Positions 1 through 64,000 of a DNA stretch of 64,000 nucleotides are shown one piece after another. This stretch comes from Escherichia phage vB_EcoM_ESCO8. The stretch lies in sequence record OM386653.1. One strand, given 5' to 3'. Under the pieces are notes generated by a model. The model ran no database searches. It had not been told where the DNA came from and worked only from the letters and a program-made list of their open reading frames with translations. The position numbers were made by a program, and so were the translations under genes. Numbering within the stretch: the stretch's first letter is position 1; each line of letters starts with the position of its first letter.

Positions 1-471
1 GCCTTAGCAGAGCAGCAATTGTTTGTAGGTGCAGCTAAACTCATTCAAAAAATTATGTTGGATGAACTATTGCACGTTAAAATGGATTATGCTATTATTG
101 ATGCACTGCTGAAAGATCCTGTTTGGAGAAAAGTATACGAAGACAATATCGACGTTCTGACAGAAATTCTTGATACGGTAGTTGGACAAGAGGAAGATTG
201 GTGTGACTATCTGTTTAGTGAAGGAAGGGTTATCGTTGGTGGTAACGCAGAGTTGTTCAAACTTTGGGTTTACTTCAATGCCGCGCCTATCTATCGCAGA
301 CTGAAAATGAAACACAAATTCCGTGCACCGAAGAAAAGTCCACTGCCTTGGATGGATGTTTGGTTAAATCCAGATCAAATTCAAGCAGCAGCACAGGAGA
401 TCCAAATTACAGCTTACAAACTGAATTCAGCAAATAAAGATGTAAGTGACGACGAGGAGTTAGATTTTTAA
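1..471 (+). CDS. nrdB: ribonucleotide reductase class Ia beta subunit, C-terminal part (5' end outside window)
   Basis: Frame is open to position 1; translated tail ...EEDWCDYLFSEGRVIVGG...SPLPWMDVWL...DDEELDF matches the conserved NrdB C-terminus (W.DYLF, P.PW..WL, acidic R1-binding tail). Confidence 0.8.
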   Translation, partial: ALAEQQLFVGAAKLIQKIMLDELLHVKMDYAIIDALLKDPVWRKVYEDNIDVLTEILDTVVGQEEDWCDYLFSEGRVIVGGNAELFKLWVYFNAAPIYRRLKMKHKFRAPKKSPLPWMDVWLNPDQIQAAAQEIQITAYKLNSANKDVSDDEELDF

Positions 472-689
472 TGAAACTACTTTGTGTTGGATTAATTTCT
501 GACTTCAAAGACGTTTTCGAAAAGGGAGCCTCTTACGAGGCTTCCGAATTGCAGAATGGTTTCTGTGATGTTTACGGTAAACGTTTAAAAAAGAATGGTG
601 ATCATTGGCTAGGAGTTCTGTCTTGCGGTCATATTATAGTTAATGGTGTAGCCAAGTTTGAAATTATCAAAGGAGAAAAAGATGATTGA
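471..689 (+). CDS. hypothetical protein (72 aa)
   Basis: ORF track; ATG overlaps nrdB stop (taATGa), compact phage-style packing. Confidence 0.4.
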   Translation: MKLLCVGLISDFKDVFEKGASYEASELQNGFCDVYGKRLKKNGDHWLGVLSCGHIIVNGVAKFEIIKGEKDD

Positions 690-864
690 TTTTGTTGATG
701 TAGATATTAATTCTGACTTAACAGAAGATGAAGGTGGCGCTTTTGTGTGTTCAGATGGGGAAAAATGTTTTACTCTGATGGTAGAAACTTATGATGGTAT
801 CACAGAAATTCTGTTAACAGAGAATGAGTTAAAACAGATGTTAGAAAAGATTGAGGAGCTTTAA
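682..864 (+). CDS. hypothetical acidic protein
   Basis: ORF track 658..864; internal ATG at 682 preceded by aaaggagaaaaag RBS is the more likely start. Confidence 0.4.
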   Translation: MIDFVDVDINSDLTEDEGGAFVCSDGEKCFTLMVETYDGITEILLTENELKQMLEKIEEL

Positions 865-866
865 TA

Positions 867-1013
867 ATGGATGATGTAAGTATTTGTCCTATCTGCGGGG
901 GTACTGGGAATTTTATTGTTAGTATGGAACAATTTATTCCTTGTTGGAATTGTAACGGCTTAGGTTTCGTTCATACAGAAGAAAAAGAAGAGGAGGAAGA
1001 TAGTGGGGGTTGA
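867..1013 (+). CDS. small zinc-ribbon protein (48 aa, CPICGG...CWNCNG)
   Basis: Not in ORF track (under 60 aa); two CxxC pairs; fills the gap between flanking ORFs. Confidence 0.4.
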   Translation: MDDVSICPICGGTGNFIVSMEQFIPCWNCNGLGFVHTEEKEEEEDSGG

Positions 1014-1329
1014 TATTGCATGGCGTATGTTACAGGGTGCACCTTTTAATAAATGGGAAGAGGCTGTAGGAGAAGATCCTAGAATTGAAGAAGAATTTGA
1101 TGGAGATTTTAATTGGTTCTTACAAGAAGGTCTTGATTTAAGCCGTATCTCTCCTTTCTATGATGCTGATGAATCTTATTGCATATATGGCATTTATTTA
1201 GAAGGTGGCGAAGGAAGTATAGCTGTAGATCTTGAGCAACTAAATAAGAATGCAAAAGAAGCCTACGCACAACTTCTTGAAAAATATAACATTGAAACGG
1301 AAACTATTATTTCTCAACACGTTTGGTAA
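1003..1329 (+). CDS. hypothetical acidic protein
   Basis: ORF track; GTG at 1003 or ATG at 1027 as start. Confidence 0.45.
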   Translation: MGVDIAWRMLQGAPFNKWEEAVGEDPRIEEEFDGDFNWFLQEGLDLSRISPFYDADESYCIYGIYLEGGEGSIAVDLEQLNKNAKEAYAQLLEKYNIETETIISQHVW

Positions 1330-1342
1330 GGAGGATAGTAGA

Positions 1343-1540
1343 ATGATGCTAGATCAACTGATCAATACTCCTCGCGTAACAGTAAGTCCAAAAACATTTG
1401 CATCACTTTTAGAAGATGCTAGAGAGGTTTATAACTTTACTGAAGAAGAGATTCCTGTTCCTGTTGAAAAAGGTTCCAGATGGTTGTTTTATGAAGGTAT
1501 TATTTTTACTGAAGGGAATAATTGGAAGGAGACTAAATGA
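1343..1540 (+). CDS. hypothetical protein (65 aa)
   Basis: ATG at 1343 preceded by taaggaggatagtaga RBS; stop overlaps rmlB start. Confidence 0.4.
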   Translation: MMLDQLINTPRVTVSPKTFASLLEDAREVYNFTEEEIPVPVEKGSRWLFYEGIIFTEGNNWKETK

Positions 1541-2526
1541 AATACTTAGTAACAGGTGGTTTAGGCTTTATTGGAAGTGCAGTAGTTCGTTTCCTGGCTA
1601 AAAATACTAAGAATGATATTTACGTTATAGATAAATGGGGTTACGCTTCAGACCCTAGAAATTTATCAGAAACACCTAATGTAAAGTTTTGTCGTGTTGA
1701 CTTGACAAATGCGCAGTTAACTGCTAAGATTGTGGCAGATGTTAATCCAGATTATATAATGCATCTTGCAGCAGAGAGTCACGTAGATAATTCAATAGCA
1801 TCACCGAGTGTTTTTATAAATTCAAATATTGTTGGAACATTTAATCTTCTAGAGGCTGTTCGTTTAATGGGAGATAAATCAAATCTTAAAATGTTCCATC
1901 ATATTTCAACAGATGAAGTGTATGGTGATATGGAAGAAGGGGATTATCCGTTTACAGAACAGAATCCTTATAAACCAAGTAGTCCATATGCTGCATCTAA
2001 AGCTGCAAGCGATCATTTGGTAAGAGCATGGCATCGTACTTATGGTATTCCGACAGTTATAACAAATTGTTCAAATAATTTTGGAGCATATCATCATCCA
2101 GAAAAACTAATACCTAAAACGATAACAAATATCTTGATGCATAAACCAATCCCTGTTTATGGCAATGGTCTTCAAGTAAGAGATTGGTTATACGTTGACG
2201 ATCACGCAGAAGCATTACACCTAGTAGTAACTAAAGGCAAATCTGGAGAAACATATAATATTGGGAGCAGAAACCCTAGAACTAATATTGATGTAATCTA
2301 TATGATTTGTGATTATATGGATGCGGTGTATCCATCTGAAACAGATGCTTGTAGCCTCATTGAAATGGTTACAGATAGACCTGGACATGATTTAAGATAC
2401 GAAGTGAATCCTTATAAGATTGAAAAGGAATTAGGGTGGAAAGCTAAAGGCATATTTGAAGAAAAACTTTATTCAACCATTGATTGGTATGTAGATAACA
2501 AAGAGTGGTGGGAAAATAAAGTTTAA
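1537..2526 (+). CDS. rmlB: dTDP-glucose 4,6-dehydratase
   Basis: 329 aa; N-terminal Rossmann motif [13 protein letters not shown], catalytic YxxxK ([13 protein letters not shown]), typical RmlB length. Confidence 0.9.
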
Positions 2527-2534
2527 GGAGGAGT

Positions 2535-3404
2535 ATGAAAGGTATTATCTTAGCAGGTGGTAGTGGAACAAGACTTTACCCAGTTACTAAAGGGGTTAGT
2601 AAACAACTATTACCAATTTATGATAAGCCTATGATTTATTATCCACTCTCTGTCCTAATGCTTTCTGGAATTAGGGAAATACTAATAATTACAACACCAG
2701 AAGATCAAATTAATTTTGTAAATCTTCTAGGTGATGGTTCTTCTTTTGGTATTTCCCTACAGTATGCAATACAGGATAGCCCAAGAGGTTTAGCAGAAGC
2801 GTTTATTATTGGTGAGAACTTTATTGGTGAAGATTCTGTAGCACTTGTGCTAGGTGATAATTTATTCTTTGGTCAGAGTTTTGGTAGCATTTTAGATTCT
2901 GCTAAAGAACATATTGAAAAGAATGGTGGAGCTAATATTTTTGGGTATCACGTAAATGATCCTGAAAGATTTGGTGTTGTTGAGTTTGATTCTGAAGGTA
3001 CAGTGGTGAGTATTGAAGAAAAACCAAAAGCACCAAAAAGCAACTATGCAATCACAGGCTTGTACTTTTACGATAATTCTGTTGTACAGAAAGCTAAAAG
3101 CGTTAAACCTTCTGCTAGAGGGGAGTTAGAGATTACAGATATAAATGAGATGTACTGGAAAGAAAAGGCTTTACGTGTCTGTAAACTAGGAAGAGGTTTC
3201 ACTTGGCTGGATACAGGAACACATGAAAGTCTTATGGAAGCATCTCAATTTGTTCATGCAATAGAAAAGCAACAAGGTATGAAGGTTGCATGCCTGGAAG
3301 AGATTGCTTTTAAAAATGAATGGATTACTTTAGACTCTGTAAAAAGTTCTGGAGAGGTTTTAAGTAAAACAGACTACGGTAAGTATTTACTTAAATTAAA
3401 ATAA
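2535..3404 (+). CDS. rmlA: glucose-1-phosphate thymidylyltransferase
   Basis: 289 aa; [18 protein letters not shown] nucleotidyltransferase signature; follows rmlB. Confidence 0.9.
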
Positions 3405-3416
3405 AGGGGGAATTAA

Positions 3417-3971
3417 ATGATTCAAGCAACAAAAATCGAAGATTTGTTGATCATTCAACCTGACGTTTACGGAGATGAACGTGGTTTTTTCTTAGAAAGT
3501 TTTAATCAGGCTTTATATGATCAATACATAGGTAAACAAAACTTTGTCCAAGATAACCATTCACGTTCTATTCGAGGAGTTCTACGTGGGCTTCATTTTC
3601 AAAAGAAAAACCCACAAGGGAAGTTAGTACGTTGTGTTCGTGGTGAAGTTTATGATGTTGCTGTAGATATTAGGGTTGGTAGTCCAACATTTGGAGAATG
3701 GGTAGGTGTTCTCTTATCTGAAAAGAATAAAACACAATTTTGGATTCCTCCTGGTTTCGCTCATGGCTTTGTTGTGATTAGTGACATTGCTGATTTTGAA
3801 TATAAATGTACAGAATATTACGATCCGACTTCAGAGTGTAGTCTTGCGTGGAATGATCCAGATATCAATATTGATTGGGGTTTTGATTTAATCTTTAATG
3901 ATATTAATTTTAAACCTATCTTGTCACAAAAAGATCAGCAAGCCAAAACACTAAAGGAGATCATATTTTGA
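3417..3971 (+). CDS. rmlC: dTDP-4-dehydrorhamnose 3,5-epimerase
   Basis: 184 aa cupin-sized protein with RGLHFQ and FAHGF motifs; third gene of rml cluster. Confidence 0.85.
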   Translation: MIQATKIEDLLIIQPDVYGDERGFFLESFNQALYDQYIGKQNFVQDNHSRSIRGVLRGLHFQKKNPQGKLVRCVRGEVYDVAVDIRVGSPTFGEWVGVLLSEKNKTQFWIPPGFAHGFVVISDIADFEYKCTEYYDPTSECSLAWNDPDINIDWGFDLIFNDINFKPILSQKDQQAKTLKEIIF

Positions 3972-4798
3972 CAAAATTTTTAATCTTTGGTTCAAAAGGT
4001 CAATTAGGACAGTCTTTGGCAAAAGTTGCGCCCGAAGATGTTATTTTGATTGAAGCAAGTGATGTAGACATTACCAACTTTAAAGATGTTATGAATAGTC
4101 TTGTACAGCATGTGCCTGATGTTGTTGTGAATTGTGCGGCTTACACGGCAGTAGATAAAGCTGAAGAAGATGTTAACACCTGTATAAATGTTAATGCATA
4201 CGGTGCAACAAACATTGCCAAAGCATGTAATGATTTACTGATACAGTTTGTACATATTTCAACAGACTATGTTTTTGATGGGCATGTTGCTGGCACAGAA
4301 GATAGTAAAACAAACCCCTTGAACACCTACGGTTACAGTAAACAATTAGGTGAAACTTTAGTACAAACAGTTTGTCCTACAGCACTTATTATCAGAACAG
4401 CTTCTGTTTATAGTGAATTTGGACATAACTTTTTGAAAACTATGTTGGAACGCTACAACGGTGGTCAAAAAGAATTTAATGTAGTATGTGATCATTTGTC
4501 ATGTCCTACTTATGCACCTGATCTTGCAGAAACAATTTTTAAACTTGTAAAAGATGGTGTAAATAGTAAAGTTGTACACTATGCAGGTGCAGATTATATT
4601 TCTTGGTATGATTTTGCACGAAAGATATTTCTTGTTATAGATTTATCTGTTACAGTTAATCCTGTATCTGCTTCAACCTATAATTCCAAAGCAGTCAGAC
4701 CAGCAACATCTTATTTAAAAACAGATCCTACTTTAAATCCGCGAAGTGTTGATAGCGGTATTGTAAGAACTTTAACTATACTTTTAAACAAGGAGTGA
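3968..4798 (+). CDS. rmlD: dTDP-4-dehydrorhamnose reductase
   Basis: 276 aa; N-terminal Rossmann-like FGSKGQLGQSL; position after rmlC; TTG start overlapping rmlC stop. Confidence 0.75.
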   Translation: MTKFLIFGSKGQLGQSLAKVAPEDVILIEASDVDITNFKDVMNSLVQHVPDVVVNCAAYTAVDKAEEDVNTCINVNAYGATNIAKACNDLLIQFVHISTDYVFDGHVAGTEDSKTNPLNTYGYSKQLGETLVQTVCPTALIIRTASVYSEFGHNFLKTMLERYNGGQKEFNVVCDHLSCPTYAPDLAETIFKLVKDGVNSKVVHYAGADYISWYDFARKIFLVIDLSVTVNPVSASTYNSKAVRPATSYLKTDPTLNPRSVDSGIVRTLTILLNKE

Positions 4799-5061
4799 AA
4801 ATGAATTTTATTATCTACGGTAAACCAAATTGTCCTTTCTGCACTAACGCTAAGATTCTACTAGAACAGCGTGAACAGGATTTTAAATATCTTACCTTAG
4901 ATGAAGACTATTCTTTAGATCAGATTCAGAATCTGGTTTTAGAGAAAACAGGTGTTCTACCACGCACATTTCCTCAGATTTTTGTGGAAGATGGTGAACA
5001 GCTAACCCACGTAGGAGGTTTTTCTGAACTACGTGAATTCATGGCTCAGATTGCGGAGTAA
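4795..5061 (+). CDS. glutaredoxin (NrdC/NrdH-like redoxin)
   Basis: 88 aa; active-site CPFC near N-terminus, TFPQIFV and GGF motifs typical of glutaredoxins. Confidence 0.8.
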   Translation: MKMNFIIYGKPNCPFCTNAKILLEQREQDFKYLTLDEDYSLDQIQNLVLEKTGVLPRTFPQIFVEDGEQLTHVGGFSELREFMAQIAE

Positions 5062-5065
5062 CAAT

Positions 5066-5209
5066 ATGAAAGGTAAACAGAAACGTAAGATCTTTTCTCG
5101 TGCTTTGGCAACAGAGCTTAAGTCCCAAACTAAAAAGACGAAGCCTAAACGTGAAATGTCTCCTGAACACCTACTGTTTCAAGAGCTAGATCATGGGGAG
5201 GGCGACTGA
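5066..5209 (+). CDS. small basic protein (47 aa)
   Basis: Not in ORF track; ATG 5 nt after grx stop; Lys/Arg-rich. Confidence 0.3.
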   Translation: MKGKQKRKIFSRALATELKSQTKKTKPKREMSPEHLLFQELDHGEGD

Positions 5210-5221
5210 TATAAGGAAAAC

Positions 5222-5722
5222 ATGGCTAAAGTAGTTGATGTGTTTGATATGTTACGTTTTGATGAAGGACTAAAGCTAACTGTATATCCTGATACCGAAG
5301 GGTATTGGACAGTTGGTATTGGACACCTTCTGACAAAACTCAAAGATAAAGCAGAAGCTATACGCATTCTTGATAACTTAGTAGGTAGAAAAACCAATGG
5401 AGTTATTACTGAAGCGGAAGCTAGAAAAATCTTTGAGAGTGACGTAAAGAAAGCGATACAACAAATCCATTCAAGTACCATACTATCTCCTATTTACGAT
5501 AAAGTAAGTCCTAATCGTAAAATGGCTATTATTAATATGGTATTTCAAATGGGGTTGAAAGGTGCAGAATCTTTCAAAAATAGCTTGACTTTAGTGAGTA
5601 ATTCATATTATACTCAAGCCTCTATAAATTTACGTAAAAGTAAATGGTATCGCCAAACGCCTAATCGCGCAGAGCGTGTAATTCAGGTACTTAAAACTGG
5701 AACATTAGACGCTTATAACTAA
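5222..5722 (+). CDS. e: T4-type lysozyme (endolysin)
   Basis: 166 aa; MLRFDEGLKLTVYPDTEGYWTVGIGHLLTK closely matches the T4 lysozyme N-terminus including catalytic Glu/Asp/Thr positions. Confidence 0.9.
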   Translation: MAKVVDVFDMLRFDEGLKLTVYPDTEGYWTVGIGHLLTKLKDKAEAIRILDNLVGRKTNGVITEAEARKIFESDVKKAIQQIHSSTILSPIYDKVSPNRKMAIINMVFQMGLKGAESFKNSLTLVSNSYYTQASINLRKSKWYRQTPNRAERVIQVLKTGTLDAYN

Positions 5723-5725
5723 ACA

Positions 5726-5746
5726 AAGGGGCGAAAGCCCCTTTTA
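5726..5746 (+). terminator. rho-independent terminator (ggggcgaaagcccc + T-run)
   Basis: GC hairpin followed by tttt directly after lysozyme stop; same hairpin recurs at 17012. Confidence 0.6.
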
Positions 5747-5760
5747 TAAGGAGTGCAAAC

Positions 5761-6513
5761 ATGGGAAACAAAACCGCAAAGGCTCGTCGTCAATCAGCAG
5801 CCAATGATGACAAACGTGCCAGTCGTTATGCGGCTAAAGCAGTAGGAAATGATGATTACCGTCTTGATGAATTTACCCCTGTTGGGAATCAAGAAGCTAT
5901 TGTAAGAAGCATGGTTTGGAATGATTTAACCATTGTTAATGCCCCAGCAGGAACAGGAAAAACGACAACAGCACTATGGAAAGCATTGCAAATGCTTAAA
6001 GCTGGTGACTTCAGAAAGTTGATTTTCCTTAAAAACCCGACAGAAGTAGGTGATGATCAAATTGGTTTCTTATCTGGAGATAAGACTGATAAACTAGCAG
6101 CACACTACGAATCAACTAAAAGAATTTTCCAACAGTTTATGACTGCAAATAAATTGGAAAACGATATTGCAAGTGGCAAAATTGAACTTAATATTCCAAA
6201 CTATGCACTAGGTGCTACGTGGGATAACAGCATTATTCTTATTGATGAAGTTCAACTTATGTCACCAAATACAGTAAAACTTCTCCTTGAGCGAGCAGGT
6301 CTTAATACACGTATTGTCATTATGGGTGATGTTAATCAAACATATGCAATTAAACGAAGAGCTAACGGGTTAGGTGATTTGTTAGATCGTGTTGTTCCTA
6401 TTAATGAAGAAGGAGAAAGGGAAGCTATTGTGGATTTTATTGGTTATGTTGAAATGACAACTGCTGATAACCAACGTTCCCGTTTGTCTCAGTTCATCAC
6501 GGAAGTATATTAA
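5761..6513 (+). CDS. phoH: PhoH-like ATPase
   Basis: 250 aa; Walker A NAPAGTGKTT, Walker B ILIDEVQ, VIMGDVNQ motif. Confidence 0.85.
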   Translation: MGNKTAKARRQSAANDDKRASRYAAKAVGNDDYRLDEFTPVGNQEAIVRSMVWNDLTIVNAPAGTGKTTTALWKALQMLKAGDFRKLIFLKNPTEVGDDQIGFLSGDKTDKLAAHYESTKRIFQQFMTANKLENDIASGKIELNIPNYALGATWDNSIILIDEVQLMSPNTVKLLLERAGLNTRIVIMGDVNQTYAIKRRANGLGDLLDRVVPINEEGEREAIVDFIGYVEMTTADNQRSRLSQFITEVY

Positions 6514-6549
6514 TAATTACAAGGCAAGGATGCCTGTTATGGAGGTTAA

Positions 6550-7044
6550 ATGACGCTAATTGAGATTGATCGCAATGGTATTGATGAATGCTATCAAGCT
6601 GGCTTAGTTAAGCCGAATGAGTTTAGACAGATTTATATTGACAAGATTGAAAAAGAAATATCTCTTCGTTTAGAGAACATGACAACTTTGCAAAAAGTTC
6701 AGATGTTTTTTAGTTGGTTAAAAGGCGAGGATTGGCTAACTAAATATTACCAGGAATTATCTGATAGTCAAGAAGGCTTGTTTGAGTGTATAATAAATAT
6801 AGCTGGGTCTAATTCAGAATTACTCCTGATTGATGAAGAAGATTCTAAACTTCTTTTTCTTAGCAGTATCTTTCACAAGAAATCTATGTTAGTAAGAAAT
6901 TGCAGTGATTTACTAAATCATCCACTAACAAGAACTAATAAAATTCTTGTGGATAAAGAAACACTAAGAGCTATTGATTACCTCCGTAAATATGTAAGCG
7001 GTGGTAAAGCAGTCCTTAAAACACTACAGGAGGAAGTACAATGA
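6550..7044 (+). CDS. hypothetical protein (164 aa)
   Basis: ORF track; stop overlaps next start. Confidence 0.5.
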   Translation: MTLIEIDRNGIDECYQAGLVKPNEFRQIYIDKIEKEISLRLENMTTLQKVQMFFSWLKGEDWLTKYYQELSDSQEGLFECIINIAGSNSELLLIDEEDSKLLFLSSIFHKKSMLVRNCSDLLNHPLTRTNKILVDKETLRAIDYLRKYVSGGKAVLKTLQEEVQ

Positions 7045-7694
7045 CAACAATTATTGCAACACGTAACAAAATTCTGTCTGACGGTAAAGTAACAGTAGGT
7101 AGTCGTGTAGACACTTTAAATTTCAAGAAAGTGCGTAAAATTGGGGATTACCTTGTTGGTGGTGCAGGACGTCTGTCTTCTATCTTGACTTTCTTTTCTT
7201 GGTTCGAACAAAACTTACAATGCCAAGCAGCACAAGAGACAATCCCAGGTTTGGTGATCCAGTCAGATCCTGATAAAGAAGATGAAGAGTTTGTGGCATT
7301 GGTTGTTCACCCAGACGGTAAAATTTATATGCACGAGGGTAATAATCCAACACGAGCATATCCTTTAACTGAAGATTATTATGCTGTTGGTAGTGGGGCA
7401 GATTTTGCTTTAGCAGCTTTAGATGCAGGGGCAACTCCAGAAGAAGCGATGGAAGTTGCAAAACTACGAGATGCTTTTTCCGGTGGTGAAACTTTTGTCG
7501 AAGAGATCGAAGAACAACTGGAGCTAACAGCGGAAGATATTCTGAACTTCAGCAAGGAGCAACTAATTAGTATGCTGTTGACTGGTGATCCTGATAGTGA
7601 TGAAGCTGAAAGTATTTTAGCAGAAATGAAAGAATCACAAGAAAAAGTATTGACAGTCTCTGAAAAACTTGATAAAGTGTCCTCTGATAATTAA
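7041..7694 (+). CDS. HslV-like Ntn peptidase (proteasome-type) with acidic C-terminal extension
   Basis: N-terminal MTTIIATRN (Thr right after Met as in HslV), GGAGRLSS and YAVGSGADFALAA resemble HslV GFAGGTAD / GSGGPYA blocks; no HslU partner in window. Confidence 0.65.
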   Translation: MTTIIATRNKILSDGKVTVGSRVDTLNFKKVRKIGDYLVGGAGRLSSILTFFSWFEQNLQCQAAQETIPGLVIQSDPDKEDEEFVALVVHPDGKIYMHEGNNPTRAYPLTEDYYAVGSGADFALAALDAGATPEEAMEVAKLRDAFSGGETFVEEIEEQLELTAEDILNFSKEQLISMLLTGDPDSDEAESILAEMKESQEKVLTVSEKLDKVSSDN

Positions 7695-7702
7695 TCTAGT
7701 AT

Positions 7703-7725
7703 AAACCCCCCTTTAAGGGGGTTAT
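7703..7725 (+). terminator. rho-independent terminator (ccccccTTTAAggggg)
   Basis: Perfect hairpin directly after HslV-like stop followed by tt. Confidence 0.5.
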
Positions 7726-7736
7726 TAGGAGGAGAT

Positions 7737-8165
7737 ATGTTACCAGTACCTGTAACCTTTGTAGAAAAAGCCTACTACTCTTTAGAACAAAACTGTAAAA
7801 GAGCTAAAAATTTTATTGAAAGTTTAGCAGAACAGCGTTACACTGTATCTAAAAAGGGATGGTTCAGAACTTCACAATATTTAGTCAACCCTTTCGGAGA
7901 AGTTCGTGTGTTGTATGGCAACACAGAAAATATCTTAGAAAGAATGTTAGAACTAGATAGGATCTCCTCCTGTGATTATCAACTGTTGAAATTTTACGAT
8001 GTGTCAGAAAGCGTTAAAAACTTTCTTGACGACTTATGTAAACGAAAAACAGAAGAAGATACAATACCAGTATCTATGGAAGAATTAACATTCTTAAGAG
8101 ATATTATGGTTTTTGAAGAAGACCCTGAAATCACAAAAGAGGAGATTTTAAGTAGTGGCAAATAA
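7737..8165 (+). CDS. hypothetical protein (142 aa)
   Basis: ORF track; aggaggagat RBS before ATG. Confidence 0.5.
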   Translation: MLPVPVTFVEKAYYSLEQNCKRAKNFIESLAEQRYTVSKKGWFRTSQYLVNPFGEVRVLYGNTENILERMLELDRISSCDYQLLKFYDVSESVKNFLDDLCKRKTEEDTIPVSMEELTFLRDIMVFEEDPEITKEEILSSGK

Positions 8166-8664
8166 GTATGATCGTCCACCAACTGATTACTATCCTACTC
8201 CACAAAAATGTATAAATGCATTATTTAGTGTAATAGATTTTAATAACCTTAAAGAAGAAGGTTTTATTTTTGCAGAACCGTGTAAAGGCGCTGCTGCTGC
8301 AATTTATCAACATTTTCCAGAAGGATCAGAATATTGTGAGTTAGAAGAAGGGAAAGATTATTTTAACCACGAATGGCATACTAAGCCGGATATTATAATC
8401 ACAAATCCCCCATTCAAACTTGCACTTGAGTTCTTGCAAAAGAGCTTAAAAGAAGCAGACGTTTGCATATACTTGTTGCGTCTTGGGTTCCTAGAGTCTA
8501 TTAAACGAAGGGAATTCCATAAACAGAATCCACCAACAAACTTGATTGTTCTTTCTGAACGACCATCTTTTGTTGCAGGTGGTACTGATAAGACAGCATA
8601 TGCTTGGTACGTCTACGACCCAAAAAACAGGCTGGGTTTAACTCAACCTTTCTATTTTGTTTAA
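8155..8664 (+). CDS. small amino-methyltransferase-like protein (putative DNA N6-adenine or N4-cytosine MTase)
   Basis: 169 aa; YYPTP, FAEPCKGAAAA (AdoMet-binding-like) and IITNPPF (motif IV) in gamma-class order. Confidence 0.55.
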   Translation: MANKYDRPPTDYYPTPQKCINALFSVIDFNNLKEEGFIFAEPCKGAAAAIYQHFPEGSEYCELEEGKDYFNHEWHTKPDIIITNPPFKLALEFLQKSLKEADVCIYLLRLGFLESIKRREFHKQNPPTNLIVLSERPSFVAGGTDKTAYAWYVYDPKNRLGLTQPFYFV

Positions 8665-8677
8665 GAGGAGCATTTTT

Positions 8678-8908
8678 ATGACCGAGAAATTTACTGTTAC
8701 TATGGAACTCACCTTTGATGAAGAAGATTTTGATCTTCATGTATCAACTAAAGCAGATAACATTCACACAACACAGAGTGTTGCAATCGCTATGTTCTTT
8801 AAACAAGCTATTGCAAAACAAGCTGAAGTATGTGCTGGTTTAGCTGTAGAGTATGCAGAAGTTGTCAAGGTTCTTGAAAGTGCTCGTAACGGCGATTGGG
8901 ATGAATAA
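8678..8908 (+). CDS. hypothetical protein
   Basis: ORF track 8657..8908; ATG at 8678 after aagaggag RBS preferred. Confidence 0.4.
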   Translation: MTEKFTVTMELTFDEEDFDLHVSTKADNIHTTQSVAIAMFFKQAIAKQAEVCAGLAVEYAEVVKVLESARNGDWDE

Positions 8909-9111
8909 TGGCATACAATTACTATCTGGTATATTTTAACGAAACTAAGAAAAAAGACACAGGAACTAATGTTTATGCGGAATCCGAAGAACACGCAAAA
9001 GCTATTGGTTCCGTGCTTCTTTCTAGAATAGCAGGTGAAGAAATTCCTGTAGAGGCTATTTTTGCAGAAGTTGACCCTGGTATTCAAGAGGATGATATTA
9101 CCACTACTTAA
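8908..9111 (+). CDS. hypothetical protein (67 aa)
   Basis: ORF track; start overlaps previous stop. Confidence 0.4.
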   Translation: MAYNYYLVYFNETKKKDTGTNVYAESEEHAKAIGSVLLSRIAGEEIPVEAIFAEVDPGIQEDDITTT

Positions 9112-9168
9112 CTGTTGACTTTAACATTAAGGTAGTGCATACTTCCTGTAACAGAACAGGAGGGTATT

Positions 9169-9831
9169 ATGAAGTTTGTACTGTATCATCGACTTTCTAA
9201 GAAGAAACAACAAGGCAACCAGTATGGTATAGAATCACAGGAAGCAGATATTCAACGCTTCCTGGATTCACAAGAAAATTATACTATTGTAGGTAGCTTT
9301 GCAGAGTTTTATTCGGGTAAAGGCGATTGGAAGCAACGTAGAGAGCTTGTAAAAGCTGTTAATCTTTGTAAAGAAACAGGTGCTACACTTGTTGTTGCTA
9401 AGGTTGACCGTCTTGGACGTAACACAGCCTCTGTTGCAACCTTATTAGAGATGATTAATGTACGAATAGCAACTATGCCCTCCGCTGAAAATATGATAAT
9501 AAATATTTTAGCAGTTCTGGCAGAAGAAGAGGCTCGTGCAATATCTGATCGTGTTAAGAAGAGCCTTAAGGTAGCAAAAGCGAAGGGAACGCTTCTTGGT
9601 GCAGCAAACCCTAAATACAAAAGAACAGATTATACGAAAACGGAAGAAGCAAAACGCTCAAAAGAGTTTGCGCTTTCTTTAAAAGATTCTTTAGTTGCAT
9701 ACAGAGCTTGTAAAACGCCATATATGACGATTGCAAAGCATCTGAATGAATCAGGAAAGAGAACTATTCGTGGGAGTTTGTTCGATGCCAAAGCGGTACA
9801 ACGTCTTTGTGCAAAATTGAATATTAAATAA
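9169..9831 (+). CDS. small serine recombinase (resolvase/invertase family)
   Basis: 220 aa; YHRLS (catalytic Ser position), VVAKVDRLGRN, AVLAEEEARAISDRVKKSLKVAKAKG match resolvase catalytic-domain blocks; C-terminal helix-turn-helix-like tail. Confidence 0.7.
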   Translation: MKFVLYHRLSKKKQQGNQYGIESQEADIQRFLDSQENYTIVGSFAEFYSGKGDWKQRRELVKAVNLCKETGATLVVAKVDRLGRNTASVATLLEMINVRIATMPSAENMIINILAVLAEEEARAISDRVKKSLKVAKAKGTLLGAANPKYKRTDYTKTEEAKRSKEFALSLKDSLVAYRACKTPYMTIAKHLNESGKRTIRGSLFDAKAVQRLCAKLNIK

Positions 9832-9840
9832 GGAGGAAAC

Positions 9841-10044
9841 ATGGTAGTTCAATCTTTTGAGGAGACTGTTAAAAAACAATTCCTATCGAAGCGAGCGATG
9901 GTTGAATTTTTGCATTTTCTCGAAGTAGATAGGGTACTTATTGAGACTACACCAGATGGTAACTGGCAAGTCTCGTATATTGCCACCAGGCATATCGTAG
10001 ACAGTACGAAAGAAGAAAGTTCGGAAGTTACGGTTGCTAGTTAA
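9841..10044 (+). CDS. hypothetical protein (67 aa)
   Basis: ORF track; aaggaggaaac RBS. Confidence 0.4.
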   Translation: MVVQSFEETVKKQFLSKRAMVEFLHFLEVDRVLIETTPDGNWQVSYIATRHIVDSTKEESSEVTVAS

Positions 10045-10055
10045 AGGAGTTAAAT

Positions 10056-10628
10056 ATGCGTTTAGCTTTTAACGGGAAGATAAGCACAGCAAACATATTA
10101 TCAGCCATAGGATTATTAGGTAAAAAATTCACACCTTTCAGTTTACCTGTTTGTGTAGATTTTGATCATGTATTTGATATTAATAATCCTTCACGTTGTA
10201 TCGCCAGAAGTAATATTGATAACCCAAGTGAAAATCTGTTTTATATTACTAAACCATCCCAGGCAATTTTGAATCAATGGGAAGCAGGTCTGATTAAACC
10301 AGGTAAATATTTTGCATTACTACCTTGTAAATCATTGGCTATAGAGGACAGTCTAAACTATGCAAACAATCTTGTTGTTACAGCATTCATTGTCTCAGAA
10401 AAAGAAGAAACTGCGGCACTTGCAAACACTGTTAAATCTTTGTATGATGCTTTGGGTGTTACTTACACTACCTTCGTTTGTGAAGATATTCCACATTGCG
10501 TTGAATTCGTGGTGAATGGTGTAACTGTATGTCGTGTAGAAACAACTCAAGACGAAGACGTTTTTATTACTGTAGCCGATGTAATATCTGAACCTGTGTT
10601 TAGCTACGCAGTTTCATTAACACATTAA
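10056..10628 (+). CDS. hypothetical protein (190 aa)
   Basis: ORF track; aaggag RBS. Confidence 0.5.
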   Translation: MRLAFNGKISTANILSAIGLLGKKFTPFSLPVCVDFDHVFDINNPSRCIARSNIDNPSENLFYITKPSQAILNQWEAGLIKPGKYFALLPCKSLAIEDSLNYANNLVVTAFIVSEKEETAALANTVKSLYDALGVTYTTFVCEDIPHCVEFVVNGVTVCRVETTQDEDVFITVADVISEPVFSYAVSLTH

Positions 10629-10638
10629 GGAGAAGGGG

Positions 10639-10965
10639 ATGAAAATAACGACAGAACAGGCTTTAATAGACAAAGGAAGGGAAATCTTAGAAAGTCATTT
10701 GGAGGATATTCAAAGGACTCCAGGGTATCTCGGCTGGCGTATACAAGAAGCCGTCGATTTTCTACCCCGTAAAAATAAAGAGATTGAAGTAAGATCTCTA
10801 TTCCTCCTTGTTAAAGTAGATGGTGACGCTATATACAAAGATGTAGCGTCTCACATTGAACAAATAGAAGAAAAAGCCTACAAAGAATTTGCAGATCTTG
10901 TTGTAGAACATAATATAGAAGGTAAAGTTAATATCTTTATACTTATGGATTTTGAGGAGAGTTGA
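10639..10965 (+). CDS. hypothetical protein (108 aa)
   Basis: ORF track; aaggagaagggg RBS. Confidence 0.45.
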   Translation: MKITTEQALIDKGREILESHLEDIQRTPGYLGWRIQEAVDFLPRKNKEIEVRSLFLLVKVDGDAIYKDVASHIEQIEEKAYKEFADLVVEHNIEGKVNIFILMDFEES

Positions 10966-11708
10966 TGCTAGTATATCAAGAAATTAGTGTAAAAGATGAT
11001 CAAGACCTGTTTATTATTGGTGATTTACATGGTTGCTTTGATTTGTACCAGAAAGGTGTTAATACTTTAGGTATCCGAGATCAAGATGTTGTTGTATCTT
11101 TAGGAGATCTTACAGATCGCGGCAAGCAGAATTTTCGTTGTGTTGTTGAATTCACCAGAAAGCTAAATCGTTATGGTATTCGTGGAAATCATGAAGATAT
11201 GATGATTAAAGGGTTGCTAGAAGGTGATAGACGATATTACGAATGTTGGTTTCAGAACGGAGGCCATACAGTTCTAGACGAGTGTGGAGAAGAGGGTGCA
11301 ACTGCTCTTGCTTTGATGCTAGAAGATTTACCTGTTGTACTTGTTGTCAATTATCGTAATATGAAACTAGGCTTTATTCACGGTGGGTATCCTTCAGTTT
11401 TGGAACATTTACCAGTGACAGAAGTTTTGCCATTTTGTTTGAATATGAATAAAGAGCAAGTTTCTCGATTCACAGAATCTTTAATGTGGGATCGTGATAT
11501 GATAGATTGCGCACTTGAAGGGATTCTTCTTCCTAGAGTTTCAGGAGTAGATTATGTATTTCACGGGCATTCTTATGTTCCTAAACCTGTGATTAGCAGT
11601 AATAGGGTATATATGGACACAGGATCTTGCTTCAATGGTAATTTAACCTTTGCATATTTTGATGATTCAAATACGTTACAATTTTATTCTACTTTAGAGG
11701 AGGACTAA
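10962..11708 (+). CDS. Ser/Thr protein phosphatase (calcineurin-like metallophosphoesterase)
   Basis: 248 aa; GDLHG, GDLTDRG, GNHE metal-binding motifs in canonical order. Confidence 0.8.
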   Translation: MMLVYQEISVKDDQDLFIIGDLHGCFDLYQKGVNTLGIRDQDVVVSLGDLTDRGKQNFRCVVEFTRKLNRYGIRGNHEDMMIKGLLEGDRRYYECWFQNGGHTVLDECGEEGATALALMLEDLPVVLVVNYRNMKLGFIHGGYPSVLEHLPVTEVLPFCLNMNKEQVSRFTESLMWDRDMIDCALEGILLPRVSGVDYVFHGHSYVPKPVISSNRVYMDTGSCFNGNLTFAYFDDSNTLQFYSTLEED

Positions 11709-12028
11709 TGTATAAAATCACAATTAAAGAAACAGTAGGAGAACTTACGAAAGAAACTACTATTGAGACGGAAGATGTTGAGTTAGTCAAAGAGCTTTTA
11801 TTTCCAAAACCAGAAATAAAAGATAATGATGAACAGTTGGATGAAGATAATGAGACAGCAAGGGATAAATGGAAGAAACAACTAGCGGAGATTTGGAAAA
11901 AGCCTGAAGTAACTCCTCCATTTGATCCTCGTAGACCTTATAATCCTTGGGAAATTGGAAGCCCTTGGTTTACGTACCCTATCACTCCAATTGTTAATCC
12001 AATTGTTACTCCCAATATTACTTGTTAA
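11708..12028 (+). CDS. hypothetical protein, Pro-rich C-terminus
   Basis: ORF track 106 aa. Confidence 0.4.
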   Translation: MYKITIKETVGELTKETTIETEDVELVKELLFPKPEIKDNDEQLDEDNETARDKWKKQLAEIWKKPEVTPPFDPRRPYNPWEIGSPWFTYPITPIVNPIVTPNITC

Positions 12029-12038
12029 GGAGAAAACC

Positions 12039-12617
12039 ATGAGCGATTTATTCTACACAGGTGTTGGTAGCAGAGATATTACAGACGAAGAATGGGATAC
12101 TATGGTATCTGTTGCAAAATGGCTATCTACATGGTTCATTTTGCGATCTGGTAAAGCAGAAGGTGCAGATTCCGCATTTGAATGCGGGGTATATGATAGT
12201 GGGAACAATACAAAGAAAGAAATATACATCCCTTGGCTCTCGTTTAAAGGTAATGAAATAGAGGGAGAGGTTATTGTTCTTGACAGACCAGATAGTGTAA
12301 ACTATGCTTTAACCTTGCAATATGCAAAAGAATTGCATCCAGCTTGGGACAGATTATCTCAAGGTGCTAAAAAATTACATCAAAGAAATATCCACCAAGT
12401 TCTTGGAAGAGATCTTGAGAATCCAAAACCATCTTGTTTTCTTTTAGCTTGTGCAAATACAGATAAAAATGGAGATCCTTTAGGTGGTACAAGAACAGCT
12501 TGGATGTTGGCTAAAAAGTTTAATGTTCCTTGTTTTAATATTCGAGGTAAAAGTAAAAAACAAATTTTCGAATTTATTAAGCCTATTTTAGAGGAGAATG
12601 GTCTTGTCCAGAAATAA
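12039..12617 (+). CDS. SLOG-like (DprA/LOG/YpsA-type) Rossmann-fold protein, tentative
   Basis: Track ORF starts at 11922; ATG at 12039 after aaggagaaaacc RBS preferred. YTGVGSRD then LRSGKAEGAD resembles the GxGxR / SGxAxGxD SLOG signature. Confidence 0.4.
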   Translation: MSDLFYTGVGSRDITDEEWDTMVSVAKWLSTWFILRSGKAEGADSAFECGVYDSGNNTKKEIYIPWLSFKGNEIEGEVIVLDRPDSVNYALTLQYAKELHPAWDRLSQGAKKLHQRNIHQVLGRDLENPKPSCFLLACANTDKNGDPLGGTRTAWMLAKKFNVPCFNIRGKSKKQIFEFIKPILEENGLVQK

Positions 12618-13122
12618 TATAAGCGTCATTAAAGATAGCTTTATTGATGTAACAAACGATATTGTACCTACAATACAATATATAGTTGAGGCACAAGGTT
12701 TAAACTTTATACGTGATAAAGTTAAGATTGTTTTTCATAACACTCCAGGTTTTGTAACAGTGGGTTCAACAAAAACGCCGTGCTCTACAGATCTGATTAC
12801 TTTAGACAAAAACTTAACACAAGAAGAAGTAGAAATTCTTAACCTCTATTGGTTAGGTTTTAAAAGATACGAGGATACAGCTTTATCCAGAATGTCAACT
12901 ATTTTAGCTAATATTCTGGTTCGGAAAATTTCTAAAATATGGGATGAAGAAAACCCAGATGAAATAGTTTTACACTTTGCTAAACCGGAAGACGGGGCAT
13001 ATGATATAGACACATCTGAAATGGCTTATGGATTTATTATTTCTGGTAATGTATTACAGATGGAATCTTTATTGTATGTTGAGACAGTAAAACACAATAA
13101 CAACTACGAGGAGGTTGTATGA
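12598..13122 (+). CDS. hypothetical protein (174 aa)
   Basis: ORF track. Confidence 0.5.
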   Translation: MVLSRNNISVIKDSFIDVTNDIVPTIQYIVEAQGLNFIRDKVKIVFHNTPGFVTVGSTKTPCSTDLITLDKNLTQEEVEILNLYWLGFKRYEDTALSRMSTILANILVRKISKIWDEENPDEIVLHFAKPEDGAYDIDTSEMAYGFIISGNVLQMESLLYVETVKHNNNYEEVV

Positions 13123-13376
13123 AAGGTTTAGAGTTTAACTTTGTAGATGCGTGGGAAGGATGGGATGAACTAGGAGTAGGGGATTTATGTTTTTATGATG
13201 TTACCTTGAAGGAAGAATACAAACATCTAGCTCCTAGTGAAGATTGCGATGTGATTCTATCTATTCTGTTAAGTCAGTCTATAGTGCAATTCGATTTCTT
13301 AAAAGGTAGTGAATGTATTGAAAGTAAAGCATTCCGTTTAGAAGTTTCTCTTGGTGAAGAAGTTCCTGTAGAATAA
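13119..13376 (+). CDS. hypothetical protein (85 aa)
   Basis: ORF track. Confidence 0.4.
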   Translation: MKGLEFNFVDAWEGWDELGVGDLCFYDVTLKEEYKHLAPSEDCDVILSILLSQSIVQFDFLKGSECIESKAFRLEVSLGEEVPVE

Positions 13377-13380
13377 TATA

Positions 13381-13402
13381 AACCCGCTTCGGCGGGTTTT
13401 TT
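13381..13402 (+). terminator. rho-independent terminator (cccgcTTCGgcggg + T6)
   Basis: Hairpin with tetraloop followed by tttttt. Confidence 0.6.
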
Positions 13403-13403
13403 G

Positions 13404-13432
13404 TTGACAACACTAGTTTTTTCGAATAAACT
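13404..13432 (+). promoter_or_regulatory. sigma70-like promoter (TTGACA-N17-TAAACT)
   Basis: Perfect -35 hexamer immediately after terminator, upstream of 13459 CDS. Confidence 0.45.
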
Positions 13433-13458
13433 ACAGAAAAACAGAAGAGGAGTTTAGC

Positions 13459-13869
13459 ATGTATTATAGTGATTATTTTGTAAACCCAACAAAAGAACAA
13501 CTTCAATCAGCAGTGGATAAGATGCAGATTGTAGTTAAAGAATGTGAGAAAATAAGAAAACAACTACAAGAGGAGACTGTTGTTGTTAATAAATGGTTTG
13601 GTCTTAAGAAGAAAGTTGTTAGTAAACACAATATCATCCTTGAAAAAGCAAAAACGACAGGAACTAGTTACGCCTTACAAGCCTTGTTACTAAATTACAT
13701 TGATATAGAACAACATTCTCTTCTGCACTGTTGGCTTAACAGCCCTGGTATTGAGGATCTCTTGTTCTGGTTATCGTGTGAATCTGTACTTTTAAATGAG
13801 AATGAGGCTTACCGTTTAAACTTCTGCCTCAAGGCAGAATTACCAGCTAGTGTTAAGGAGAAGAAGTAA
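13459..13869 (+). CDS. hypothetical protein (136 aa)
   Basis: ORF track; gaggag RBS. Confidence 0.5.
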   Translation: MYYSDYFVNPTKEQLQSAVDKMQIVVKECEKIRKQLQEETVVVNKWFGLKKKVVSKHNIILEKAKTTGTSYALQALLLNYIDIEQHSLLHCWLNSPGIEDLLFWLSCESVLLNENEAYRLNFCLKAELPASVKEKK

Positions 13870-13871
13870 TA

Positions 13872-14861
13872 ATGAAAGTTTTAAGTCTTTTTGATGGTAT
13901 GTCAGGAGGAATGCTTGCGCTAAAAAGTGCAGGTATTGAAGTAGATACATATTACGCTTCAGAATTAGACAAATTTGCCGTAGCTGAAAGCCAAGCAAAT
14001 TTTCCAGATATTATTCAGTTAGGTGATGTTACAAAATGGAGAGAATGGGATATCCCGTGGGGAGAAATTGATCTTTTGTTAGGTGGTAGTCCGTGTCAAG
14101 GCTTCTCTTCTTCTGGTAAGGGTTTGAACTTTCAAGATCCGCGATCTAAGCTATTCTTCGAATATGTTGAAATTCTTGAACATATTAAAAAGTTTAATCC
14201 TAATGTTAAGTTCATGCTTGAAAACGTTAAGATGAAAGCGGAGTGGGAAAACGTGATCACAAGTTACTTAGGTGTTGATCCCGTATTCATTAACTCCGCA
14301 GATTTCACGGCACAGAATAGACAACGTTTATACTGGTGCAACTGGGAAATAAAACCCTGGGAGATTACCAATGAAGTGTTGCAAGATATCATTGAAGATG
14401 ATAGTATTGTAGACAGAGATAAGGCTTATTGCATAGATGCAAATTATGCCAAAGGTGGTAATATAGAACAGTATTTTGAAAAGAGTCGCAGACAACTGGT
14501 TTTTTATCCGGCAGCAATATATGGGCGTAGAATTAATGAAAATGGCAAACGTAGTACATCTAAAACTGATCGTTTGGTACATTGTTTGGAAGTTCAGGAC
14601 AGTGGAAAAACTCGTTGCCTCACAACTGTGCCTAAAGACGTACTATTAGCTTATATTCCACCTGGAAGATATCTAGATGCCTTTGAAAAATTAAGTGAAG
14701 GCGTACATTATAGAAAGTTAACGGTTAAAGAGTGTTGCCGCTTGCAAGGTGTGCCAGATGACTACTTTAAAGTGAGTAGTAACACACAAGCATATAAGAT
14801 GTTAGGCAATGGTTGGACTATACCTGTCATTGCACATATTCTTAAATGTATGGAGGAATAA
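13872..14861 (+). CDS. DNA cytosine-5 methyltransferase
   Basis: 329 aa; motif I LFDGMSGG, motif IV GGSPCQGFS, motif VI ENV, motif VIII QNRQR, motif X GNGWTIPV. Confidence 0.85.
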   Translation: MKVLSLFDGMSGGMLALKSAGIEVDTYYASELDKFAVAESQANFPDIIQLGDVTKWREWDIPWGEIDLLLGGSPCQGFSSSGKGLNFQDPRSKLFFEYVEILEHIKKFNPNVKFMLENVKMKAEWENVITSYLGVDPVFINSADFTAQNRQRLYWCNWEIKPWEITNEVLQDIIEDDSIVDRDKAYCIDANYAKGGNIEQYFEKSRRQLVFYPAAIYGRRINENGKRSTSKTDRLVHCLEVQDSGKTRCLTTVPKDVLLAYIPPGRYLDAFEKLSEGVHYRKLTVKECCRLQGVPDDYFKVSSNTQAYKMLGNGWTIPVIAHILKCMEE

Positions 14862-14983
14862 TGGAAACATTGTGGAAAGGCTGGAAGACTGCTGTGATAG
14901 CTTTTATAATTCCATTAACTTTTCTTGGTTGGTGTTTTTGGGAATTTATCTTTTGGTTAATTTCCCATATACATTGGGGGTAA
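14861..14983 (+). CDS. small hydrophobic peptide (40 aa)
   Basis: Not in track; ggaggaataATG overlapping dcm stop, stop abuts next ATG; one predicted TM helix. Confidence 0.35.
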   Translation: METLWKGWKTAVIAFIIPLTFLGWCFWEFIFWLISHIHWG

Positions 14984-14984
14984 T

Positions 14985-15593
14985 ATGACTCAAAAAGTTG
15001 CATATCAAGTAGATCGTGAAGATGGTGAAGGTAGTGTTGTAGTTTTTGATACACATGGTCTTGCAGCAAGACGCAAAGGTGCTTGTCTACTGGACATTGG
15101 TGGTGAAGATGAATACTGCACTGTACGTAGAGTAAAAGAATTTGATCAATATGCTGAAAAAGGTTTTGTACCCGTGAAAGCACTATTAGAAGCTGGATGG
15201 TGGATACCTAGTGCACATGATTATGATATTTTGGAAGATACAGATGAATTCAACAGTGAAGATTTTGTTTTTTCTCTGGATGAAAAATGTGTTTGGAAAA
15301 ACTGGGATGAAATGGAACGCCATGCTTATTTTATAAACGAAGCATTAGATCGTAAAACTTGGTTTGAAAATACAGTTAAAGCAGCGTATCCTCAATTTAC
15401 TTTTACACAGTTTTGGGGTGGCCCACATCATATTACTCATACAGCATATTTCGAGTTCCCAGGTTCACGTTATAAAGGTACTGTTTATTGGGATTGGGAC
15501 GAGAACAAAGAACCTTCTGCTCAAGATTTCCGTTGCTATGTTTGTCAAGGTGATCAAGAAGCCCTTGACAAGTACCTTAAAAGTCTGGTATAA
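14985..15593 (+). CDS. hypothetical protein (202 aa)
   Basis: ORF track. Confidence 0.5.
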   Translation: MTQKVAYQVDREDGEGSVVVFDTHGLAARRKGACLLDIGGEDEYCTVRRVKEFDQYAEKGFVPVKALLEAGWWIPSAHDYDILEDTDEFNSEDFVFSLDEKCVWKNWDEMERHAYFINEALDRKTWFENTVKAAYPQFTFTQFWGGPHHITHTAYFEFPGSRYKGTVYWDWDENKEPSAQDFRCYVCQGDQEALDKYLKSLV

Positions 15594-15608
15594 TCCGTAA
15601 AACTTAAC

Positions 15609-15632
15609 CAAAGCCCCAATCAGGGGCTTTAT
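15609..15632 (+). terminator. rho-independent terminator (gccccAATCAggggc + ttt)
   Basis: Hairpin after CDS stop. Confidence 0.5.
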
Positions 15633-15647
15633 TTGTGTGGAGGATAT

Positions 15648-16178
15648 ATGGGTTTTGATGATATGTTATTATATGAGGAGGCTTGTGTGAAAGAAGCTAT
15701 GGCTTTACCAGTTTTATCTATTGATATTACAACAGTAGACACTTTTTCAGATTGTGAAACGTGTGGATCGTATTCGTCTATTGTACATGAAGTTAGTGGG
15801 GATTTAGGCACTTACGAAGATGGAGATTATGCAAGTTGTTTAGGTGATAATCGAGATGGTGAAGTGGCGAATGTTGCAAACTGGATTGCTTCTAAGTTAA
15901 AAGAAAGAAATCGTCCGTTCCCTAATCTTCTTACACCAGAAGCTATGCTTAAAGCTGAACAAGAGATGTATGATTATGGTTATAAAGTAGATTATGACTA
16001 TAATGATCCTAAATATAAAAAATTGAGTGACAAGTATTGGGAACTAGCTAATGCTTATGATAAATACTACTCTACAGAAAACATTGTTAAATTGTTTTTA
16101 GATTTTGGAGTAGAAATTAATTGGGATTTCGAAGAGGAAGAGCGTTACGACGCATCTTCTTGGGATGATGATTACTAA
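15648..16178 (+). CDS. hypothetical acidic protein
   Basis: Track ORF from 15633; ATG at 15648 after ggaggatat RBS preferred. Confidence 0.5.
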   Translation: MGFDDMLLYEEACVKEAMALPVLSIDITTVDTFSDCETCGSYSSIVHEVSGDLGTYEDGDYASCLGDNRDGEVANVANWIASKLKERNRPFPNLLTPEAMLKAEQEMYDYGYKVDYDYNDPKYKKLSDKYWELANAYDKYYSTENIVKLFLDFGVEINWDFEEEERYDASSWDDDY

Positions 16179-16189
16179 GAGGATATTGA

Positions 16190-17002
16190 ATGCGAAGAGT
16201 AATTTTTGTTAGTGGCGCAGGTTTAAGTGCAGACAGTGGGATTCGAACGTTCCGAACAGACACAGATAGTGGTCGTGCCTTATGGGAAGAATATGACTTA
16301 GAAGAGGTCTGCGATATTGGAGCTTTCCAAGCAGGTTATCGTGTGAGAACATCTCCAGATCTTCCAGTGGTCGGTGGTGTAGACGAGAACGGTATGGACT
16401 TGTATGCCAAAACACACGAATTTTATAACAAAAGACGTGTTGAGCTTAAAGATGTACAACCTAATGCTGCACATATTCAAATAGCAAAGTGGTTTAAGGA
16501 ATATCCTAACCAAGTAGTAAACTTGACAACAAACGTCGATGATCTACTAGAGCGAGCAGGTGTGGACAGGGATTCTGTTATTCACGTGCACGGGTATCTC
16601 CCTGAAGTAGTTTACCGTATGCATCCTGGAGATTACAAAACACTGGTAGACATTGGTTACAATAGTATAAACATAGATGATTATAACTGGGTGAAGCCTA
16701 ATGTTGTATTTTTTGGTGAGGCTGCACCTTTGTATGCAGATATGGCTCACTTGTTTGATACTTTGACCATGCAAGATTTGGTTGTTGTAGTAGGATGTTC
16801 AAACCAAGTTATCAATTTTAATTGGGAATTATTCCCTGCACTTAATATGGGTACAAAAATGATTGTTGTTAACCCAGGAATTAATTACGAAGAAACTCTT
16901 CTTTACGAAGATAGAGGAGTCTTTGTTTACAGAGAAAAGGCAGCAGATGCTTTTAGCAATCCTGCTTTCATAAAAATGATAGAAGATCATTTGACTAAGT
17001 AA
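16190..17002 (+). CDS. Sir2-family (sirtuin-like) protein lacking the zinc-ribbon cysteines
   Basis: 270 aa; FVSGAGLSADSGIRTFR, TTNVDDLLERAG, HVHGY (catalytic His), VFFGEA and VVVGCS blocks in canonical order; no CxxC...CxxC module. Confidence 0.75.
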   Translation: MRRVIFVSGAGLSADSGIRTFRTDTDSGRALWEEYDLEEVCDIGAFQAGYRVRTSPDLPVVGGVDENGMDLYAKTHEFYNKRRVELKDVQPNAAHIQIAKWFKEYPNQVVNLTTNVDDLLERAGVDRDSVIHVHGYLPEVVYRMHPGDYKTLVDIGYNSINIDDYNWVKPNVVFFGEAAPLYADMAHLFDTLTMQDLVVVVGCSNQVINFNWELFPALNMGTKMIVVNPGINYEETLLYEDRGVFVYREKAADAFSNPAFIKMIEDHLTK

Positions 17003-17009
17003 CTTGACC

Positions 17010-17030
17010 AAGGGGCGAAAGCCCCTTTTC
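17010..17030 (+). terminator. rho-independent terminator (ggggcgaaagcccc + tttt)
   Basis: Identical hairpin to 5728-5741. Confidence 0.6.
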
Positions 17031-17045
17031 TTATAGGAGAATATT

Positions 17046-17303
17046 ATGACCACAGAACAAATCGTTAAAGACCATTTTATGATGCACTACGTTTATTACT
17101 TCAATAATAATCAACAGAAAGGTGAGGGATTTTGTTATCTATCCGCACAACAAGGTTTTGGTATCCGTCAAGCAGATATTAACGGGGCAGTGGCTGGAAT
17201 TACAAAAGGCTTGGTTGCAAACCTTAAAGATAATGTTGTTGTTGTCCCAACGTGCATCTCTTATCTCTCAACCTGCCCTGAAGAAGATTTTATGCATTCT
17301 TAA
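17046..17303 (+). CDS. hypothetical protein (85 aa)
   Basis: ORF track; aggag RBS. Confidence 0.4.
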   Translation: MTTEQIVKDHFMMHYVYYFNNNQQKGEGFCYLSAQQGFGIRQADINGAVAGITKGLVANLKDNVVVVPTCISYLSTCPEEDFMHS

Positions 17304-17370
17304 AACCTCCTGTAACGCATTCTAACGCACTTTTTATTTTAGTAATACGTTTCCCTATCTAATGCAAACA

Positions 17371-17405
17371 AAAGCCCCTAGAAGCGATTCTAGGGGCTTT
17401 ATTTT
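17371..17405. terminator. bidirectional terminator at convergence of plus and minus blocks
   Basis: aaaagccccTAGAAGCGATTCTAggggctttatttt: long hairpin flanked by A-run and T-run. Confidence 0.5.
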
Positions 17406-17478
17406 AGTCTTCTGTAAAATATCCTATGACAACAATGATAAAGATGATTAACACTACGATACTCTCTAATAAAGTCAT

Positions 17479-17700
17479 CTACAGATCTCGTTCATATAGT
17501 TCAATTATCAATTCATCCTCTGCTGTTATCGTACCAATTTGCCAAGTGTGAAGATAAACCTCTGTATAAGAGTGTATCTTACTATCTAACAAGCACAACC
17601 ACGTATTGTTGCTTACCTTTTCTTGAATATGAACCTTAACCACGAAAGGGTGAGGGTTATCTACTAAGAAACCAATACTACCTTCTACAACTACAGACAT
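17479..17700 (-). CDS. hypothetical protein (73 aa)
   Basis: ORF track. Confidence 0.45.
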   Translation of the reverse strand: MSVVVEGSIGFLVDNPHPFVVKVHIQEKVSNNTWLCLLDSKIHSYTEVYLHTWQIGTITAEDELIIELYERDL

Positions 17701-17747
17701 AATACCTCCTATTGTTTATGCTAAGACAAATAAAAACACACATACAA

Positions 17748-17772
17748 GAAAACCCGCCGGAGCGGGTTTAGC
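17748..17772 (-). terminator. rho-independent terminator (acccgcCGGAgcgggt)
   Basis: Hairpin followed by T-run on minus strand; same hairpin recurs at 44451. Confidence 0.5.
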
Positions 17773-17774
17773 TG

Positions 17775-18098
17775 TTATACAATGTGTTTTGTTTTAACGT
17801 GCGAAGATTTAAAAATCTTATTATGTAATGAAATACAACTATCACGGAACACATAGTAGTTAACAACATCTGGTTTATCAACACAGAGTGTAGCCACAAC
17901 TTTCATAGGTATAGATACATTCTCACGAAGAGTAATACTACCTTTCAAACGTTCAGATGAAATGTGAATCAAACCTTCTTTTTCATCAATGATAACTTCT
18001 TTAACATTTTTGAAATTATAACAAGAGTTGTCAACATAAGATACCCTTGCTTTTGTTTGCTTCTGTTTAGGACGAGAACCAGTGTTTATTTTTTGCAT
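17775..18098 (-). CDS. hypothetical protein (107 aa)
   Basis: ORF track. Confidence 0.45.
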   Translation of the reverse strand: MQKINTGSRPKQKQTKARVSYVDNSCYNFKNVKEVIIDEKEGLIHISSERLKGSITLRENVSIPMKVVATLCVDKPDVVNYYVFRDSCISLHNKIFKSSHVKTKHIV

Positions 18099-18106
18099 AG
18101 TTTTCC

Positions 18107-18394
18107 TTATTTGCTTTCACGAGCAAAATAATAATTTTCATATTCATTACGTGTAACGATTTCTGGATGATCAGGTTCACCGTAACTAAGTTTAATTTCA
18201 GGATACACTTTGGTGTTGAATAGACACGTAACACCTCTCATATAATATCCTGTAGGACTTAAGACAACATCATCTTCACTTACACTTGAGAATTTTATTT
18301 CACCATTAGTATCTTTGACGACAATAAGAGCATGTTCAGGCCAATCAAGATTCTCTTCTTTCAGTTTTTCATAAACTTCTTGCACTAGTTCCAT
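18107..18394 (-). CDS. hypothetical protein (95 aa)
   Basis: ORF track. Confidence 0.45.
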   Translation of the reverse strand: MELVQEVYEKLKEENLDWPEHALIVVKDTNGEIKFSSVSEDDVVLSPTGYYMRGVTCLFNTKVYPEIKLSYGEPDHPEIVTRNEYENYYFARESK

Positions 18395-18403
18395 ATTGCC
18401 TCC

Positions 18404-18577
18404 TCAGATTACAAATTTTTCTTCTTCTGGTTTCTCGTAGTTGGGAGAATAAACGTGGGATGGATTAAAACCTTTAAAGCTACCCCGCCCTTTTCGTGGA
18501 CAATTGAATGTTTTAGCTTTGTGATCACCAAAAGATTTACCACAATGTACACATTTATAATTGGTATCTTTGAACAT
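18404..18577 (-). CDS. small zinc-finger protein (57 aa, CVHCGK...FNCPRKGRG)
   Basis: Not in track; aaggagag RBS upstream; preferred over overlapping low-complexity track ORF 18409..18606. Confidence 0.45.
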   Translation of the reverse strand: MFKDTNYKCVHCGKSFGDHKAKTFNCPRKGRGSFKGFNPSHVYSPNYEKPEEEKFVI

Positions 18578-18733
18578 TTTACTCTCCTTTGAAAGATAGG
18601 CTGCACAGCAGTACAGCCTTTTAAAAAATTAGTGTTTAAATTTTTCGATTACTTCGTCAACTTTAGCGATGATAACATCCTGGTACTTGTGACCAAAATA
18701 ACCAACAACAACACCAACAATAAACGTCATCAT

Positions 18734-19333
18734 TTACTTCTCCTTTTTAACTATAATGGCTTCTTCATTCAGAGTAAACAGCAAGGAAGATGTATCACCA
18801 ACACACCTTGCACCTGGAATGAGTTCTAAAATTTTAGAGGATATAGCAATAGTATCTTCATCCAGTACATATTCTCCAGGTAACAATCTTAATGTTATTG
18901 GAAAATCTACGGATGCCAAACCAGAGAACATCCCATCATTAAGAAGAACAACTTCTAAACCGTTGCCTTCTTGTTGTGCATTATGCACTTTTTCCGGTAA
19001 GAAGTCAATACATTGATTTAAAATTTCCACATTTAATTCTACACCAGTCCGAGCTTTATAAACTCTAGCCAAATCTATGATCCGAGGATCAATACTGGCG
19101 TAAGGAGATTCTAGGTGTTTTGGGTCAATAGGAGCAACGCGCAATTTACCATCGAGAGATATCCACGTTACAATCCACATTTCACCAACCCCAGGTTGAT
19201 CTCGCGCAGTAAGGAATTCTACTAATGCTCCAGGATTAGGCATTATGTAATCTTGTGTGATCAACATGTTCTTCACTCGCAAAAGCATTCCTGGCTTCAG
19301 TAAGCCCTTCTCACCACTCCAATATTCTTTCAT
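18734..19333 (-). CDS. hypothetical protein (about 199 aa)
   Basis: Track ORF 18734..19378; internal ATG (MKEYW) at 19333 has aggagtaaaa RBS. Confidence 0.5.
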   Translation of the reverse strand: MKEYWSGEKGLLKPGMLLRVKNMLITQDYIMPNPGALVEFLTARDQPGVGEMWIVTWISLDGKLRVAPIDPKHLESPYASIDPRIIDLARVYKARTGVELNVEILNQCIDFLPEKVHNAQQEGNGLEVVLLNDGMFSGLASVDFPITLRLLPGEYVLDEDTIAISSKILELIPGARCVGDTSSLLFTLNEEAIIVKKEK

Positions 19334-19346
19334 TTTTACTCCTGAT

Positions 19347-19619
19347 TTAATGTCGTAGTTCACTAAACTTACAAACAAAGTGAACGTTAAGAAAAGTTAG
19401 TTTTCGATCTGGTGTAAACTCTGTTACTGTTTTATACACCTGTGCAATACCGAACCTGTTGACAGCAGGTACTGATAGTTGGCTTATACATTTCATAGCT
19501 GATAGTTTTGCCTCTTCTTCAGATGCAAAATAAGTAAACATACCTTCTTCGTCAACTATAATTTCTTGTGTAACACAATCTACAAAACAAAAGAAAACAT
19601 TAGGTAATTTTTCCGACAT
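19347..19619 (-). CDS. hypothetical protein (90 aa)
   Basis: ORF track. Confidence 0.45.
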   Translation of the reverse strand: MSEKLPNVFFCFVDCVTQEIIVDEEGMFTYFASEEEAKLSAMKCISQLSVPAVNRFGIAQVYKTVTEFTPDRKLTFLNVHFVCKFSELRH

Positions 19620-19620
19620 A

Positions 19621-19833
19621 TTAGTTGTTCCTGTACTTAGAGAACAAGGTATTGACTAACCAGTCAGCAAACAGTAATCCAAGTGTACCAATACCGTAAC
19701 CGATAAGCATAATGTAAGGCACTGCCTTATTTTCATTACCTGTCATTACTTCAGGAAAAATCAAAAATACAATACCGTTACCAACGATAATCCAGAACAT
19801 AAGAAACACAAACATACGAAGCAACATTGTCAT
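19621..19833 (-). CDS. small membrane protein (2 predicted TM helices)
   Basis: ORF track 70 aa; hydrophobic segments. Confidence 0.45.
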   Translation of the reverse strand: MTMLLRMFVFLMFWIIVGNGIVFLIFPEVMTGNENKAVPYIMLIGYGIGTLGLLFADWLVNTLFSKYRNN

Positions 19834-19834
19834 A

Positions 19835-20017
19835 TTATTCTTCCTCCTTCACTTCTTCAACTTTACGAAGCATACGTTTATCAAATGTAGCTTTCTGTAG
19901 TTGTTCATTAACATCAAACCATACCACTTCGCAAGTATCATAAGTAGATACCATTACAGTCATTAACATTTCTTCACTGGCAAGACGTACAATATCACCT
20001 GTTTTAATATTTACCAT
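19835..20017 (-). CDS. hypothetical protein (60 aa)
   Basis: ORF track; aggag RBS. Confidence 0.4.
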   Translation of the reverse strand: MVNIKTGDIVRLASEEMLMTVMVSTYDTCEVVWFDVNEQLQKATFDKRMLRKVEEVKEEE

Positions 20018-20421
20018 AACTCCTCCAGAAGTTTACCAAGTTTAGTTTTAAATTCATTATCCCACGCTATACGAACTATGTCAAGATCACCTTGTGCATT
20101 ACGTTTTGTATCTAAGTAGTAACCACCATGCTCATAGCGGTGTTTTATATGCTCGATCAGACGTTCTTTACCACTCTTGGATAAATAGTCATCAAATTCC
20201 CCATTGAAAAGGTCTAAGATTGTTTGTCTATTATCTCCTAGTTGGGTGATTCTAAAACTAATCAAAGATCCCTGTAAACCTATATCTGTTTGTTTAAGAG
20301 AAAACCCATGACCAAAGCCGCCTGTAACTATAACAAGCGGTTTTCCTGTGATAGAGCTTTTAATAACATCTTGCTTAGGTTCTGCCAAAGATGTTAGAAA
20401 CTCTTTTAACCATTTGAACAT
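20011..20421 (-). CDS. hypothetical protein (136 aa)
   Basis: ORF track. Confidence 0.5.
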   Translation of the reverse strand: MFKWLKEFLTSLAEPKQDVIKSSITGKPLVIVTGGFGHGFSLKQTDIGLQGSLISFRITQLGDNRQTILDLFNGEFDDYLSKSGKERLIEHIKHRYEHGGYYLDTKRNAQGDLDIVRIAWDNEFKTKLGKLLEELW

Positions 20422-20526
20422 AAACTCTCCTGTGTGGCGTGGCTTTGCCTAAGCGCCGAAGGCGCGGATCAAATATAAGCTGAATTTATTACGCCCAGGT
20501 AGCCAGGGCGCATAAATATCAGAAAT

Positions 20527-20775
20527 TTACCATCGAATAACTATTCGAGTAAAGTTTTCATCGTAATGAGATGTTTCTGTATCAATAAAAGTTAAAAAAC
20601 CTTCAGCATCCAAGCTAACTTTTACGAAAGTTGGATAAAGCGTGTATATAGCAGCTTCTCTGTCTCCATCTTTAGCTGCTCTTTCAATATACGCGTAGAT
20701 GTTTTGTAAACTCTCCTTTGCTTTGTTAAGTTCTGCGTTTTCTGCCAGTTCTCTCATTTTATCTGCTACAGTCAT
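20527..20775 (-). CDS. hypothetical protein (82 aa)
   Basis: ORF track. Confidence 0.45.
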   Translation of the reverse strand: MTVADKMRELAENAELNKAKESLQNIYAYIERAAKDGDREAAIYTLYPTFVKVSLDAEGFLTFIDTETSHYDENFTRIVIRW

Positions 20776-21044
20776 TTGTCAGTATCCTTTTCAATAAAGC
20801 CTGTGGTTTTACAAGGTACACATTCATACATTTGTCCAACATCTGCAACCACCCAACCCATTCCATTGCAATAAGGACAGATTGTTTTGTTCTCTTTAGC
20901 ATACACAGCCAGAAGTCTTTCTTCTAGCTTGTTGTAATCAGCAAGAAGAACATAGTCTCCTTCTGGATCTGGTACAATATCACATTGACCAGCAGCACCT
21001 TGGCTGTACACCTCTAAACCATATCGTGTAACCATTATCCCCAC
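20772..21044 (-). CDS. zinc-ribbon protein (CPYCNG...CVPC)
   Basis: ORF track 90 aa; two CxxC pairs. Confidence 0.45.
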   Translation of the reverse strand: MGIMVTRYGLEVYSQGAAGQCDIVPDPEGDYVLLADYNKLEERLLAVYAKENKTICPYCNGMGWVVADVGQMYECVPCKTTGFIEKDTDK

Positions 21045-21253
21045 TCCGCAATCAGTTTTGGATTTTCTGCACGAGAATAGAATGTTGTAATGTCACCGTA
21101 AGTGTACTCTTGTTCCGACAGTTTTACAAGAGAGATCATTTCACGATCTGGAGTACCAGGAATCCAGTCAAATACAGCAACGCCACGTGGTGTTACATAG
21201 AAACCAGATGTATTACCCGTAAACTTATCTTTTCCTTTATATAATTTGTACAC
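21035..21253 (-). CDS. hypothetical protein (72 aa)
   Basis: ORF track; GTG start with aggag RBS. Confidence 0.4.
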   Translation of the reverse strand: MYKLYKGKDKFTGNTSGFYVTPRGVAVFDWIPGTPDREMISLVKLSEQEYTYGDITTFYSRAENPKLIAEWG

Positions 21254-21324
21254 TTTCTACTCCTCATAGATAGAATCTATTAAAAACCTGCTATCAATCG
21301 GTATAAACAGTTTTACTTTTCGTA

Positions 21325-21379
21325 AAAAACATGCTACCCTAATCTTATATACCGAGCGATAGCGAGGTAGAGAATATTC
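21325..21379 (+). repeat. conserved ~55 nt element, copy A (aaaaacatgctaccctaa...gagcgaNagcgag...attc)
   Basis: Near-identical 18-mer plus similar downstream sequence also at 49968-50022. Confidence 0.4.
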
Positions 21380-21460
21380 CATGTTATACATGGAAAGAGT
21401 ATATGTAATGTTACTAACTCTATAACTAACTATATACTCTTTATACCTTACTTACTACTC

Positions 21461-21724
21461 TTATTGAAGTTCAAAGATATCCCCATCTCCATCATATCCA
21501 TACTCTAACTCTCCTGTATCATATAATACAATAAAGTCTGTATCATCTTCAATAAAAGATTTAGCATAGTCTACTAACTCTTCATTATCTTCATACCCTT
21601 CCAGGTACTCAATACGACCATTGATACATTTAGCTGCAACAACTCCTGGGCCATTGCTTGGAGTCCACTCACTGTATACTCGCATACCTAATTCTTTAAT
21701 CATTGTTTGTCTCCTCATAATCAA
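21461..21724 (-). CDS. hypothetical acidic protein (87 aa)
   Basis: ORF track. Confidence 0.45.
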   Translation of the reverse strand: MIMRRQTMIKELGMRVYSEWTPSNGPGVVAAKCINGRIEYLEGYEDNEELVDYAKSFIEDDTDFIVLYDTGELEYGYDGDGDIFELQ

Positions 21725-21920
21725 TGTAGTTGTAACACTTATTCTTTAAGAAATCTTCTGCTTGTTTATTGTGTTTTAGAATGATGCACTTCTCTTTGTT
21801 CTGTTCTACATCATTATGTAGATTGTACAAGTTAGATGCACCATACAGAATACCAATTAACAAAAGCAAAGAGATTGCTGTTGATAACAAAAATTGTTGC
21901 AACTTGTTTACAGACTTCAT
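21696..21920 (-). CDS. small membrane-anchored protein, paralog family B
   Basis: N-terminal TM helix; EKCIILKHNKQAEDFLKNKCYNYIDYEE matches 25784..26032 (EQCIVFKHQRNAEKFLALDCNRYVSYQMYE). Confidence 0.45.
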   Translation of the reverse strand: MKSVNKLQQFLLSTAISLLLLIGILYGASNLYNLHNDVEQNKEKCIILKHNKQAEDFLKNKCYNYIDYEETNND

Positions 21921-22143
21921 AAACCCTCCTTATCGTTAGTACACATTGATACTAACAAGAAGTTAAGATCGTGTCAACATCTTTGTGTTAATTTTATCCA
22001 CTGTTCACATTCTTCTTTTGTGTCGTACTCTACAGGCTTTCCTGTATCATTTCCACAACCATCTCCGAACGTAGCCCACCAGGAGAATAGAAAACAAGTT
22101 TCTCTTACTCTCCACTTATTGGCATAAGGTACAACATAATAAC

Positions 22144-22395
22144 TCATAAGATTGTGATCCTTAGTTCATTTTCTAAGGTGTGTCTCACACATTCTTTGAA
22201 ATTGTTATCAACATAAACCACACGTACCCCATGAGGTGTTTCTTTACATTCAAACACATTATATACAGTGTCAGATAAGACATGTTGTACGTTTACTTGT
22301 CCAACACCATCTTTAACCACAACCATTACTTTCAGTAAACTTGTATGGTTTTTAACTTCATCTTCTACGTATGCTACAACATCTTTGATATTCAT
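22144..22395 (-). CDS. hypothetical protein (83 aa)
   Basis: ORF track. Confidence 0.45.
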   Translation of the reverse strand: MNIKDVVAYVEDEVKNHTSLLKVMVVVKDGVGQVNVQHVLSDTVYNVFECKETPHGVRVVYVDNNFKECVRHTLENELRITIL

Positions 22396-22691
22396 CGTTT
22401 CTCCTGTTTAAGTACGATATAAGATTGACGAGATTTCCATCGTCCCATCTTAACAAGGCAAATAACGCCTCTCTTTAACAGATATTTCATATCTTCGTCA
22501 TAAGCTGTTTGCAATTGCCACTTACTGTTAACAGGAAGAGAACCATGTACCCTTAAGTGAGCTAACAGATACTTTCTTCGCTCCTTCCCATAAGGCAGAT
22601 ATTGCCATTCTTTCTTTGATACAGGTTCGTGTACTTTACGATGCCAGTAAGTAAGGTGTCTTCTTTTATGTAAACCCCTATTCCTTACCAT
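22392..22691 (-). CDS. hypothetical basic protein (99 aa)
   Basis: ORF track; Arg/Lys/His rich. Confidence 0.45.
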   Translation of the reverse strand: MVRNRGLHKRRHLTYWHRKVHEPVSKKEWQYLPYGKERRKYLLAHLRVHGSLPVNSKWQLQTAYDEDMKYLLKRGVICLVKMGRWKSRQSYIVLKQEKR

Positions 22692-22930
22692 TATACCTCT
22701 ACCTCCGTTACCCCAGGATCTCTAGTCCAGGTATAGTAGAGCATACCATCTTCTTTCAGTGCAATGCGATCACTTTCGTCTCGAAGATATAGGTCACATA
22801 CTACGCGCAGTTGCGGATCTGATCCGAGTAGTTCTGAAACAATAAGGTCATCACCGCTCATACGAGCAACAATCACTGCATATTGACCAGTATCTGCATC
22901 AAAAATTGGTTGTCCGATGTTTAATTGCAT
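22691..22930 (-). CDS. hypothetical protein (79 aa)
   Basis: ORF track. Confidence 0.4.
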   Translation of the reverse strand: MQLNIGQPIFDADTGQYAVIVARMSGDDLIVSELLGSDPQLRVVCDLYLRDESDRIALKEDGMLYYTWTRDPGVTEVEV

Positions 22931-23115
22931 TGTGTTGTCTCCTTATTCAGTACATTGTTTTGTGCTGCGCGCCAGCACTCATAAAAACCTTGGGTTAATG
23001 GCATAGTGTAATTTCCAGAAGGATCTCTTTCGAGATCCCCATCTGCATAACAACCACTACCTAAAAACCATTTTTCAAAATCGGATAAATCATCCCAATC
23101 TACACTATTTTCCAT
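22921..23115 (-). CDS. hypothetical protein (64 aa)
   Basis: ORF track. Confidence 0.4.
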   Translation of the reverse strand: MENSVDWDDLSDFEKWFLGSGCYADGDLERDPSGNYTMPLTQGFYECWRAAQNNVLNKETTQCN

Positions 23116-23116
23116 A

Positions 23117-23608
23117 TTATACTGTCTTATACCCTACAATAGCAACCTGATTCGTAGGCTTCCAACGACCAATAATCTCACCAGAAATCTCTGTGCTACC
23201 ATTTATGTATTGGTAATGGGTATCATCATGATTAACCCACGCCATAACGTCAAGAGTAGGGGTTTTGACGTGTACCAGTAGTGTAGCCCATTCTGGGGCT
23301 TCTTTAATATCTACAGAATCTTGCCAATCTTCTTCGATGTGCCAAGTAGGTTCACCATCAACATCTGTAACGAAGAAACGAGCTTTCATACGTTTAAAGA
23401 ACATTGGTGTATACCCATGATCGCACTCTGGGGTAAAATCATCCATCGTCTCGTCATAGGTGAAATATTGTCCATCTTTGTAATGAAAAGATGCGCAAAA
23501 TAGTTCATTACGAGCAGGAACATGCCATACAGCTACAAAACTACGACCATGTGGATAATGTTTAACCTCTTGCATAGTTTCCTCCTTATTTTTATTCAAA
23601 AGAATCAA
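23117..23608 (-). CDS. hypothetical protein (163 aa)
   Basis: ORF track; aggaggaaact RBS near internal Met also possible. Confidence 0.5.
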   Translation of the reverse strand: MILLNKNKEETMQEVKHYPHGRSFVAVWHVPARNELFCASFHYKDGQYFTYDETMDDFTPECDHGYTPMFFKRMKARFFVTDVDGEPTWHIEEDWQDSVDIKEAPEWATLLVHVKTPTLDVMAWVNHDDTHYQYINGSTEISGEIIGRWKPTNQVAIVGYKTV

Positions 23609-24035
23609 TTCGATTTTGTTCTATGTCAATTGCAGCATCTAAGATAAGTTTTAATGCTTCGAATTGCAAGTCTTCCTCTAAAGAGAAGACATATAAAACA
23701 ACGGATTCCAAGTAAGACAGCACTCCAAGACTAAGCGTTGCAATTTCTACTCCTGCATCGGAGAAGCCTGTTTGCAAAATTTCTTTGAAGAAACGCTGTT
23801 TATCAACAATAGCAGATAAAATAAGCGTTTTACGCTCGTCTGCTGATCGCACTGTGCAGTATATGTTGCTAAAAGAATCTAGCCACATTTTGATCATACC
23901 TTGTCGGTACATAAGGATTTCAATATCAGCTAACATATTATTTCTCCTCTGGAGAAAGGTTTGCATTAACTTGATAGTAAAAATCAAAATCTTTGTGTTG
24001 ATCGCACCATTCTTGAGCGTCTTTAAATGACGCAA
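23592..24035 (-). CDS. hypothetical protein (147 aa)
   Basis: ORF track. Confidence 0.45.
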   Translation of the reverse strand: MRHLKTLKNGAINTKILIFTIKLMQTFLQRRNNMLADIEILMYRQGMIKMWLDSFSNIYCTVRSADERKTLILSAIVDKQRFFKEILQTGFSDAGVEIATLSLGVLSYLESVVLYVFSLEEDLQFEALKLILDAAIDIEQNRIDSFE

Positions 24036-24126
24036 ATTGCATAGTGAATGTTGCCATCCACGTGTTCATACTTTTATTGAACTTGTCGATAAAAAATGTT
24101 TGCATTATTCCTCCCATTTTATCCAA
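23938..24126 (-). CDS. hypothetical protein (62 aa)
   Basis: ORF track. Confidence 0.35.
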   Translation of the reverse strand: MDKMGGIMQTFFIDKFNKSMNTWMATFTMQFASFKDAQEWCDQHKDFDFYYQVNANLSPEEK

Positions 24127-24338
24127 AGGCAGTATTCTGGAACATAAACCTCCTTCCCTTTGTTATTTACAAAGGTGTACTCCACAAATTCTGCTTTATA
24201 TGTTTTGTTATATTCCTGTGCTGCTGGCACAGGACATTTTGTAATGCGCGTTTCAGTCCAACGGCGGTGTATAACCGCCTTGTTCTTTGGATCAAACGGA
24301 TGTATAAAGTGTGTTTTACTCATGCGCCATTTCCACAA
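24105..24338 (-). CDS. hypothetical protein (77 aa)
   Basis: ORF track. Confidence 0.4.
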   Translation of the reverse strand: MWKWRMSKTHFIHPFDPKNKAVIHRRWTETRITKCPVPAAQEYNKTYKAEFVEYTFVNNKGKEVYVPEYCLWIKWEE

Positions 24339-24720
24339 GATTTTTAATCATAGTTTCTCGACAGAGATTCCACATGTCCGAAGCAACCATAGAGGCATAT
24401 TCATCGGGGTTGGATTCTGGTAAAATCTCTTTAACTGCTTCTGGTGTCGGGTTGCACATAGCAGGTAGTGCTTTAAGTGCATCTTCAATAGAGAGCTTCT
24501 TACCTTCACTGTAAATAACTTCGTAAGCATAGTCATTTACATCTTCTGGAATATCTTGATCCAGGTAACGCACAGTAGAGTTATGCATTTTGTTCATAGC
24601 TTCACTAACACCAGCGCCACAAAGCTGTGCAACTTCTTTAGAGATACAGTCACAAATAACAACTTCATAAGGTTGTCCACCATAATACTGTGCATTATAT
24701 TTGATTTTAACAGACCACAT
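24316..24720 (-). CDS. hypothetical protein (134 aa)
   Basis: ORF track. Confidence 0.5.
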   Translation of the reverse strand: MWSVKIKYNAQYYGGQPYEVVICDCISKEVAQLCGAGVSEAMNKMHNSTVRYLDQDIPEDVNDYAYEVIYSEGKKLSIEDALKALPAMCNPTPEAVKEILPESNPDEYASMVASDMWNLCRETMIKNLVEMAHE

Positions 24721-24786
24721 CTTACTCTCCTTATTTAACGTGTTTTAGCAATTCAATGCGATGCCCTTCAAACATAATCTCTTTCA

Positions 24787-25371
24787 TTACACATCCTCCA
24801 TTTGGAACATCTTCTTGTGGTTAGAATAGATCTGTTTGAAAATCTTGTCAAGGCGTTCATATGATTCTTTATGCTCTTGTTTCCATCCGTGATTTCGGAT
24901 TTTATCTGCTAGGTCATACGCCTCGCATAAAACTTTGGCAAAGTTGGTATTATCTATAGCACAAGCCTCAAAACCTTGAACTAAACCCTCTACATCATAC
25001 CACGTATAGTCAGAGTCACTAGGAGGCTTTCCTGCATCGGCTAAACGTTGCCTCACCCATTCGATACGTTTTTCATTCAAATGGCACTTACCTTCTCTAC
25101 ACTCTTGTTCTAATTCTTCTTTAGATTCATTGAATGGGTGAAGGACAGGTAGCTCTGCTTTTTGCAATTGCTCCAGATATTCTCCTACAATACGCATAGC
25201 TTCACTGTGTGTACACTTTCTACCTGTGTGCCAGTAACGGAAGATACTTTCTGTTAAACAGATGTTTTTACTAAACATCGCATTGTCTTTAACATTCACT
25301 CTATTAGCCCAGTCTAAATAATATACATAAAACTGCAATAATTCATAACTGCTTGGTATAATTTTACTCAT
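24787..25371 (-). CDS. paralog family A member 1 (194 aa)
   Basis: Shares LLQFY..W, LHPFN, RIEWVRQRL motifs with 25995..26363, 28287..28661, 28802..29218. Confidence 0.55.
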   Translation of the reverse strand: MSKIIPSSYELLQFYVYYLDWANRVNVKDNAMFSKNICLTESIFRYWHTGRKCTHSEAMRIVGEYLEQLQKAELPVLHPFNESKEELEQECREGKCHLNEKRIEWVRQRLADAGKPPSDSDYTWYDVEGLVQGFEACAIDNTNFAKVLCEAYDLADKIRNHGWKQEHKESYERLDKIFKQIYSNHKKMFQMEDV

Positions 25372-25549
25372 AGCCTCTCCTTAATTGTGAAAAATGTTAT
25401 CAATCAATATGACTAGTAATACAAGGATAGAAGGGAGTAGGAACAGAAATCTTAACATTATGTGATGCGTGTGAGAAGCGGCTTTAGCGCCAGCCGCCAG
25501 TAAGCCTACTAATCCTACAATAAAGAGCAGTTGTTCAGGGACACCCATA

Positions 25550-25774
25550 TTATGGAACACTTGGATACTCCGTAAGTTCGGCTAACAATTGGATATGTGG
25601 ACACGTGAATTGTTGTCCTGGATAGCGTGAGCTAATATCATCCAGCAAAGCAATCACAGCATTGTGCAATGCTTCGTAATCTTCATAATACACCATCTCT
25701 CCATTAGGATCTTCAACAATATCACAGTGACAAGCGTGAGCAGTACACGCATCCCATTCCAGACGTTTTACCAT
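25550..25774 (-). CDS. hypothetical Cys/His-rich protein (74 aa)
   Basis: ORF track; CTAHACHC motif. Confidence 0.4.
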   Translation of the reverse strand: MVKRLEWDACTAHACHCDIVEDPNGEMVYYEDYEALHNAVIALLDDISSRYPGQQFTCPHIQLLAELTEYPSVP

Positions 25775-25783
25775 AAACCCTCC

Positions 25784-26032
25784 TTACTCATACATTTGAT
25801 AAGATACATAACGATTGCAATCAAGTGCGAGAAACTTTTCAGCATTTCTTTGATGCTTGAACACAATACACTGTTCTTTTTTAGCTGCACTTTCACGAGC
25901 TTCTCTTGCCATATACTCACCTAAACGAACGATACCAGAGAATAACACGTATGCAAGAATAAGACAAACAGTGATTGCACAGAAAGTTTTAAACTTAACC
26001 ATTGTATTCCTCCATATCACGAATACGATCAA
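25784..26032 (-). CDS. small membrane-anchored protein, paralog family B
   Basis: See 21696..21920. Confidence 0.45.
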   Translation of the reverse strand: MIVFVIWRNTMVKFKTFCAITVCLILAYVLFSGIVRLGEYMAREARESAAKKEQCIVFKHQRNAEKFLALDCNRYVSYQMYE

Positions 26033-26363
26033 TCACCCATTGTACACGTTCTTTATTAAGGTGTGCAATGCCTAGCTCTGTTTCCGTAAAGTAGTGCGAG
26101 AAATCCGTATTAAACGGATGTAAATGGTTCAAACCCGCTTTCTTAAATTGTTCCTTCATTTCCTCTCGTACAGAGGATTGGAGCTTTGATACATTCTCAA
26201 CATCTTTTATCCAAGCAATATTGTATAAGAAGTCTACAAGACACGTGCAAAGACCATAATGCTTTTTGCTAAAGTTTGTATCTTCTTGTTCTAACCACCA
26301 TTCATAAAATTGTAGCAAATAGGGGCTGCTTTTCATGTTACACACTTTATTATTTTCTTGCAT
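25995..26363 (-). CDS. paralog family A member 2 (122 aa)
   Basis: LLQFYEWWLEQ, GLCTCLVDFL, LHPFN, RVQWVIDRI motifs. Confidence 0.55.
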   Translation of the reverse strand: MQENNKVCNMKSSPYLLQFYEWWLEQEDTNFSKKHYGLCTCLVDFLYNIAWIKDVENVSKLQSSVREEMKEQFKKAGLNHLHPFNTDFSHYFTETELGIAHLNKERVQWVIDRIRDMEEYNG

Positions 26364-26372
26364 GGTTTCTCC

Positions 26373-26672
26373 TTAATGCCAATCTACGATCACTGAATCT
26401 ACAAAACCCTCTTTGGTGTTTAAAGCATACACCTTACTAAGCCCACGCTCTCGTAGTGTTTCCATAGCAAGATCAATCAAATCAACTTGTCGTTTCTTTG
26501 CTTGTTCATTTTTTGGATAGTCATCCAAACCGAAAACAGACGGTTTAAATGCTTTGGAGTATTTGCCAGTCTTAGCCTGATCATAACAGTCCTGAATAAT
26601 TTCCTCAATAGGAAACCATAAACCTTCTCCACTTTGCTTTGCAATACAACGCAGTTTTTCTGTAACAGTCAT
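26373..26672 (-). CDS. hypothetical protein (99 aa)
   Basis: ORF track. Confidence 0.45.
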   Translation of the reverse strand: MTVTEKLRCIAKQSGEGLWFPIEEIIQDCYDQAKTGKYSKAFKPSVFGLDDYPKNEQAKKRQVDLIDLAMETLRERGLSKVYALNTKEGFVDSVIVDWH

Positions 26673-26881
26673 TCTTCCTCTCCTTTCAATTTACACTCAA
26701 AGATACCATTCTTAATGTTATCTGTCAAATAAAGACTATCTTCTATCTCTTCTTTTGTATACACATAAGCCTCCTTTTCCACGTCTGTCAGACCTTGCAT
26801 CGGAGCTAGTAGCCACCAGCTCCGCCAGTCAAACATAGGAGACTTATCAGATACACGAAGAATGTATCTGTCATTACACAT
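26669..26881 (-). CDS. hypothetical protein (70 aa)
   Basis: ORF track. Confidence 0.4.
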   Translation of the reverse strand: MCNDRYILRVSDKSPMFDWRSWWLLAPMQGLTDVEKEAYVYTKEEIEDSLYLTDNIKNGIFECKLKGEEE

Positions 26882-26884
26882 ATA

Positions 26885-27337
26885 TTATACGATGTTCACA
26901 CTAATATCTGCAACACCAACAAGAGAATAGATTTCAACTACACTCTGTGTACGATCCAGCTTGTAACGTTTCGCCTCTTTTTCAACTTCCTCATGGGAGA
27001 TGGTTTCCATGATCGGAACTCCATCCACTACAAGCAGGTATTTCTCTTCGTGTTTACTTTTTGGTGCTTCCTCTAAGACTTCTACAAAATACTCAAACTC
27101 ACTTTTTGCAAGCAACGTGTAACACTGAAGAAAGTCTCCTTCATTTTGAGCGATAATTTCTTGTTCTCCTGCTAAGGATTGCAAAGCAGTGACACCATAC
27201 CAATCATCCACATCTAATACACGAAAATAGGAATCACCTAAAAAAGAAGCAATCCTACTATTGCACTCAGACACATTAGCAAACTTACGGATATAAGATG
27301 CGTTCTTAAAACGATACACTTTACCAATTTCAAACAT
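26885..27337 (-). CDS. hypothetical protein (150 aa)
   Basis: ORF track. Confidence 0.5.
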   Translation of the reverse strand: MFEIGKVYRFKNASYIRKFANVSECNSRIASFLGDSYFRVLDVDDWYGVTALQSLAGEQEIIAQNEGDFLQCYTLLAKSEFEYFVEVLEEAPKSKHEEKYLLVVDGVPIMETISHEEVEKEAKRYKLDRTQSVVEIYSLVGVADISVNIV

Positions 27338-27539
27338 TACACAACTCCTTATTGTTCAAGGGTAAAAGGAATGATTTCACCATAGCTGTATTGCATGGCA
27401 TTCACTTCTGCTTCTGCACGTTGTGCTAGTTCTAGTGTTGCACAGATTTTGTAAGGTACAGTGCTGCATTGGCTCCAGCCTGGGGTATTCTTTGTTACTA
27501 AGTACACAGTAGTTTGTTTATCCATCTTCTTTTCCTCTT

Positions 27540-27797
27540 TTAAACAGTATATTCGTGTGGAAGGAAAACATAGTCTTCTCCTTCAACAACATCAACTACT
27601 TTCCACTTCCAGCCAGGTACTTGGCTCATTGTCTTGAATGACACATAAGCAACTCCGCTGTAAGCGATATCGGCATCTAATATAAGAGGGAAAGCAACGT
27701 GTGTCAACCCCAGATAACCACAATTATTTTCAATACACACCTGAATGCTTTTCATGTTATGCTCCATTAAAGACGGGGCGCGTAGCGTTACGTTCAT
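27540..27797 (-). CDS. hypothetical protein (85 aa)
   Basis: ORF track. Confidence 0.45.
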   Translation of the reverse strand: MNVTLRAPSLMEHNMKSIQVCIENNCGYLGLTHVAFPLILDADIAYSGVAYVSFKTMSQVPGWKWKVVDVVEGEDYVFLPHEYTV

Positions 27798-28215
27798 CGT
27801 TCACTGTAATAAGGTTTTTCATAACCATAACACCCTGAATATAGCCTAGCCAACGATGGCGTTTGGTTTCAGACATACCATTACACCCATTCTGAATTTC
27901 ATTCAACATCCACAGTAAGTGGGAAACACCTGTTTCACTGGTATCTGGATCTTCTACAGAACTAAGAATAGTTTCATAGCGTTCACAAATTTCTGGGTAG
28001 AATTCATAATCCTGTTGTACATCTCGCATTTCTCGAATGAAGTGACGAGCAATAGGCTTCCCACGAAAATATTCATTGATGAAATCAATAACACACATCT
28101 CACTGCCTGTCACCACGGAAGGCGTTCCTATGTTAAATTGAACACTCACACCGCATTCTTTTACAAGATTATGTACACGCTCCGTGTTAGCAAGATACAA
28201 AGATACAGTTTTCAT
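27757..28215 (-). CDS. hypothetical protein (152 aa)
   Basis: ORF track. Confidence 0.5.
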   Translation of the reverse strand: MKTVSLYLANTERVHNLVKECGVSVQFNIGTPSVVTGSEMCVIDFINEYFRGKPIARHFIREMRDVQQDYEFYPEICERYETILSSVEDPDTSETGVSHLLWMLNEIQNGCNGMSETKRHRWLGYIQGVMVMKNLITVNDERNATRPVFNGA

Positions 28216-28286
28216 TTACACCTCTCATTAGTAGTTTTGTTATGCGCGATATTGCATATTTTATGGAACACAGTGTACAGGCATTT

Positions 28287-28661
28287 CTATTCAATGCAAG
28301 CATTATTTGCATCTTCGATTCTGTCTTTCACCCATTGAAGACGTAACGTGTTGGTATGACACGCCAAGTCTATACACTCTGAAAGGTAATCCATGCAATC
28401 TGCATTGAACGGAAGATTGTAGTCCAGTCCTGCACATGTAAATTGTTTCCTCATTTCGTATTTCAAACTATCCAACAAACGATCACGCCATCTTTTATCT
28501 TCTTCTCTAGTTACCTCACCAACAAAATCATCTACATAATCTACCAGACAACCACATAAGCCACTCGTTGTGCGATTCATTGCAGGATGGTTGGCAATCC
28601 ATGCTTTATAGAATCGTATTAAAGCTGCACTACTCAACGGAATATTACTTTTCATGATCAC
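28287..28661 (-). CDS. paralog family A member 3 (124 aa)
   Basis: LIRFYKAWIANHP, GLCGCLVDYV, FTCAGLDYNLPFN, RLQWVKDRIEDANN motifs. Confidence 0.55.
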   Translation of the reverse strand: MIMKSNIPLSSAALIRFYKAWIANHPAMNRTTSGLCGCLVDYVDDFVGEVTREEDKRWRDRLLDSLKYEMRKQFTCAGLDYNLPFNADCMDYLSECIDLACHTNTLRLQWVKDRIEDANNACIE

Positions 28662-28827
28662 CTCCTAACTTAAGTATTCTACCTAGCAGATAAAAGAATG
28701 CCTGTATTGCACTAAGGAACATACACAAAATAATAAGAAGTCCGAAACCGACAAAACCTGCTTTTATCATTAACCAAACTATTCCAACCAATTCCCACAT
28801 TCTACACACCCTTACATGAATCGGCAA
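28645..28827 (-). CDS. small membrane protein (60 aa)
   Basis: ORF track; hydrophobic. Confidence 0.35.
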   Translation of the reverse strand: MPIHVRVCRMWELVGIVWLMIKAGFVGFGLLIILCMFLSAIQAFFYLLGRILKLGGDHEK

Positions 28828-29218
28828 TACGATCTTTCACCCACTGCAATCTCCCTGGGTTCGTATGGCAAGAATGTTTCTTACCTTCATCTTCATAACA
28901 CAGAAGATCATCATTAAAGGGCAGGAAGGAGGATAGCCCAGCACACGTGAATTGCAATTTCATCTCTTCCAGCGTTTTGCTACGAACCATTTTGAAATGT
29001 TCTATATCTTCTTGCGTAGGCTTTTTCTTTGACATAGCGGATGCCAGATAATCCATAAGGCAAATACACAAACCAACATTCTCACGATGCATTGAGGAAT
29101 GATCTTCCATCCATGCTTTGTAGAATTCTAACAGCAGTGGACTGCTAAGAGGAACACACATATCAGACTCCTTTATAAGATTACGTTTCATGCCACACAT
29201 CATATAGCATCTTTTCAT
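28802..29218 (-). CDS. paralog family A member 4 (138 aa)
   Basis: LLLEFYKAWMEDHS, GLCICLMDYL, FTCAGLSSFLPFN, RLQWVKDRIADSCKG motifs. Confidence 0.55.
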   Translation of the reverse strand: MKRCYMMCGMKRNLIKESDMCVPLSSPLLLEFYKAWMEDHSSMHRENVGLCICLMDYLASAMSKKKPTQEDIEHFKMVRSKTLEEMKLQFTCAGLSSFLPFNDDLLCYEDEGKKHSCHTNPGRLQWVKDRIADSCKGV

Positions 29219-29520
29219 CTGTTACAAGAACAGCAACATAGGAACATCATTAATGAAGGATTTAGTATAGGATTTCCCTATCAATTATTCTATATATACC
29301 TATTATTTTTAACACACCCCTTTGTACATAATATAGACAAATAAATATCTATGCCACAAAAATTTTCCGGTATACCCGATTTATTTCGACACACCCCCTT
29401 TTCATAAACGTAAAGTCAATAATATCAATAACTTGCCGCAAAATACTGCTCGCTTGCGAGAGGTGCTTAACGCGATTTTCAGCGCCCCCCGATTTCTGCC
29501 GACCGTCCCCCTCAAATATC

Positions 29521-29543
29521 AATGAGAATTATTATCATTTGCA
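29521..29543. promoter_or_regulatory. Fur-box-like palindromic site 1 (aatgagaattattatcatttgc)
   Basis: 14 of 19 match to GATAATGATAATCATTATC by eye; AATGA...TCATT inverted repeat. Confidence 0.35.
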
Positions 29544-29718
29544 TTATCATTCAATGACTTATAAGACTTTTGATTATTTTCTGAGCAAGAAAGGCACTAC
29601 TCACAACAAAACAGATAAATTCTAAGTAAATCAATGGCTTGGCATTTCTAAACATCTATATACACCTTGCCAAATGAAATGATCTGGCGTGAAATAGTGC
29701 CACCCGTGGAAGATAGCT

Positions 29719-29737
29719 GATAATGATTCTCATTTGC
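29719..29737. promoter_or_regulatory. Fur-box-like site 2 (gataatgattctcatttgc)
   Basis: Exact GATAATGAT half-site; 15 of 19 to Fur consensus; near-identical copy at 42212-42230. Confidence 0.4.
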
Positions 29738-30568
29738 ATACTTTCTGTACTATAAAACCGACTAAAAATCAAGATAATTCTATTTTATTGCGCTTTTAAG
29801 AAAGTAGGCTCAACAAATGGTAAGTTATATTGCAACAAATAGGGATAGTTATGCCCGACAAATAACAACAATAGTATGAAAAATCATCTATTCGGATGTA
29901 AATAATTTTGCGCAATAGCACTGTGTTCCCATAGCGCCCCCTGGAGGGTGGCGCATTATGATCATCAATGTCATTATTCACCATGTTTATTATTGCATAG
30001 CTTATATTATAGCCAATGTTCTAAACATTAGCTAATAATAACGCACCGCAACAATGTAAGGGAATACAATATACCATGTATATTGTTGCGCTTGCAATTG
30101 TTGCAAGCTACATAAGCACAGATAATAACTATCGGTGATGGTTATTATGTGGGGTGTGTAGTTGCGTTATTATTAGCCGCCTATGTGTCCGGCATAGGCT
30201 GCTAATGATACGCTTGCGAATTATATTTCTTGTTATAGTTATTGTATGGAATGATTACTGTATGAAATGATTATTTAGGTAATAGATAGGAAGGTAAAGA
30301 TTAGATCATAAATAGATAGGATATTAATTATTTAGTAATGTTACTAACAATTTAATAGTTACTTTGTGCAACAATTCGATAGATTATAGTTATAGTTTTA
30401 AAGGTTAGATAGATTATATTTAGCTTAGTAATGATTTATATTGGTTATTGTTGTTTAATATAAGGTTATCAATGAGATAGTAACAGTAAGTTATAAATAA
30501 AGGTGAGATAATTAGTTTTAATTTAGTTAGATAACTTATTATTTTATAGGTTAGATGGTCATAAGTTA

Positions 30569-30589
30569 AGAATGATTATCATTATTGCA
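30569..30589. promoter_or_regulatory. Fur-box-like site 3 (aagAATGATtATCATTATtgc)
   Basis: Perfect 13-bp palindrome AATGATtATCATT matching the Fur-box core. Confidence 0.4.
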
Positions 30590-30626
30590 TTATGCAGTTT
30601 ATTGCATAAATAATCAGCTATAAATA

Positions 30627-30645
30627 AGAATGATTATCATTTAAG
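30627..30645. promoter_or_regulatory. Fur-box-like site 4 (aagAATGATtATCATTtaa)
   Basis: Same perfect palindrome 45 bp from site 3. Confidence 0.4.
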
Positions 30646-30855
30646 AGGAAAGACAAGAAAAAGGCTGTTTTTTCCCGATAGTTACATTGAGAAATTAAAA
30701 ATAAGCGGTCTAAAACACGCTGTAAGCGCCTTATGATCTTCATGGTATGGTTGTTCATCTGCTCCTTGATTAGCTCGATACCGCGATCTATTCACTTTTT
30801 TCGGTGAACGTTTTTGATAGGTAAAAGCTATCATATTTATTTAGGTAAAAAGAAA

Positions 30856-30872
30856 GGGCGCTTTGTGCGCCC
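30856..30872 (-). terminator. terminator hairpin (gggcgcTTTGTgcgccc) at 3' end of minus-strand array
   Basis: GC hairpin followed by T-rich run on minus strand, just downstream of CDS 30889..31272. Confidence 0.5.
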
Positions 30873-30888
30873 TGGTATGAAATGTTAT

Positions 30889-31272
30889 TTACTGATAAGC
30901 AGGATCGTTTGTTATATCAATCCAATGAGCTAAATTAATTTTATTTTTTGCTTTCATTTTCTCGATCAAACGTTCGGCTAATGTCTCGGAACGAATATAA
31001 ACATAATCGCTAAAATCTTGCCCCGTTTCTTCGTCGATCATTTCCCTGTATTCAACCTTGCCGATAAACGCATGATTCAGCGCATAAGTTTTACCCGTGT
31101 ACCAGTTGTGTAAATGAATCTCGCATTTATAATCGTCGCTATAACCTTCGGTTGTTCTAACTTCAACCAAGTCACCTTTAAACACTGATAAGCACCACAT
31201 AGGATCACGATCTACAGCGCCGTTAAAATCTTTACCGTTTACAGTCGCTGCCAGGTTGATGATATTGCTCAT
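30889..31272 (-). CDS. hypothetical protein (127 aa)
   Basis: ORF track; first gene of PeSL-associated array. Confidence 0.5.
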   Translation of the reverse strand: MSNIINLAATVNGKDFNGAVDRDPMWCLSVFKGDLVEVRTTEGYSDDYKCEIHLHNWYTGKTYALNHAFIGKVEYREMIDEETGQDFSDYVYIRSETLAERLIEKMKAKNKINLAHWIDITNDPAYQ

Positions 31273-31347
31273 GGTGATTCCTCGTTTACCGTTTAAAATT
31301 GTTTGCCCTACACGATAACTATAAATTAACAGAGGCTATAAAGCAAG

Positions 31348-31578
31348 TTATTTTTCATAGAATTTTTCTACTGTGATATTCTTCCCAGTGGGATTAGCTA
31401 CTTTCAAAATTTTATCATGTACTGGACGCCCAAAAGAATAAGATCCGTATACAGTAAACCAATAATCACCGTCAGGCTGTACTATCACCGCTGCATAGGG
31501 TACGCCTTTTTCGTTATTGCTGACATAATAGATCACATTGCCGTTAATAGCCTCAGCGCGTTTAATTTGTTCGATCAT
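31348..31578 (-). CDS. hypothetical protein (76 aa)
   Basis: Track ORF 31348..31656 reads through the upstream stem-loop cassette; internal ATG (MIEQIK) at 31578 preferred. Confidence 0.45.
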   Translation of the reverse strand: MIEQIKRAEAINGNVIYYVSNNEKGVPYAAVIVQPDGDYWFTVYGSYSFGRPVHDKILKVANPTGKNITVEKFYEK

Positions 31579-31597
31579 GATATGATTCCTATATTGA

Positions 31598-31656
31598 GCG
31601 GGAAACCATTTCCCGCCTACGTGATAAATAATAATGTAAGCGTGATCCGGTGTCAA
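31598..31656 (-). promoter_or_regulatory. PeSL-like cassette (TTGACA -35, -10, hairpin GCGGGAAAtggTTTCCCGC)
   Basis: Minus-strand reading: TTGACA, 16 nt, TTATTA, then GC hairpin, then RBS and start of 31348..31578. Confidence 0.55.
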
Positions 31657-31669
31657 TAGATAAAGTTAA

Positions 31670-31906
31670 TTATTTTGCATAATCAATAACAGCGCAGATT
31701 TTATCATTTACATCTTGTAAATCAAAGGCATAGGCGATCTTGCCTTGCAATTTTCCACGGGTGAAACAGATACGATAAACGCCGTTTTTACTATCCTCTT
31801 CTGATTTTAGTATTTTTGCAACCGTTGCAATTAACAGATCATCAGAGTAAGCGATAAAGCCACCACGTAAAATAGGTGATTTTTTGAGGATCATGACTTC
31901 TTTCAT
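31670..31906 (-). CDS. hypothetical protein (78 aa)
   Basis: ORF track. Confidence 0.45.
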   Translation of the reverse strand: MKEVMILKKSPILRGGFIAYSDDLLIATVAKILKSEEDSKNGVYRICFTRGKLQGKIAYAFDLQDVNDKICAVIDYAK

Positions 31907-32334
31907 TTTCTTTTTCCTGTTTTCGTTTTGGGTATGTTCTACCCTCTAAAAACAATATTAAACTGTTGTGATTTATCGGTCAATAGATGAGATTGTAAAG
32001 ATTTGATAGTTTATTCCTTTGATGTTTTGTTGTTTGATAGTTATTAGCTATCAATATATAGCGGGATCTTCCGGTGATTATCTTCCCCTGTCCCCAGGTG
32101 CCGCCCGTTCCATAATAATAATCAAAAGCAGGGTAAAAGGCAAGATAAAAAGCAAATTATTTCCTATGTGCTTTAAACGCTCTAGATAGCTTTATAACGG
32201 CTTTTTCATCCTGGTAAGGTGATTAATCATCACTACCTTGTTTAAGCGGTTATAATCGGTTTTAGGCTGTTTTACGCCACCTTTACGCCTATTCTTTACG
32301 TGTTGTTTCCATCGTGAAAAAAGAATACAAAAAA

Positions 32335-32351
32335 GGGCGCTTAGTGCGCCC
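32335..32351. terminator. bidirectional terminator hairpin (gggcgcTTAGTgcgccc)
   Basis: Flanked by A-run and T-run; downstream of CDS 32369..32758. Confidence 0.5.
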
Positions 32352-32368
32352 CTTTCTTTTACCGTGTA

Positions 32369-32758
32369 TTAATATTCGTTATAATACATCGCTAATTTTT
32401 CATCAAAAGCTGATTGACGATCCGCATACTCCCAGAACATTTCCTGATCCTGTTGTTCGTCATCATCCATCATGTTGAATTGCGCAACCTCCTGGTAAGT
32501 GATCGCTATATTATAACGATAGGTGATCTCTTCTGCGATGTTTTCCGGTAAAGATGATTCTACACTGTCTAACAGCATATCTAACATCATTTCAGCCGCT
32601 TTTTCATCATTATCAAAGCAGTAAGCAGACCATGCCGCATGATGTTTATTTTTCATCTTTGCAATCAAGCCGTTTACTAAAAAAGGCGCTACGTTGTTAA
32701 CGATACCCTGTAAAGATTGGAATTTTTCAACGTTAGAAACAGAAACCAGGTTGCGCAT
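32369..32758 (-). CDS. hypothetical acidic protein (129 aa)
   Basis: ORF track. Confidence 0.5.
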   Translation of the reverse strand: MRNLVSVSNVEKFQSLQGIVNNVAPFLVNGLIAKMKNKHHAAWSAYCFDNDEKAAEMMLDMLLDSVESSLPENIAEEITYRYNIAITYQEVAQFNMMDDDEQQDQEMFWEYADRQSAFDEKLAMYYNEY

Positions 32759-32782
32759 AGTATTTACCTTTTTTGATTACCT

Positions 32783-32842
32783 GGCGGGAAACCATTTCCC
32801 GCCTACGTGGTAAATAATACCATATTGGGGATCGGTGTCAAT
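32783..32842 (-). promoter_or_regulatory. PeSL-like cassette (hairpin GGCGGGAAAtggTTTCCCGCC)
   Basis: TTGACA at 32837-32842 (minus), TATTAT -10, hairpin 32783-32803, then RBS of 32369..32758. Confidence 0.55.
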
Positions 32843-32847
32843 ACTTT

Positions 32848-33234
32848 TTATTCAATATAAATCAAATTATCTTCACCAATGTAAGCATGCACCGATGGCA
32901 TTAATTTAGCTGCATTTGTTAGGCGGTTGGCGGTGTTAGTAGTGTATATTTCAGGGCGATCCCAAAAGCCTACGCCGTGACCGTTACGGGTGAAATGTAA
33001 GTCATTCCCGATCTGGTTTGCTGTTGCGCCGTCGCTCATTGCCTCAGAGATAGCAGCATCATTGGCATCACAATAAGCCGCTACGTCATGAATGATCCGC
33101 TGATGGGCTTGATCTGAAAAATCATAATCGTCTAAGTTATCAATAAAATAGCCTTCATGATCCCTGGCTGATTCAGCAAAAATAAAGGCTTCTTTATAAC
33201 CGTTGATGATTTCAATAATGATTTCAGTTTTCAT
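32848..33234 (-). CDS. hypothetical protein (128 aa)
   Basis: ORF track. Confidence 0.5.
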   Translation of the reverse strand: MKTEIIIEIINGYKEAFIFAESARDHEGYFIDNLDDYDFSDQAHQRIIHDVAAYCDANDAAISEAMSDGATANQIGNDLHFTRNGHGVGFWDRPEIYTTNTANRLTNAAKLMPSVHAYIGEDNLIYIE

Positions 33235-33464
33235 GCTGTACGCTCGACAATAATAATGGTTTGCGGGATCTCGTTTTCTACTACTAACAAGGCTTTTTTC
33301 TGTGTGATAGATATTTTAACACGTTGTAAAGTAGCGGTAAAATCTTTCATTTCATTATGCGCGGATTTAGTGCAATGCCAGATCTCAGGTTTACCTATTT
33401 GCAAGCCGCGTAAAAATTCTGTTTTACCTGTCTTATTCGTGATCATTTGATTCACCTTATCCAA
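33231..33464 (-). CDS. hypothetical protein (77 aa)
   Basis: ORF track. Confidence 0.4.
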   Translation of the reverse strand: MDKVNQMITNKTGKTEFLRGLQIGKPEIWHCTKSAHNEMKDFTATLQRVKISITQKKALLVVENEIPQTIIIVERTA

Positions 33465-33579
33465 TACCGTGGGAAGATAGGATCATGTTAGCCATAGTTG
33501 CAACCAATCCAACCGATAACGCCAGGCCAACTACTACAACCGTGAAAATTTTCTCTAACATGATTCTACCCTCATTAAT

Positions 33580-33641
33580 GGGCGTTGCCTTATTGCCCCG
33601 CCCTATGTCGTACACTTTACCAGATAACAGCATATTGTCAA
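33580..33641 (-). promoter_or_regulatory. PeSL-like cassette (variant hairpin)
   Basis: TTGACA at 33636-33641 (minus) followed by GC-rich dyad gggcg...cgccc. Confidence 0.4.
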
Positions 33642-33642
33642 A

Positions 33643-33837
33643 CTATTTTTTATAAGGGATCAGTAAACTTCTCGCTATTGCTTCACGTAAACCTTTACTT
33701 TTTATTAGATCTATTGTTGCAGGGTGGCAAGTAAAAGCCTTTGACCATTTTTGATCACCTGGTTTACGGGCGAAAATGTAAACTTCTCCGTCGATTTCAT
33801 CCCAACGAGTATTGCTTGTTAGTTTTTTAAGCGCCAT
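33643..33837 (-). CDS. hypothetical protein (about 64 aa)
   Basis: Track ORF 33643..33867 runs into the upstream hairpin; internal ATG (MALKKL) with aaaagagaaa RBS preferred. Confidence 0.4.
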   Translation of the reverse strand: MALKKLTSNTRWDEIDGEVYIFARKPGDQKWSKAFTCHPATIDLIKSKGLREAIARSLLIPYKK

Positions 33838-33858
33838 GCTGATTTCTCTTTTAGTTGT

Positions 33859-33916
33859 GAGCGGCACTATTGCCGCCCTACGAAATACATTCTACCCGAT
33901 TTATAATTGTTGTCAA
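33859..33916 (-). promoter_or_regulatory. PeSL-like cassette (hairpin GCGGCActatTGCCGC)
   Basis: TTGACA 33911-33916 (minus), hairpin 33861-33876. Confidence 0.55.
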
Positions 33917-33917
33917 A

Positions 33918-34187
33918 CTATTTTTTCAAGCTCGACCAGTCAAAACACGGGGCGATCTCGTTAAAACTTGTACCCTGTAAAGCACATAATTTTTTAGCAA
34001 TAGCCGCCGTAACCTGGCGTTGTACGCGAGGATCTGCTACTGATTGGAGAAAGTAGGCGGCTTTATATGTGATCATGCTTTCGCCTGTTTCCTTGTTAAC
34101 GTGGTGCACGGTTTTAGCCTTATCATCTTTTACCAGGGTGTAACCGGATTCGATGGCCTTGATTGCAACGTCCAAAGATATTTTCAT
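33918..34187 (-). CDS. hypothetical protein (89 aa)
   Basis: ORF track; aagagg RBS. Confidence 0.45.
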   Translation of the reverse strand: MKISLDVAIKAIESGYTLVKDDKAKTVHHVNKETGESMITYKAAYFLQSVADPRVQRQVTAAIAKKLCALQGTSFNEIAPCFDWSSLKK

Positions 34188-34206
34188 GATTTACCTCTTT
34201 ATTGAC

Positions 34207-34227
34207 GGCGGGGAATACTCCCCCGCC
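34207..34227 (-). promoter_or_regulatory. stand-alone GC hairpin (GGCGGGGaatactCCCCCGCC) in 5' leader
   Basis: Hairpin between two minus-strand genes with no TTGACA hexamer present. Confidence 0.4.
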
Positions 34228-34234
34228 TTATTAA

Positions 34235-34405
34235 TTACTCTTCATCGTCGCCGTTATAGTATTCAATGCCGTTTTCATCGGTTACAGTAATGTTAACGCC
34301 ACCGATAGCAACACGATCACGGGCAAACGTCATGGCTTCATTTAAATCTTCAGACCAAAAAATATTGTGACCTTTGCGCGATACGTAAAACATAGTTGGG
34401 ATCAT
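34235..34405 (-). CDS. hypothetical protein (about 56 aa)
   Basis: Track ORF 34235..34435 begins inside the hairpin; internal ATG (MIPTMF) preferred. Confidence 0.4.
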   Translation of the reverse strand: MIPTMFYVSRKGHNIFWSEDLNEAMTFARDRVAIGGVNITVTDENGIEYYNGDDEE

Positions 34406-34427
34406 GATTTGTTTCTCTTCTGTTATG

Positions 34428-34485
34428 AGCGGCACTATTGCCGCCCTATGTGATAAACTTTACTACGTTGTTTGCCTAGTGTCAA
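34428..34485 (-). promoter_or_regulatory. PeSL-like cassette (hairpin GCGGCActatTGCCGC)
   Basis: TTGACA 34480-34485 (minus), hairpin 34430-34445. Confidence 0.55.
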
Positions 34486-34486
34486 A

Positions 34487-34771
34487 TTATTTTTTAATGT
34501 TTTGCCCTACAAAATTAATCACTTCCTTAAGCTGTTTCTCAGTCATGATCGTGCCTGGCAATTCTTCTTTGATTTCTTCCGGTAGATAGATATTACCGCG
34601 CCAGGTTAATAAACAACCGTTTTGATCTTCGCAGATAGAATAAGAGAAGATCCACTCATTATCATTCTCAAGCTCCCAAAAGCACAAAAAATCTTCTTTC
34701 CCCAGGTTTTCAACGGTTAAACATAAGCCGCGACGTGCTGCATAGTTGGAAAGTGCTTTTGTGATCTTCAT
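34487..34771 (-). CDS. hypothetical protein (94 aa)
   Basis: ORF track. Confidence 0.45.
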   Translation of the reverse strand: MKITKALSNYAARRGLCLTVENLGKEDFLCFWELENDNEWIFSYSICEDQNGCLLTWRGNIYLPEEIKEELPGTIMTEKQLKEVINFVGQNIKK

Positions 34772-34790
34772 AGCTTATCTCTTCTTTTAA

Positions 34791-34854
34791 GGCGGGGGAA
34801 ACCATTTCCCCGCTCTATGAGATACAATATACTACCCGTTCAGTGTGCTGTCAA
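34791..34854 (-). promoter_or_regulatory. PeSL-like cassette (hairpin GGCGGGGGAAAccaTTTCCCCGC)
   Basis: TTGACA 34849-34854 (minus), hairpin 34791-34813. Confidence 0.55.
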
Positions 34855-35178
34855 TCAATAATCTTCAATATTTTCTACATTGACAAAAGCATGTTTATTT
34901 TCTAAGTTTTCGCCGTACCATTGCCCCATGTTGATTTCTGCGGTGCGCAACCAGGACATGCCGCGTTCTATCTTTTTGCTCGCAATGTCGATCCGGCTTT
35001 TGCATAGTGATTTAGCTTGCAATGTAAAAACACTATTGCCCTGTAATGCTTCCAGGTCATCATGTGCAAGGCGATACTCTTTAAAGCCTGATTCTATCAT
35101 TTCAATCGCATCAAGGAAACGAGCGCGATGATAGAAAAAATCAGAGTTATCCAAATAAACACCGATCACAGATTTCAT
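34855..35178 (-). CDS. hypothetical protein (about 107 aa)
   Basis: Track ORF 34855..35238; internal ATG (MKSVIG) preferred; TTGACA-N17-TAAACT promoter without hairpin upstream. Confidence 0.45.
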   Translation of the reverse strand: MKSVIGVYLDNSDFFYHRARFLDAIEMIESGFKEYRLAHDDLEALQGNSVFTLQAKSLCKSRIDIASKKIERGMSWLRTAEINMGQWYGENLENKHAFVNVENIEDY

Positions 35179-35507
35179 AATTTTACCCTTTTGTTTGCGG
35201 CCTTTGCCGTTTTCAAGATATAGTTTAAAGCATAACAAAAAATTGTCAAGCCTTTAAAGCGTACAACTATAAAACCTATTAAAACACAATGTATAATAAC
35301 ATGGCTATAGTAGCAATACAACATAAAGCCATGCTTGTTTTCCTTCCTTCCTCGTATGCTGGATTTATTACGCTATATTGTACGGGAATAATTTTCATGC
35401 TGTTTCCTTAATGTCTTAAAACGTGGTTTACAATAGAAACAAGCATACAGAAGAAAAAAGATCCTGTCAATAAGATACCGAAAAATAAATGTAAATAGGG
35501 CATGGTT

Positions 35508-35810
35508 TTACTCCTTAAAAAAATCATTGACAATTAAACTGATAACGCCCAGCACCAGATCACCAGGTAGCGCCGCGCTTTCGTTGTTGCTTGTTTGCAC
35601 TTCCTCACTAGTACCAGCATGATAAATCGCATGGTAAGCAATAGTATAATAACCTTTCGTTATTTCTTTAAGATTAATGATTAGCACGTTATTTGTTTCA
35701 TCTTGAAACAATTTAGCGGTGATAGTATTGTTTTCTTTTACACTATCGACTTTTATTGATGGATCATTTACACCAGAAAAAAGAAAAAACGTTTTAGCTA
35801 TGCCGTTCAT
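35508..35810 (-). CDS. hypothetical protein (100 aa)
   Basis: ORF track. Confidence 0.45.
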   Translation of the reverse strand: MNGIAKTFFLFSGVNDPSIKVDSVKENNTITAKLFQDETNNVLIINLKEITKGYYTIAYHAIYHAGTSEEVQTSNNESAALPGDLVLGVISLIVNDFFKE

Positions 35811-35857
35811 GTAGTTCTCCTTTGTTGTGTGTATCTTATAACGTGCTTTCTATGTTG

Positions 35858-36259
35858 TCAATCTTTTATCTCGGTGCATTTTGCTAGGGTATACGTTGCA
35901 AGTGCTGACACTAGTTTTTCATTGCTACGATCTGCGGCTGTACTGTGTACTTTTTGAATACTTTTTAACCACGGCGTAAAATTTTGAGTAGTGAGCACAC
36001 TGGTAATAATTTCACATGGCACATCTTCATTTAAGCCATTAACAATAGATTTATCTATTTTTGCCGTTAGTTGTGTAACAGCACCATAAGCGATCATGTG
36101 TGAATCCTCCATGATTTCATCGGGGATCGCATTATTAATAAGCATGACGTTTTCCATTGCATCAACGGCGCTTAATTCTGCTACTGTGGAGGATATCGCC
36201 GCGCTAGATGTTCCAACCATGCCAAAAGAGATTAAACCAGCGATCAATAATTTTTTCAT
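35858..36259 (-). CDS. putative secreted protein (signal-peptide-like N-terminus)
   Basis: Track ORF 35858..36271; start at MKKLLIAGLISFGMVGTSSAA after gagg RBS. Confidence 0.45.
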   Translation of the reverse strand: MKKLLIAGLISFGMVGTSSAAISSTVAELSAVDAMENVMLINNAIPDEIMEDSHMIAYGAVTQLTAKIDKSIVNGLNEDVPCEIITSVLTTQNFTPWLKSIQKVHSTAADRSNEKLVSALATYTLAKCTEIKD

Positions 36260-36267
36260 TTCTTGCC

Positions 36268-36450
36268 TCATATATGTTTTATTGAGATTATATTGTCACT
36301 ATATACAACGTTTTTCAACGTGTCAATAAAAATCTTATTGCCTTCAATCCCCAGGATCACGCCGCTAGTTATGAAGCCATATTGATCACGATATCTGGCG
36401 CATAACCTTTGCCCCTGGGCTAGTGCCTTGCTTATTTCTTCTAATCTCAT
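36268..36450 (-). CDS. hypothetical protein (60 aa)
   Basis: ORF track. Confidence 0.35.
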   Translation of the reverse strand: MRLEEISKALAQGQRLCARYRDQYGFITSGVILGIEGNKIFIDTLKNVVYSDNIISIKHI

Positions 36451-36540
36451 TTTAAAGCTCCTGTAAAGCCGTCTAACGTTGATTTATAGGCTTGCCCTGG
36501 CGTTACCATTGCCTATGGGTAACAAGCCTCTATATAAGCT

Positions 36541-36566
36541 AAAAGGGCGCTTATTGCGCCCTTTTT
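36541..36566. terminator. bidirectional terminator (aaaagggcgcTTATtgcgcccttttt)
   Basis: Perfect hairpin flanked by A4 and T5. Confidence 0.55.
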
Positions 36567-36567
36567 G

Positions 36568-36705
36568 TTATTCGTTCCAGTATCTTTTTGTGCTGCGATC
36601 TCTTTTTGTTTTGTTCCGCTTATCGCCTTTTTTGGTGATCTCTTCGTTCCAATTTTTACGCGCCTTGCTGCGGTTGAATTTTTCGATCTGCTGTGATGCG
36701 TTCAT
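36568..36705 (-). CDS. small basic protein (45 aa)
   Basis: Not in track; aagagga RBS; Lys/Arg-rich; followed by terminator. Confidence 0.4.
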   Translation of the reverse strand: MNASQQIEKFNRSKARKNWNEEITKKGDKRNKTKRDRSTKRYWNE

Positions 36706-36720
36706 GTTTTTTCCTCTTAA

Positions 36721-37080
36721 TTACGCCACGTTATGCTGTTTTGCCAGGGTTACGATCATGCTTGCAATATATAACCAATAATTTTCCCGCTCACGGGTAA
36801 CGGTTGTTTCTTTACTTGTTTCTTTTATGTACTTCCATTCAATTAACAAGTGATCGATCTCGTTATAATCAAAAGCAATATTGATTTCTGACGGTAAACC
36901 TTGTAACCAGGAGGCTATCGCCTTGATCATGTTATGATTGTAACGTTTTTGATTATCGGGATACCAGTATTCAGATTTAAAACGGCGCATCAGTTCGGTG
37001 ATCTTTTCTTTTTCTGTTGTAGTACCATTAAAAGAAATAGCCGACACAATGTAAGTTTTAATTGCTTTTACTGATTTCAT
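36721..37080 (-). CDS. hypothetical protein (119 aa)
   Basis: ORF track. Confidence 0.5.
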   Translation of the reverse strand: MKSVKAIKTYIVSAISFNGTTTEKEKITELMRRFKSEYWYPDNQKRYNHNMIKAIASWLQGLPSEINIAFDYNEIDHLLIEWKYIKETSKETTVTRERENYWLYIASMIVTLAKQHNVA

Positions 37081-37100
37081 AATCTTATCTCTTTATTGAT

Positions 37101-37159
37101 GGCGGGAAACCATTTCCCGCCGTTGTTGTTACTTTACTTATAAATCATGCTACTGTCAA
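37101..37159 (-). promoter_or_regulatory. PeSL-like cassette (hairpin GGCGGGAAAccaTTTCCCGCC)
   Basis: TTGACA 37154-37159 (minus), hairpin 37101-37121. Confidence 0.55.
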
Positions 37160-37166
37160 GCGGATA

Positions 37167-37337
37167 TTATTTATTTTTTAACGTTAATGTTCCCAGCTTA
37201 TCAGCGTGACGCAGACCAGGGAAGATCCATTTTCCTGATTCATCTTTTACCGGGGCTTTAAGCGTAGCGCCCAAGTTGGCGGCATTAACTTTACGTGCAA
37301 CGTTGCGAGCGGCTTCACGGGTGGCGAAAGTGATCAT
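37167..37337 (-). CDS. small protein (56 aa)
   Basis: Not in track; sits between two cassettes. Confidence 0.4.
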   Translation of the reverse strand: MITFATREAARNVARKVNAANLGATLKAPVKDESGKWIFPGLRHADKLGTLTLKNK

Positions 37338-37408
37338 GGTGTTTTCCTCTTCTCTTTGTTAGGCGGTTGGCTATTCCACCGCCTTGATGAATACAGTTTA
37401 CTCTATTT

Positions 37409-37567
37409 TTATTTCTTTGCAACTACTTTTATATTTTCTTTCTTTGCCTCTTCCACCTGATCCGCCCACTGCTTACCCCACGTTTGAGCGTTATAGTGAT
37501 ATTGACAAAGAGCAACGCCACGTTTTAAACCAGAGATAGACTTTTTACCACATTGGCAAGTTTTCAT
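37409..37567 (-). CDS. small zinc-binding protein (52 aa, CQCGKK...CQYH)
   Basis: Not in track; aaggga RBS. Confidence 0.4.
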   Translation of the reverse strand: MKTCQCGKKSISGLKRGVALCQYHYNAQTWGKQWADQVEEAKKENIKVVAKK

Positions 37568-37578
37568 TTTGTGATCCC

Positions 37579-37794
37579 TTAGTTGATAATTGTCAAAGTA
37601 AAATCATAATCTTTTGACAGTTTATATTGCACCTTGTTACCGTATATGTCACCTTTACGTAAAGATCCACGGATACCGATAACATCCTTCACGTCTTTTA
37701 AATTTTTCACGCCTGTAATGTCTTTGTTGAAATACTCGTCATCTGAAAATAAAACTTGACTTGCATTTTTTAACAGTGTGCGGATATTAGCCAT
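37579..37794 (-). CDS. hypothetical protein (about 71 aa)
   Basis: Track ORF 37579..37842 reads into hairpin; internal ATG (MANIRT) preferred. Confidence 0.4.
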   Translation of the reverse strand: MANIRTLLKNASQVLFSDDEYFNKDITGVKNLKDVKDVIGIRGSLRKGDIYGNKVQYKLSKDYDFTLTIIN

Positions 37795-37815
37795 TTTGAT
37801 AATCTCTCTTACTAT

Positions 37816-37874
37816 GAGCGGCACTATTGCCGCCCTATGCATTACATTTTACTGATTTTAGTTATCTTGTCAAG
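37816..37874 (-). promoter_or_regulatory. PeSL-like cassette (hairpin GCGGCActatTGCCGC)
   Basis: TTGACA 37869-37874 (minus), hairpin 37818-37833. Confidence 0.55.
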
Positions 37875-37881
37875 ATTATTT

Positions 37882-38109
37882 TTAGTTTAATCCATCCAGG
37901 CACAACAAGCGATCAACATTCAGATCGGTTAGGCTAATCGTTGGCACCTGGTAGGATTCGATGTACTCAACGCTCGACCATTGCCCGAAGTTAGCGACCG
38001 CCCAGCTATTCAAGGAAGAGTGAAGATCATCCCCTTTCTTCTCGGTGATAACTGCTACTACCTGGGAGCTTCCAACCGTACCGGATACGCGAACAATAAC
38101 GATAGCCAT
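37882..38109 (-). CDS. hypothetical protein (75 aa)
   Basis: ORF track. Confidence 0.4.
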   Translation of the reverse strand: MAIVIVRVSGTVGSSQVVAVITEKKGDDLHSSLNSWAVANFGQWSSVEYIESYQVPTISLTDLNVDRLLCLDGLN

Positions 38110-38131
38110 AATGATAACCTTTCTTTGATTT

Positions 38132-38191
38132 GGCGGGAAACCATTTCCCGCCCTATGTGATATATCTTACACTAATTTAAAACGTTGTCAA
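38132..38191 (-). promoter_or_regulatory. PeSL-like cassette (hairpin GGCGGGAAAccaTTTCCCGCC)
   Basis: TTGACA 38186-38191 (minus), 16 nt, TAAGAT, hairpin 38132-38152. Confidence 0.55.
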
Positions 38192-38286
38192 ATTATTTTC
38201 TATTTCTTCCGTAATAGCCTAATTTATGATCTAAGCTAAAACGTTTTGTGAGATAGGTCGAACGATGTTTCATTTTTATATCTCCT

Positions 38287-38526
38287 TTACATTCCAACCA
38301 TCGCGGCGCGGATTGCAGTTTTACTGAACTTGTAACCGTCTGGCGTTTTATCTTGATCCATACTTTCAAGAAATAACATCATATCACGCGCTGCGTCATT
38401 CTTATTGGTGTTAGCTGCGATAAATTCACGCGCAAGATTATAAAAACCTTCATCATTGTTGATCCAAAGGCTTACATTCCAATGAGTTTTGTTTTTGTGA
38501 CCTAAGAACATTTTTGATTTAGCCAT
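38287..38526 (-). CDS. hypothetical protein (79 aa)
   Basis: ORF track. Confidence 0.45.
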   Translation of the reverse strand: MAKSKMFLGHKNKTHWNVSLWINNDEGFYNLAREFIAANTNKNDAARDMMLFLESMDQDKTPDGYKFSKTAIRAAMVGM

Positions 38527-38548
38527 GATGTTAATCTCTTTTTCAGTG

Positions 38549-38609
38549 AGGCGGGAACTATTCCCGCTCTCTATGTAATACAGTTTACTCTTTTTATTCG
38601 TGCTGTCAA
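38549..38609 (-). promoter_or_regulatory. PeSL-like cassette (hairpin GCGGGAActaTTCCCGC)
   Basis: TTGACA 38604-38609 (minus), hairpin 38549-38572. Confidence 0.5.
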
Positions 38610-38614
38610 TGCTT

Positions 38615-38980
38615 TTATAAATCTTTTTTACGTTTTACATCGCTTGCATGACTGTATACAGTGATCCCATTGTCACGGCAAAAACGGGAAAGGTAGGCAT
38701 AATTTGAAAACTCTTTACCTTCCAGGTTGATAACCTTGCTAAATTCTTCCATTGCTACAGTGTCAAAGTGATCCCCGTATCCATATTGGAACGGCACGTT
38801 TACTACTTCGATCAGTTTACCGCCGATCTCAACGTCAACCATCAAAGAGAAATAAGTATTACCATAAGACTTTTGAAACCAGCGACGGGCGCTAATATGT
38901 ACCGCTTCAATGCTGGATAGTTCAATTTTAGCAGTGTTAGCCAGGGTAGCATAAGCAGAAACATTGATATTTTTAGCCAT
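38615..38980 (-). CDS. hypothetical protein (121 aa)
   Basis: ORF track. Confidence 0.5.
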   Translation of the reverse strand: MAKNINVSAYATLANTAKIELSSIEAVHISARRWFQKSYGNTYFSLMVDVEIGGKLIEVVNVPFQYGYGDHFDTVAMEEFSKVINLEGKEFSNYAYLSRFCRDNGITVYSHASDVKRKKDL

Positions 38981-39075
38981 AGTCTTTAATCTCTTTTGAT
39001 TAGTTAGGAGTATTCCCGATAAAAGTTATTATGCTTGTACTATCGTTCGTTGTCAATAGCACAAGACTAAAACTT

Positions 39076-39255
39076 TTAACGATAATCATCATAGGCTTTA
39101 TTGACCTGGCGAATATAGCATTCAAAAGCTAGATCAATAGATTTATATTCACGGATATAATCACCATAGGAAACCACATACATTTCTATAGCTTCCTCAT
39201 ATGCCAAGATGATAGAATCTAAACCTACGATCTCAGTCTTTGCAATAATAGCCAT
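39076..39255 (-). CDS. small acidic protein (59 aa)
   Basis: Not in track; between cassettes. Confidence 0.4.
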   Translation of the reverse strand: MAIIAKTEIVGLDSIILAYEEAIEMYVVSYGDYIREYKSIDLAFECYIRQVNKAYDDYR

Positions 39256-39401
39256 GCTTTTATTCCTTAGTAATGTTTCAATCTATATAAGCATTATAGC
39301 TTACTGATTTCAGGTGTCAAGTGATTTTTTATTTCACCTTATGGGGCGTTGCCCCGCTTTATGTGGTACATATTACGGGGCTTGTTTGCATATGTCAAGC
39401 C

Positions 39402-39947
39402 TTACACAATACAATTTTCATAATTTTTTAGGGCTTGTCTTTTTTCCTCTTCTGTCGGCATGTATGGCTGGATCTCTTCCTCTTCCAGGGTAGGCATGAT
39501 TTCTTCCTCTTCCTCCTGGTCTTCCTCTTGCGCTACGGCAACAAGTTTATTGATCTTCTCCTGGGCTTTAATCAATTTTGCATCTAGCACCATTTTAGCG
39601 GTGTTGTATACCGTCCATGCCATGCGTTTTTCTTCGTATGCTTTATCTAGTGCGGCTAATTTAGCGGGATACTCTTCTAACACCTTAAAAGCCGGATCAA
39701 TGCTATATAAGGGATTATTTTTAGCGTCATCGCTTGGATCTGCGGCGCTTGCAATGTCAGCGTTACCATTTGCCAGCCAACCAGGGCGAACGGATCGCGT
39801 CTTTGTGTGCCCGTTGCTCTTTGCCGCTCGATTCCCTATCTGCTCCCCGCTGTACCCTTCCATGTGATCGATCATGTCATCTGGTATTATGCGCGGATCA
39901 TTAGCGTCATGCTTTACCCATGACTGGATCACATATTCACGCCCCAT
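39402..39947 (-). CDS. hypothetical protein with acidic Glu-rich C-terminal region (181 aa)
   Basis: ORF track. Confidence 0.5.
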   Translation of the reverse strand: MGREYVIQSWVKHDANDPRIIPDDMIDHMEGYSGEQIGNRAAKSNGHTKTRSVRPGWLANGNADIASAADPSDDAKNNPLYSIDPAFKVLEEYPAKLAALDKAYEEKRMAWTVYNTAKMVLDAKLIKAQEKINKLVAVAQEEDQEEEEEIMPTLEEEEIQPYMPTEEEKRQALKNYENCIV

Positions 39948-40209
39948 GTTCGTTCGCCTCTTCTGTTAGTAGTTTACACACCTTAAACATGCTTGCCGCG
40001 TCTTTTGACGGTAGCCAGCCTATGCGATACACTCCAGGATCTGGATTCGTTATATCTGTTAATTGAGCGTTACGATGATTAAAGATAGTGTAACCGCCAC
40101 CAGCACGGGGATAAACATTATCTTTAAACCTGATAGCGTATCTCGCCAGGTTGAACGTTGTAGCATGTTCAAAAGCGATCACATTATCAAAAACTTTTAG
40201 AAAAAACAA
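39937..40209 (-). CDS. hypothetical protein (90 aa)
   Basis: ORF track. Confidence 0.4.
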   Translation of the reverse strand: MFFLKVFDNVIAFEHATTFNLARYAIRFKDNVYPRAGGGYTIFNHRNAQLTDITNPDPGVYRIGWLPSKDAASMFKVCKLLTEEANEHGA

Positions 40210-40211
40210 GA

Positions 40212-40358
40212 TTATCCTCCCCAGCGTTTAAAGCCCGTTGCACGGTTATTTTTTAACTCTCGTTTTAGTCTCTTGCAACGGTTTACAAGTGCAAACCGTG
40301 CCGGAGTTGTAACAGTAGCGCCGTTTTTGGTGTGAATACTCATTACATATTGTTTCAT
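40212..40358 (-). CDS. small basic protein (48 aa)
   Basis: Not in track; downstream of hairpin 40376-40396. Confidence 0.35.
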   Translation of the reverse strand: MKQYVMSIHTKNGATVTTPARFALVNRCKRLKRELKNNRATGFKRWGG

Positions 40359-40436
40359 AAAGTTTTATCCTATGTAAGCGGGAATAGTTCCCGCTTTAAG
40401 ATAGCTTATCAGGTTTTAGTGCAATGTTAACCGTTT

Positions 40437-40799
40437 TTATTCGTAAATTTTACCGCTTTCTACCCATACCATAACACGGCGCATGTTATCCCATGCATCT
40501 TGTCGCAGATTTAAGGCATGCAATTCTTCGGTTGTGCTCATACCTGGTACGGGCTTGCTATATGTTACAAAGAGATCGCCAGCATATTCATAAGCCAGGG
40601 TAAGATCACATTGAATCATCTTTTTAAGCATAGCATTAAGCATCATATTAGCGGCATGTTGATCACGTTTTAGCGGTAGCGTTGCGATCTGTGAGCGATA
40701 GCTTTCGATCCGTGCATCCACTGCATCACGTGGAAGATTTTTCACGTCGTCGCGGAAAGATACCAGGTTTAACATGATAGTATTGATTTGCTTGCTCAT
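40437..40799 (-). CDS. hypothetical protein (120 aa)
   Basis: ORF track. Confidence 0.5.
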   Translation of the reverse strand: MSKQINTIMLNLVSFRDDVKNLPRDAVDARIESYRSQIATLPLKRDQHAANMMLNAMLKKMIQCDLTLAYEYAGDLFVTYSKPVPGMSTTEELHALNLRQDAWDNMRRVMVWVESGKIYE

Positions 40800-40821
40800 T
40801 GCATTACCCTTTCTTTGATTT

Positions 40822-40882
40822 GGCGGGAAACCATTTCCCCGCCTTATGTGGTATATATTACAAAATTATTTTTAAGTGTCAA
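40822..40882 (-). promoter_or_regulatory. PeSL-like cassette (hairpin GGCGGGAAAccaTTTCCCCGCC)
   Basis: TTGACA 40877-40882 (minus), hairpin 40822-40843. Confidence 0.55.
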
Positions 40883-40885
40883 GCC

Positions 40886-41158
40886 TTAAAGCAAAAACGC
40901 TACATCTTGCGCTTTTAGTGTAGTGTCGATCATTTTCGGGCTTTTATAATCCACAAAGCGCGCGGTTTTTTCAATAACGAAGCCGAGATAATCTTGTTTA
41001 TTGAAATTACATTCTTTTTTAAATGTTTCCCGTGCCACGGTGATCGCTGCATCCAGGGATAAACGCCCATCAATATTGATGTTAGCGAAAGATCCGCCAC
41101 CGCGCATAGGTTTACCAGTGATGCCAGCTACGATCATTGATGCGCTATATGATGCCAT
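40886..41158 (-). CDS. hypothetical protein (90 aa)
   Basis: ORF track. Confidence 0.45.
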   Translation of the reverse strand: MASYSASMIVAGITGKPMRGGGSFANINIDGRLSLDAAITVARETFKKECNFNKQDYLGFVIEKTARFVDYKSPKMIDTTLKAQDVAFLL

Positions 41159-41180
41159 GATTATTTCTCTCTTCTGTTAT

Positions 41181-41238
41181 GAGCGGCACTATTGCCGCCC
41201 TATGTGATACATCTTATCAGATTAAAAAACGTTGTCAA
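41181..41238 (-). promoter_or_regulatory. PeSL-like cassette (hairpin GCGGCActatTGCCGC)
   Basis: TTGACA 41233-41238 (minus), 16 nt, TAAGAT, hairpin 41183-41198, then RBS and ATG of 40886..41158. Confidence 0.55.
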
Positions 41239-41609
41239 GAATATTTTTAAAAGATAATAACCGCTACTACAATCCAAAATGGAACGGCTAGAATGATAGC
41301 GTTAATCGTTCCAACCGTCAAGCTGTTTTCTTTCTTGATCATCGTTATCAACCTTTTATAAGTAATGTTATTGTGACGGTGGATTGTGGAGATCCTCACC
41401 TTTGCCCGTCCTGCATTGCGCCCTCCTTTTGTTTATTGTCGTTGTGCCTCGCCCCCCTCGACAAGATGAATAATACGCTACCAGGTGAGGAACGTCAACC
41501 CCTTTTTTAATCTTTTTTCATTTCTTTTTTGCTTGCTATCTATAAAGGAAAGGGGCTATTATCTTTCTACCGCGCCAACCAGGGCGCACATCAAAGAAAG
41601 GGCGATACC

Positions 41610-41876
41610 ATGACAAATACTACTTTACACCTCATGCACTCATTAGGCTGGCAAGGCGGCACGGTGCACCAGGTAGCAAGCGCAACGGGCTTAAAGGTTG
41701 AAACCGTTCTCAACCTGGGCGATCATAAGGTGGAAGAAATAGATCATTTTGATACGTTCGCAAATGGTTATCTATGGGCTTGCAGTGGCGGCGGGGAAAG
41801 CAAGATCCCGCCAGGGGCGCGGGGCGACATGTATTTTTGGCTAGGTGTCCTATCCTGGCAAGAAAACAAAAAATAA
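41610..41876 (+). CDS. hypothetical protein (about 88 aa), GC-rich
   Basis: Track ORF 41529..41876; internal ATG (MTNTTLHL) after aaagaaagggcg preferred; higher GC than surrounding phage DNA. Confidence 0.35.
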   Translation: MTNTTLHLMHSLGWQGGTVHQVASATGLKVETVLNLGDHKVEEIDHFDTFANGYLWACSGGGESKIPPGARGDMYFWLGVLSWQENKK

Positions 41877-41878
41877 TC

Positions 41879-41907
41879 TTGACAAGCCCAGGGATCGGGC
41901 TTATACT
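41879..41907 (+). promoter_or_regulatory. strong sigma70-like promoter (TTGACA-N17-TATACT)
   Basis: Perfect -35 and near-consensus -10; no ORF for about 800 bp downstream. Confidence 0.4.
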
Positions 41908-42138
41908 GTTTTACATACAGAAGAGGAAGCGCCACCCCCACGGCGTAAAGGCGGGGCTAACATACCAGGGCACTACTGGTTGGAAGGTTGATCGCCGGTA
42001 GCTCGTCTAAAATAAATTTGTAAAGAAATGTAAAGATAAAAATAATCGCTTGCTTTTGTTGTTGGTTATGCTATTCTTATTGTATGGCGAGGGGACACGG
42101 GAGCGCGAGACAAACACCGCCCCTGCGCGTTATTCTCT

Positions 42139-42252
42139 AAATGAGAAAATTCTCATTTGCTAATGATTCTCATTCTCTTACTGAGAATGATTATCACTTA
42201 CATACTTAAATGATAATGATTCTCATTTACAAATGAAAATGATTATCATACG
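42139..42252. promoter_or_regulatory. cluster of five Fur-box-like palindromic sites
   Basis: aatgagaaAAttctcatt (8+8 palindrome), AATGAttcTCATT, gAATGATtATCAc, GATAATGATtctCATTtac, AATGATtATCATa within 114 bp. Confidence 0.4.
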
Positions 42253-42269
42253 CACACCCATAAAAACAC

Positions 42270-42478
42270 GAAATTGAACTTTTCATTTTTGATTTTTCTA
42301 CGGAAAAAGGCAAAAAACTTTAAATAAACTGGGGAATTTTTAAAAAATTGAAGTTTTCATTTTCAAAATCTGGATAGAAATACGTACAAAAACTTTAAAT
42401 AATTTTGACCAAACTTGAACTTTTCATTTTCAAAATTTGTACCCAAAAATCTGTAAAAACTTTAAATAATTTTGTCCT
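42270..42478. repeat. three tandem ~66-74 bp direct repeats (ttgaaSttttcattttcaaaat ... aaaactttaaataa)
   Basis: Units begin near 42274, 42348, 42414; each has a TTGAA..TTCAA dyad and a TTTAAATA box. Confidence 0.55.
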
Positions 42479-42688
42479 TTTTATAAAAATGATTTTACTG
42501 TTCTGTTATAAGTAGTAGTTAAGAGATAGTATGCCTTTTAAAGATCAGATACCATAGTCAAACAAACAAATTAAATACTTTATTAACAGAGTACAGAATA
42601 ATATTTACTCTGGATATATTATTCAGAGGGTGGATTTCCGTACATGAAACCCACACCCCTTTTTATAAAAATAAAAATTTTCAAAATA

Positions 42689-43240
42689 TCAGGAAATATC
42701 AGATTGTGCTTTTAGATAAACAGCAAGGTCTGTATGCCATTTTCCTAAAAGATTTTGTCCTTTCCAACAGTCCTTATTTTCCACATCACGATCCCACATT
42801 CCCATTTTGATACCATAAATAGAATCATAAGGGCTTGCCTCTACGAACTCCTTATCTGCGTAAGCGATAAGTTTATTTTTGAGATCTTCATTTTGTGTGT
42901 ATTTAAGATACAAACCACGCTTGACAATCTTCTCCCGTAAAGAAGTCCAAGTAGCTTCATCGTAATCTTTAACTAATCTACCTAGTCGCTTATAATATGC
43001 CTGTTCTTTTTCTCCTGTATATCTTAGATCTCCGGTTAAAATAGAAGATGCAATGTTGTAATCATAAAACAAACATGCTTTTCTCCACATCATATATTGT
43101 TCCACACAAGTAAATTCAACAGAACTTGTAATAGAATTATTATACTTGGGAGCTAAAGGTTCAATAAAAGATGATAGATACCAGTTGCTAAATTCATCTT
43201 TTGCCGAGAAGAAGAACACATACTTATCAGTAATCCGCAT
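42689..43240 (-). CDS. NADAR-domain (YbiA-like) protein
   Basis: 183 aa; FFFSAKDEFSNWY, CVEQYMMWRKA, GQNLLGKWHTDLAVYL fit the NADAR pattern (F.F....SN..., ..EQ..QA.KA, G.NLLG). Confidence 0.65.
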   Translation of the reverse strand: MRITDKYVFFFSAKDEFSNWYLSSFIEPLAPKYNNSITSSVEFTCVEQYMMWRKACLFYDYNIASSILTGDLRYTGEKEQAYYKRLGRLVKDYDEATWTSLREKIVKRGLYLKYTQNEDLKNKLIAYADKEFVEASPYDSIYGIKMGMWDRDVENKDCWKGQNLLGKWHTDLAVYLKAQSDIS

Positions 43241-44413
43241 TTACATCTCCTTACTGTATACTAATTTGCCACCATATTGTGTAATAATTTTTTGAAGATT
43301 TTCCAAATCAGAAACACTTACTGTTTCTGTATAACCATCTTTCAACTCTCTTGCCGTTAAAATACCAGTTTTTAATTTTTTCTTTATAGCTCTTTCAGCA
43401 GCCCTACATTGTTTCACTGTGCTAAAATCATATAAACAAATACGCCCCATAAAAAACAGATTACGGCTCTTTTGACCGTTTAATCGTCTATCGCTATCTT
43501 TAGATATACCAAACTTAAGAGCAACTATAATATCATTATCTTTAACAATATTAATATATAATTGCTGTTGATTATGACCAGCACACTGTGGACAACCTTG
43601 ACCGAGGCTTAATAAATTACGAGCACTCCCTATCTGCTCACCATGCACAAGACAAAGATATTTAAACTTACCTATAGAAGAGGGTTTGGTAATCCAATCT
43701 ACCCAGACATACCCTTTCCCTTCTACTTCCTTTTTTACCCTATAGGTGATCTGGTCTTCTGTATACTGATAGTTCCCACAACGACACGGAATATACCCTT
43801 GTTTAAGGTTATGTCCTGCAGAGTAAAATTTACCATCACAAACACCTGCTTGAACATATTCATCATGGGAGCAAACAGGACACTCAACCATCCATACTGC
43901 ATCACGCTTGTTACGTTTCCCTGTATTGGTGAAGATAGTGCCTTCCTTAAATTCCCCTGTAGAAAAGAAATCTGCAATATGTTGATCGTCGGACATTGTT
44001 TGTCTCTCCCTCTTACATTGTGGACAACCGCTACCACGTTTAAAATTGTTAATACTTGTAGTATCCCATTTATTACCACAATGACACAACAAATCAAGTT
44101 TTGTTTTATTCCCTTTCCATTCTCCCACGTACCCTAACACCTGATACCCCCTCTTCTGTGCTATCTCTTCCAAGATCGGCAATTCTGTTTCCCATGTTAA
44201 CGGCTTCTTACCAGAACAGATAGGACAACCACGTCCCTTCTTAAAATCATTAATGTTCGTGGTGTTCCACTCTCCATGTTTAGGACAAGATAGCTTAAGT
44301 TTAGTCTTGTTCCCTTTCCATTCACCAACATAACCCAGGATTTGAATATTGCGATTTTTAGCAAGGGGTGTTAATTCTTCTTTATATTGTTCCCATGATT
44401 TTGGTGCTGTCAT
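43241..44413 (-). CDS. zinc-ribbon-repeat protein with C-terminal GIY-YIG/T5orf172-like domain (putative nuclease)
   Basis: 390 aa; two tandem ~45 aa repeats (LGYVGEWKGNKTKL.L.C...G.W.TT.IN.FK.G.GCP.C), further GCPQC motif, C-terminal LYINIV...ALKFGISKDSDRRL resembling the T5orf172 KxGxT...RR core. Confidence 0.4.
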   Translation of the reverse strand: MTAPKSWEQYKEELTPLAKNRNIQILGYVGEWKGNKTKLKLSCPKHGEWNTTNINDFKKGRGCPICSGKKPLTWETELPILEEIAQKRGYQVLGYVGEWKGNKTKLDLLCHCGNKWDTTSINNFKRGSGCPQCKRERQTMSDDQHIADFFSTGEFKEGTIFTNTGKRNKRDAVWMVECPVCSHDEYVQAGVCDGKFYSAGHNLKQGYIPCRCGNYQYTEDQITYRVKKEVEGKGYVWVDWITKPSSIGKFKYLCLVHGEQIGSARNLLSLGQGCPQCAGHNQQQLYINIVKDNDIIVALKFGISKDSDRRLNGQKSRNLFFMGRICLYDFSTVKQCRAAERAIKKKLKTGILTARELKDGYTETVSVSDLENLQKIITQYGGKLVYSKEM

Positions 44414-44450
44414 CTATTACTCCTCTTATTAAATCTGGCATCAATACAAG

Positions 44451-44470
44451 AAAACCCGCCGGAGCGGGTT
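44451..44470. terminator. bidirectional terminator (acccgcCGGAgcgggt + T-run)
   Basis: Same hairpin as 17750-17770. Confidence 0.5.
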
Positions 44471-44487
44471 TTTATTTGCTGGCTTAC

Positions 44488-45615
44488 TTAAAACACGCTT
44501 GCCAAAGTTGCACCATTGGTGATAGTTGGTTCCAGAACAATACGGAAAGAATCTTCTGGATCATCACTAAACACAACGATTTTACCGCCTGTAATAAGAT
44601 CTGCTTTCATTTTTGTCGCATTCAATGGAATTCGAGCATCTCCTTCATCATCAAAAACCACGTAAGAGCTATTAGCAAGGGCTTCTTTAGAGTCTGCATC
44701 ACTTGGAGATGACAAGTACACGTCTAGTGTGCACGAGCCACCTAAAAAGATTGCAGGTGTGAAGTTATGCCAACTAGATACCCAGCTAACTTTCTGAAGT
44801 TTCCCATTAATAACAACGCTGCTGATATCCCACTTATTACCACCACCCAAAGAAACGCCCATCATAGAGATGCATTCTTTAAAGGATAAATCAGGGTAGA
44901 AATTAAGTTCTTCTACTATACCTTGGATCACATCAAAGGACAACTCTAAACTTACATCCCAAAGCCTTTGGAAATTATCAAAGTGTGCTTTGTTATCCAG
45001 GTTTTTATCTAAATAGTCAATCATAGTTTCTAGTGAGATTTTATCATAATTAAAATTATAAAACACACGACTAGGACGATTTAGAAAGAATTCAGAGATA
45101 AAGCCACTGTTTTTAGTTAGAATAAACAGTTTATTACCACTGCCAGTACCATCTAACAAAGTGAGAAGTGCTTCTTGATCTTGTTTCTTCTCATACACTT
45201 TATCAAACTCGTCAAAAATAATCACTGCTTTGTCGGTGATCTTGCTAATAAGTTCAATGAAATTAGCATCGCTGTAGGCTTGAGTAACCATAATAGTTGG
45301 AATACCTTCTTCTACAAGGTCACGACTAATGAGTTTGGCTAACATAGTTTTACCACTACCCTTAGTTCCTGTCAGAAGCAATCCTGTATTTTTACCTTGT
45401 GCACTCCGGCGATGGAATGTACGGATAACGTGATTTGCTCGTTTTTCTGTTTCACCATACAGAACATCCGGTACACCTGTCAGATTACCACGGCTTAAAA
45501 AATAATTGCCAAGGGGATCACGACTAACAGTATAGAATCCAGGTGGAAGATAGTTAGATTCCACGCCCATATCTTTATTTACACTTACAATATCACCATA
45601 AATCGTGTATTTCAT
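44488..45615 (-). CDS. AAA-type P-loop ATPase, paralog 1
   Basis: 375 aa; Walker A GTKGSGKT, Walker B IIFDEFD, NRPSR arginine motif; about 45% identical by eye over the ATPase core to 60181..61341. Confidence 0.6.
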   Translation of the reverse strand: MKYTIYGDIVSVNKDMGVESNYLPPGFYTVSRDPLGNYFLSRGNLTGVPDVLYGETEKRANHVIRTFHRRSAQGKNTGLLLTGTKGSGKTMLAKLISRDLVEEGIPTIMVTQAYSDANFIELISKITDKAVIIFDEFDKVYEKKQDQEALLTLLDGTGSGNKLFILTKNSGFISEFFLNRPSRVFYNFNYDKISLETMIDYLDKNLDNKAHFDNFQRLWDVSLELSFDVIQGIVEELNFYPDLSFKECISMMGVSLGGGNKWDISSVVINGKLQKVSWVSSWHNFTPAIFLGGSCTLDVYLSSPSDADSKEALANSSYVVFDDEGDARIPLNATKMKADLITGGKIVVFSDDPEDSFRIVLEPTITNGATLASVF

Positions 45616-45626
45616 TTTAACCCCTT

Positions 45627-46064
45627 TTATTTTTGTTGAGATGAACGAATTAAATCAGCAGCAAATTCAATCAGATACACTTTTGGTGCAATAATGATTT
45701 TTAGCCAATCAAAATTCGAAAAGAAAATAACAAATCCTAAAAAGAAAAAGAAAGCACAGACAACAAGGCCAACAATAGGTAAAGCAGATACTTCACCATA
45801 GCGATCTCGTGACCACAGGCATTCTTTATCTTTAATTGCTTTTACGAGGTTCCGCACAGCAATAAAAGTAATAAACATAAAGCAAATACTAAAAAGTTGC
45901 CATAAACCTGCGGATACTGCTTTCCACACTAATAGTTGATGGATTACTTCTGGAATTTGTTGTTTTCCAAACTCTACAACATCACTCATTGTTTGAATAG
46001 TGACGTTAACCATGTTCAGAAGTACATCCGTTGCTTTATCTGCGATTGCGTTTGTTTTACTCAT
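45627..46064 (-). CDS. membrane protein (145 aa, multiple TM helices)
   Basis: ORF track; hydrophobic segments. Confidence 0.45.
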   Translation of the reverse strand: MSKTNAIADKATDVLLNMVNVTIQTMSDVVEFGKQQIPEVIHQLLVWKAVSAGLWQLFSICFMFITFIAVRNLVKAIKDKECLWSRDRYGEVSALPIVGLVVCAFFFFLGFVIFFSNFDWLKIIIAPKVYLIEFAADLIRSSQQK

Positions 46065-46078
46065 TCTTTATTCCTCAC

Positions 46079-46252
46079 TTACCTTTTAAGGAAACCAATC
46101 ATAATGAAGAACCACATCCAGGCAGGAGAGATAATAAAGCCAAAGAAACCGCAAATAACCGCTTTCTTAATCTCTTCCAGACAACCCACCAGGAAAAGAA
46201 CGAGTGAGACTACAATCCAGATAGCCATAAATACTGTAACAAAGAAACTCAT
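46079..46252 (-). CDS. small membrane protein (57 aa)
   Basis: Not in track; hydrophobic. Confidence 0.3.
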   Translation of the reverse strand: MSFFVTVFMAIWIVVSLVLFLVGCLEEIKKAVICGFFGFIISPAWMWFFIMIGFLKR

Positions 46253-46272
46253 ACCTTTCTCCCGTCTGTATT

Positions 46273-46524
46273 TTAAAATTCAACCACCACTTTATCGAGG
46301 TGCTCTGCTTCAACTTGATCTAATGTTAACACCTCAACTAAACCCTTGTCAATACCTAATTTAATAACATCAACATATTGTCCAAACAGATCCTGGATAG
46401 ATATCTTGTGTTCGACAACAACAACCACTTCATTCCCTTTTGTGAATTCTCTCCATACACGTCCACATTTGAAAATAAAGTCTGCTTCATCTGCTGTTAT
46501 CATTTTAGGTTTGATACTTAACAT
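46273..46524 (-). CDS. hypothetical protein (83 aa)
   Basis: ORF track. Confidence 0.45.
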   Translation of the reverse strand: MLSIKPKMITADEADFIFKCGRVWREFTKGNEVVVVVEHKISIQDLFGQYVDVIKLGIDKGLVEVLTLDQVEAEHLDKVVVEF

Positions 46525-46862
46525 TATAAAACTCCGTACTCTGGTTCAATATTATGCTTACGACAAATGGCATCCCAACGCTCATTACCAAAACTTCTTC
46601 CATGTAGTGCATCGTATGCGAAATGTTCTGCCAACCACATTACTACACCATCTGGTTCAGTGTCAAGCGGAATTCGAAACTCTCGATCATAACGCATACG
46701 GAGAACAAACTCATTACCGTCTTCCAGCAGGTGCATATGACTTTTAGCTCGTGATGCCAAATCGAAGAAAGGAGGTTCATCGTTCCAAACGTGACGCTCA
46801 ACTTCAACACCATGATCAACTACCAAAGTGGCAATTACTTCTCTCATTTCTTTACTAAACAT
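46524..46862 (-). CDS. hypothetical protein (112 aa)
   Basis: ORF track. Confidence 0.5.
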   Translation of the reverse strand: MFSKEMREVIATLVVDHGVEVERHVWNDEPPFFDLASRAKSHMHLLEDGNEFVLRMRYDREFRIPLDTEPDGVVMWLAEHFAYDALHGRSFGNERWDAICRKHNIEPEYGVL

Positions 46863-46960
46863 ATTAAAGCCCTCCTAATTTAATAGTCCACTCAACACCT
46901 GTTAGATAACTTCTTTACACAAGTATACTAAGAACATATAAGTGATTTTACCAGATATGT

Positions 46961-47314
46961 TTAGCTCCACAAATTATGGAAATACTTAGCAAACAAAATA
47001 CGACCTTCTAAACGCTCTTGCCGTTGTTTTTCATTAACTTCTTCAGGTGGAGTTGAATCCTTAAAAGAGGACTCCATTTTTTCAAGAATTTCTAACCAGT
47101 GTTCTGCTGCTCGTTCTTCCATATAAGGTAGATAGTCACCTTTAGCGTGTGGGTACATCCGACGAAGTAACCCGCTAGGAATTTTAACATTGTTTGTGGC
47201 TATCACTTTTGCACGATATGCAGAAAGTGCGTTGTAGATCAGTTTACTTAGTGTCACATCCAGATCAAGAAGATCACTCTCTTCAAATTGAATTTCATCG
47301 TGTACAATTTTCAT
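46961..47314 (-). CDS. hypothetical protein (117 aa)
   Basis: ORF track. Confidence 0.5.
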   Translation of the reverse strand: MKIVHDEIQFEESDLLDLDVTLSKLIYNALSAYRAKVIATNNVKIPSGLLRRMYPHAKGDYLPYMEERAAEHWLEILEKMESSFKDSTPPEEVNEKQRQERLEGRILFAKYFHNLWS

Positions 47315-47325
47315 ATCACTCTCCT

Positions 47326-47616
47326 TTATAGTAAAACACGTTTTGCACTGCTTGGTGCATTGTCGAACATGTTTATCACTTTGTCAAGTTTGTGTATTAA
47401 CTCGTTCGTAATGTTCCACTCTTTGTATGATCTCCATTGTTTCTTATTCTCACCTACCTGGTGTAAAACTTTGATTGGTGCATTCAAACGTACATTGCGT
47501 TCTTTGTCCTCTTCAAAAGAGGCTAACCATTTTTCGTTATGCCCATGAACAGCAATAATAATGCCAAAACCATCAAAAGTTTCTGTAATATTCTTAGTTG
47601 CTAGTGTGATGTTCAT
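47326..47616 (-). CDS. hypothetical protein (96 aa)
   Basis: ORF track. Confidence 0.45.
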   Translation of the reverse strand: MNITLATKNITETFDGFGIIIAVHGHNEKWLASFEEDKERNVRLNAPIKVLHQVGENKKQWRSYKEWNITNELIHKLDKVINMFDNAPSSAKRVLL

Positions 47617-47665
47617 ATCTAACCTCTTTTGTTACGATACCCACAGAGTACCAGAAACTAATTTC

Positions 47666-47693
47666 AAATCAAGTATTGACATACATTTTTATT
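47666..47693 (+). promoter_or_regulatory. sigma70-like promoter (TTGACA-N16-TAAGAT) in divergent intergenic region
   Basis: Same -10 hexamer as several PeSL cassettes; drives the plus-strand block starting at 47735. Confidence 0.45.
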
Positions 47694-47734
47694 TTGTTAA
47701 GATTAGCGCATACCAAATGAAAGGAGAAAAACAA

Positions 47735-47881
47735 ATGCAAAACATCGAACTAACTTCTATCGAAGCTAAAGAAGCAATGAAGGAAGATAGACGTGTTGAA
47801 CATAACCGTTTTTGCGGTGGTGAGTGGTTTGAGATGGAATTCAGATCGGAAGTTTGGCAAGGGAGTGATGGGGGGGTGTAA
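47735..47881 (+). CDS. small protein (48 aa)
   Basis: Track ORF 47561..47881; internal ATG after gaaaggagaaaaacaa RBS. Confidence 0.35.
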   Translation: MQNIELTSIEAKEAMKEDRRVEHNRFCGGEWFEMEFRSEVWQGSDGGV

Positions 47882-47899
47882 TCAAAAAGGAAAGAAGAA

Positions 47900-48046
47900 A
47901 TGATCTACAAAAATAAGTTCACTGGCTGTCTGCGTAAATTTATTGACAAAAAAGGGTATGTTTCTGTTGACAATGGTGTTACGTGGGTGCAAAATGGCAC
48001 TTCAGAACAACTGATCAAGGCTTTACCTTACTATGAGGAGGTTTAA
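47900..48046 (+). CDS. small protein (48 aa)
   Basis: Not in track; aaaaaggaaagaagaa RBS; stop abuts next ATG. Confidence 0.35.
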   Translation: MIYKNKFTGCLRKFIDKKGYVSVDNGVTWVQNGTSEQLIKALPYYEEV

Positions 48047-48370
48047 ATGTCAAACAGTCTGTTTAGCGTGTCAATTGCACCACGTGTCAATATCCGTTGT
48101 CAGTTTGTTACTTTACCTGGTGTAACGCATATCACATTAGAATACGATCCTCGCTCACGAGACAACCCAATCACAGGGAAAATTGATTGTGCTTATGGTG
48201 ATTTTGTTATGGATCACCAAACCATCTTATGCTGTGTGCAACGCTTACAGGCAGGATCTTTATACATCTTTAAGAAAACGGTGTTCCAAGAGATTGCTCA
48301 AGCAGTTGAAAGTGGTATGGAGACTCTTAACGCTATGATTGAAGCAGCCAACAAGAAGGAGGTTTTATGA
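48047..48370 (+). CDS. hypothetical protein (107 aa)
   Basis: ORF track. Confidence 0.45.
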   Translation: MSNSLFSVSIAPRVNIRCQFVTLPGVTHITLEYDPRSRDNPITGKIDCAYGDFVMDHQTILCCVQRLQAGSLYIFKKTVFQEIAQAVESGMETLNAMIEAANKKEVL

Positions 48371-48624
48371 CACTTTATCACGTAACTACAGAAGGCGACT
48401 GTGAAGGCCGCACTACAAAAGATTTGGGGTATGTTGAAGCAGATTCACCTGAACATGCAATTAAGTATCTGCACTCTATTGGTAAGTATGCTTATTATGA
48501 ATATTATATTTATGAGGTTGAGGAAAATCCTATACAAGTAGCAACACCTATGGTAGAGTTGGAACCTCTTAAAGCAAAAGTTAAAACTGGCAGTACATCT
48601 GGATTTAAGGGGGTAGTACAATGA
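48367..48624 (+). CDS. hypothetical protein (85 aa)
   Basis: ORF track. Confidence 0.45.
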   Translation: MTLYHVTTEGDCEGRTTKDLGYVEADSPEHAIKYLHSIGKYAYYEYYIYEVEENPIQVATPMVELEPLKAKVKTGSTSGFKGVVQ

Positions 48625-48890
48625 AAATTCGTGATAATATTGCAGACTACATTGTAACTTGTGAAGATGGTACAGATGTTTTGCTCCCGCAACCAATTGT
48701 TTGGGAGGATGGTGAAATGTACCGTGTAGCTACGGAACATTGTAAAGGTATTGACATTAAAGCTCTTTGTGCTATGCTTGTCGAAGATCAAGAATCTGAT
48801 CTCTCAGTTGTAACATACCAAGATGTGTATGAAATCTGTGAAACTTTACTACAAATGCATGAAGATGGACAAGAGGTATTTCCAAAATGA
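48621..48890 (+). CDS. hypothetical protein (89 aa)
   Basis: ORF track. Confidence 0.45.
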   Translation: MKIRDNIADYIVTCEDGTDVLLPQPIVWEDGEMYRVATEHCKGIDIKALCAMLVEDQESDLSVVTYQDVYEICETLLQMHEDGQEVFPK

Positions 48891-49087
48891 CAGAATGGGT
48901 AAAAGTAGAAGATCCATACGATATCCCACTAGGTGAGTATGTGGTGGTAATGGAAGATGGTGAAAAAGGGTATTGTGAAGTGCATAAAAGTATGTCTGGT
49001 AAGATTATTGTGGTGAACCATCATTTTCACTTTGATTACCCTCCTATTGTGGCATATATGCCTTTACCTAAATATGAAGGGGATTAA
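48887..49087 (+). CDS. hypothetical protein (66 aa)
   Basis: ORF track. Confidence 0.4.
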   Translation: MTEWVKVEDPYDIPLGEYVVVMEDGEKGYCEVHKSMSGKIIVVNHHFHFDYPPIVAYMPLPKYEGD

Positions 49088-49234
49088 ATGTTATTCTTTA
49101 GACTTAATATTGCTTTTTGTTTGTTTGCAAACATTGCATTCTGGGTATTGGGTAGTGTAAAATTAGGCTACTTCTTTATTGTACTACAAGCTATTTGTTT
49201 AGCTGGTCAAATAATCACTAAGGGGCGAGTATGA
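49088..49234 (+). CDS. small membrane peptide (48 aa)
   Basis: Not in track; ATGA overlap with next gene. Confidence 0.35.
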   Translation: MLFFRLNIAFCLFANIAFWVLGSVKLGYFFIVLQAICLAGQIITKGRV

Positions 49235-49659
49235 CACAACAAATCCAAGATAAATTTAATGAACTCTATCCAGCAAGCGAAAGCGGCACTCATAACGTGC
49301 GTAAATCGCTCTATAACGTCTTTAAAGCAGGATGGGAGGCTTGCCTTCAGGCTCAAGAAAAACCAGCGTTAGGGACGCGTAACGGCTTTTATATCCCGAT
49401 TGTTGAAAGCGAGGAAGGATGGGGTAGCAAATATGATGGCTATATGGTAGGATTCACCATAGAAGATCTTGAAGAACGCCGTAAAGTCTTTGAGGCAGCT
49501 AATACAGAAAAGTATGGCTACTATTATGAACGACCTATTCGTTACACTCCTGTTGTGCTTAGTCCTAAAGCTGTTGAAACAATGTCTGCAACAGAAAAAG
49601 AAAGGACTCGCCATTGTGTATGGTTTGATGATATTGACGATTTTCGATTTGGAGAATAA
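49231..49659 (+). CDS. hypothetical protein (142 aa)
   Basis: ORF track; aaggggcgag RBS. Confidence 0.5.
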   Translation: MTQQIQDKFNELYPASESGTHNVRKSLYNVFKAGWEACLQAQEKPALGTRNGFYIPIVESEEGWGSKYDGYMVGFTIEDLEERRKVFEAANTEKYGYYYERPIRYTPVVLSPKAVETMSATEKERTRHCVWFDDIDDFRFGE

Positions 49660-49662
49660 TTT

Positions 49663-49935
49663 ATGAAAAATAAACACCCTTACTATCAACTATTGCATGT
49701 ACTGCGCCGATTGCGCAATAAGCAGATTGAAGATTTCCGTCACTTCAAGCGTGATCGTGTGAATCGTCAATGGATGGATCATCGTTTCTTCTCTTTAACT
49801 GTACGTAAGTTCCGTGAAGAGATTAAGAAGACAGACCAGGTAATTGCAGGTGCTAAACGTGCAATCTCTATGTCAAAAATCACAGGTGTAAATCATATGT
49901 ACGACTTCAAAACAGACTCTGTTGTACCTATGTAA
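49663..49935 (+). CDS. hypothetical basic protein (90 aa)
   Basis: ORF track. Confidence 0.45.
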   Translation: MKNKHPYYQLLHVLRRLRNKQIEDFRHFKRDRVNRQWMDHRFFSLTVRKFREEIKKTDQVIAGAKRAISMSKITGVNHMYDFKTDSVVPM

Positions 49936-49967
49936 AAGTATTTTGTAAAGTTTTGTGGAGAGTATTG

Positions 49968-50022
49968 ACTTTTTCAGAAAAACATGCTACCCTAAACCTG
50001 AAAGGTGACGAGCGAAGCGAGT
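49968..50022 (+). repeat. conserved ~55 nt element, copy B
   Basis: aaaaacatgctaccctaa and downstream gagcgaagcgag...attctc shared with 21325-21379; followed by 7-bp dyad 50043-50071 and RBS of 50100 CDS. Confidence 0.4.
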
Positions 50023-50099
50023 TAGTATTCTCTATAGATATTGTTCCTGTCACTCATGGAGGGGCAGGAACAGAGTATATTACTGTATAGGAGAATACT

Positions 50100-50366
50100 A
50101 TGGATGTTACTACACTAAGGTTTATACTTCTCTTCTTACTTATAGTTATAGGATTAATTGTTATACCCTATCTATATGTCTACATGTTATCTCGTAAGTA
50201 TGGTTATGATCGTATACCATTTTACTATTTAATACCTGTCTTAGTTATCTATCTATTTCTCTTTTGTAGATATTGTCCTGAACTAGTTCCTGAACACTGG
50301 AAGTTAGAACCTGTTGAAGTTTACCATTGTGAATGGAAGACAGAGTACAGATCTAACAGTAATTAG
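50100..50366 (+). CDS. membrane protein (88 aa, 2 TM helices)
   Basis: ORF track; aggagaatact RBS. Confidence 0.45.
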   Translation: MDVTTLRFILLFLLIVIGLIVIPYLYVYMLSRKYGYDRIPFYYLIPVLVIYLFLFCRYCPELVPEHWKLEPVEVYHCEWKTEYRSNSN

Positions 50367-50426
50367 TTATTGACTCTACCTACTAAATAATCTAGATTCT
50401 ATGTAAAATTTACTAAGGAGACTACT

Positions 50427-50591
50427 ATGCAAAACATTTCTATCACTAAAACAAAAAGATCTGTACCTAAACTTACTCACTCTACCTACCCTGTTATCAT
50501 CCGAAAAGGAAAAGAATGGATTAAAGATGATCATGGTGGTTATGTAGAAGTGTCAAAGCTGAAAGAAGCAGAAGTTAACTTTGTACGCTAA
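50427..50591 (+). CDS. small basic protein (54 aa)
   Basis: Not in track; taaggagactact RBS. Confidence 0.4.
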   Translation: MQNISITKTKRSVPKLTHSTYPVIIRKGKEWIKDDHGGYVEVSKLKEAEVNFVR

Positions 50592-50601
50592 GGAGTAGAT
50601 T

Positions 50602-50883
50602 ATGACTGAAGAGTTTAAGCAATGGTTTGATAAAAACTTTCTACCCCATCTGTGGCCTAATGAAGAAGAACGTCAAGAGATGATGATCTACACTTGGCTT
50701 GCCTGGCGGGATGGCATCCGTAGCAAAGAAGCACAGGAAGAGGAACCTATTGCTTACATCTTTAAACATCCGGCAGGTAAGTTGTTTTGGGCTTTAACAG
50801 ACGAAAGTAATAAAGATCACCATGATGTTATTCCTGTGTATGCCAAGAACAATGTGAAGGATCAATCAGATGACAATGTATAG
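50602..50883 (+). CDS. hypothetical protein (93 aa)
   Basis: ORF track; aaggag RBS. Confidence 0.45.
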   Translation: MTEEFKQWFDKNFLPHLWPNEEERQEMMIYTWLAWRDGIRSKEAQEEEPIAYIFKHPAGKLFWALTDESNKDHHDVIPVYAKNNVKDQSDDNV

Positions 50884-51352
50884 CATATGGGGTAGAATGG
50901 GTGAAGACCATGACTACTATTGCTTGAAAAGTAACGTTGAACAGGTAGATGTTGATCAAATTATAAAGCACTACCTGAAAACATGGCGTGAGGTGGAGTT
51001 TAGAGAGTTCGCTATCCTCCATAGTCAAGAAGGAGAAAAGGAGATAGACATGAGTACACTAACTAAAGCAGTACAAACGCATAAAGAATATGAGGAAGCA
51101 GTTAAAGATGAAGTAAACCCTACTTCACTGACCTTCGAAAACCTTACCCCTTTGTTTTGGTCATATGATGGTAATGAAATCCTTACACATCATACACCAG
51201 AGGCTGTTAAAAATTGGGAAGGCTGTTGTAATTCCTATGAGGTACGGTATGTTGTAGAAGAAGATGATACGTACATTATGTTCCGCATAGATAACGGTTG
51301 TGGTGATCAATGGGATATTGTTCTTTCTAAACATTTGCAATTGGGTGGTTAA
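50870..51352 (+). CDS. hypothetical protein (160 aa)
   Basis: ORF track. Confidence 0.5.
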   Translation: MTMYSIWGRMGEDHDYYCLKSNVEQVDVDQIIKHYLKTWREVEFREFAILHSQEGEKEIDMSTLTKAVQTHKEYEEAVKDEVNPTSLTFENLTPLFWSYDGNEILTHHTPEAVKNWEGCCNSYEVRYVVEEDDTYIMFRIDNGCGDQWDIVLSKHLQLGG

Positions 51353-51353
51353 A

Positions 51354-51716
51354 ATGCTAAAGTACCTGATGATTACTTGGTTATGTTTACTTTCATTTGC
51401 TGGACATGCAACAGAAGGTTTTAAACTTGGTGCTGACGGTACTAAATTCTTTACATATTGGGGTGGGAAAGCCTTATACCAAGAAGAAAAGAATAGCATA
51501 GAATGTACGGTTAGTAAGAAGATTAAATCAGTAGATCAATATGGGGATGCCTATACTGGTGTAGGTTTTAACTGTGGAAAAGATTTATTTCTATTTGTTA
51601 AAAAGTATTTAGATGTTAACCTTGTATTGCTTATTGTTGTAGATCCTGCTAAGTTTGAAGAGCGTAAAGCATATCGTGCAGATATGTTCCTAGAATATGA
51701 TGATAAGGAGAAATAA
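51354..51716 (+). CDS. putative secreted protein (signal-peptide-like N-terminus)
   Basis: Track ORF 51300..51716; start at MLKYLMITWLCLLSFAGHA. Confidence 0.45.
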   Translation: MLKYLMITWLCLLSFAGHATEGFKLGADGTKFFTYWGGKALYQEEKNSIECTVSKKIKSVDQYGDAYTGVGFNCGKDLFLFVKKYLDVNLVLLIVVDPAKFEERKAYRADMFLEYDDKEK

Positions 51717-52067
51717 ATGCTTGATGTAACTATTAATGGTGTTAAATATATTCCTTACGTAGAGAAAAGCAATCCTGATGCCCTGGATGTTATGTTTGAG
51801 GATTCAGATCTTGGTACTGTCACTGTACGGGAATATTTCCGACAACTACTCTCTACGTTATGGAGAGAAGAAGAGTGTTTTAATGGTAAACGTCCATTTG
51901 GTAACTCATGCTGGCAATTTGATATGATCCGCGCCTTAATTGAGGCAGGGTATATTGAAGGTACAGTTGTGTACGATGAAGATGGATATCCAGAAGAGAC
52001 TGACTACGACAGTAAAGAAGCTAATAAATTTATACAGGGCTTGATTGCACAGATGTGTTTGGGTTAA
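51717..52067 (+). CDS. hypothetical protein (116 aa)
   Basis: ORF track; aaggagaaataa RBS. Confidence 0.45.
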   Translation: MLDVTINGVKYIPYVEKSNPDALDVMFEDSDLGTVTVREYFRQLLSTLWREEECFNGKRPFGNSCWQFDMIRALIEAGYIEGTVVYDEDGYPEETDYDSKEANKFIQGLIAQMCLG

Positions 52068-52068
52068 T

Positions 52069-52455
52069 ATGAAAGTATTAAATTTTTACCACTTAGGTAA
52101 AGTAATACCTGAAGGTGCAGTTTACATTGGCAGAGCTATGCCTCATATGGGGTTAAAAGCCTCAAAGTTTGCAAATCCTTTTAAGTTAAAGGATGATGAA
52201 CCACGAGGGTCAACTATACAAAGATATAAAGAGTGGTTGTGGGAACAAATTCGTTGTGGTAAAATCACTCTTGAGGATTTGTTAGAATTAGAAGGGAAAG
52301 ACTTAGTTTGCTTCTGCGCACCTCAACCTTGTCATGGTGATGTGTTGGTAGCAGCGGTTGCTTGGGCTAGAACAGAGTGGGATAAAAGGCATCCTACTTA
52401 CACAGATGATTATTGGATTTGGGAGGATATTTATGAAGACTACACAAGAAATTAA
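52069..52455 (+). CDS. hypothetical protein with CFCAPQPCHGDVL motif
   Basis: Track ORF 52045..52455; internal ATG preferred; conserved-looking VYIGR...ANPF...CxCxPxPCHGD pattern. Confidence 0.45.
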   Translation: MKVLNFYHLGKVIPEGAVYIGRAMPHMGLKASKFANPFKLKDDEPRGSTIQRYKEWLWEQIRCGKITLEDLLELEGKDLVCFCAPQPCHGDVLVAAVAWARTEWDKRHPTYTDDYWIWEDIYEDYTRN

Positions 52456-52798
52456 CGTATTTGATCTGTCAGGTTTAGATATGGAAAAAGCAACCCTGTA
52501 TCATCACGATAAAGATAACATTACATACATCTACATCGGAGCAGATAAATATAACATTCCTGAAGACTCCCTGGCAGTAATGAAGGAAGGGGATATGCCT
52601 TTGCAAGAGAAGATGATTGGTTTTTCCTTTCGTCAAGATGTTAAGATGGATGGTGTTATTGCTATCTTCCAGGTGGACGAGTTTTATATGGTTACTTTTG
52701 TAACACCAAATTTCACCAATATCAATGGGGAAGAGGCAGCAAACGATGTTATTGTTCTAACGTTGGGTAATGCCTTAAAAGATTTAGAAAACGTTTAA
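52433..52798 (+). CDS. hypothetical protein (121 aa)
   Basis: Track ORF 52358..52798; ATG after gggaggatattt RBS. Confidence 0.45.
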   Translation: MKTTQEINVFDLSGLDMEKATLYHHDKDNITYIYIGADKYNIPEDSLAVMKEGDMPLQEKMIGFSFRQDVKMDGVIAIFQVDEFYMVTFVTPNFTNINGEEAANDVIVLTLGNALKDLENV

Positions 52799-52819
52799 CA
52801 AACCAATAAGGAAAATATA

Positions 52820-53335
52820 ATGTTTTTTGATGCTCAATCTCCACTTGTTGACTCTGTAAGCAGAGCGGTAATATATCCAGACTTTGATGAAAGAGAAATA
52901 TGGCTTAAGGAACACCACTATGATCCAGAAAATGTCAACTGGTGCAATCTGGATGTTGGTAAGTATCCGCGAGATAAGGGCATCTTGAAATATTATGCTT
53001 GCTATACGGTGGATAACATCTATGAATACTACGTGTTTCGTAGTTTGATTATCCATCTAAATAAATTGGGTGCTCTAACAGGGGATTCTCAATTTACTCT
53101 AGGCCACTATAAACCATTTAAGAAAGGTGGAGAGCACTTTCCAAGCAATTGGATTATACAAACATTAAAAGATAATTCTCGTGCTAGTGATGTTATCCCA
53201 GACAAAAAAGAAAAGTGGACATGGCATGAGCAAATGGAGTATATTATACAACATATGCCACAACGTGTATTGTATGAGGAAAAGTTGGTCAACCGTTGTG
53301 CCGAGTTAATACAGATTGTTAAAGGGTTTTACTAG
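52820..53335 (+). CDS. hypothetical protein (171 aa)
   Basis: ORF track; aaggaaaatataATG. Confidence 0.5.
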   Translation: MFFDAQSPLVDSVSRAVIYPDFDEREIWLKEHHYDPENVNWCNLDVGKYPRDKGILKYYACYTVDNIYEYYVFRSLIIHLNKLGALTGDSQFTLGHYKPFKKGGEHFPSNWIIQTLKDNSRASDVIPDKKEKWTWHEQMEYIIQHMPQRVLYEEKLVNRCAELIQIVKGFY

Positions 53336-53343
53336 GGGGAAAT

Positions 53344-53820
53344 ATGTCTAAACGTTTTGGTCGTAATCAAAAAAGAAAGTTAAGTGCTCAACTAGCAACT
53401 TTGCAAAAAGAGGTTAACACTTTACAAAAAAGTGTTTGTGAACTTAAGGAACAAAACCAACTTGAAAAAGAGTGTATCCAGCTTACACAGGAAGTTATTG
53501 GTGAGTATTTTCCTTCACTAGTTCCTAAGAAGGTGGCTCTTAGGGAAAATCTACCTTTTACTTTATCCTTAATGCAAGCAAATGATAGATTCCAAACTGA
53601 AACTGATGATTTGATGTTTGCAATGCATCAATTACATGGTTTAGAATATACAGCACAAGTGGATAAACTTCGTAACATGTTATATGTGCGGGTAGAAACA
53701 CCTAAAGGTGAGACAGTAGCTTTTAATTATAATTTCCAACAGCTACCTGATCATATTATTGAACAAATTTTAAAACGAGATTTTGTTCCTATGCTTGTTA
53801 AACAAATTAAGAGAGGTTGA
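53344..53820 (+). CDS. hypothetical protein (158 aa), basic N-terminus, coiled-coil-like
   Basis: ORF track. Confidence 0.45.
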   Translation: MSKRFGRNQKRKLSAQLATLQKEVNTLQKSVCELKEQNQLEKECIQLTQEVIGEYFPSLVPKKVALRENLPFTLSLMQANDRFQTETDDLMFAMHQLHGLEYTAQVDKLRNMLYVRVETPKGETVAFNYNFQQLPDHIIEQILKRDFVPMLVKQIKRG

Positions 53821-53821
53821 A

Positions 53822-55558
53822 ATGGCTAAGAAAGAGTTGAGCTTCACTCCAACAGAAGAGCAAACAGCTATTAAGGAGGCTTTTCCAGACCATCGCTTTT
53901 TAACTATCCAAGCTAAATCTGGATCAGGCAAAACGTCAACACTTTATTTGCTGGCTAACAGTACAGAAGATCGCATTCTTTACTTAGCTTTCAATAAAAG
54001 CATGGCAGAAGAAGCACGACGTAAGATGCCACTAAATGTAGAATGCCGTACATTGCATTCTATTTGCTATCAATTCCTGGATCATCGTTTACGTGCAAAA
54101 CTGTCACGACCAGAAGGACAGTATGTTAACGTTGCAGGTACAGGTAGCGAGATAGCAAAGAAATTTAAGATTAATAATCTTATTGATAAACGAGGGAAAA
54201 CACTTTTAACTCGTGCTATGATCGGTTTAATGATCAAGCAAACCGTAGGTAAGTTTGAATTTTCGGATGATCCTTTTATCAGCCGTAAACATTTTCCTAG
54301 TGTACATCTTGCAGATATTAAAAGAAAAGGTATTAACGAACACAAACTAATTACAGAAGTAGTTAAGTATGCAAAACAACTGTGGCGAGAGCGCATCGAT
54401 CCTAACACAGATACTTTGATGACGCATGACACCTATGTAAAATTGTTTGAATTGTCTGGTGCTGATCTTGGTTATGATATTATTTTTGGTGATGAATTCC
54501 AGGATGTTAACCCTGCATTCTTGTCTATTCTGCGAAATGCTAAATCTGCAAAACAAGTAGTAGTGGTGGGTGACGAATATCAGAGCATCTACCAGTTCCG
54601 TGGAAGCCAAAATATGATGAAGGAAACCTCTACATATGGGGCAGAGCTTCCATTAACTGCTTGCTTCCGTTTTGGCCCCAAAGTGGCAAACATTGCCAAT
54701 ATGATTTTAAGCGATAAAGAACCTTTGCGTCATCCTTTGGTTGGTAAAGGCTTTGATACTGTAGTAGGTAGCTACAAATCAGATGTTGTAGACTATACAA
54801 AACCTTACACTATCATCTTTCGCAAGAATTTAACCTTGCTTATGGAGGCAATGGATCGTATTGCAGATGGGGAAGAAATTATTATTAACGTAGATACCAG
54901 AGATTTTATCTCTATGGTAGATAGTGTTAATGCTCTTCGGAGAGGAGATATTGAGAAAGTAAAACATGAAACTGTATTACCTTACGCAGACTGGAATGAA
55001 TTTGTTGAGTGTGCAGAGGCTGATCCAGATGCTAAACGCTTGTTAAACATCGTAGTTTCTGGTAAGGCGAACACTATAGCACATACACTTAGAACGCATA
55101 GAAATTCTCCTACAGCAAAAGTCACACTGACTACAGCACACAAGTCTAAAGGTTTGGAGTGGGATCAGGTTATTGTTGCTAATGATTTTCCTTCCAACTA
55201 TGATAAAAAGACTGGTGAATGGATAGGACTGGAAGAGGCAGAGCGAAACCTACTGTATGTAGCGCATACCCGTTGTGTTAAATGCTTACAATGGAACACA
55301 ACCGTACAGGAGATTATAGATATCAACCGTGTTGCAACAGAGAAAGTACCAACAAGCACCACTTTACCGATCAATGGTATTAAACTTGGTGTATTTGGCG
55401 CTGGCACATCTCGAAAAGCTGTAGAAAAATTTGTTGCAGATTCTTTTGATGGTAACTATAATCATGCACAAGCATATGAGAGTTGGTTAGAGGAAGGTGA
55501 AGGTGATTTTTTAGGTGAAATAAATCTTTTACCAGATATAAATAAACTGGTAAACTAA
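53822..55558 (+). CDS. SF1 UvrD/Rep-type DNA helicase
   Basis: Track ORF from 53783; ATG at 53822 after agagaggttgaa RBS. Walker A AKSGSGKTSTL, motif II GDEFQD, motif III VGDEYQSIYQFRG, C-terminal TAHKSKGLEWD. Confidence 0.75.
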   Translation: MAKKELSFTPTEEQTAIKEAFPDHRFLTIQAKSGSGKTSTLYLLANSTEDRILYLAFNKSMAEEARRKMPLNVECRTLHSICYQFLDHRLRAKLSRPEGQYVNVAGTGSEIAKKFKINNLIDKRGKTLLTRAMIGLMIKQTVGKFEFSDDPFISRKHFPSVHLADIKRKGINEHKLITEVVKYAKQLWRERIDPNTDTLMTHDTYVKLFELSGADLGYDIIFGDEFQDVNPAFLSILRNAKSAKQVVVVGDEYQSIYQFRGSQNMMKETSTYGAELPLTACFRFGPKVANIANMILSDKEPLRHPLVGKGFDTVVGSYKSDVVDYTKPYTIIFRKNLTLLMEAMDRIADGEEIIINVDTRDFISMVDSVNALRRGDIEKVKHETVLPYADWNEFVECAEADPDAKRLLNIVVSGKANTIAHTLRTHRNSPTAKVTLTTAHKSKGLEWDQVIVANDFPSNYDKKTGEWIGLEEAERNLLYVAHTRCVKCLQWNTTVQEIIDINRVATEKVPTSTTLPINGIKLGVFGAGTSRKAVEKFVADSFDGNYNHAQAYESWLEEGEGDFLGEINLLPDINKLVN

Positions 55559-55568
55559 GGGGGTTAAA

Positions 55569-55820
55569 GTGGCAGGGTATCATTTGAAGGAGATTAGCAA
55601 AGAGGAATATGGTTCTATTGCTAAAATTCAAGAAGAGCTTTATGAACTTCAGGATGCTATTGATCAAGATTGCAAGCTGATGCAACTTATTGAGTTATCA
55701 GATATTGTAGGCGCTGTTGAAGGTGTTCTTGAACAGCATTTTCCTGATATGACGCTTCAAGATTTGATCACTATGTCGAACATTACTAAACGTGCATTCC
55801 GCAATGGAGGTCGCTCATGA
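55569..55820 (+). CDS. MazG-like nucleotide pyrophosphohydrolase domain protein, tentative
   Basis: 83 aa; EELYELQDAI...ELSDIVG resembles the MazG EExxEL...E(L)xD helical signature. Confidence 0.4.
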   Translation: MAGYHLKEISKEEYGSIAKIQEELYELQDAIDQDCKLMQLIELSDIVGAVEGVLEQHFPDMTLQDLITMSNITKRAFRNGGRS

Positions 55821-56389
55821 ATGTTGAAGTAATAGCCCAAGCTATTGATTACTATGGTCGGTTTGCACAAATGTTGGAAGTTCCATATCTCGTGGATGCT
55901 GATATACTGGTGTACACACTACCAGAAAATAAAGAGGATCGCCCATTAGGGCATCCTAACGGTAAATACTATGTAGCCAGTGCAGAACAATCTTTCCTGC
56001 AAATGGAGAAGGATGGTTTTGAATTTGCAGCAGGTAATCCTTATATGGCACTAACACCATGTTACCGTACAGAAGAAAATTTAGATGATACTCATTTCAA
56101 TATTTTCTTGAAATTGGAGTTGATTGAGTTCTATCCTGATGCTACAATTGAAGAGTATGCTAACTCTATGCGCTGTTTCTTCTCTACTTACTATGGAGTT
56201 AAAACATATTTAGTACCCACTAATATTGGGGTTGACGTAGAGGATGAATATGGTTTAGAATTAGGTTCATTCGGTATGAGGGAGTCTCCAAAAGGTCATC
56301 CTTATATCTATGCAACAGGTATTGCGGAGCCTAGGGCTTCACTGGCAATAAACCGTGTTGTAAATAAGATTCAAAGCATTAGCAAATAA
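55817..56389 (+). CDS. hypothetical protein with class II aminoacyl-tRNA-synthetase-like motif 2, weak
   Basis: 190 aa; CYRTEENLDDTHFNIFLKLEL resembles class II motif 2 (fRxE...H..F...E); GSFGMRE is a possible motif-3 analogue. Fold assignment uncertain. Confidence 0.3.
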   Translation: MNVEVIAQAIDYYGRFAQMLEVPYLVDADILVYTLPENKEDRPLGHPNGKYYVASAEQSFLQMEKDGFEFAAGNPYMALTPCYRTEENLDDTHFNIFLKLELIEFYPDATIEEYANSMRCFFSTYYGVKTYLVPTNIGVDVEDEYGLELGSFGMRESPKGHPYIYATGIAEPRASLAINRVVNKIQSISK

Positions 56390-56401
56390 GAGGAGAATAG
56401 A

Positions 56402-56836
56402 ATGTCTATTGTGACACAAATGAAAGCAGATCGTATCTTAGCACGTACAACCGATAAGGGTGCTTTTGCTTTGTTAACTAATATTATTGGTGAGTTTGAC
56501 CTTGCTCGTACTCAAAAGGCAAATCTAAATAAATCAGAAGACGATATTATGATTAACATTGTTAAGATTGGTATTGCACACGCTAAAGAGGAGCTAGACT
56601 CACTTAAGAAAGTTAATGCTTCCCTTAGCAAATGTGAGCGAGCTATGCGTGATATCACCACTCTGGAAAAATATTTACCAGAAATGCTATCTGAAGATGA
56701 CCTTCGAGCGATTGCTGAAGAATTTGCCTTGACAGGCAAGAAAATGCCAGATATGATGAAACACCTTAAAGCAGAGTATCCGAATCAATATGATGGAAAA
56801 CTTGCTTCTACCATTGCAAAAGAAATTTTAAACTAA
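56402..56836 (+). CDS. GatB/YqeY-domain protein
   Basis: 144 aa; YLPEMLSEDDLRAIAEEFALTGKKMPDMMKHLKAEYP...KLASTIAKEIL parallels YqeY YLPEQLSEEE...DMGKVMG...KVK...LV. Confidence 0.5.
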   Translation: MSIVTQMKADRILARTTDKGAFALLTNIIGEFDLARTQKANLNKSEDDIMINIVKIGIAHAKEELDSLKKVNASLSKCERAMRDITTLEKYLPEMLSEDDLRAIAEEFALTGKKMPDMMKHLKAEYPNQYDGKLASTIAKEILN

Positions 56837-56853
56837 TTTAGAAGGAGAACATA

Positions 56854-57804
56854 ATGATTGCATTTTACGCTAATAAACTGGAAGTTAAAAAAGCAGCAGA
56901 AGAGATGGGTATCCTGCATATTCTTAACGAAGCAATTCACAAAAGTTTTGGTTACACGTCTGAAGCAGAAATCAATGATCTGATTCACAGTGTTAATGAC
57001 TTGTTCTTCTACCCTAACTTTCTACAGCAATTAGATGGTTGTGGATTTGAATATATGGAGCTTCATCCTGAATATACATTTATGGAAGTAACACCTGAAG
57101 GTTTTCTGGAGATTATTCGTACTGAATATCTTGCTAAAGAGGATAAAGAAAAAGATATGGCTGAAAAAGTACAACTGACTGTGCATAATACGTGTTTCCT
57201 GGATACTGAGGCCACGGAAGAAAATATTAATTACTTGCTTTCCGTTTGTAATCCTCATTGTCCACAACCACATTGGAAAAATGCAGATCATTATCTAATG
57301 TATTCAACTGAAGAAAACATTACTTTCTTCGATGAAAATAGTGGTATTAATGGTGCACATAAGAATTCTCCATATAGGAAAGATCGGTTTGTAGTTGATG
57401 TAAAAACATTTACTAAACTGTTTGAGGAGTATTATTCAAAAAATGAAAGTAAGACTGAATCTTCACCAAAACCACGTTTTCGCCGACCGCGTAAACCTGT
57501 GCCTACTCGTTCTGTAAGTTATGTTCGTATCATTTACACTACGCAGCAGGTATATACTCTTAAGAACGTAAGTACCCTTTCTGTACAAGAAGATGTAATT
57601 AATATTGTGCGTAATAATGTTATTACAGAGGGTATTGAGGAAAAGATTATGTCTGTTATCGATCCTAAACTTGTTATGGCAATCATTATTAATGAACCAA
57701 AAGGTGTAACAACATTGTTCCGAAATATTCATGGCACTTGGGAAACTCAAGTTGACGGTTTGACTTCTGATGGTTGTACACGTATTACCAAAAACCTTGA
57801 CTAA
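56854..57804 (+). CDS. hypothetical protein (316 aa)
   Basis: ORF track; aaggagaacataATG. Confidence 0.5.
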   Translation: MIAFYANKLEVKKAAEEMGILHILNEAIHKSFGYTSEAEINDLIHSVNDLFFYPNFLQQLDGCGFEYMELHPEYTFMEVTPEGFLEIIRTEYLAKEDKEKDMAEKVQLTVHNTCFLDTEATEENINYLLSVCNPHCPQPHWKNADHYLMYSTEENITFFDENSGINGAHKNSPYRKDRFVVDVKTFTKLFEEYYSKNESKTESSPKPRFRRPRKPVPTRSVSYVRIIYTTQQVYTLKNVSTLSVQEDVINIVRNNVITEGIEEKIMSVIDPKLVMAIIINEPKGVTTLFRNIHGTWETQVDGLTSDGCTRITKNLD

Positions 57805-57851
57805 GATCAAGGACAATCTTACGAAAAAGATTTAAAATAAAGATCCACCCT

Positions 57852-57880
57852 AAAGCCAGCTTAATGCTGGCTTTTATTTT
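57852..57880 (+). terminator. rho-independent terminator (aagccagcTTAATgctggctt + T-run)
   Basis: Hairpin after 56854..57804 stop; argues that the nrdD start is at 57894, not 57864. Confidence 0.55.
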
Positions 57881-57893
57881 CCACGGAGGATTA

Positions 57894-59693
57894 ATGACCC
57901 AAAAACTATATGAGGATGTAATCGGATTCCTCGAACAAACATCCGAAGAATTTACTCGTGAAAATGCAAACAAACCTGCAATGATTGTTAATACTCACCG
58001 AGACTTACTAGCAGGTATCCTAAGCAAGCACATGGCAATGACCCATATTTTACCGGAAGATCTGGCAGAATGGCATAAAAGTGGGTATGGTCACATTCAC
58101 GATTTAGATTATTTACTCTCACCTTTAACTAATTGTTGCCTGGTAAATTACCAAGATATGCTTGAGAACGGTTTCCGTATTGGTAATGCACATATTGAAA
58201 AACCAAAATCTATCGGTGTAGCGACTACTGTCCTAACTCAAATTATTCAAGCAGTAGCTTCTAGCCAATATGGTGGACAAACTTGTGCACATGTTGATAC
58301 TGGGCTTAGTCAATACGTTAAAGCAAGTTTTAATAAAATATATGCCGATGTTGGCGATTATGATATTGCTATGCGTATGGTAGATAAACAGGTCTATGAT
58401 GCAATGCAAACTTTAATCTACCAGGTGAACACTCTAATGAGTGTAAATGGTCAGTCACCTTTTATAACAATTAGTTTAGGTTTGGATACCTCTGCTTTTG
58501 GTAGAATGATCACTAAAAACTACCTAATGGTGCACAAACAAGGATTGGGAAAAGATAGGGTAACTCCTGTGTTTCCTAAAGTTATCTTCTTCTTGGAAGA
58601 TGGTGTTAACATGAAAGCTGGCGATCCAAATTATGATTTGAAGCAACTGGCAATGGAGTGTTGTGCTGAACGCATTTATCCTGATTTTATCTCTGTACCT
58701 TTAAACAAAGAAGTTACAGGATCTTCAGATGGTCGCGTCACAAGCATGGGTTGCCGTAGCTTCTTGTCATACTATGCAACAGAGCAAGGTGAAAAATATG
58801 ATGGTCGTTTCAACTTAGGCGTAGTTTCTTTAAACTTACCTATCATTGCAGCAGAGTCCCGTGAAAAGGGCATCTTATTTACTGAACTGTTGGAACAACA
58901 TATGGAGATGGCGTATAAGGCACATATGCTACGTGTTAACCGTATTAGACATACCAAAGCATCTCAAAACCCTACATTGTTTATGGAAGGGGCTTTAGCT
59001 CGACTAGAAGCTAATGAAGAGATTGGTAAGCTATTTGAAGGTGGTTATGCCTCTATTAGTATCGGTTATGTAGGTTTAGCAGAAGCTATGGAGATTTTAT
59101 ACCCAGGTAACACCAATCCAAAAGCAATGGGTAAAAACATCCTTCAATATATGAAGGATATCTGTGGCACATTTAAAGAACGTTCTGGTTTAGCTTTTAG
59201 TTTGTATGGAACACCAGCAGAATCCTTGTGCTATAAATTTGCCAAAGCATTAAATGATCGCTATCCTGGTTCTATTGATCGTGACTACTTGACAAACTCT
59301 TTCCATCAACCTGTGTGGATGCACACTACCCCGTTCCAAAAGTGGGATTATGAGGAAGGTTTTGCACAAATCAGTAATGGTGGGAACATAGGCTATGTAG
59401 AAACACCAAACCTTAAAAATAACTTGCAAGCACTGGAAACCCTTGTAGATTATGCCTACAACAAAATTCCTTATTTTGGCGTGAACCAACCTGTAGATCA
59501 GTGTTTCAAATGTGGTTTTCATGGTGAATTTAAGGCAACAGCTAAAGGCTTCGAGTGTCCAAGTTGTGGCAATCATGAGGAAGAATCTATATCTGTAATC
59601 AGAAGAGTGTCAGGATACCTGTCTGCCCCTAACTCTCGCCCTTATAATAAAGGTAAAATGCAAGAGGTATTAGAAAGGGAGAAACATTTTTGA
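57894..59693 (+). CDS. nrdD: anaerobic ribonucleoside-triphosphate reductase
   Basis: About 599 aa; C-terminal zinc ribbon CFKCGFHGEF...CPSCGN followed by glycyl-radical-like RRVSGYL; followed by nrdG. Confidence 0.85.
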   Translation: MTQKLYEDVIGFLEQTSEEFTRENANKPAMIVNTHRDLLAGILSKHMAMTHILPEDLAEWHKSGYGHIHDLDYLLSPLTNCCLVNYQDMLENGFRIGNAHIEKPKSIGVATTVLTQIIQAVASSQYGGQTCAHVDTGLSQYVKASFNKIYADVGDYDIAMRMVDKQVYDAMQTLIYQVNTLMSVNGQSPFITISLGLDTSAFGRMITKNYLMVHKQGLGKDRVTPVFPKVIFFLEDGVNMKAGDPNYDLKQLAMECCAERIYPDFISVPLNKEVTGSSDGRVTSMGCRSFLSYYATEQGEKYDGRFNLGVVSLNLPIIAAESREKGILFTELLEQHMEMAYKAHMLRVNRIRHTKASQNPTLFMEGALARLEANEEIGKLFEGGYASISIGYVGLAEAMEILYPGNTNPKAMGKNILQYMKDICGTFKERSGLAFSLYGTPAESLCYKFAKALNDRYPGSIDRDYLTNSFHQPVWMHTTPFQKWDYEEGFAQISNGGNIGYVETPNLKNNLQALETLVDYAYNKIPYFGVNQPVDQCFKCGFHGEFKATAKGFECPSCGNHEEESISVIRRVSGYLSAPNSRPYNKGKMQEVLEREKHF

Positions 59694-60160
59694 ATTACGC
59701 CGGATATGAACCTGTTGACATGCTCAACGGTGATGGTGTAAGATGCTCTTTGTGGGTGAGCGGTTGTAGCCACGGTTGCCGTGGCTGCTTTAACCAGAAA
59801 GCCTGGTCGTATAACTACGGACAAGAGTTCACTACTGAAACATTAGATCTTATCTTGAAAGATTTATCTCGACCTTTCATTAAAGGATTAACAGTTTTAG
59901 GTGGTGAACCTCTTGACAAAGAGAACATTGACACTGTAGAGTATGTTCTTGAGAAGGTAAGAGATTGTTTTGGAAACAAAAAAGATATTGTCTTATATAC
60001 AGGATATCTTTTTGAAGAAATTCCAGAGAAAATTAAAAAACTGGTTGACATAGTAATAGATGGTAAGTATGATATGACTCAACCAACAACGAAACGTTAT
60101 AGAGGTTCAGATAATCAACGAATGTGGGTTAAGAAAGACAACATTTGGGAATCTGACTAA
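59690..60160 (+). CDS. nrdG: anaerobic RNR activating protein (radical SAM)
   Basis: 156 aa; CSHGCRGC (Cx3Cx2C) radical-SAM cluster motif near N-terminus; directly downstream of nrdD. Confidence 0.85.
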   Translation: MNYAGYEPVDMLNGDGVRCSLWVSGCSHGCRGCFNQKAWSYNYGQEFTTETLDLILKDLSRPFIKGLTVLGGEPLDKENIDTVEYVLEKVRDCFGNKKDIVLYTGYLFEEIPEKIKKLVDIVIDGKYDMTQPTTKRYRGSDNQRMWVKKDNIWESD

Positions 60161-60180
60161 ATTAAATAGAGGAGAAAACT

Positions 60181-61341
60181 ATGTTTACAGTATTCGGCAA
60201 TCAAATCTTCCTGCGTCAGAAGTCTGGTACAGATATTGAAGAAATTCCAGCAGGAACTTTTGGTGTAGGTGTTACTCAAAGTGGCGAGTTCTTCCTGTAT
60301 CCTAAAAACGATATGGAAGTCCCTTCAGTAACATACGGTGATACTGATGATAAATCAGAACGTATTATCAAGACGTTCCTTAGCCGCAAAGGTAAAAACA
60401 CAGGTGTTCTCCTTGAGGGTACGAAGGGTAGCGGTAAAACTTTGCAAGCTAAAATGCTGTCTTCTGCTCTTCGTGAAATGGGTATTCCTACTATTTCTAT
60501 CGGTAGTGCTTTTAATGGTGAAGGCTTTATCAATTTTATGTCTAAAATCACACAACCTGTGATGATTATGATCGATGAATTTGATAAACTGTATGCTGAA
60601 AAAGATGCACAGGATGGTTTGCTTACCCTGCTGGATGGTGTTGGTGGCTATGACAAGCTGTTTGTATTGACTAAAAATGATGGTTATGTATCAGAATTTT
60701 TGCGTAATCGCCCTAGCCGTATTTTCTACAGCTTTAACTATAAGAAACTACCTAAAGCTACTATGGATGATTATCTGGCTAAAAATCTGGAGAACAAAGC
60801 CTTTTTACCAGATTTTGAAACGCTTTATAATCTGTCCGTGGACTTGAACTTTGATATTGTTCAGTCATTAGTAGAAGAACTTAACCGTTACCCTAATGAC
60901 AAATTCTCTGATGCACTTGCATTAATGGGTATCAGTATTACTGAACACCGCTATGCTGCAAAAGAAGTTAAACTTCTGAAAGTTAACGGTGTAGATCGTA
61001 CAGGAGATGTTTCGGCAGATACCGATATTGACGGTATGACAGCACAGGGTTTGTTTAGCGGTAATCGTTATGTTGTAGCTGTAGACCATAAGCTAGGAGA
61101 AGAGCATCTTCCTGAAATGGAAGGAGTCGTTACCGTAGAAGATAAAGACGAAGAAGGTGACTACTACTGGGGTGTAGACCGTATCTTGCTGACGTATGAT
61201 GAAAAACACATCCGTACAATGGGCGGTGACGGTTATCACTTTATGTTCACCGATGATAAAGGTAACAACATTGAAGTTGTTATTAAAAACAAAGAACGTA
61301 AAAACTACACAGAGTATGTGTTTGGTGGTCGTTCTTACTAA
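60181..61341 (+). CDS. AAA-type P-loop ATPase, paralog 2
   Basis: 386 aa; Walker A GTKGSGKT, Walker B IMIDEFD, NRPSR; paralog of 44488..45615. Confidence 0.6.
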   Translation: MFTVFGNQIFLRQKSGTDIEEIPAGTFGVGVTQSGEFFLYPKNDMEVPSVTYGDTDDKSERIIKTFLSRKGKNTGVLLEGTKGSGKTLQAKMLSSALREMGIPTISIGSAFNGEGFINFMSKITQPVMIMIDEFDKLYAEKDAQDGLLTLLDGVGGYDKLFVLTKNDGYVSEFLRNRPSRIFYSFNYKKLPKATMDDYLAKNLENKAFLPDFETLYNLSVDLNFDIVQSLVEELNRYPNDKFSDALALMGISITEHRYAAKEVKLLKVNGVDRTGDVSADTDIDGMTAQGLFSGNRYVVAVDHKLGEEHLPEMEGVVTVEDKDEEGDYYWGVDRILLTYDEKHIRTMGGDGYHFMFTDDKGNNIEVVIKNKERKNYTEYVFGGRSY

Positions 61342-61347
61342 GTGATA

Positions 61348-61372
61348 AAAGGAGGCGAAAGCCTCCTTTATT
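61348..61372 (+). terminator. rho-independent terminator (ggaggcGAAAgcctcc + ttta ttt)
   Basis: Hairpin after ATPase stop. Confidence 0.5.
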
Positions 61373-61375
61373 TGT

Positions 61376-61579
61376 ATGGAGGGTATTATGGATCATTATT
61401 TTGTTTTTAAAGATAAAGTTGATACCGCAGGTGGTCACGTTGCTAAAAATGATCGTGACATTAAAGAAGTATTAGGAGATCTGATTAACATTTTAGAACA
61501 AAAAGAGTTGCTTTTAGATAAGGATATTGCTAGACTTCTTGGTGTGGGGATAAGTGACATACAAAGATTACCATTCTAA
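61376..61579 (+). CDS. hypothetical protein (63-67 aa)
   Basis: ORF track; second in-frame ATG at 61388 has a better RBS. Confidence 0.4.
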   Translation: MEGIMDHYFVFKDKVDTAGGHVAKNDRDIKEVLGDLINILEQKELLLDKDIARLLGVGISDIQRLPF

Positions 61580-61590
61580 AGGGGAAGAAA

Positions 61591-61746
61591 ATGCTTACAG
61601 ATGATGAATATAAAGCTATCCAAGAAAAACTAACGGAACTTGAAATTCTTGCTGTCAATATTAAAGATCAATCACATGCTGGAAAGTTACTACATCAAGA
61701 GATCAATAAAATTAAGCAGATGATATTCTTTTGGACGGAGGATTAA
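61591..61746 (+). CDS. small protein (51 aa)
   Basis: Not in track; ggggaagaaaATG RBS; stop abuts HAD-like gene. Confidence 0.35.
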   Translation: MLTDDEYKAIQEKLTELEILAVNIKDQSHAGKLLHQEINKIKQMIFFWTED

Positions 61747-61748
61747 AA

Positions 61749-62405
61749 ATGACTGTTAAGCATATTTCTTTTGATGTATGGAATACTCTTATTACTGCTA
61801 ATCCTTTGTATGCAGAAGAACGCAACAAGGTTATTGCCGAGTATGCCTCTTGTTCTGAGGTAGAAGCAGCTACCGTATATAAAGAGGTAAAAACTCTCCT
61901 GGATTTAAAAGCAGAAAAAGGCATTTGTGGAACATCTAGAAATGCTTGGGAAACACTTTCTGCTCGTTTGAACATTGATCTTGATAAAGTAGATGGGTTA
62001 AAAAGAGACTGTTTAGCAATGTTTATAAAACATCCTCCAACATTAAACCCTGAACTTTGCAAGAAGTTGGAAGAGCTAAGTTCAACCTATTCTTTGAGTA
62101 TTAAAAGCAATACTAATTTTGTACCTGGTAGTTTTTTAGCTGTATATTCTGGCTTGACAAAATTACCATTCGACTTTATGCATTTTTCTGACGAGTTTTG
62201 CTTGTGTAAACCAGATCCTAGGTTTTTTAAACTCTCTTTTGATGAAATGGTAACGTTTGATCTCGCACCAGAGGAGATCTTACACGTTGGAGATAGTTTG
62301 ATCTATGATGGAAAAGCTGTTGACATAGGGATGAAGTTCTGTCATATTATTAATCCAGAAGACTTGTTGGCTAAACTTAAAAAAGAGGAACTTATTAATG
62401 CGTAA
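61749..62405 (+). CDS. HAD-superfamily-like hydrolase, tentative
   Basis: Track ORF from 61731; ATG at 61749 after ggaggattaaaa. N-terminal ISFDVWNTL (haloacid-dehalogenase-like DxxGTL variant) and C-terminal HVGDSLIYDGKAVDIGM (motif IV-like). Confidence 0.45.
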   Translation: MTVKHISFDVWNTLITANPLYAEERNKVIAEYASCSEVEAATVYKEVKTLLDLKAEKGICGTSRNAWETLSARLNIDLDKVDGLKRDCLAMFIKHPPTLNPELCKKLEELSSTYSLSIKSNTNFVPGSFLAVYSGLTKLPFDFMHFSDEFCLCKPDPRFFKLSFDEMVTFDLAPEEILHVGDSLIYDGKAVDIGMKFCHIINPEDLLAKLKKEELINA

Positions 62406-63255
62406 TCAAATTCAACATTTTGCTAATACTTTTACTAACCTGAAGGAAGCAAAATTTAACATTGCAGATTATTCCAAGCTAAAGTTTGGTAGTAACCAGG
62501 CAGCAAAAAGAATGGGGCGCATTCTGGCTGAAAGTTTCTTTTCCAAGTATGAAGAACGACTGGTAAATGAAAGTTTTGTTGTTATTCCATCTCCATATAA
62601 CTATGTGAAAAATGCAGCTACAGTGTTATCTGAACATTTTGTAGATCACCTCAACTACCTAATCTCTATCAAAGGAGGTAAAGCAGTGGAGTGGGATATC
62701 GTTCATCGTAAAGTGAGCTATATCAATGATTATGGATTTCTTAGCAAAGAAGATCGTAAGGCTTTGATCGATGGTGACACTTTCTCTATCAATCGTGATT
62801 TCTGGGGTAATAAAACTCTGATTTTCATTGATGATGTTAATATTACAGGAACGCACGAAGAAAAACTTATTGAAATTTTAGACAAAGAAGGTGTTGAAAA
62901 CGATACGTTTTTCCTGTACTTTGCAAAGTATGAAGGTACAGAAGCCAATACCGAAGCTGCACTTAACTTCAACTATATCAATAACCTGGCAGCTTTTATT
63001 AAAATGATTAAACAAGAAACTGATGCTAAATGTTTGGTTCGTCCTATTAAGTATCTAATGAGTCAAAGCGAAGTTGATTTTAAAATTGCACTTTCACAGC
63101 TTCCTTTGTATTATGTAGAACAACTGTTCTTTGGTTGCCTTGCAGAAGGCTACAATAACATTGAAAAATATAAAGAGAACTTTGATTTCCTACGTCAATT
63201 TTTTGAAAGCAACATTATCAACAAATCTAATGTTAAAGGGGATTATTATGTCTAA
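62398..63255 (+). CDS. phosphoribosyltransferase (type I PRT) fold protein
   Basis: 285 aa; TLIFIDDVNITGTH matches the PRPP-binding loop (hhhhDDhhxTGxT). Confidence 0.5.
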   Translation: MRNQIQHFANTFTNLKEAKFNIADYSKLKFGSNQAAKRMGRILAESFFSKYEERLVNESFVVIPSPYNYVKNAATVLSEHFVDHLNYLISIKGGKAVEWDIVHRKVSYINDYGFLSKEDRKALIDGDTFSINRDFWGNKTLIFIDDVNITGTHEEKLIEILDKEGVENDTFFLYFAKYEGTEANTEAALNFNYINNLAAFIKMIKQETDAKCLVRPIKYLMSQSEVDFKIALSQLPLYYVEQLFFGCLAEGYNNIEKYKENFDFLRQFFESNIINKSNVKGDYYV

Positions 63256-63964
63256 TAAAGTAATGACTTTCGGAGATCCTATCACCAATATTACAGAAAA
63301 AGATTTTGGGCGTGTAGCAACAGATAAAGATGGTGTCTTAAGAATTCGTGTACAAGGTATTACAGCACAGGATGAATATGCTGTGTATGTTTCAGGTCTT
63401 AACTATATTGATGATCGCATTACACAAAACTTTGCACTGATCGGTGGTGTAGAGAAAATGTATTGGGAAGATGAAATTGTAACAAGTTATCCGGCAGGTA
63501 TCATTGAGGTATACGGTGATCTTTTAGCAGCAGCCGAGAGAGGCGATATAGACGCTATAGCACACTGCTGTAACTGTTTTTGCACTATGGGTAGTGGTAT
63601 TGCACCAAAAATTAAAAGCAAGTGGCCTGGTGCGTTTAAAGCAGATTGTGCCACTAAACATGGTGATTATAAAAAATTAGGTACGTTTACCAAATATATA
63701 GAAAACAATTTGACAATTTATAATTTATATGGACAATATGGTTATAGTCGTCGTGAGGAAGGTAAGCGTGACCTGAATTATGAAGCTATCTACAATGCGT
63801 TAGATAGTATGGGAGACGATGTTGTATCTTCAGGCGGTAAAATTGTAGGTTTACCAATGCTTGGTTGTGGTTTGGCTGGAGGTTCTTGGAGTATTGTAAA
63901 ACTTATGATCGAAGAAACTCTAGTAAACAAAGGTTTAAATGTAATTGTTTACAAACTGAAATAA
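63248..63964 (+). CDS. macro-domain protein with N-terminal extension
   Basis: Track ORF from 63131; ATG at 63248 (MSNKV). GDIDAIAHCCNCFCTMGSGIA resembles macro D-A-I-V-N-A-A-N...GGGV; C-terminal VGLPMLGCGLAGGS resembles the macro diphosphate-binding loop. Confidence 0.5.
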   Translation: MSNKVMTFGDPITNITEKDFGRVATDKDGVLRIRVQGITAQDEYAVYVSGLNYIDDRITQNFALIGGVEKMYWEDEIVTSYPAGIIEVYGDLLAAAERGDIDAIAHCCNCFCTMGSGIAPKIKSKWPGAFKADCATKHGDYKKLGTFTKYIENNLTIYNLYGQYGYSRREEGKRDLNYEAIYNALDSMGDDVVSSGGKIVGLPMLGCGLAGGSWSIVKLMIEETLVNKGLNVIVYKLK

Positions 63965-63973
63965 GGAGAAAGT

Positions 63974-64000
63974 ATGGCAGGTGTTTTAGCAGTATTAGGT
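63974..64000 (+). CDS. start of next CDS (truncated by window end)
   Basis: aaggagaaagtATG then MAGVLAVLG; only 9 codons visible. Confidence 0.25.

Follow-up and report, generated by a model that had tools for sequence, protein, structure and literature searches.

An intact rmlBACD operon in the nucleotide-metabolism block of Stephanstirmvirinae phages and its possible role as a sugar supply for phage glycosyltransferases

The DNA analysed here, termed the window, is a stretch of 64,000 nucleotides from Escherichia phage vB_EcoM_ESCO8 (OM386653.1). Near its start lies an intact rmlB-rmlA-rmlC-rmlD operon (positions 1537-4798), which is embedded in a block of phage nucleotide-metabolism genes (Table 1). 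An earlier note, made from the sequence alone, had placed a complete dTDP-L-rhamnose pathway here; the four open reading frames (ORFs) are found at these positions in the order B-A-C-D, and all four products score above the NCBIfam equivalog cut-offs, which served as the criterion for assigning RmlB, RmlA, RmlC and RmlD and with which Pfam concurs. The nrdB, glutaredoxin and lysozyme genes named as its flanks are borne out by NCBIfam or Pfam matches. nrdB begins upstream of the window, and a syntenic nrdB is annotated in the related phage muut, while the glutaredoxin gene directly follows rmlD in the same transcription block. Farther downstream, the two methyltransferase genes that the note had recognized hold up as well, the C5-cytosine enzyme by its match to PF00145 and the probable amino-methyltransferase by an NPPF motif and the annotation of its muut homolog as a DNA methyltransferase. 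Three ORFs around the C5-cytosine methyltransferase gene (13459-13869, 14985-15593 and 15633-16178) have no Pfam match, and a fourth (16190-17002) encodes a Sir2 protein according to Pfam. No tRNA or Rfam family was detected in the window.

Table 1. Genes of the rml block and other genes of the window considered here
Gene or product	Position	Strand	Support
nrdB, C-terminal part (class Ia ribonucleotide reductase beta subunit)	19..471	+	NF006576 9.2e-23, profile 226-374 of 376
rmlB, dTDP-glucose 4,6-dehydratase (329 aa)	1537..2526	+	TIGR01181 439.2 bits, cut-off 365.1; Pfam GDP_Man_Dehyd/Epimerase
rmlA, glucose-1-phosphate thymidylyltransferase (289 aa)	2535..3404	+	TIGR01207 473.2 bits, cut-off 360.7
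rmlC, dTDP-4-dehydrorhamnose 3,5-epimerase (184 aa)	3417..3971	+	TIGR01221 260.4 bits, cut-off 155.8
rmlD, dTDP-4-dehydrorhamnose reductase (276 aa)	3968..4798	+	TIGR01214 254.1 bits, cut-off 224.1; PF04321 1e-73
Glutaredoxin	4795..5061	+	PF00462 9.4e-12; TIGR02181 3e-14, below cut-off
T4-type lysozyme family protein	5222..5722	+	PF00959 3.4e-12
PhoH-like ATPase	5761..6513	+	PF02562 1.4e-35; ends syntenic block nrdAB-rmlBACD-grx-lysozyme-PhoH
Probable amino (N6/N4) DNA methyltransferase	8155..8664	+	IITNPPF motif in translation; homolog muut gp182 annotated DNA methyltransferase
C5-cytosine DNA methyltransferase	13872..14861	+	PF00145 3.2e-43, full length

The catalytic and cofactor motifs of RmlB and RmlD, as read in the translations, are intact (GxxGxxG, S/T-D-E and YxxxK); RmlB contains YAASK, and RmlD contains GSKGQLG, STDY and YGYSK. 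RmlA is approximately 70% identical to Salmonella RmlA (1IIM; E=4.8e-125), and both its translation and the alignment to 1IIM show an intact GGxGTRL-type motif; the allosteric Glu256 is retained, and a Phe occupies the position of Salmonella Tyr146. RmlC is approximately 62% identical to its Salmonella counterpart 1DZR (E=6e-64) and, in the alignment to that structure, conserves the catalytic His (RGLHFQ) and Lys (GKLVRC). A strong Shine-Dalgarno sequence stands in front of all four genes. The ATG of rmlB, preceded by GGAGAC, overlaps the stop codon of the preceding ORF, and the genes are then separated by 8 bp and 12 bp and finally joined by a 4-bp overlap, in which the TTG start of rmlD overlaps the rmlC stop; the rmlD coordinates agree with the muut annotation. 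No plus-strand terminator was found within the rml block. Given the established biochemistry of the Rml enzymes, these products would turn glucose-1-phosphate and dTTP into dTDP-beta-L-rhamnose during infection. The bacterial rmlABCD genes (rfbBDAC in Enterobacteriaceae) encode the same four enzyme families, of which the phage proteins keep the catalytic and allosteric residues. However, whereas the bacterial genes belong to an O-antigen cluster, the phage operon is located in the nucleotide-metabolism block of a virulent phage and has no adjacent rhamnosyltransferase, flippase or polymerase gene.

The whole window belongs to Justusliebigvirus, that is, to the phi92-like Stephanstirmvirinae, and is 99.4% identical to phage inny. 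Over positions 1-8000, identity is 98-99% to inny, arall and phi92-like phages, among many others with rml annotations. The group consists of virulent myoviruses, as the earlier note had supposed, and the operon is already annotated in more than 100 genomes. The complete pathway was described, and termed "peculiar," before this analysis (Olsen 2020; Maffei 2021), and both studies speculated that it serves DNA glycosylation. Thus, although the pathway that the note singled out is real, its novelty is not: the operon has been annotated in these phages for more than 10 years, and in phi92, phAPEC8 and other Stephanstirmvirinae it is the same as in ESCO8. A literature search found no experiments addressing rhamnose, glycosyltransferases or virion glycosylation in Stephanstirmvirinae, and none on dTDP-rhamnose production or on rhamnose on any acceptor in infected cells; the Justusliebigvirus phage Paula is not dealt with in the papers on the Durham collection.

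The operon is an ancient core module that has been vertically inherited in almost all Stephanstirmvirinae. By tblastn, RmlC occurs in 169 phage records and follows phage taxonomy, with identities of approximately 99% in Justusliebigvirus, 76-77% in Klebsiella phages KP13-26 and phi1_175008, and 62-63% in Phapecoctavirus. Throughout the subfamily, the operon keeps its place beside thyX, nrdAB and grx, even where protein identity has fallen to 40-70%. In Klebsiella phage 05F01, for example, the order thyX-nrdA-nrdB-rmlBACD-grx-PhoH is preserved with RmlB, RmlA, RmlC and RmlD at 58%, 70%, 51% and 40% identity, respectively. Recent capture from an E. coli host was considered and rejected because the phage genes share only 65-67% DNA identity with E. 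coli rfb and differ in gene order (B-A-C-D in the phage, B-D-A-C in rfb). DNA resembling rmlB and rmlA is present in all 5426 complete E. coli genomes, and rfbD, which encodes the committed reductase, reaches at least 80% coverage in 2364 of these 5426 (approximately 44%); a copy carried by the phage would therefore secure the supply of rhamnose in any host. Phage-borne rml would thus free that supply from host O-antigen type in phages whose host ranges are very broad.

Candidate consumers of the sugar were sought in close relatives, in which the glycosyltransferase cluster lies outside the stretch corresponding to the window, approximately 70 kb from rml and just upstream of the primase/helicase gene. 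The earlier note had suggested searching the rest of the genome for a glycosyltransferase and would have counted the absence of one against its idea, but such genes do occur: muut has four adjacent glycosyltransferase genes (record positions 107413-110589), and the GT-B pair, for which gp045 was the query, is present in inny at 98.8%. Moreover, Stephanstirmvirinae records with rml also show glycosyltransferases (tblastn counts by host name). Two small enzymes of the GT-A type make up the cluster together with one or two of the GT-B type, which are GT4-like. AlphaFold2 models predict a GT4-like GT-B fold for gp045 (pLDDT 95.3) and a GT-A fold for a gp046 homolog (pLDDT 89.5), the latter with FIFDDD and YGFED motifs. 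The neighbours returned by fold search include PglA/PglH-type enzymes, WaaG, TarP and Listeria RmlT, as well as glycosyltransferases of PBCV-1 and mimivirus, and the fold does not fix the acceptor. None of the glycosyltransferases has a segment of transmembrane-like hydropathy (maximum KD19 1.21). Neither these enzymes nor the capsid and ThyX-like proteins had useful matches among PDB sequences. The association with rml is not strict, as Klebsiella phage KP13-16 has the cassette and no rml gene in its entire genome; the cassette can therefore function where the phage lacks rml, and the two modules may have nothing to do with each other. The idea that a second GT-B paralog goes together with rml was dropped because phi1_175008 has rml but a single GT-B place.

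The decoupling of the two modules in KP13-16 is consistent with a role of rml in nucleotide-pool management, in which dTDP-sugars would buffer thymidine, or dTDP-L-rhamnose would feedback-inhibit host RmlA/RffH and so spare dTTP for phage DNA. We know of no precedent for such a role. The invariant synteny with thyX, nrdAB and grx across the subfamily points in this direction, as do the retention of Glu256 in phage RmlA and the observations that RmlA activity measurably shifts dTTP pools and that dTDP-sugars have been put forward as a reservoir of dT (PMC12773781). However, the forward four-step pathway consumes dTTP, and its RmlB step is irreversible. Furthermore, RmlA alone would suffice for a buffer, and RmlC with RmlD for a feedback lock, whereas the complete set of four enzymes is kept intact at 40-70% identity across the divergence of the subfamily. 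We regard pool management as very unlikely to be the purpose of the operon.

Additional evidence on the acceptor comes from the settings in which the glycosyltransferase genes occur elsewhere. The three-gene cassette is shared by temperate phages infecting Pseudomonas or Serratia and by several uncultured phages. In a Pseudomonas alliivorans prophage, gp047-gp046-gp045 homologs stand in the same order between the major capsid gene, which they directly follow, and the connector and tail genes; in a Serratia prophage, again in this order, they lie between the lysis genes and HNH-TerS-TerL-capsid. In other phage contigs, the cassette GT-B and GT-A genes adjoin TerL-portal-capsid, and in further ones cassette genes are found near baseplate genes. 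A gene for an intimin/invasin-type adhesin precedes GT-B homologs in Burkholderia and Trinickia. Three lytic lineages have the cassette beside DNA replication genes and not structural genes: in Stephanstirmvirinae it adjoins primase/helicase and DNA polymerase, and in two other lytic contigs replication or topoisomerase genes. Taken as gene neighbourhoods, these contexts mildly favour glycosylation of protein, specifically of the virion.

The lytic contexts would also suit DNA hypermodification, in which the phage glycosyltransferases would place rhamnose on a modified base, as T-even phages do with glucose on hydroxymethylcytosine, perhaps at limited motifs or low density. This reading was proposed from the position of the operon among thyX, tk, nrdAB and grx (Olsen 2020), and the pairing of a GT-B with a GT-A enzyme mirrors the T6 arrangement (PMC13390438). 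Sequence comparisons show weak similarity of gp046 to DNA-sugar transferases, among them beta-glucosyl-HMC-alpha-glucosyltransferase, with matches to Pfam TAGT (1.6e-4, below cut-off) and phrog_842 (4.5e-5). Additionally, the phage encodes a C5-methyltransferase, and its ThyX-like protein, the sole thymidylate synthase homolog found, has diverged to an unusual degree (36.9 bits to Thy1, no PDB sequence match). T-even glucosylation and arabinosylation likewise combine a lytic phage, GT-B and GT-A-type transferases and the use of sugar nucleotides. To our knowledge, however, every known DNA glycosylation needs a hydroxyl-bearing base. Among approximately 40 larger proteins (at least 130 aa) of the window and muut, a Pfam scan that took in the neighbours of the C5-methyltransferase gene, and small ORFs in part, found no TET/JBP protein, 2OG oxygenase or ThyA-family hydroxymethylase/hydroxylase that could create this hydroxyl. 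Unlike the T-even phages, then, these phages show no hydroxymethyl- or hydroxy-pyrimidine synthase or TET enzyme in that set, and Stephanstirmvirinae are sensitive to restriction-modification (RM): phi92-like phages and relatives were found to be "exceptionally susceptible" to RM systems "despite a putative dTDP glycosylation machinery" (Maffei 2021). The location of the cassette within the capsid operon of one prophage and before the terminase and capsid genes of another, and of GT-B homologs beside bacterial adhesin genes, also speaks against a DNA acceptor, and papers on phage DNA glycosylation make no mention of rhamnose or Stephanstirmvirinae. The evidence thus disfavours DNA glycosylation as the purpose of rml, and we consider it improbable.

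A third possibility is that the operon remodels the host envelope, whether by making or altering a rhamnose-containing lipid-linked glycan or by diverting dTDP-4-keto-6-deoxyglucose from the enterobacterial pathway to ECA. Either change would mask ECA and LPS-core receptors, so that superinfection is blocked and progeny are not lost on cell debris. Phages of the group do depend on ECA and LPS core (Maffei 2021), and the RmlA/RmlB product is, from established pathway knowledge, common to the Fuc4NAc of ECA and to rhamnose (PMC12773781). GT2-like GT-A and GT4-like GT-B folds are usual for enzymes of O-antigen and teichoic-acid assembly, and PglA/PglH-type enzymes, WaaG, TarP and Listeria RmlT are consistent with this as fold neighbours. 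However, the muut annotation contains no Wzx, Wzy, initiating transferase or Gtr-type (GtrA/GtrB/GtrC) membrane protein, the glycosyltransferases lack a hydrophobic segment, and the prophage cassettes are embedded in late morphogenesis operons and not in a lysogenic-conversion locus. Moreover, pure diversion would require RmlC and RmlD only, yet four genes are conserved. Host-envelope remodelling is neither supported nor excluded by these observations, and we judge it unlikely.

The reading that we tentatively prefer, at somewhat less than an even chance, sees the operon as the source of donor sugar for the glycosyltransferases of the phage itself, with virion proteins as the likeliest acceptor. 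We infer the link between rml and these enzymes from their co-occurrence at loci approximately 70 kb apart, rather than treating it as established, because KP13-16 has the cassette and no rml. The soluble glycosyltransferase cluster would use dTDP-rhamnose, and the acceptor, the weakest step of the scheme, would be a cytoplasmic protein, most probably among the virion structural proteins. The particle would then bear glycans containing rhamnose, an expectation drawn from virion glycosylation in mycobacteriophages and giant viruses. The earlier note had listed DNA, virion proteins and host envelope polysaccharide as acceptors and chosen none; of these, DNA has lost ground through the lack of a hydroxylating enzyme in the proteins scanned and the RM sensitivity of the group, and protein has gained slightly from the cassette contexts.

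Freeman and colleagues reportedly described, in 2023, virion glycosylation in mycobacteriophages, including Che8 and other cluster F phages (cited in PMC11256854). Like Stephanstirmvirinae, the Che8/cluster F phages encode several soluble glycosyltransferases in a cluster, which in cluster F stands just before HNH and terminase, an arrangement resembling that of the Serratia prophage. In contrast, those phages encode no sugar-nucleotide pathway, and virion glycosylation is a proposal for Stephanstirmvirinae. gp046 is weakly similar to glycosyltransferases of cluster-F mycobacteriophages (26% identity to the N-terminal domain of Bobi gp102, E 2e-6), and comparison of the experimentally implicated Che8 gp108-110 with the phage glycosyltransferases by blastp and hhalign was not significant. 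Among giant viruses, the GDP-rhamnose/fucose pathway of chloroviruses and the UDP-L-rhamnose pathway of mimivirus, together with viral glycosyltransferases, amount to autonomous glycosylation. These systems share with the phage system a virus-encoded pathway to an activated deoxy-sugar and several cytoplasmic glycosyltransferases, whereas the dTDP carrier, the enzymes and the bacterial host set the phage system apart. A negative glycoprotein stain of the E. coli myovirus JEP7 was set aside as evidence, since the taxonomy of that phage is not given. A more specific proposal, which we hold to be rather doubtful, is that Stephanstirmvirinae virions may carry rhamnose-containing glycans put on by the mobile three-gene cassette, with rml as a self-sufficiency module, and that the two would make up an unrecognized system for virion glycosylation among phages that infect Gram-negative bacteria.

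The purpose of phage rml can be tested experimentally, and each answer would carry its own consequences. Transfer of the sugar to DNA would constitute a new base modification, and action on nucleotide pools or on the envelope a new type of auxiliary metabolic strategy. Stephanstirmvirinae are widely used in E. coli phage therapy, and attachment of the sugar to virion proteins would mean that a very common group of therapeutic coliphages is glycosylated. In mycobacteriophages, glycosylation of the virion changes how antibodies recognize it, and humans have abundant natural anti-rhamnose antibodies. Should Stephanstirmvirinae virions be glycosylated, either antibody recognition or these anti-rhamnose antibodies would bear on the pharmacology of phage therapy.

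The rml operon is real and correctly annotated. The earlier note had placed its four open reading frames exactly, and all four products exceed their own thresholds, which are curated NCBIfam equivalog cut-offs (see table), with concordant assignments in Pfam. All four translations show cofactor and catalytic motifs, among them YAASK in RmlB, RGLHFQ and GKLVRC in RmlC, and GSKGQLG, STDY and YGYSK in RmlD; RmlA matches Salmonella RmlA 1IIM over its full length (E 4.8e-125, ~70% identity) and RmlC matches 1DZR (E 6e-64, ~62% identity). The first three genes lie 8 bp and 12 bp apart and the last two overlap by 4 bp, every gene has a strong Shine-Dalgarno sequence upstream, and simple scans of the rml block found neither a plus-strand terminator nor a promoter excess. 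Profile matches bear out the flanking genes that had been named (the C-terminus of nrdB, glutaredoxin and T4-type lysozyme) as well as PhoH, and the C5-cytosine methyltransferase was also called correctly. Phage RmlA keeps the allosteric Glu256. At residue 146, it and RmlA of a distant relative, Klebsiella phage 05F01, have Phe in place of the Tyr146 of the Salmonella and E. coli enzymes, the same change (Y146F) as in a hyperactive and promiscuous RmlA obtained by engineering (PMC12773781).

Features of the window and glycosyltransferases of the relative muut (the latter lie outside the window)
Feature	Position in window	Strand	Details
RmlB	1537-2526	+	TIGR01181, 439.2 bits (cut-off 365.1)
RmlA	2535-3404	+	TIGR01207, 473.2 bits (cut-off 360.7)
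RmlC	3417-3971	+	TIGR01221, 260.4 bits (cut-off 155.8)
RmlD	3968-4798	+	TIGR01214, 254.1 bits (cut-off 224.1)
Serine resolvase/invertase	9169-9831		PF00239
C5-cytosine methyltransferase	13872-14861
Sir2-family protein	16190-17002
Tandem repeat	40672-40714
Tandem repeat	42182-42243
Tandem repeat	42344-42474		67-bp unit repeated twice
NADAR-domain protein	42692-43240	-
HAD hydrolase	61749-62402	+
ComF-like PRTase_3	62398-63252	+
Macro-domain protein	63248-63961	+
muut gp047			187 aa; small GT-A-like; IRDADT motif seen in prophage homologs
muut gp046			228 aa; GT-A; FIFDDD and YGFED motifs
muut gp045			324 aa; GT-B
muut gp044			314 aa; GT-B; 41% identity to gp045

Over its first 8 kb, the window shares 99.4% identity with Escherichia phage inny, 98.6% with phage muut and 98-99% with ~50 other phi92-like phages. 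These relatives belong to the genus Justusliebigvirus (subfamily Stephanstirmvirinae) and are virulent myoviruses of ~146 kb. The operon is already a known feature of the group, since its genes are annotated as dTDP-rhamnose enzymes in nearly all of the ~50 relatives' records and it has been discussed by Olsen et al. and Maffei et al.; a literature search found no experimental data on its function. Four records named 'Campylobacter phage' with host C. jejuni (MG065639, MG065645, MG065656 and MG065689) share 98.6% identity with these E. coli phages across 8 kb and have both rml and glycosyltransferase genes; probably the host was mislabelled or the phages are contaminants.

Homologs of RmlC turned up in 169 phage records, with identities that follow phage taxonomy: ~99% for Justusliebigvirus, 76-77% for the Klebsiella phages KP13-26 and phi1_175008, and 62-63% for Phapecoctavirus. 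The divergent subfamily member 05F01 has the order thyX-nrdA-nrdB-(small ORFs)-rmlB-rmlA-rmlC-rmlD-grx-...-PhoH, as in the window's group, and its RmlB, RmlA, RmlC and RmlD share just 58, 70, 51 and 40% protein identity with those of the window. Judged from these comparisons, the operon is an old module maintained by vertical inheritance and purifying selection. At 34.7%, its G+C content is lower than the 37.2% of the whole window. Recent capture from the host is ruled out by a DNA identity to E. coli no higher than 65-67% among 5,426 complete genomes and by a differing gene order (B-D-A-C in E. coli, B-A-C-D in the phage). The invariant thyX-nrdAB-grx synteny would suit a purely nucleotide-pool role for the operon, as would the finding that RmlA activity disturbs dTTP pools (PMC12773781). 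However, such a role leaves the conservation of all four enzymes unexplained, and we consider it very unlikely.

The earlier note had proposed that a genome devoid of glycosyltransferases would count against a rhamnose-based modification. Four adjacent glycosyltransferase genes are present in muut (record 107413-110589), directly upstream of primase/helicase and DNA polymerase genes and ~70 kb from rml, outside the window; inny has GT-B genes with 98.8% identity to gp045. By tblastn counts by host name, rml-bearing subfamily records also have these glycosyltransferases. We infer a functional link between operon and cassette (the gp047-gp046-gp045 trio) from this co-occurrence. The cassette can do without a phage rml operon, since the 137-kb subfamily member KP13-16 (Klebsiella phage, OP617741.1) has it at 42-46% identity, and a search of its whole genome found none of RmlB, RmlA, RmlC and RmlD. 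In KP13-16, nrdB directly precedes grx, small ORFs and phoH, and the 3.3-kb rml block is missing from the junction. Hydropathy analysis found no hydrophobic segment in any of the four muut glycosyltransferases, which are therefore predicted to be soluble cytoplasmic enzymes. Remodelling of the host envelope by these enzymes would fit their folds and the dependence of these phages on ECA and LPS-core receptors, but no flippase, polymerase or membrane component was found in the muut annotation or by glycosyltransferase hydropathy, and the late-operon placement of the cassette in prophages fits poorly, which makes this use improbable.

The cassette is conserved and syntenic, and it occurs far outside Stephanstirmvirinae. 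In a Pseudomonas alliivorans prophage, it directly follows the major capsid gene and precedes connector and tail genes. In a prophage of Serratia sp. M24T3, it is flanked by lysis genes on one side and by HNH-TerS-TerL-capsid on the other. The cassette proteins of the two prophages have identities of 42-44%, 34-36% and 45-50%. One metagenomic phage contig has GT-B and GT-A genes just 5ʹ of TerL-portal-protease-capsid. Another metagenomic phage contig has the same order of a 166-aa ORF, GT-A and GT-B, of which GT-A and GT-B alone were matched by blastp, followed by four unknown genes and a cytidylyltransferase-like gene, with baseplate genes ~6 kb downstream. In Burkholderia dolosa (L006 3025-8440) and Trinickia symbiotica (L007 4742-11026), a GT-B homolog with 42-43% identity follows genes for an intimin/invasin-type adhesin and a ~560-aa unannotated protein, an apparent operon that may be an adhesin glycosylation system. 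Additionally, gp046 has a weak match, at 26-30% identity and with E values of 1e-6 to 1e-8, to the N-terminal domain of a glycosyltransferase encoded at the genome right end of cluster-F mycobacteriophages, a group with demonstrated virion glycosylation according to PMC11256854; Che8 gp108-110 have no significant similarity to the cassette glycosyltransferases. These contexts and the cluster-F match suggest that the acceptor is a cytoplasmic protein, either co-expressed with the virion or part of it. As a counter-context, the cassette's neighbours in Stephanstirmvirinae and two further contigs of lytic phages are replication genes (primase/helicase with PolA; topoisomerase II).

Rhamnose might instead be placed on phage DNA bases. 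Olsen et al. 2020 termed the position of rml in the DNA-metabolism region "peculiar" and proposed rhamnosylation of hydroxymethylated nucleotides, and gp046 resembles, below threshold, both the family of TET-associated glycosyltransferases and the PHROG of the T-even beta-glucosyl-HMC alpha-glucosyltransferase. In all known phage DNA glycosylations, the sugar is attached to a base with a hydroxyl group, which is the product of either a ThyA-family enzyme or a TET dioxygenase (PMC13326640), yet Pfam searches of the methyltransferase neighbourhood and ~40 larger window and muut proteins found neither. The sole thymidylate synthase homolog, encoded upstream of the window and conserved in 05F01, is the ThyX-like muut gp204 (323 aa; L001 28871-29842), which is highly divergent (a partial match to the Thy1 profile at 36.9 bits; motif THRLFSRNAASSR) and has no sequence match in PDB. 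Its divergence could leave room for novel base chemistry. Set against this is the published hypersensitivity of the phages, described as "exceptionally susceptible" to restriction-modification systems (Maffei et al. 2021), and DNA glycosylation seems unlikely.

Elsewhere in the genome, the HAD, PRTase_3 and Macro genes are followed in relatives by TerC, TelA, vWA-TerF-like and TerD genes, past the end of the window (~98.8-105.4 kb of the muut record). The run looks like a phage-borne Ter-type cluster and lies immediately 5ʹ of the endolysin gene and the glycosyltransferase cassette. Ter-type clusters are predicted to make a nucleoside-like metabolite. Relatives also encode nicotinamide phosphoribosyltransferase and PRPP synthetase, a set that, with Sir2 and NADAR, points to NAD/ADP-ribose metabolism or counter-defence. 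The muut DNA helicase (924 aa; L002 37101-39875) aligns to window 53822-55555 (+) over residues 1-256 and 599-924 alone; because the two segments are contiguous in the window, muut has a ~340-aa insertion, possibly an intein or homing element, that is missing from vB_EcoM_ESCO8. Window ~40600-42500 is mostly noncoding, has locally raised G+C (43% at 40-42 kb) and holds the three tandem repeats of the table; the surrounding gene blocks are on the minus strand. Searches found no tRNA or Rfam family there, and the muut record shows repeat regions at the corresponding position.

All 5,426 complete E. coli genomes carry rmlB/rmlA-like DNA, consistent with the ECA genes rffG and rffH, but rfbD, the gene for the committed reductase, reached at least 80% coverage in just 2,364 (43.6%). 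A phage needing dTDP-L-rhamnose could not rely on its host, and this unreliable supply may explain the completeness of the phage pathway. By its enzyme content, the operon would almost certainly supply dTDP-L-rhamnose independently of the host. Consumption of this sugar by the phage's own soluble glycosyltransferase cassette is moderately supported, and virion proteins, the most likely acceptor, are a lead rather than a result. The full chain from operon through cassette to virion proteins is a tentative reading, which we rate at somewhat below an even chance, in which the phage would rhamnosylate its own virion.

Follow-up and report, generated by a model that had tools for sequence, protein, structure and literature searches.

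A predicted proteasome-type threonine peptidase lacking H2 in a phi92-like Escherichia phage

Proteasome homologs were surveyed bioinformatically by Fuchs, Alva and Lupas (2021), in whose scheme PPH and RPC are the homologs that lack H2 (PMC8665760). The PPH, or 'proteasome homologs of phages', occur in Caudovirales, and neither a genomic context nor a co-occurring AAA+ partner was found for any of the new homologs in that survey (PMC8665760). BPH, which has no known unfoldase, carries a long acidic pore loop, whereas HslU-gated HslV has a short one; in the proteasome superfamily, C-termini face outward from the ring and might serve as sites of interaction (PMC8665760). In the HslVU system, HslU docks by inserting its own C-termini into pockets between HslV subunits, which involve residues 54 and 57 of H1, residues 79 and 80 of H2, and residue 114, and free HslV is a poor protease without activation by HslU (PMC6429459).

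We analysed a 64,000-nucleotide stretch of Escherichia phage vB_EcoM_ESCO8 (OM386653.1), referred to here as the window, which belongs to a phi92-like E. coli myophage (Stephanstirmvirinae, Justusliebigvirus) and is 98-99% identical over its first 20 kb to the phages inny, PATM, ALITA and others. A sequence-only reading had singled out positions 7041-7694 as a gene for an HslV-like proteasome-type peptidase, omitting that this gene is already annotated in public records. Dozens of GenBank records, phi92 gene 058 and phAPEC8 gp175 among them, contain annotated proteins to which it is 99-100% identical; the labels given there are 'HslV family peptidase', 'putative 20S proteasome', 'putative proteasome component' or 'nucleophile aminohydrolase'. 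Public annotation and the literature already cover this protein, the family it belongs to and the fact that orphan proteasome homologs exist in phages. Our literature searches for phage HslV-like proteins returned homology-based mentions and the survey by Fuchs et al. (2021) only, and found no biochemical or genetic work on any family member. The GenBank and PHROG labels rest purely on homology, and the HslVU-type function that they imply finds no support in the features described below.

The peptidase gene, its active site and its predicted fold

The peptidase gene (7041..7694, plus strand, stop codon included) is an uninterrupted reading frame of 217 codons that opens with ATG-ACA-ACA and encodes a protein of 217 amino acids beginning MTTIIATRNK. 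A Shine-Dalgarno sequence, AGGAGG, can be read 7 nt 5' of the ATG (7028..7033, plus strand), and the ribosome-binding site of the gene is strong. The preceding stop and this ATG are just 7 in-frame codons apart, which leaves no room for a propeptide or a longer N-terminus. The codon of Thr2 (7044..7046, plus strand) directly follows the initiator codon, just as the sequence-only reading had described, and its residue aligns with Thr1 of HslV, which makes it the predicted nucleophile after removal of the initiator Met.

Family searches agreed with the proposed assignment. The protein matched PHROG_1040 'peptidase HslV family' with E = 8e-62 and passed the curated threshold of the Pfam Proteasome family PF00227 (25.1 bits against a gathering cutoff of 22.4), and its best sequence matches in the PDB were HslV chains (E = 5e-8 to 4e-5). 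Across 52 aligned homologs with identities down to 32%, T2, T3, D14, K30, G41, G43, G117, S118 and G119 were invariant (52 of 52), and R32, G40 and A42 were retained in at least 90% of the sequences. The N-terminal Thr, the residue whose variation among homologs would have counted against the earlier interpretation, is therefore among the invariant positions. By alignment, T2, T3, D14, K30 and R32 correspond to Thr1, Thr2, Asp17, Lys33 and Arg35 of E. coli HslV. The glycine-rich blocks that had been noticed as HslV-like are G40-G41-A42-G43 and G117-S118-G119; both are conserved in the homologs, and their glycine/serine equivalents in E. coli HslV are Gly45, Gly48, Ser124 and Gly125.

The AlphaFold2 model, built on the 52-homolog alignment, reached a mean pLDDT of 83.5, with most of the core above 90, and showed the alpha-beta-beta-alpha sandwich fold of Ntn hydrolases. 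When the model was searched with Foldseek, 20S beta subunits, HslV and BPH were all returned at probability 1.0 with E of about 1e-10, an outcome in keeping with the Ntn fold that the sequence-only reading had anticipated. The catalytic core comprises residues 1-157 (7041..7511, plus strand) and holds Asp14, Lys30, Arg32, the two glycine blocks, H1, an acidic loop, H3 and H4. On this sequence and model evidence, the phage protein can be placed in the proteasome/HslV superfamily (Ntn threonine peptidases, MEROPS T1), with homology well above chance. The catalytic set of the proteasome/HslV type is complete and intact, and we predict the protein to be catalytically competent.

The gene also appears to be under purifying selection and long retained in a lytic phage lineage, as it is kept in all 133 Stephanstirmvirinae-like isolate records (at least 60% identity) and in deeper lineages. 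Matches to the peptidase family were found in 171 phage records, and the known hosts of the phages that carry it are all Proteobacteria.

Relation to HslV and to other proteasome homologs

The phage peptidase shares with HslV (ClpQ) the fold, the Met-Thr-Thr start, the catalytic residues and the GSG block; however, it is only about 29% identical and is not an HslV orthologue. It missed both HslV equivalog cutoffs by a wide margin (NCBIfam NF003964, 34.0 bits against 137; TIGR03692, 31.6 against 157.75). In the AlphaFold2 model, a single long helix H1 (residues 45-67) is followed by an acidic loop (68-83) and then by the next strand, with no H2 between them, and the deletion of H2 is also visible in alignments with HslV. 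Half of the pocket for the tail of HslU is thus gone, and so is one member of the H1/H2 helix pair that makes up the docking face for HslU.

The remaining positions of the HslU-binding surface were compared on an alignment that is uncertain around H2, and the pocket and pore-loop equivalences are approximate. With that proviso, HslV pocket residues 79 and 80 align to the non-helical segment replacing H2, F54 is changed to Leu, Q114 to Tyr or Leu, and K28 to Thr, Gln or Ser. HslV K28 binds the HslU carboxylate in the 1G3I structure. The pore residues L88/R89 of HslV are replaced, again as an approximate equivalence, by an invariant acidic pair, D81/E82, giving the phage protein acidic pore residues instead of Leu/Arg. 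The H1 residue F57 and Arg35 (HslV numbering) are conserved.

These observations bear directly on the suggestion of the sequence-only reading that the peptidase recruits host HslU or a ClpX-like host unfoldase to degrade host or defence proteins. Several facts speak for such docking: the closest solved relatives by sequence are the HslV chains, F57 and Arg35 are conserved, the phage has no unfoldase of its own, and all known hosts are Proteobacteria, nearly all of which, as far as is known, carry hslVU. Nonetheless, we disfavour it and regard it as unlikely, since the parts of the HslV structure that take up HslU are either lost or changed here. H2, the source of pocket residues 79 and 80, is absent, the pocket and pore positions are substituted as described above, and the score lies far below the HslV equivalog cutoff. 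Moreover, the acidic C-terminal tail of the phage protein would have no obvious role if HslU inserts its own C-termini into the pockets (PMC6429459).

The tail is a further difference from HslV. In the alignment, E. coli HslV stops near the column of residue 160, while the phage protein continues with an extension of 60 residues (158-217; 7512..7691, plus strand), recognised from its composition, per-column conservation and predicted helices, that contains 16 Asp/Glu and 5 Lys/Arg (net charge -11, pI 4.05). An acidic C-terminal tail of this length, absent from HslV, had been noticed from the sequence before. Within the tail, a motif at about residues 163-182 (LTAEDILNFSKEQLISMLLTG; window positions 7527-7586) is predicted to form helices at 164-169 and 172-181, and T163, E165, E173 and L175 are shared by 79-92% of the homologs. 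Conservation falls to background after about residue 190, and a variable acidic helix at 188-212 is predicted by AlphaFold2 with low confidence.

Among the 52 homologs, the segment following the core ranged from 2 to 222 residues; its medians were 65 residues for length, 0.24 for the acidic fraction and -11 for the net charge. Acidity of the tail is thus a property of the family. Some homologs carry further C-terminal domains and reach total lengths of up to 379 residues. The tail is not uniformly disordered; it contains the conserved helical motif, and its variability is confined to the part after about residue 190.

A profile search of 1.84 billion representative proteins helped to place the peptidase among its relatives. 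At E < 1e-30 it returned 57 clusters, all of 165-350 residues, most of which exceed the core of about 157 residues and are therefore C-terminally extended. The next tier, at E of about 1e-20, was large and consisted mostly of proteins of 137-155 residues that share the H2 deletion, interspersed with HslV-like proteins of about 177-182 residues that keep H2. When 185,579 bacterial species genomes were scanned, the extended clade turned up in a single contig of 425 bp; the clade is thus essentially phage-only.

The phage peptidase fits the H2-less PPH/RPC-like branch, an assignment made by the defining features of that branch. Like PPH and RPC, it is a compact group-I homolog that retains Thr1, Asp17 and Lys33 and has neither a propeptide nor H2, and no AAA+ partner co-occurs with it. 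It shares with PPH the carriage by tailed phages and with RPC the C-terminal extension. On the other hand, PPH have about 140 residues, as opposed to the core of about 157 residues plus a 60-residue acidic arm found here, and RPC are reported only from proteobacterial genomes, unlike the phage clade. The combination of core and extension thus matches neither published size class exactly. BPH, the beta-proteasome homolog of Thiobacillus denitrificans (PDB 5OVS/5OVT), was matched by Foldseek at probability 1.0 (E = 4e-10) and is likewise an orphan, of the double-ring type, with no known unfoldase and with an acidic pore loop. However, BPH is bacterial rather than viral, retains H1 as well as H2 and lacks a C-terminal arm, and its TM-score with the phage model is just 0.47-0.55.

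The loss of H2 and the presence of the arm also raise the question of whether the protein is a protease at all. Both features could preclude canonical double rings (PMC8665760), the superfamily includes connectase, a monomeric ligase (PMC8665760), and some GenBank records speak of a 'nucleophile aminohydrolase'. The protein could then be a connectase-like ligase or transpeptidase, or an amidohydrolase whose substrate is either a modified protein or some small molecule. We consider such a non-proteolytic Ntn enzyme improbable, as the full catalytic constellation and the GSG block for the oxyanion and substrate binding are invariant, and the nearest relatives by sequence as well as by fold are proteolytic subunits.

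Neighbouring genes and the search for an ATPase partner

Directly upstream of the peptidase gene lies a gene for a protein of 164 residues, here called X (phrog_14834; 6550..7044, plus strand), whose TGA stop overlaps the peptidase ATG in an ATGA. This overlap suggests, from the sequence, that X and the peptidase are translationally coupled. X is predicted to be all-helical and confidently folded, with a novel fold and no structural relatives. In each of the five closer-clade lineages examined, X adjoins the peptidase gene and its stop codon overlaps the peptidase start; X is a likely candidate for a partner or regulator of the peptidase. In Vibrio and Aeromonas phages with 33-40% peptidase identity, the genes upstream of the peptidase showed no homology to X; one encodes a transposase, one an endolysin-like protein and one a second proteasome-like protein. 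The last belongs to Aeromonas phage 4L372D, where the upstream proteasome-like gene encodes 183 residues (MTCIIAL..., PHROG_1040 E = 1e-25).

Two genes upstream of the peptidase lies the gene of a PhoH-like P-loop ATPase (5761..6513, plus strand; Pfam PhoH E = 1.4e-35), and in 7 of 8 sampled lineages PhoH precedes the peptidase by 0.5-2.7 kb. The gene order on one strand is RNR, glutaredoxin, lysozyme, PhoH, X and peptidase. phAPEC8 (71% peptidase identity) has the same order, as do three metagenomic lineages (44-51%). Since the whole block is syntenic among related phages, the synteny of PhoH and X is weak evidence for a functional link and may reflect the shared ancestry of these phages. On the other side of the peptidase, a gene for 142 residues (phrog_15078; 7737..8165, plus strand) is 46% identical to its phAPEC8 neighbour and is conserved beside the peptidase within Stephanstirmvirinae only. 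The 42-nt gap 3' of the peptidase gene contains a GC-rich hairpin, CCCCCC-TTTAA-GGGGG (7706..7721, no strand assigned), possibly a weak terminator or an RNA-stability element; the terminator scan flagged it on the minus strand only. In the promoter and terminator scan around the peptidase gene, the counts were no higher than in the shuffled control.

The genomic position also bears on a structural role. Since no prohead protease is annotated in the related ALITA genome, one might think of the peptidase as the missing protease of capsid maturation or as another virion-associated protease. We hold this to be extremely improbable: along the linear ALITA record, some 100 kb separate the gene, which sits in a block of metabolism genes, from the portal/capsid module, and the peptidase goes unmentioned in the 2026 paper on the phi92 virion structure (PMC13450770). 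Its fold also bears no relation to the HK97/herpesvirus and ClpP types to which the known prohead proteases belong.

The search for an unfoldase combined the annotation of ALITA, a complete genome that is 98.8% identical over the first 20 kb of the window, with a Walker-A scan of all open reading frames of at least 150 residues and with Pfam, NCBIfam, PHROG and PDB searches of the candidates. Neither the window nor the complete ALITA genome yielded a gene of the HslU, ClpX, ClpA or Lon type. The statement of the sequence-only reading that the window holds no HslU ATPase consequently stands for the HslU/ClpX type, and the full-genome search that it had called for, here carried out in the ALITA genome, returned no HslU-like gene. 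It had passed over PhoH and two AAA ATPases, which are present. In all, the Walker-A scan yielded a primase-helicase, a UvrD-like helicase with an intein, PhoH, two paralogous ATPases and a protein of 344 residues that is annotated as an endonuclease and has no Pfam match.

The two paralogous AAA ATPases belong to phrog_2376 (44488..45615, minus strand, and 60181..61341, plus strand) and were recognised by their PHROG match and by weak matches to PDB entries of the classical AAA clade, namely p97 D2, VAT, fidgetin and spastin (E = 1e-4 to 7e-3). The segment from Walker A (GTKGSGKT) to Walker B (DEFDK) contains no pore loop of the aromatic-hydrophobic-Gly kind, and their C-termini are neither of the HbYX type nor HslU-like. 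After their own family, the best PHROG matches are to clamp loaders and DnaC-like loaders. The family was found in 381 phage records, among which phages of Enterococcus, Bacillus, Staphylococcus, Lactococcus and Lactobacillus predominate (mostly of the Herelleviridae type), and these Gram-positive phage groups are absent from the list of peptidase matches. Because they lack such a pore loop or C-terminus, have loader-type relatives and are widespread in phages without the peptidase, we rejected the two ATPases as specific partners.

A phage-encoded motor, either PhoH, possibly bridged by X, or one of the phrog_2376 ATPases, is thus a partner to which we assign a low probability. In its favour are the order PhoH, (X), peptidase on one strand, which 7 of the 8 sampled lineages share and which persists to 33% peptidase identity, the overlap of X with the peptidase start codon, and the weak matches of the phrog_2376 proteins to p97 D2, VAT, fidgetin and spastin. 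As to PhoH, however, the block from RNR through glutaredoxin and lysozyme to PhoH is itself syntenic, so that common descent and not function may explain the order. PhoH is, besides, a frequent gene in phages without any proteasome-like gene, and the protein encoded here matches, besides PhoH, P-loop families of the SF1 helicase type (AAA_30, AAA_19, UvrD-helicase) and not protein unfoldases. The phrog_2376 proteins are set back by the missing pore loop and docking C-termini, their loader-type relatives and their prevalence in phages of Gram-positive hosts.

Proposed activity and its meaning

Taking these results together, we consider it probable that the phage protein is a catalytically competent threonine peptidase of the proteasome/HslV superfamily, belonging to the H2-less PPH/RPC-like branch, that forms rings and acts independently of an unfoldase, with the C-terminal arm as a docking or regulatory element and X as the likely partner. 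Host methionine aminopeptidase would remove Met1 and expose the Thr nucleophile, by analogy with E. coli HslV, whose sequence likewise opens with MTT and whose initiator Met is removed as well. The subunits would probably assemble into HslV-like rings. Such rings may act without a dedicated AAA+ unfoldase on peptides or on unfolded or disordered proteins, a mode of action that has been proposed for BPH and for the uncapped 20S proteasome. The arm would point away from the ring, where it could serve in docking or regulation, and X, through its translational coupling, would be the likely partner or regulator. An unfoldase-independent mode is not guaranteed, given the poor activity of free HslV without HslU (PMC6429459).

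A bolder version would treat PhoH, X and the peptidase as one functional cassette, in which X is a dedicated adaptor, gate or inhibitor that replaces the H2/HslU interface and possibly binds the acidic arm. The tandem pair of phage 4L372D would then be a parallel solution, a hetero-oligomeric viral 'mini-proteasome'. We regard this as speculative and quite unlikely; if true, phages would have gained a new, self-contained control of a proteasome-like chamber.

To what annotation and literature already hold, the present analysis adds that the phage peptidase belongs with the H2-less PPH/RPC type and not with HslV, with HslU-docking features that are not conserved, that its tail contains a conserved helical motif and is acidic as a property of the family, and that X is a conserved and apparently translationally coupled neighbour of novel fold. 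The peptidase is small and easy to purify, and it occurs in phi92-like E. coli phages and in E. coli phages of the BASEL collection that grow on K-12, which makes for a tractable system in which to study the roles and partners of orphan proteasome homologs, such as BPH, Anbu, PPH and their relatives. If the peptidase degrades specific host or defence proteins, or works together with X, this would be the first function for a viral proteasome-like enzyme.

Surroundings of the peptidase gene and AAA-family ATPases

A GC-rich hairpin (CCCCCC TTTAA GGGGG, window 7706..7721) occupies the short gap 3' of the peptidase gene, directly 5' of the ribosome-binding site of the next gene, and in a terminator scan it did not rise above chance. 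The window also encodes two AAA-family ATPases of phrog_2376, one of 375 aa on the minus strand (44488..45615) and one of 386 aa on the plus strand (60181..61341), which are paralogs of each other. Both resemble classical AAA proteins and clamp or helicase loaders weakly but lack the pore loop; their family is common among large myophages infecting Gram-positive hosts. In phage ALITA, whose genome is 98.8% identical to the first 20 kb of the window, a UvrD-like helicase (74755-77529, or 24755-27529 of L002, a stretch of that genome) is split by an intein, with Hint/Intein_splicing domains at residues ~254-600.

Database records with probable or possible errors

In the unannotated GenBank records of 'Campylobacter phage' A150, A145, C3 and A110a (MG065639, MG065645, MG065656 and MG065689, respectively), the peptidase gene shows 100% identity to its counterpart in the E. 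coli Justusliebigvirus phages. The genome size of ~146.4 kb also agrees with these phages, and the labels naming Campylobacter as host look doubtful. The homolog P0043 (Escherichia phage VEcB vecB_055, 267 aa) matches 71% of the peptidase at 99% identity and contains a PhoH Pfam domain. The VEcB gene model was probably mis-called or frameshifted, though in the window gene X stands between PhoH and the peptidase.

Longer and paired homologs

Some family members of 246-379 aa (P0061, P0063, P0065, P0069 and P0073-P0080) bear extra C-terminal domains past the acidic arm. One addition is a Trp-rich segment ending ...KWRLHNA, and P0061 and P0069 have Cys pairs in one segment of theirs. Whereas the window phage has only one proteasome-like gene, Aeromonas phage 4L372D (MK813939.1) has two PHROG_1040 genes side by side, at 3432-3983 (183 aa, starting MTCIIAL...) and 4001-4885 (294 aa) of the stretch L005, and this pair could form a hetero-oligomeric viral proteasome-like particle.

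Follow-up and report, generated by a model that had tools for sequence, protein, structure and literature searches.

The window analysed here is a stretch of 64,000 nucleotides from Escherichia phage vB_EcoM_ESCO8 (sequence record OM386653.1), a phi92-like virulent myovirus of the genus Justusliebigvirus in the subfamily Stephanstirmvirinae. It carries the gene for a small serine recombinase, the features of which are collected in Table 1. The gene is set off from its neighbours by 57 bp of non-coding DNA upstream, which bears the promoter candidate, and by 9 bp downstream. A first-pass annotation of the sequence had placed the gene in a block of methyltransferases and small genes without assigned function. 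Two methyltransferases are indeed present (8155-8664 and 13872-14861), but the description covers only part of this early or auxiliary block, which also holds genes for PhoH, an HslV-like peptidase, a Ser/Thr phosphatase, a DprA-like protein, Sir2 and the dTDP-rhamnose pathway. In phi92 the recombinase gene lies between gp054 and gp052, and the order endolysin, PhoH, HslV-like peptidase, recombinase, DprA-like protein is common to phi92 and the Baltic Shewanella phage 1/4. No transposase was found in the neighbourhood of the recombinase gene and no tail-fibre gene lies near it, and an Rfam scan of the window gave no matches. When the two flanking small ORFs were compared with the corresponding neighbours in Phapecoctavirus ESCO13, in search of a directionality factor or accessory protein, no similarity was seen; since these ORFs are not conserved across genera, the recombinase has no obvious partner protein.

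Table 1 Features of the recombinase locus, in coordinates of the window.
Feature	Position	Strand	Basis or remark
Sigma-70-type promoter candidate, TTGACT-17 nt-CATACT	9115..9143	+	Consensus scan (9/12) and conservation in relatives
Ribosome-binding site, AGGAGG	9158..9163	+	5 nt 5' of the ATG; same site annotated in phi92
Serine recombinase gene, homologue of phi92 gp053 / YP_009012384.1	9169..9831	+	ATG-initiated ORF, 220 aa plus stop; PF00239
Catalytic domain and long E-helix (aa 1-141)	9169..9591	+	Pfam alignment, invariant columns, AlphaFold2, Foldseek
Ser10 codon; DRLGR motif (aa 80-84)	9196-9198; 9406-9420	+	Within the catalytic domain of the recombinase
Predicted C-terminal four-helix DNA-binding domain (aa 159-216)	9643..9816	+	Resembles a truncated 'Recombinase' (PF07508) domain

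The consensus match of the promoter candidate is by itself not significant. Relatives with 72-87% identical recombinases retain the two hexamers (TTGACA ... GCATACT/TACAAT) but differ in the spacer between them. This is the pattern that a genuine host-type promoter leaves, and we therefore infer that the recombinase gene is probably transcribed early, from a host-type promoter of its own. In ESCO13 the gap between the upstream gene and the recombinase gene is 10 nt.

Residues 4-141 of the protein match the Resolvase N-terminal domain of Pfam (PF00239) with E = 8.4e-22 and 78.3 bits against a cut-off of 23.3, a score so high that the match is far beyond chance. The motif YHRLS includes Ser10, and VDRLGRN makes up residues 79-85. 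In an alignment of 33 homologues with 30-88% identity, Y6, R8, S10 and R57 are near-invariant and E46, D80, R81, R84, E121 and R128 are invariant. The catalytic positions align with Y6, R8, S10, D36, R45, D67, R68 and R71 of gamma-delta resolvase; the position of D36 is occupied by Glu across the whole family, which is a conservative swap. The first-pass annotation had described a small serine recombinase of 220 residues with intact catalytic-serine and DRLGR blocks, and had named substitution of the catalytic residues as one finding that would refute its proposal. The alignment upholds the description and shows no such substitution, with the residues intact in the 33 homologues. Since they are kept down to 30% identity, the catalytic set is both intact and under selection, and judged from its sequence the homologue of phi92 gp053 is apparently an active DNA-cutting-and-rejoining enzyme.

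An AlphaFold2 model made with the family alignment as input had a mean pLDDT of 88.7 and showed a mixed alpha/beta catalytic domain, a long helix at residues 108-138, a linker that is weakly defined and, at the C-terminus, a four-helix domain with helices at 159-170, 172-180, 185-194 and 207-216. When the model was compared with the PDB using Foldseek, the large serine recombinase Bxb1 ranked first with 251 aligned columns, followed by the catalytic domains of gamma-delta, Sin and TP901-1. By sequence, the best match among solved structures was Sin (E = 1e-5), with Tn3 and gamma-delta at 2e-5 to 7e-5.

In the C-terminal domain, PF07508 was matched by 24 of the 33 aligned homologues (best E 3e-7), and the HTH_7 model of Pfam by none of the 33 at E <= 1. 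The window recombinase alone gave no PF07508 match at E <= 1, so for this protein the domain assignment depends on homology and fold. An 11-residue insertion relative to gamma-delta resolvase creates the motif IAxxLNxxGxxTxxGxxF/W, which in the window protein reads IAKHLNESGKRTIRGSLF. Models of longer or differently acting enzymes span most of the protein at low scores: the NCBIfam CcrB model covers residues 4-212 with 35.8 bits against a cut-off of 900, that of the Mpi master invertase (NF009949) residues 6-196 with 33.5 against 272, and that of YneB (NF049883) residues 3-193 with 29.8 against 175. Among the PHROG families, PHROG 125 'DNA invertase' was the top match (E = 1e-31), and PHROG 95 (integrase) spans residues 1-213 with E = 1.5e-25. 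As read from sequence and model, the C-terminal domain is a truncated PF07508-like domain and not the HTH_7 of Hin and the resolvases. The recombinase is thus a member of a poorly characterised short group that combines PF00239 with a truncated PF07508-like domain, and it lacks the features that define the Hin/Gin invertases, the Tn3-type resolvases or the large serine integrases.

The gene is a constant part of the genus. The region 8000-11000 of the window was matched by 55 phage records at 95-99.4%, and the recombinase gene was present in all 55 Justusliebigvirus records with 99-100% amino-acid identity. Further homologues were found in Phapecoctavirus (57% identity), in a Klebsiella phage (78%) and in Shewanella and Vibrio myoviruses (45-50%), while siphoviruses of Staphylococcus epidermidis carry 25%-identity homologues annotated as integrases, and Cin and Gin gave weak tblastn matches with 30-33% identity across the catalytic core. 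The homologue search gave no recombinase match in the related Vequintavirinae (rV5, PVP-SE1), so the function of the recombinase is not essential to this genome architecture. Among metagenomic relatives, in which about 24 neighbouring genes were compared, the recombinase was the best conserved gene or among the best, as in the relative L097, where it is 72% identical and its neighbours 31-68%. Outside phages the picture is different. A search with the DNA of the gene through 5,426 complete E. coli genomes and the plasmids in them gave no match, and in a set of 185,579 bacterial and archaeal species with one genome each, no relative exceeded 38% identity; the best bacterial relative, at 38%, lies in unrelated phyla outside the Enterobacteria. 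We conclude that the recombinase is inherited vertically and is under strong constraint.

The gene itself is already known, since exactly this gene has been deposited and annotated in public records as phi92 gp053 (YP_009012384.1), where RefSeq calls it a 'DNA invertase'. Other records name it resolvase, serine recombinase, recombinase family protein or hypothetical protein, and among the Phapecoctavirus homologues the mislabelling 'methionine ABC transporter ATP-binding protein' also occurs. The labels disagree and no public annotation of the phi92 gp053 orthologues rests on experiment; in the literature searched we found no experimental work on the recombinase or its homologues. [quoted passage not shown] Because the C-terminal domain is not HTH_7, the name 'invertase' is doubtful, and it finds no support in the domain architecture or in the comparative genomics described below. 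The gene is best read as 'serine recombinase, function unknown' instead of 'DNA invertase'.

The first-pass annotation had suggested that a nearby invertible or excisable DNA segment might exist, on which the recombinase would act. A search of positions 1-20000 of the window for inverted and direct repeats gave only GC-hairpin terminators or chance-level pairs, and no inverted repeat above chance near the gene. The best inverted repeat touching the recombinase gene pairs 3481-3500 with 9192-9211 at 18/20 positions. It was rejected as a pair of crossover sites, as the two arms lie inside the coding sequences of rmlC and the recombinase and recombination would destroy both. Direct repeats on either side of the block, at 5716-5745 and 17000-17029, were considered as excision sites; they belong to a five-copy family of GC-hairpin-plus-T-run elements present in both orientations. 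Such terminator-like repeats were rejected because the family is scattered and because the block is missing in no relative.

Comparison of genomes gave the same answer. Positions 1-25000 of the window are collinear in all 55 Justusliebigvirus records, on one strand, and the differences are indels only; each record matched in one place, or in two places only where the ends of a linear record cut the match. Among relatives with 72-87% recombinase identity no island of conserved DNA suggesting a binding site was seen within about 8 kb of the gene, and a 39-nt conserved block at 5050-5088 that was considered as a candidate site turned out to be a gene junction. A palindrome search with 11-nt arms across the genome of a complete relative returned 34 sites that form no family, and repeats of at least 18 nt in that relative were only terminator- or promoter-like. 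On these results we take it that the recombinase does not drive any invertible or excisable cassette near its gene, and the proposed local segment is not supported.

One inversion was found, far away. When the complete relative phage alia was compared with the window, a single segment in opposite orientation appeared at 46966-47836, within a cassette of about 0.9-1.0 kb at 46.9-47.9 kb and 37 kb from the recombinase gene. In a whole-genome comparison of alia, PD211 and A150, nothing but a piece of about 815 bp was inverted over about 148 kb. Genes homologous to phi92 gp214 and gp216 lie in the cassette, together with a divergent intergenic region of promoter-like sequence and the first 34 codons of an ORF. 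Among the 55 records, about 21 have it in the orientation of the window and about 33, including phi92, in the opposite one.

The cassette was considered as a target of the recombinase and was rejected as a switch on four grounds. No inverted repeats above shuffled controls were found at the cassette ends in either orientation. The orientation is fixed within lineages and tracks local sequence identity, since cassettes in the same orientation are at least 97.5% identical and inverted ones 94-96%. The junctions differ by non-homologous DNA (194 versus 202 nt), with one breakpoint inside an ORF, and one junction contains a fold-back between the arms of a 10-bp inverted repeat. Finally, the outgroup Phapecoctavirus has the gene order of the window, including a 144-aa ORF whose N-terminus is fused to gp217 in the phi92 form. 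As the outgroup shares the order of the window, the window form is taken as ancestral and the phi92 form as a single derived event. The phi92-form inversion is probably one derived rearrangement of illegitimate origin, and we do not attribute it to the recombinase.

What, then, does the enzyme do? The best explanation that we can offer, tentatively and with less than even confidence, is that the recombinase is a resolvase or cyclase acting on the DNA of the phage itself. Two copies of a short site in direct repeat, for instance one to each genome unit or one to each terminal repeat, would each be bound by a recombinase dimer, and the dimers would come together in a tetrameric synapse. Double-strand breaks with Ser10-linked ends, subunit rotation and religation would follow, and incoming linear or multimeric replicating DNA would be converted into monomeric circles early in infection. 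Direct repeats of this kind do occur in the group: phi92 has a linear genome with 343-bp direct terminal repeats, and the repeat corresponds to positions 29468-29810 of the window. A conserved block at 29464-29561, at the end of the terminal repeat, lies at the physical end of the genome; recognition by the terminase explains its conservation equally well as a recombination site. A res-like array was not found beside the recombinase gene, where the upstream spacer amounts to the 57 bp mentioned above. Direct terminal repeats do not in themselves call for a site-specific recombinase, as phages such as T7 and T5 illustrate, and resolution of concatemers could even oppose packaging.

Plasmid-borne relatives of the recombinase are widespread and share its two-domain layout, with about 35% identity over 96-100% coverage. 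One is encoded by the 7.3-kb plasmid pP18_i of Phaeobacter piscinae (WP_102906889.1), beside a replication initiator and a partition module of ParA and a ribbon-helix-helix partner, and these rep and par neighbours suggest, by analogy, that multimer resolution would be the expected job of the enzyme there. Another is encoded by the 6.4-kb plasmid pIITB3_2 of Synechococcus elongatus (WP_338431979.1), the other genes of which are unannotated. These relatives are only about 35% identical to the phage protein and themselves uncharacterised.

A second explanation is that the recombinase targets DNA other than that of the phage, namely the host chromosome, a prophage, a plasmid or a competing phage, and serves in host takeover or counter-defence, for instance through inversion or excision of some host element with an effect on infection. 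We regard it as unlikely, even though several observations point this way. The searches described above gave no target site in the phage, the neighbours include host-manipulation or auxiliary genes (Sir2, PhoH, methyltransferases, phosphatase), and the predicted promoter is of an early type. In two reports, the host serine invertases PinQ and PinR are described as inverting cryptic-prophage DNA and thereby altering phage adsorption (PMC12529663; bioRxiv 10.1101/2025.03.28.646004), a case which, as described there, indicates that recombinase-controlled host switches relevant to phages exist. On the other side, the DNA-binding domain of the window recombinase is unlike that of the Pin family, and the hosts of the clade span E. 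coli to Shewanella and Vibrio, so a host target common to all of them would need a very wide distribution. A combined picture can also be drawn, in which an early-expressed and active serine recombinase has been kept in a strictly virulent lineage from a time before its enterobacterial and marine members diverged, with either the terminal repeats (Cre/lox-like cyclisation and end protection) or host or competitor DNA (takeover or counter-defence) as its substrate, and not a phage switch; taken as a whole we consider this picture decidedly unlikely.

The RefSeq reading, a DNA invertase that flips a segment of the phage either locally in the manner of Hin and Gin or at a distance in the manner of Mpi, with the 46.9-47.9 kb cassette as the candidate, we hold to be improbable. 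It can point to PHROG 125 as the top PHROG match, to the weak NCBIfam similarity to Mpi, and to the fact that the genus has exactly one inversion polymorphism, which happens to be a divergent-promoter cassette. The collinearity of the 55 records around the gene speaks against the local version, and the ends, junctions, lineage distribution and outgroup order of the cassette speak against the distant one; in addition the recombinase has no Hin-family HTH_7, and its Mpi score lies far below the cut-off.

Improbable to a similar degree is that the protein no longer recombines DNA and is either a DNA-binding protein that regulates transcription or DNA architecture, for example, or a selfish relic of no use to the phage. 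Phage genomes often contain orphan recombinase-like genes, and no substrate was found for this one. However, a pure DNA-binding role would not enforce conservation of the catalytic residues, which are invariant or nearly so throughout the 33 homologues, and the conservation of the gene, among the highest in its block and at 99-100% in 55 genomes, together with a gene order that is kept in distant marine phages, makes a relic or a selfish mobile gene less likely.

The weakest reading, an integrase or excisionase-type enzyme serving a cryptic lysogenic, pseudolysogenic or plasmid-like state, draws on the PHROG 95 match, the CcrB/large serine recombinase similarity over residues 4-212 and the annotation of the S. 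epidermidis siphovirus homologues, and it is largely refuted and very improbable in view of a length of only 220 aa with neither zinc-ribbon nor coiled-coil domain, the absence of any copy in the 5,426 E. coli genomes with plasmids included, a best bacterial relative that lies outside the Enterobacteria, the lack of prophage matches already reported for the Phapecoctavirus homologue (PMC10282059) and the description of these phages as strictly lytic (PMC12210895).

The dismissal of an integrase has a practical side. Phages of Justusliebigvirus and Phapecoctavirus are popular candidates for phage therapy, and recombinase genes serve as flags for lysogeny. With no prophage copies in the E. coli genomes searched, no att-type domains and a stable gene order, the gene should be treated as a non-integrase, and it should not count as a lysogeny marker in these therapy candidates. 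Recombinases are said in some papers to be absent from genomes of these phages, as in the case of ESCO37 (PMC10269720); against this statement, our homologue search found in the ESCO37 genome a 56%-identical homologue of the window recombinase. The value of the present analysis is thus mainly corrective, in that the invertase label is unsupported, the local switch was not borne out and the gene is not a marker of lysogeny, and it raises the question why a virulent clade conserves a recombinase that is predicted to be active.

Compared with known systems, phi92 gp053 and the orthologues in the 55 records are the same gene as the window recombinase and show no substantive difference. The Hin/Gin/Cin/Pin invertases, such as Gin of Mu and Cin of P1, have the catalytic fold and residues in common with it, but the window recombinase has neither HTH_7, flanking 26-bp inverted sites nor an adjacent invertible segment, and Mu and P1 are temperate whereas the window phage is virulent. 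Where a recombinase has an HTH_7-type domain of the Hin/resolvase kind, its hix, gix or res sites lie beside the gene. The Tn3, gamma-delta and Sin resolvases have the same catalytic chemistry, and they act by deletion between direct sites, as is proposed here. The res region of Tn3-type resolvases has several subsites, measures about 115 bp, adjoins the gene and usually overlaps its promoter. In contrast, the window recombinase lacks an upstream res array and a transposase partner and has a different DNA-binding domain, and its strand 4 is joined to the E-helix by a loop 10 residues shorter than that of Tn3, gamma-delta and Sin. No transposon association was seen either, with no transposase nearby and a gene order that is stable across distant phages.

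In the large serine recombinases Bxb1, phiC31, TP901-1 and CcrB it is the start of the recombinase domain that corresponds to the C-terminal domain of the window protein. The large serine integrases have about 450-600 aa and need their zinc-ribbon and coiled-coil domains for selection of att sites; the window protein is less than half as long, without the remainder of the recombinase domain, the zinc ribbon or the coiled coil, and neither an attachment site nor a prophage form was found for the window phage. Mpi of Bacteroides fragilis and YneB of Bacillus are similar in size to the window recombinase and give weak model matches along its whole length, but the scores are far below the cut-offs and the window phage has no family of promoters flanked by inverted repeats. 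Mpi is a small serine recombinase able to act at sites far from its own gene.

The plasmid recombinases of Phaeobacter and Synechococcus have the same architecture as the phage enzyme, but they belong to circular replicons, for which the need for dimer resolution is obvious, and not to a linear phage genome with terminal repeats. For the resolvase or cyclase reading that we prefer, a parallel in a phage is Cre/lox of P1, in which Cre can cyclise the terminally redundant P1 DNA and resolve dimers. Cre is a tyrosine recombinase of a temperate phage with a defined loxP site and the window enzyme a serine recombinase, so the likeness is a functional analogy only: in both cases a phage recombinase would turn incoming DNA with redundant ends into circles and separate dimers into monomers.

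Across the approximately 148-kb genome, the comparison of alia, PD211 and A150 revealed a single inversion, a cassette that carries homologues of phi92 gp214 and gp216 along with a divergent promoter region, and that also includes the opening 34 codons of an ORF. When the orientation of this cassette was compared with that in related Justusliebigvirus phages, it was found to be opposite in phi92, alia and approximately 33 of the 55 relatives, while approximately 21 share the orientation of the window. In the phi92 form, the inversion joins the N-terminus of the ORF to gp217, resulting in a protein of 183 aa versus 112. The gene order in the Phapecoctavirus outgroup is that of the window, and the orientation of the cassette tracks the local phylogeny. 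Terminal inverted repeats were sought at both ends of the cassette, in either orientation and judged against shuffled controls, and none were found. The coordinates of this and the other features are collected below.

Features of the window discussed in the text (gene numbers are those of phi92)
Feature	Position	Strand	Remark
Inverted cassette, ~0.9-1.0 kb	46863-47881 (core match 46966-47836)		Orientation comparison with relatives
gp213 homologue	47900-48046		Protein 94% identical to Phapecoctavirus Ro121c4YLVW
ORF after gp213 homologue	48047-48370		Protein 97% identical to Phapecoctavirus Ro121c4YLVW
Terminators, GC hairpin plus T-run	5716-5745, 13379-13400, 17000-17029, 17749-17770		Families of near-identical copies
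Small-gene array	~33000-41000	-	
Conserved 39-nt block	5050-5088		Overlap of small genes gp063 (thioredoxin-like) and gp062
gp051 homologue	10056-10628		RefSeq-derived label 'histidyl tRNA synthetase'
Fur-box consensus matches	29719-29737, 30568-30586, 42159-42177, 42212-42230	-	
Direct terminal repeat, 343 bp	29468-29810		Single copy in window

Immediately beside the cassette, the gp213 homologue and the ORF that follows it, which is missing in phage alia, stand out against neighbouring genes that are 55-87% identical to Ro121c4YLVW. Since the two proteins are so much closer to their Phapecoctavirus counterparts, the comparison suggests that this stretch is a hot spot where a recent exchange between Justusliebigvirus and Phapecoctavirus took place.

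The longest repeats in the region of the serine recombinase gene (9169-9831) are the terminator families, one of which, AAAGGGGCGAAAGCCCCTTTT, is present in five copies genome-wide and in both orientations. Two relatives whose recombinase itself is just 79-87% identical carry the non-palindromic 39-nt block with no change. Direct repeats of 20-42 nt occur multiple times between the many small ORFs of the array, as observed for phage alia (81.2-89.5 kb), and probably represent early promoters or leader sequences present in repeated copies. Near the array the GC content drops sharply, from 0.43 (40-42 kb) to 0.33 (42-44 kb).

By tblastn we found a full-length homologue of the serine recombinase, 56% identical, in ESCO37 (OM386659.1, 12317-12979), where it is annotated as hypothetical. 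The published account, however, describes the ESCO37 genome as being without recombinases (PMC10269720), with which this homologue contrasts. Some Phapecoctavirus records label the homologue 'methionine ABC transporter ATP-binding protein'. Because a Pfam search with the gp051 homologue gave no match at E <= 0.01, its tRNA synthetase label also looks unfounded. Four UNVERIFIED records of 'Campylobacter phage' A150, A145, C3 and A110a (MG065639, MG065645, MG065656 and MG065689) state C. jejuni as the host. They are approximately 98-99% identical to the E. coli phage of the window in the regions compared and are classified by NCBI as Justusliebigvirus; the stated host is probably an error or a result of contamination.

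Scanning for the E. coli Fur-box consensus GATAATGATAATCATTATC, with at most three mismatches allowed, returned four matches where shuffles predicted 0.12. One of the four lies within the direct terminal repeat, close to a promoter-like sequence, and together they hint that this virulent phage has early promoters that respond to iron or Fur. The physical genome ends of phi92 fall at this repeat, inside the window, and since it is found there only once, the source assembly is circularly permuted relative to phi92. The approximately 95 nt closest to the right terminus of phi92 (29464-29561) are the only portion kept in other genera of the subfamily, and this conserved block may be a terminase signal.
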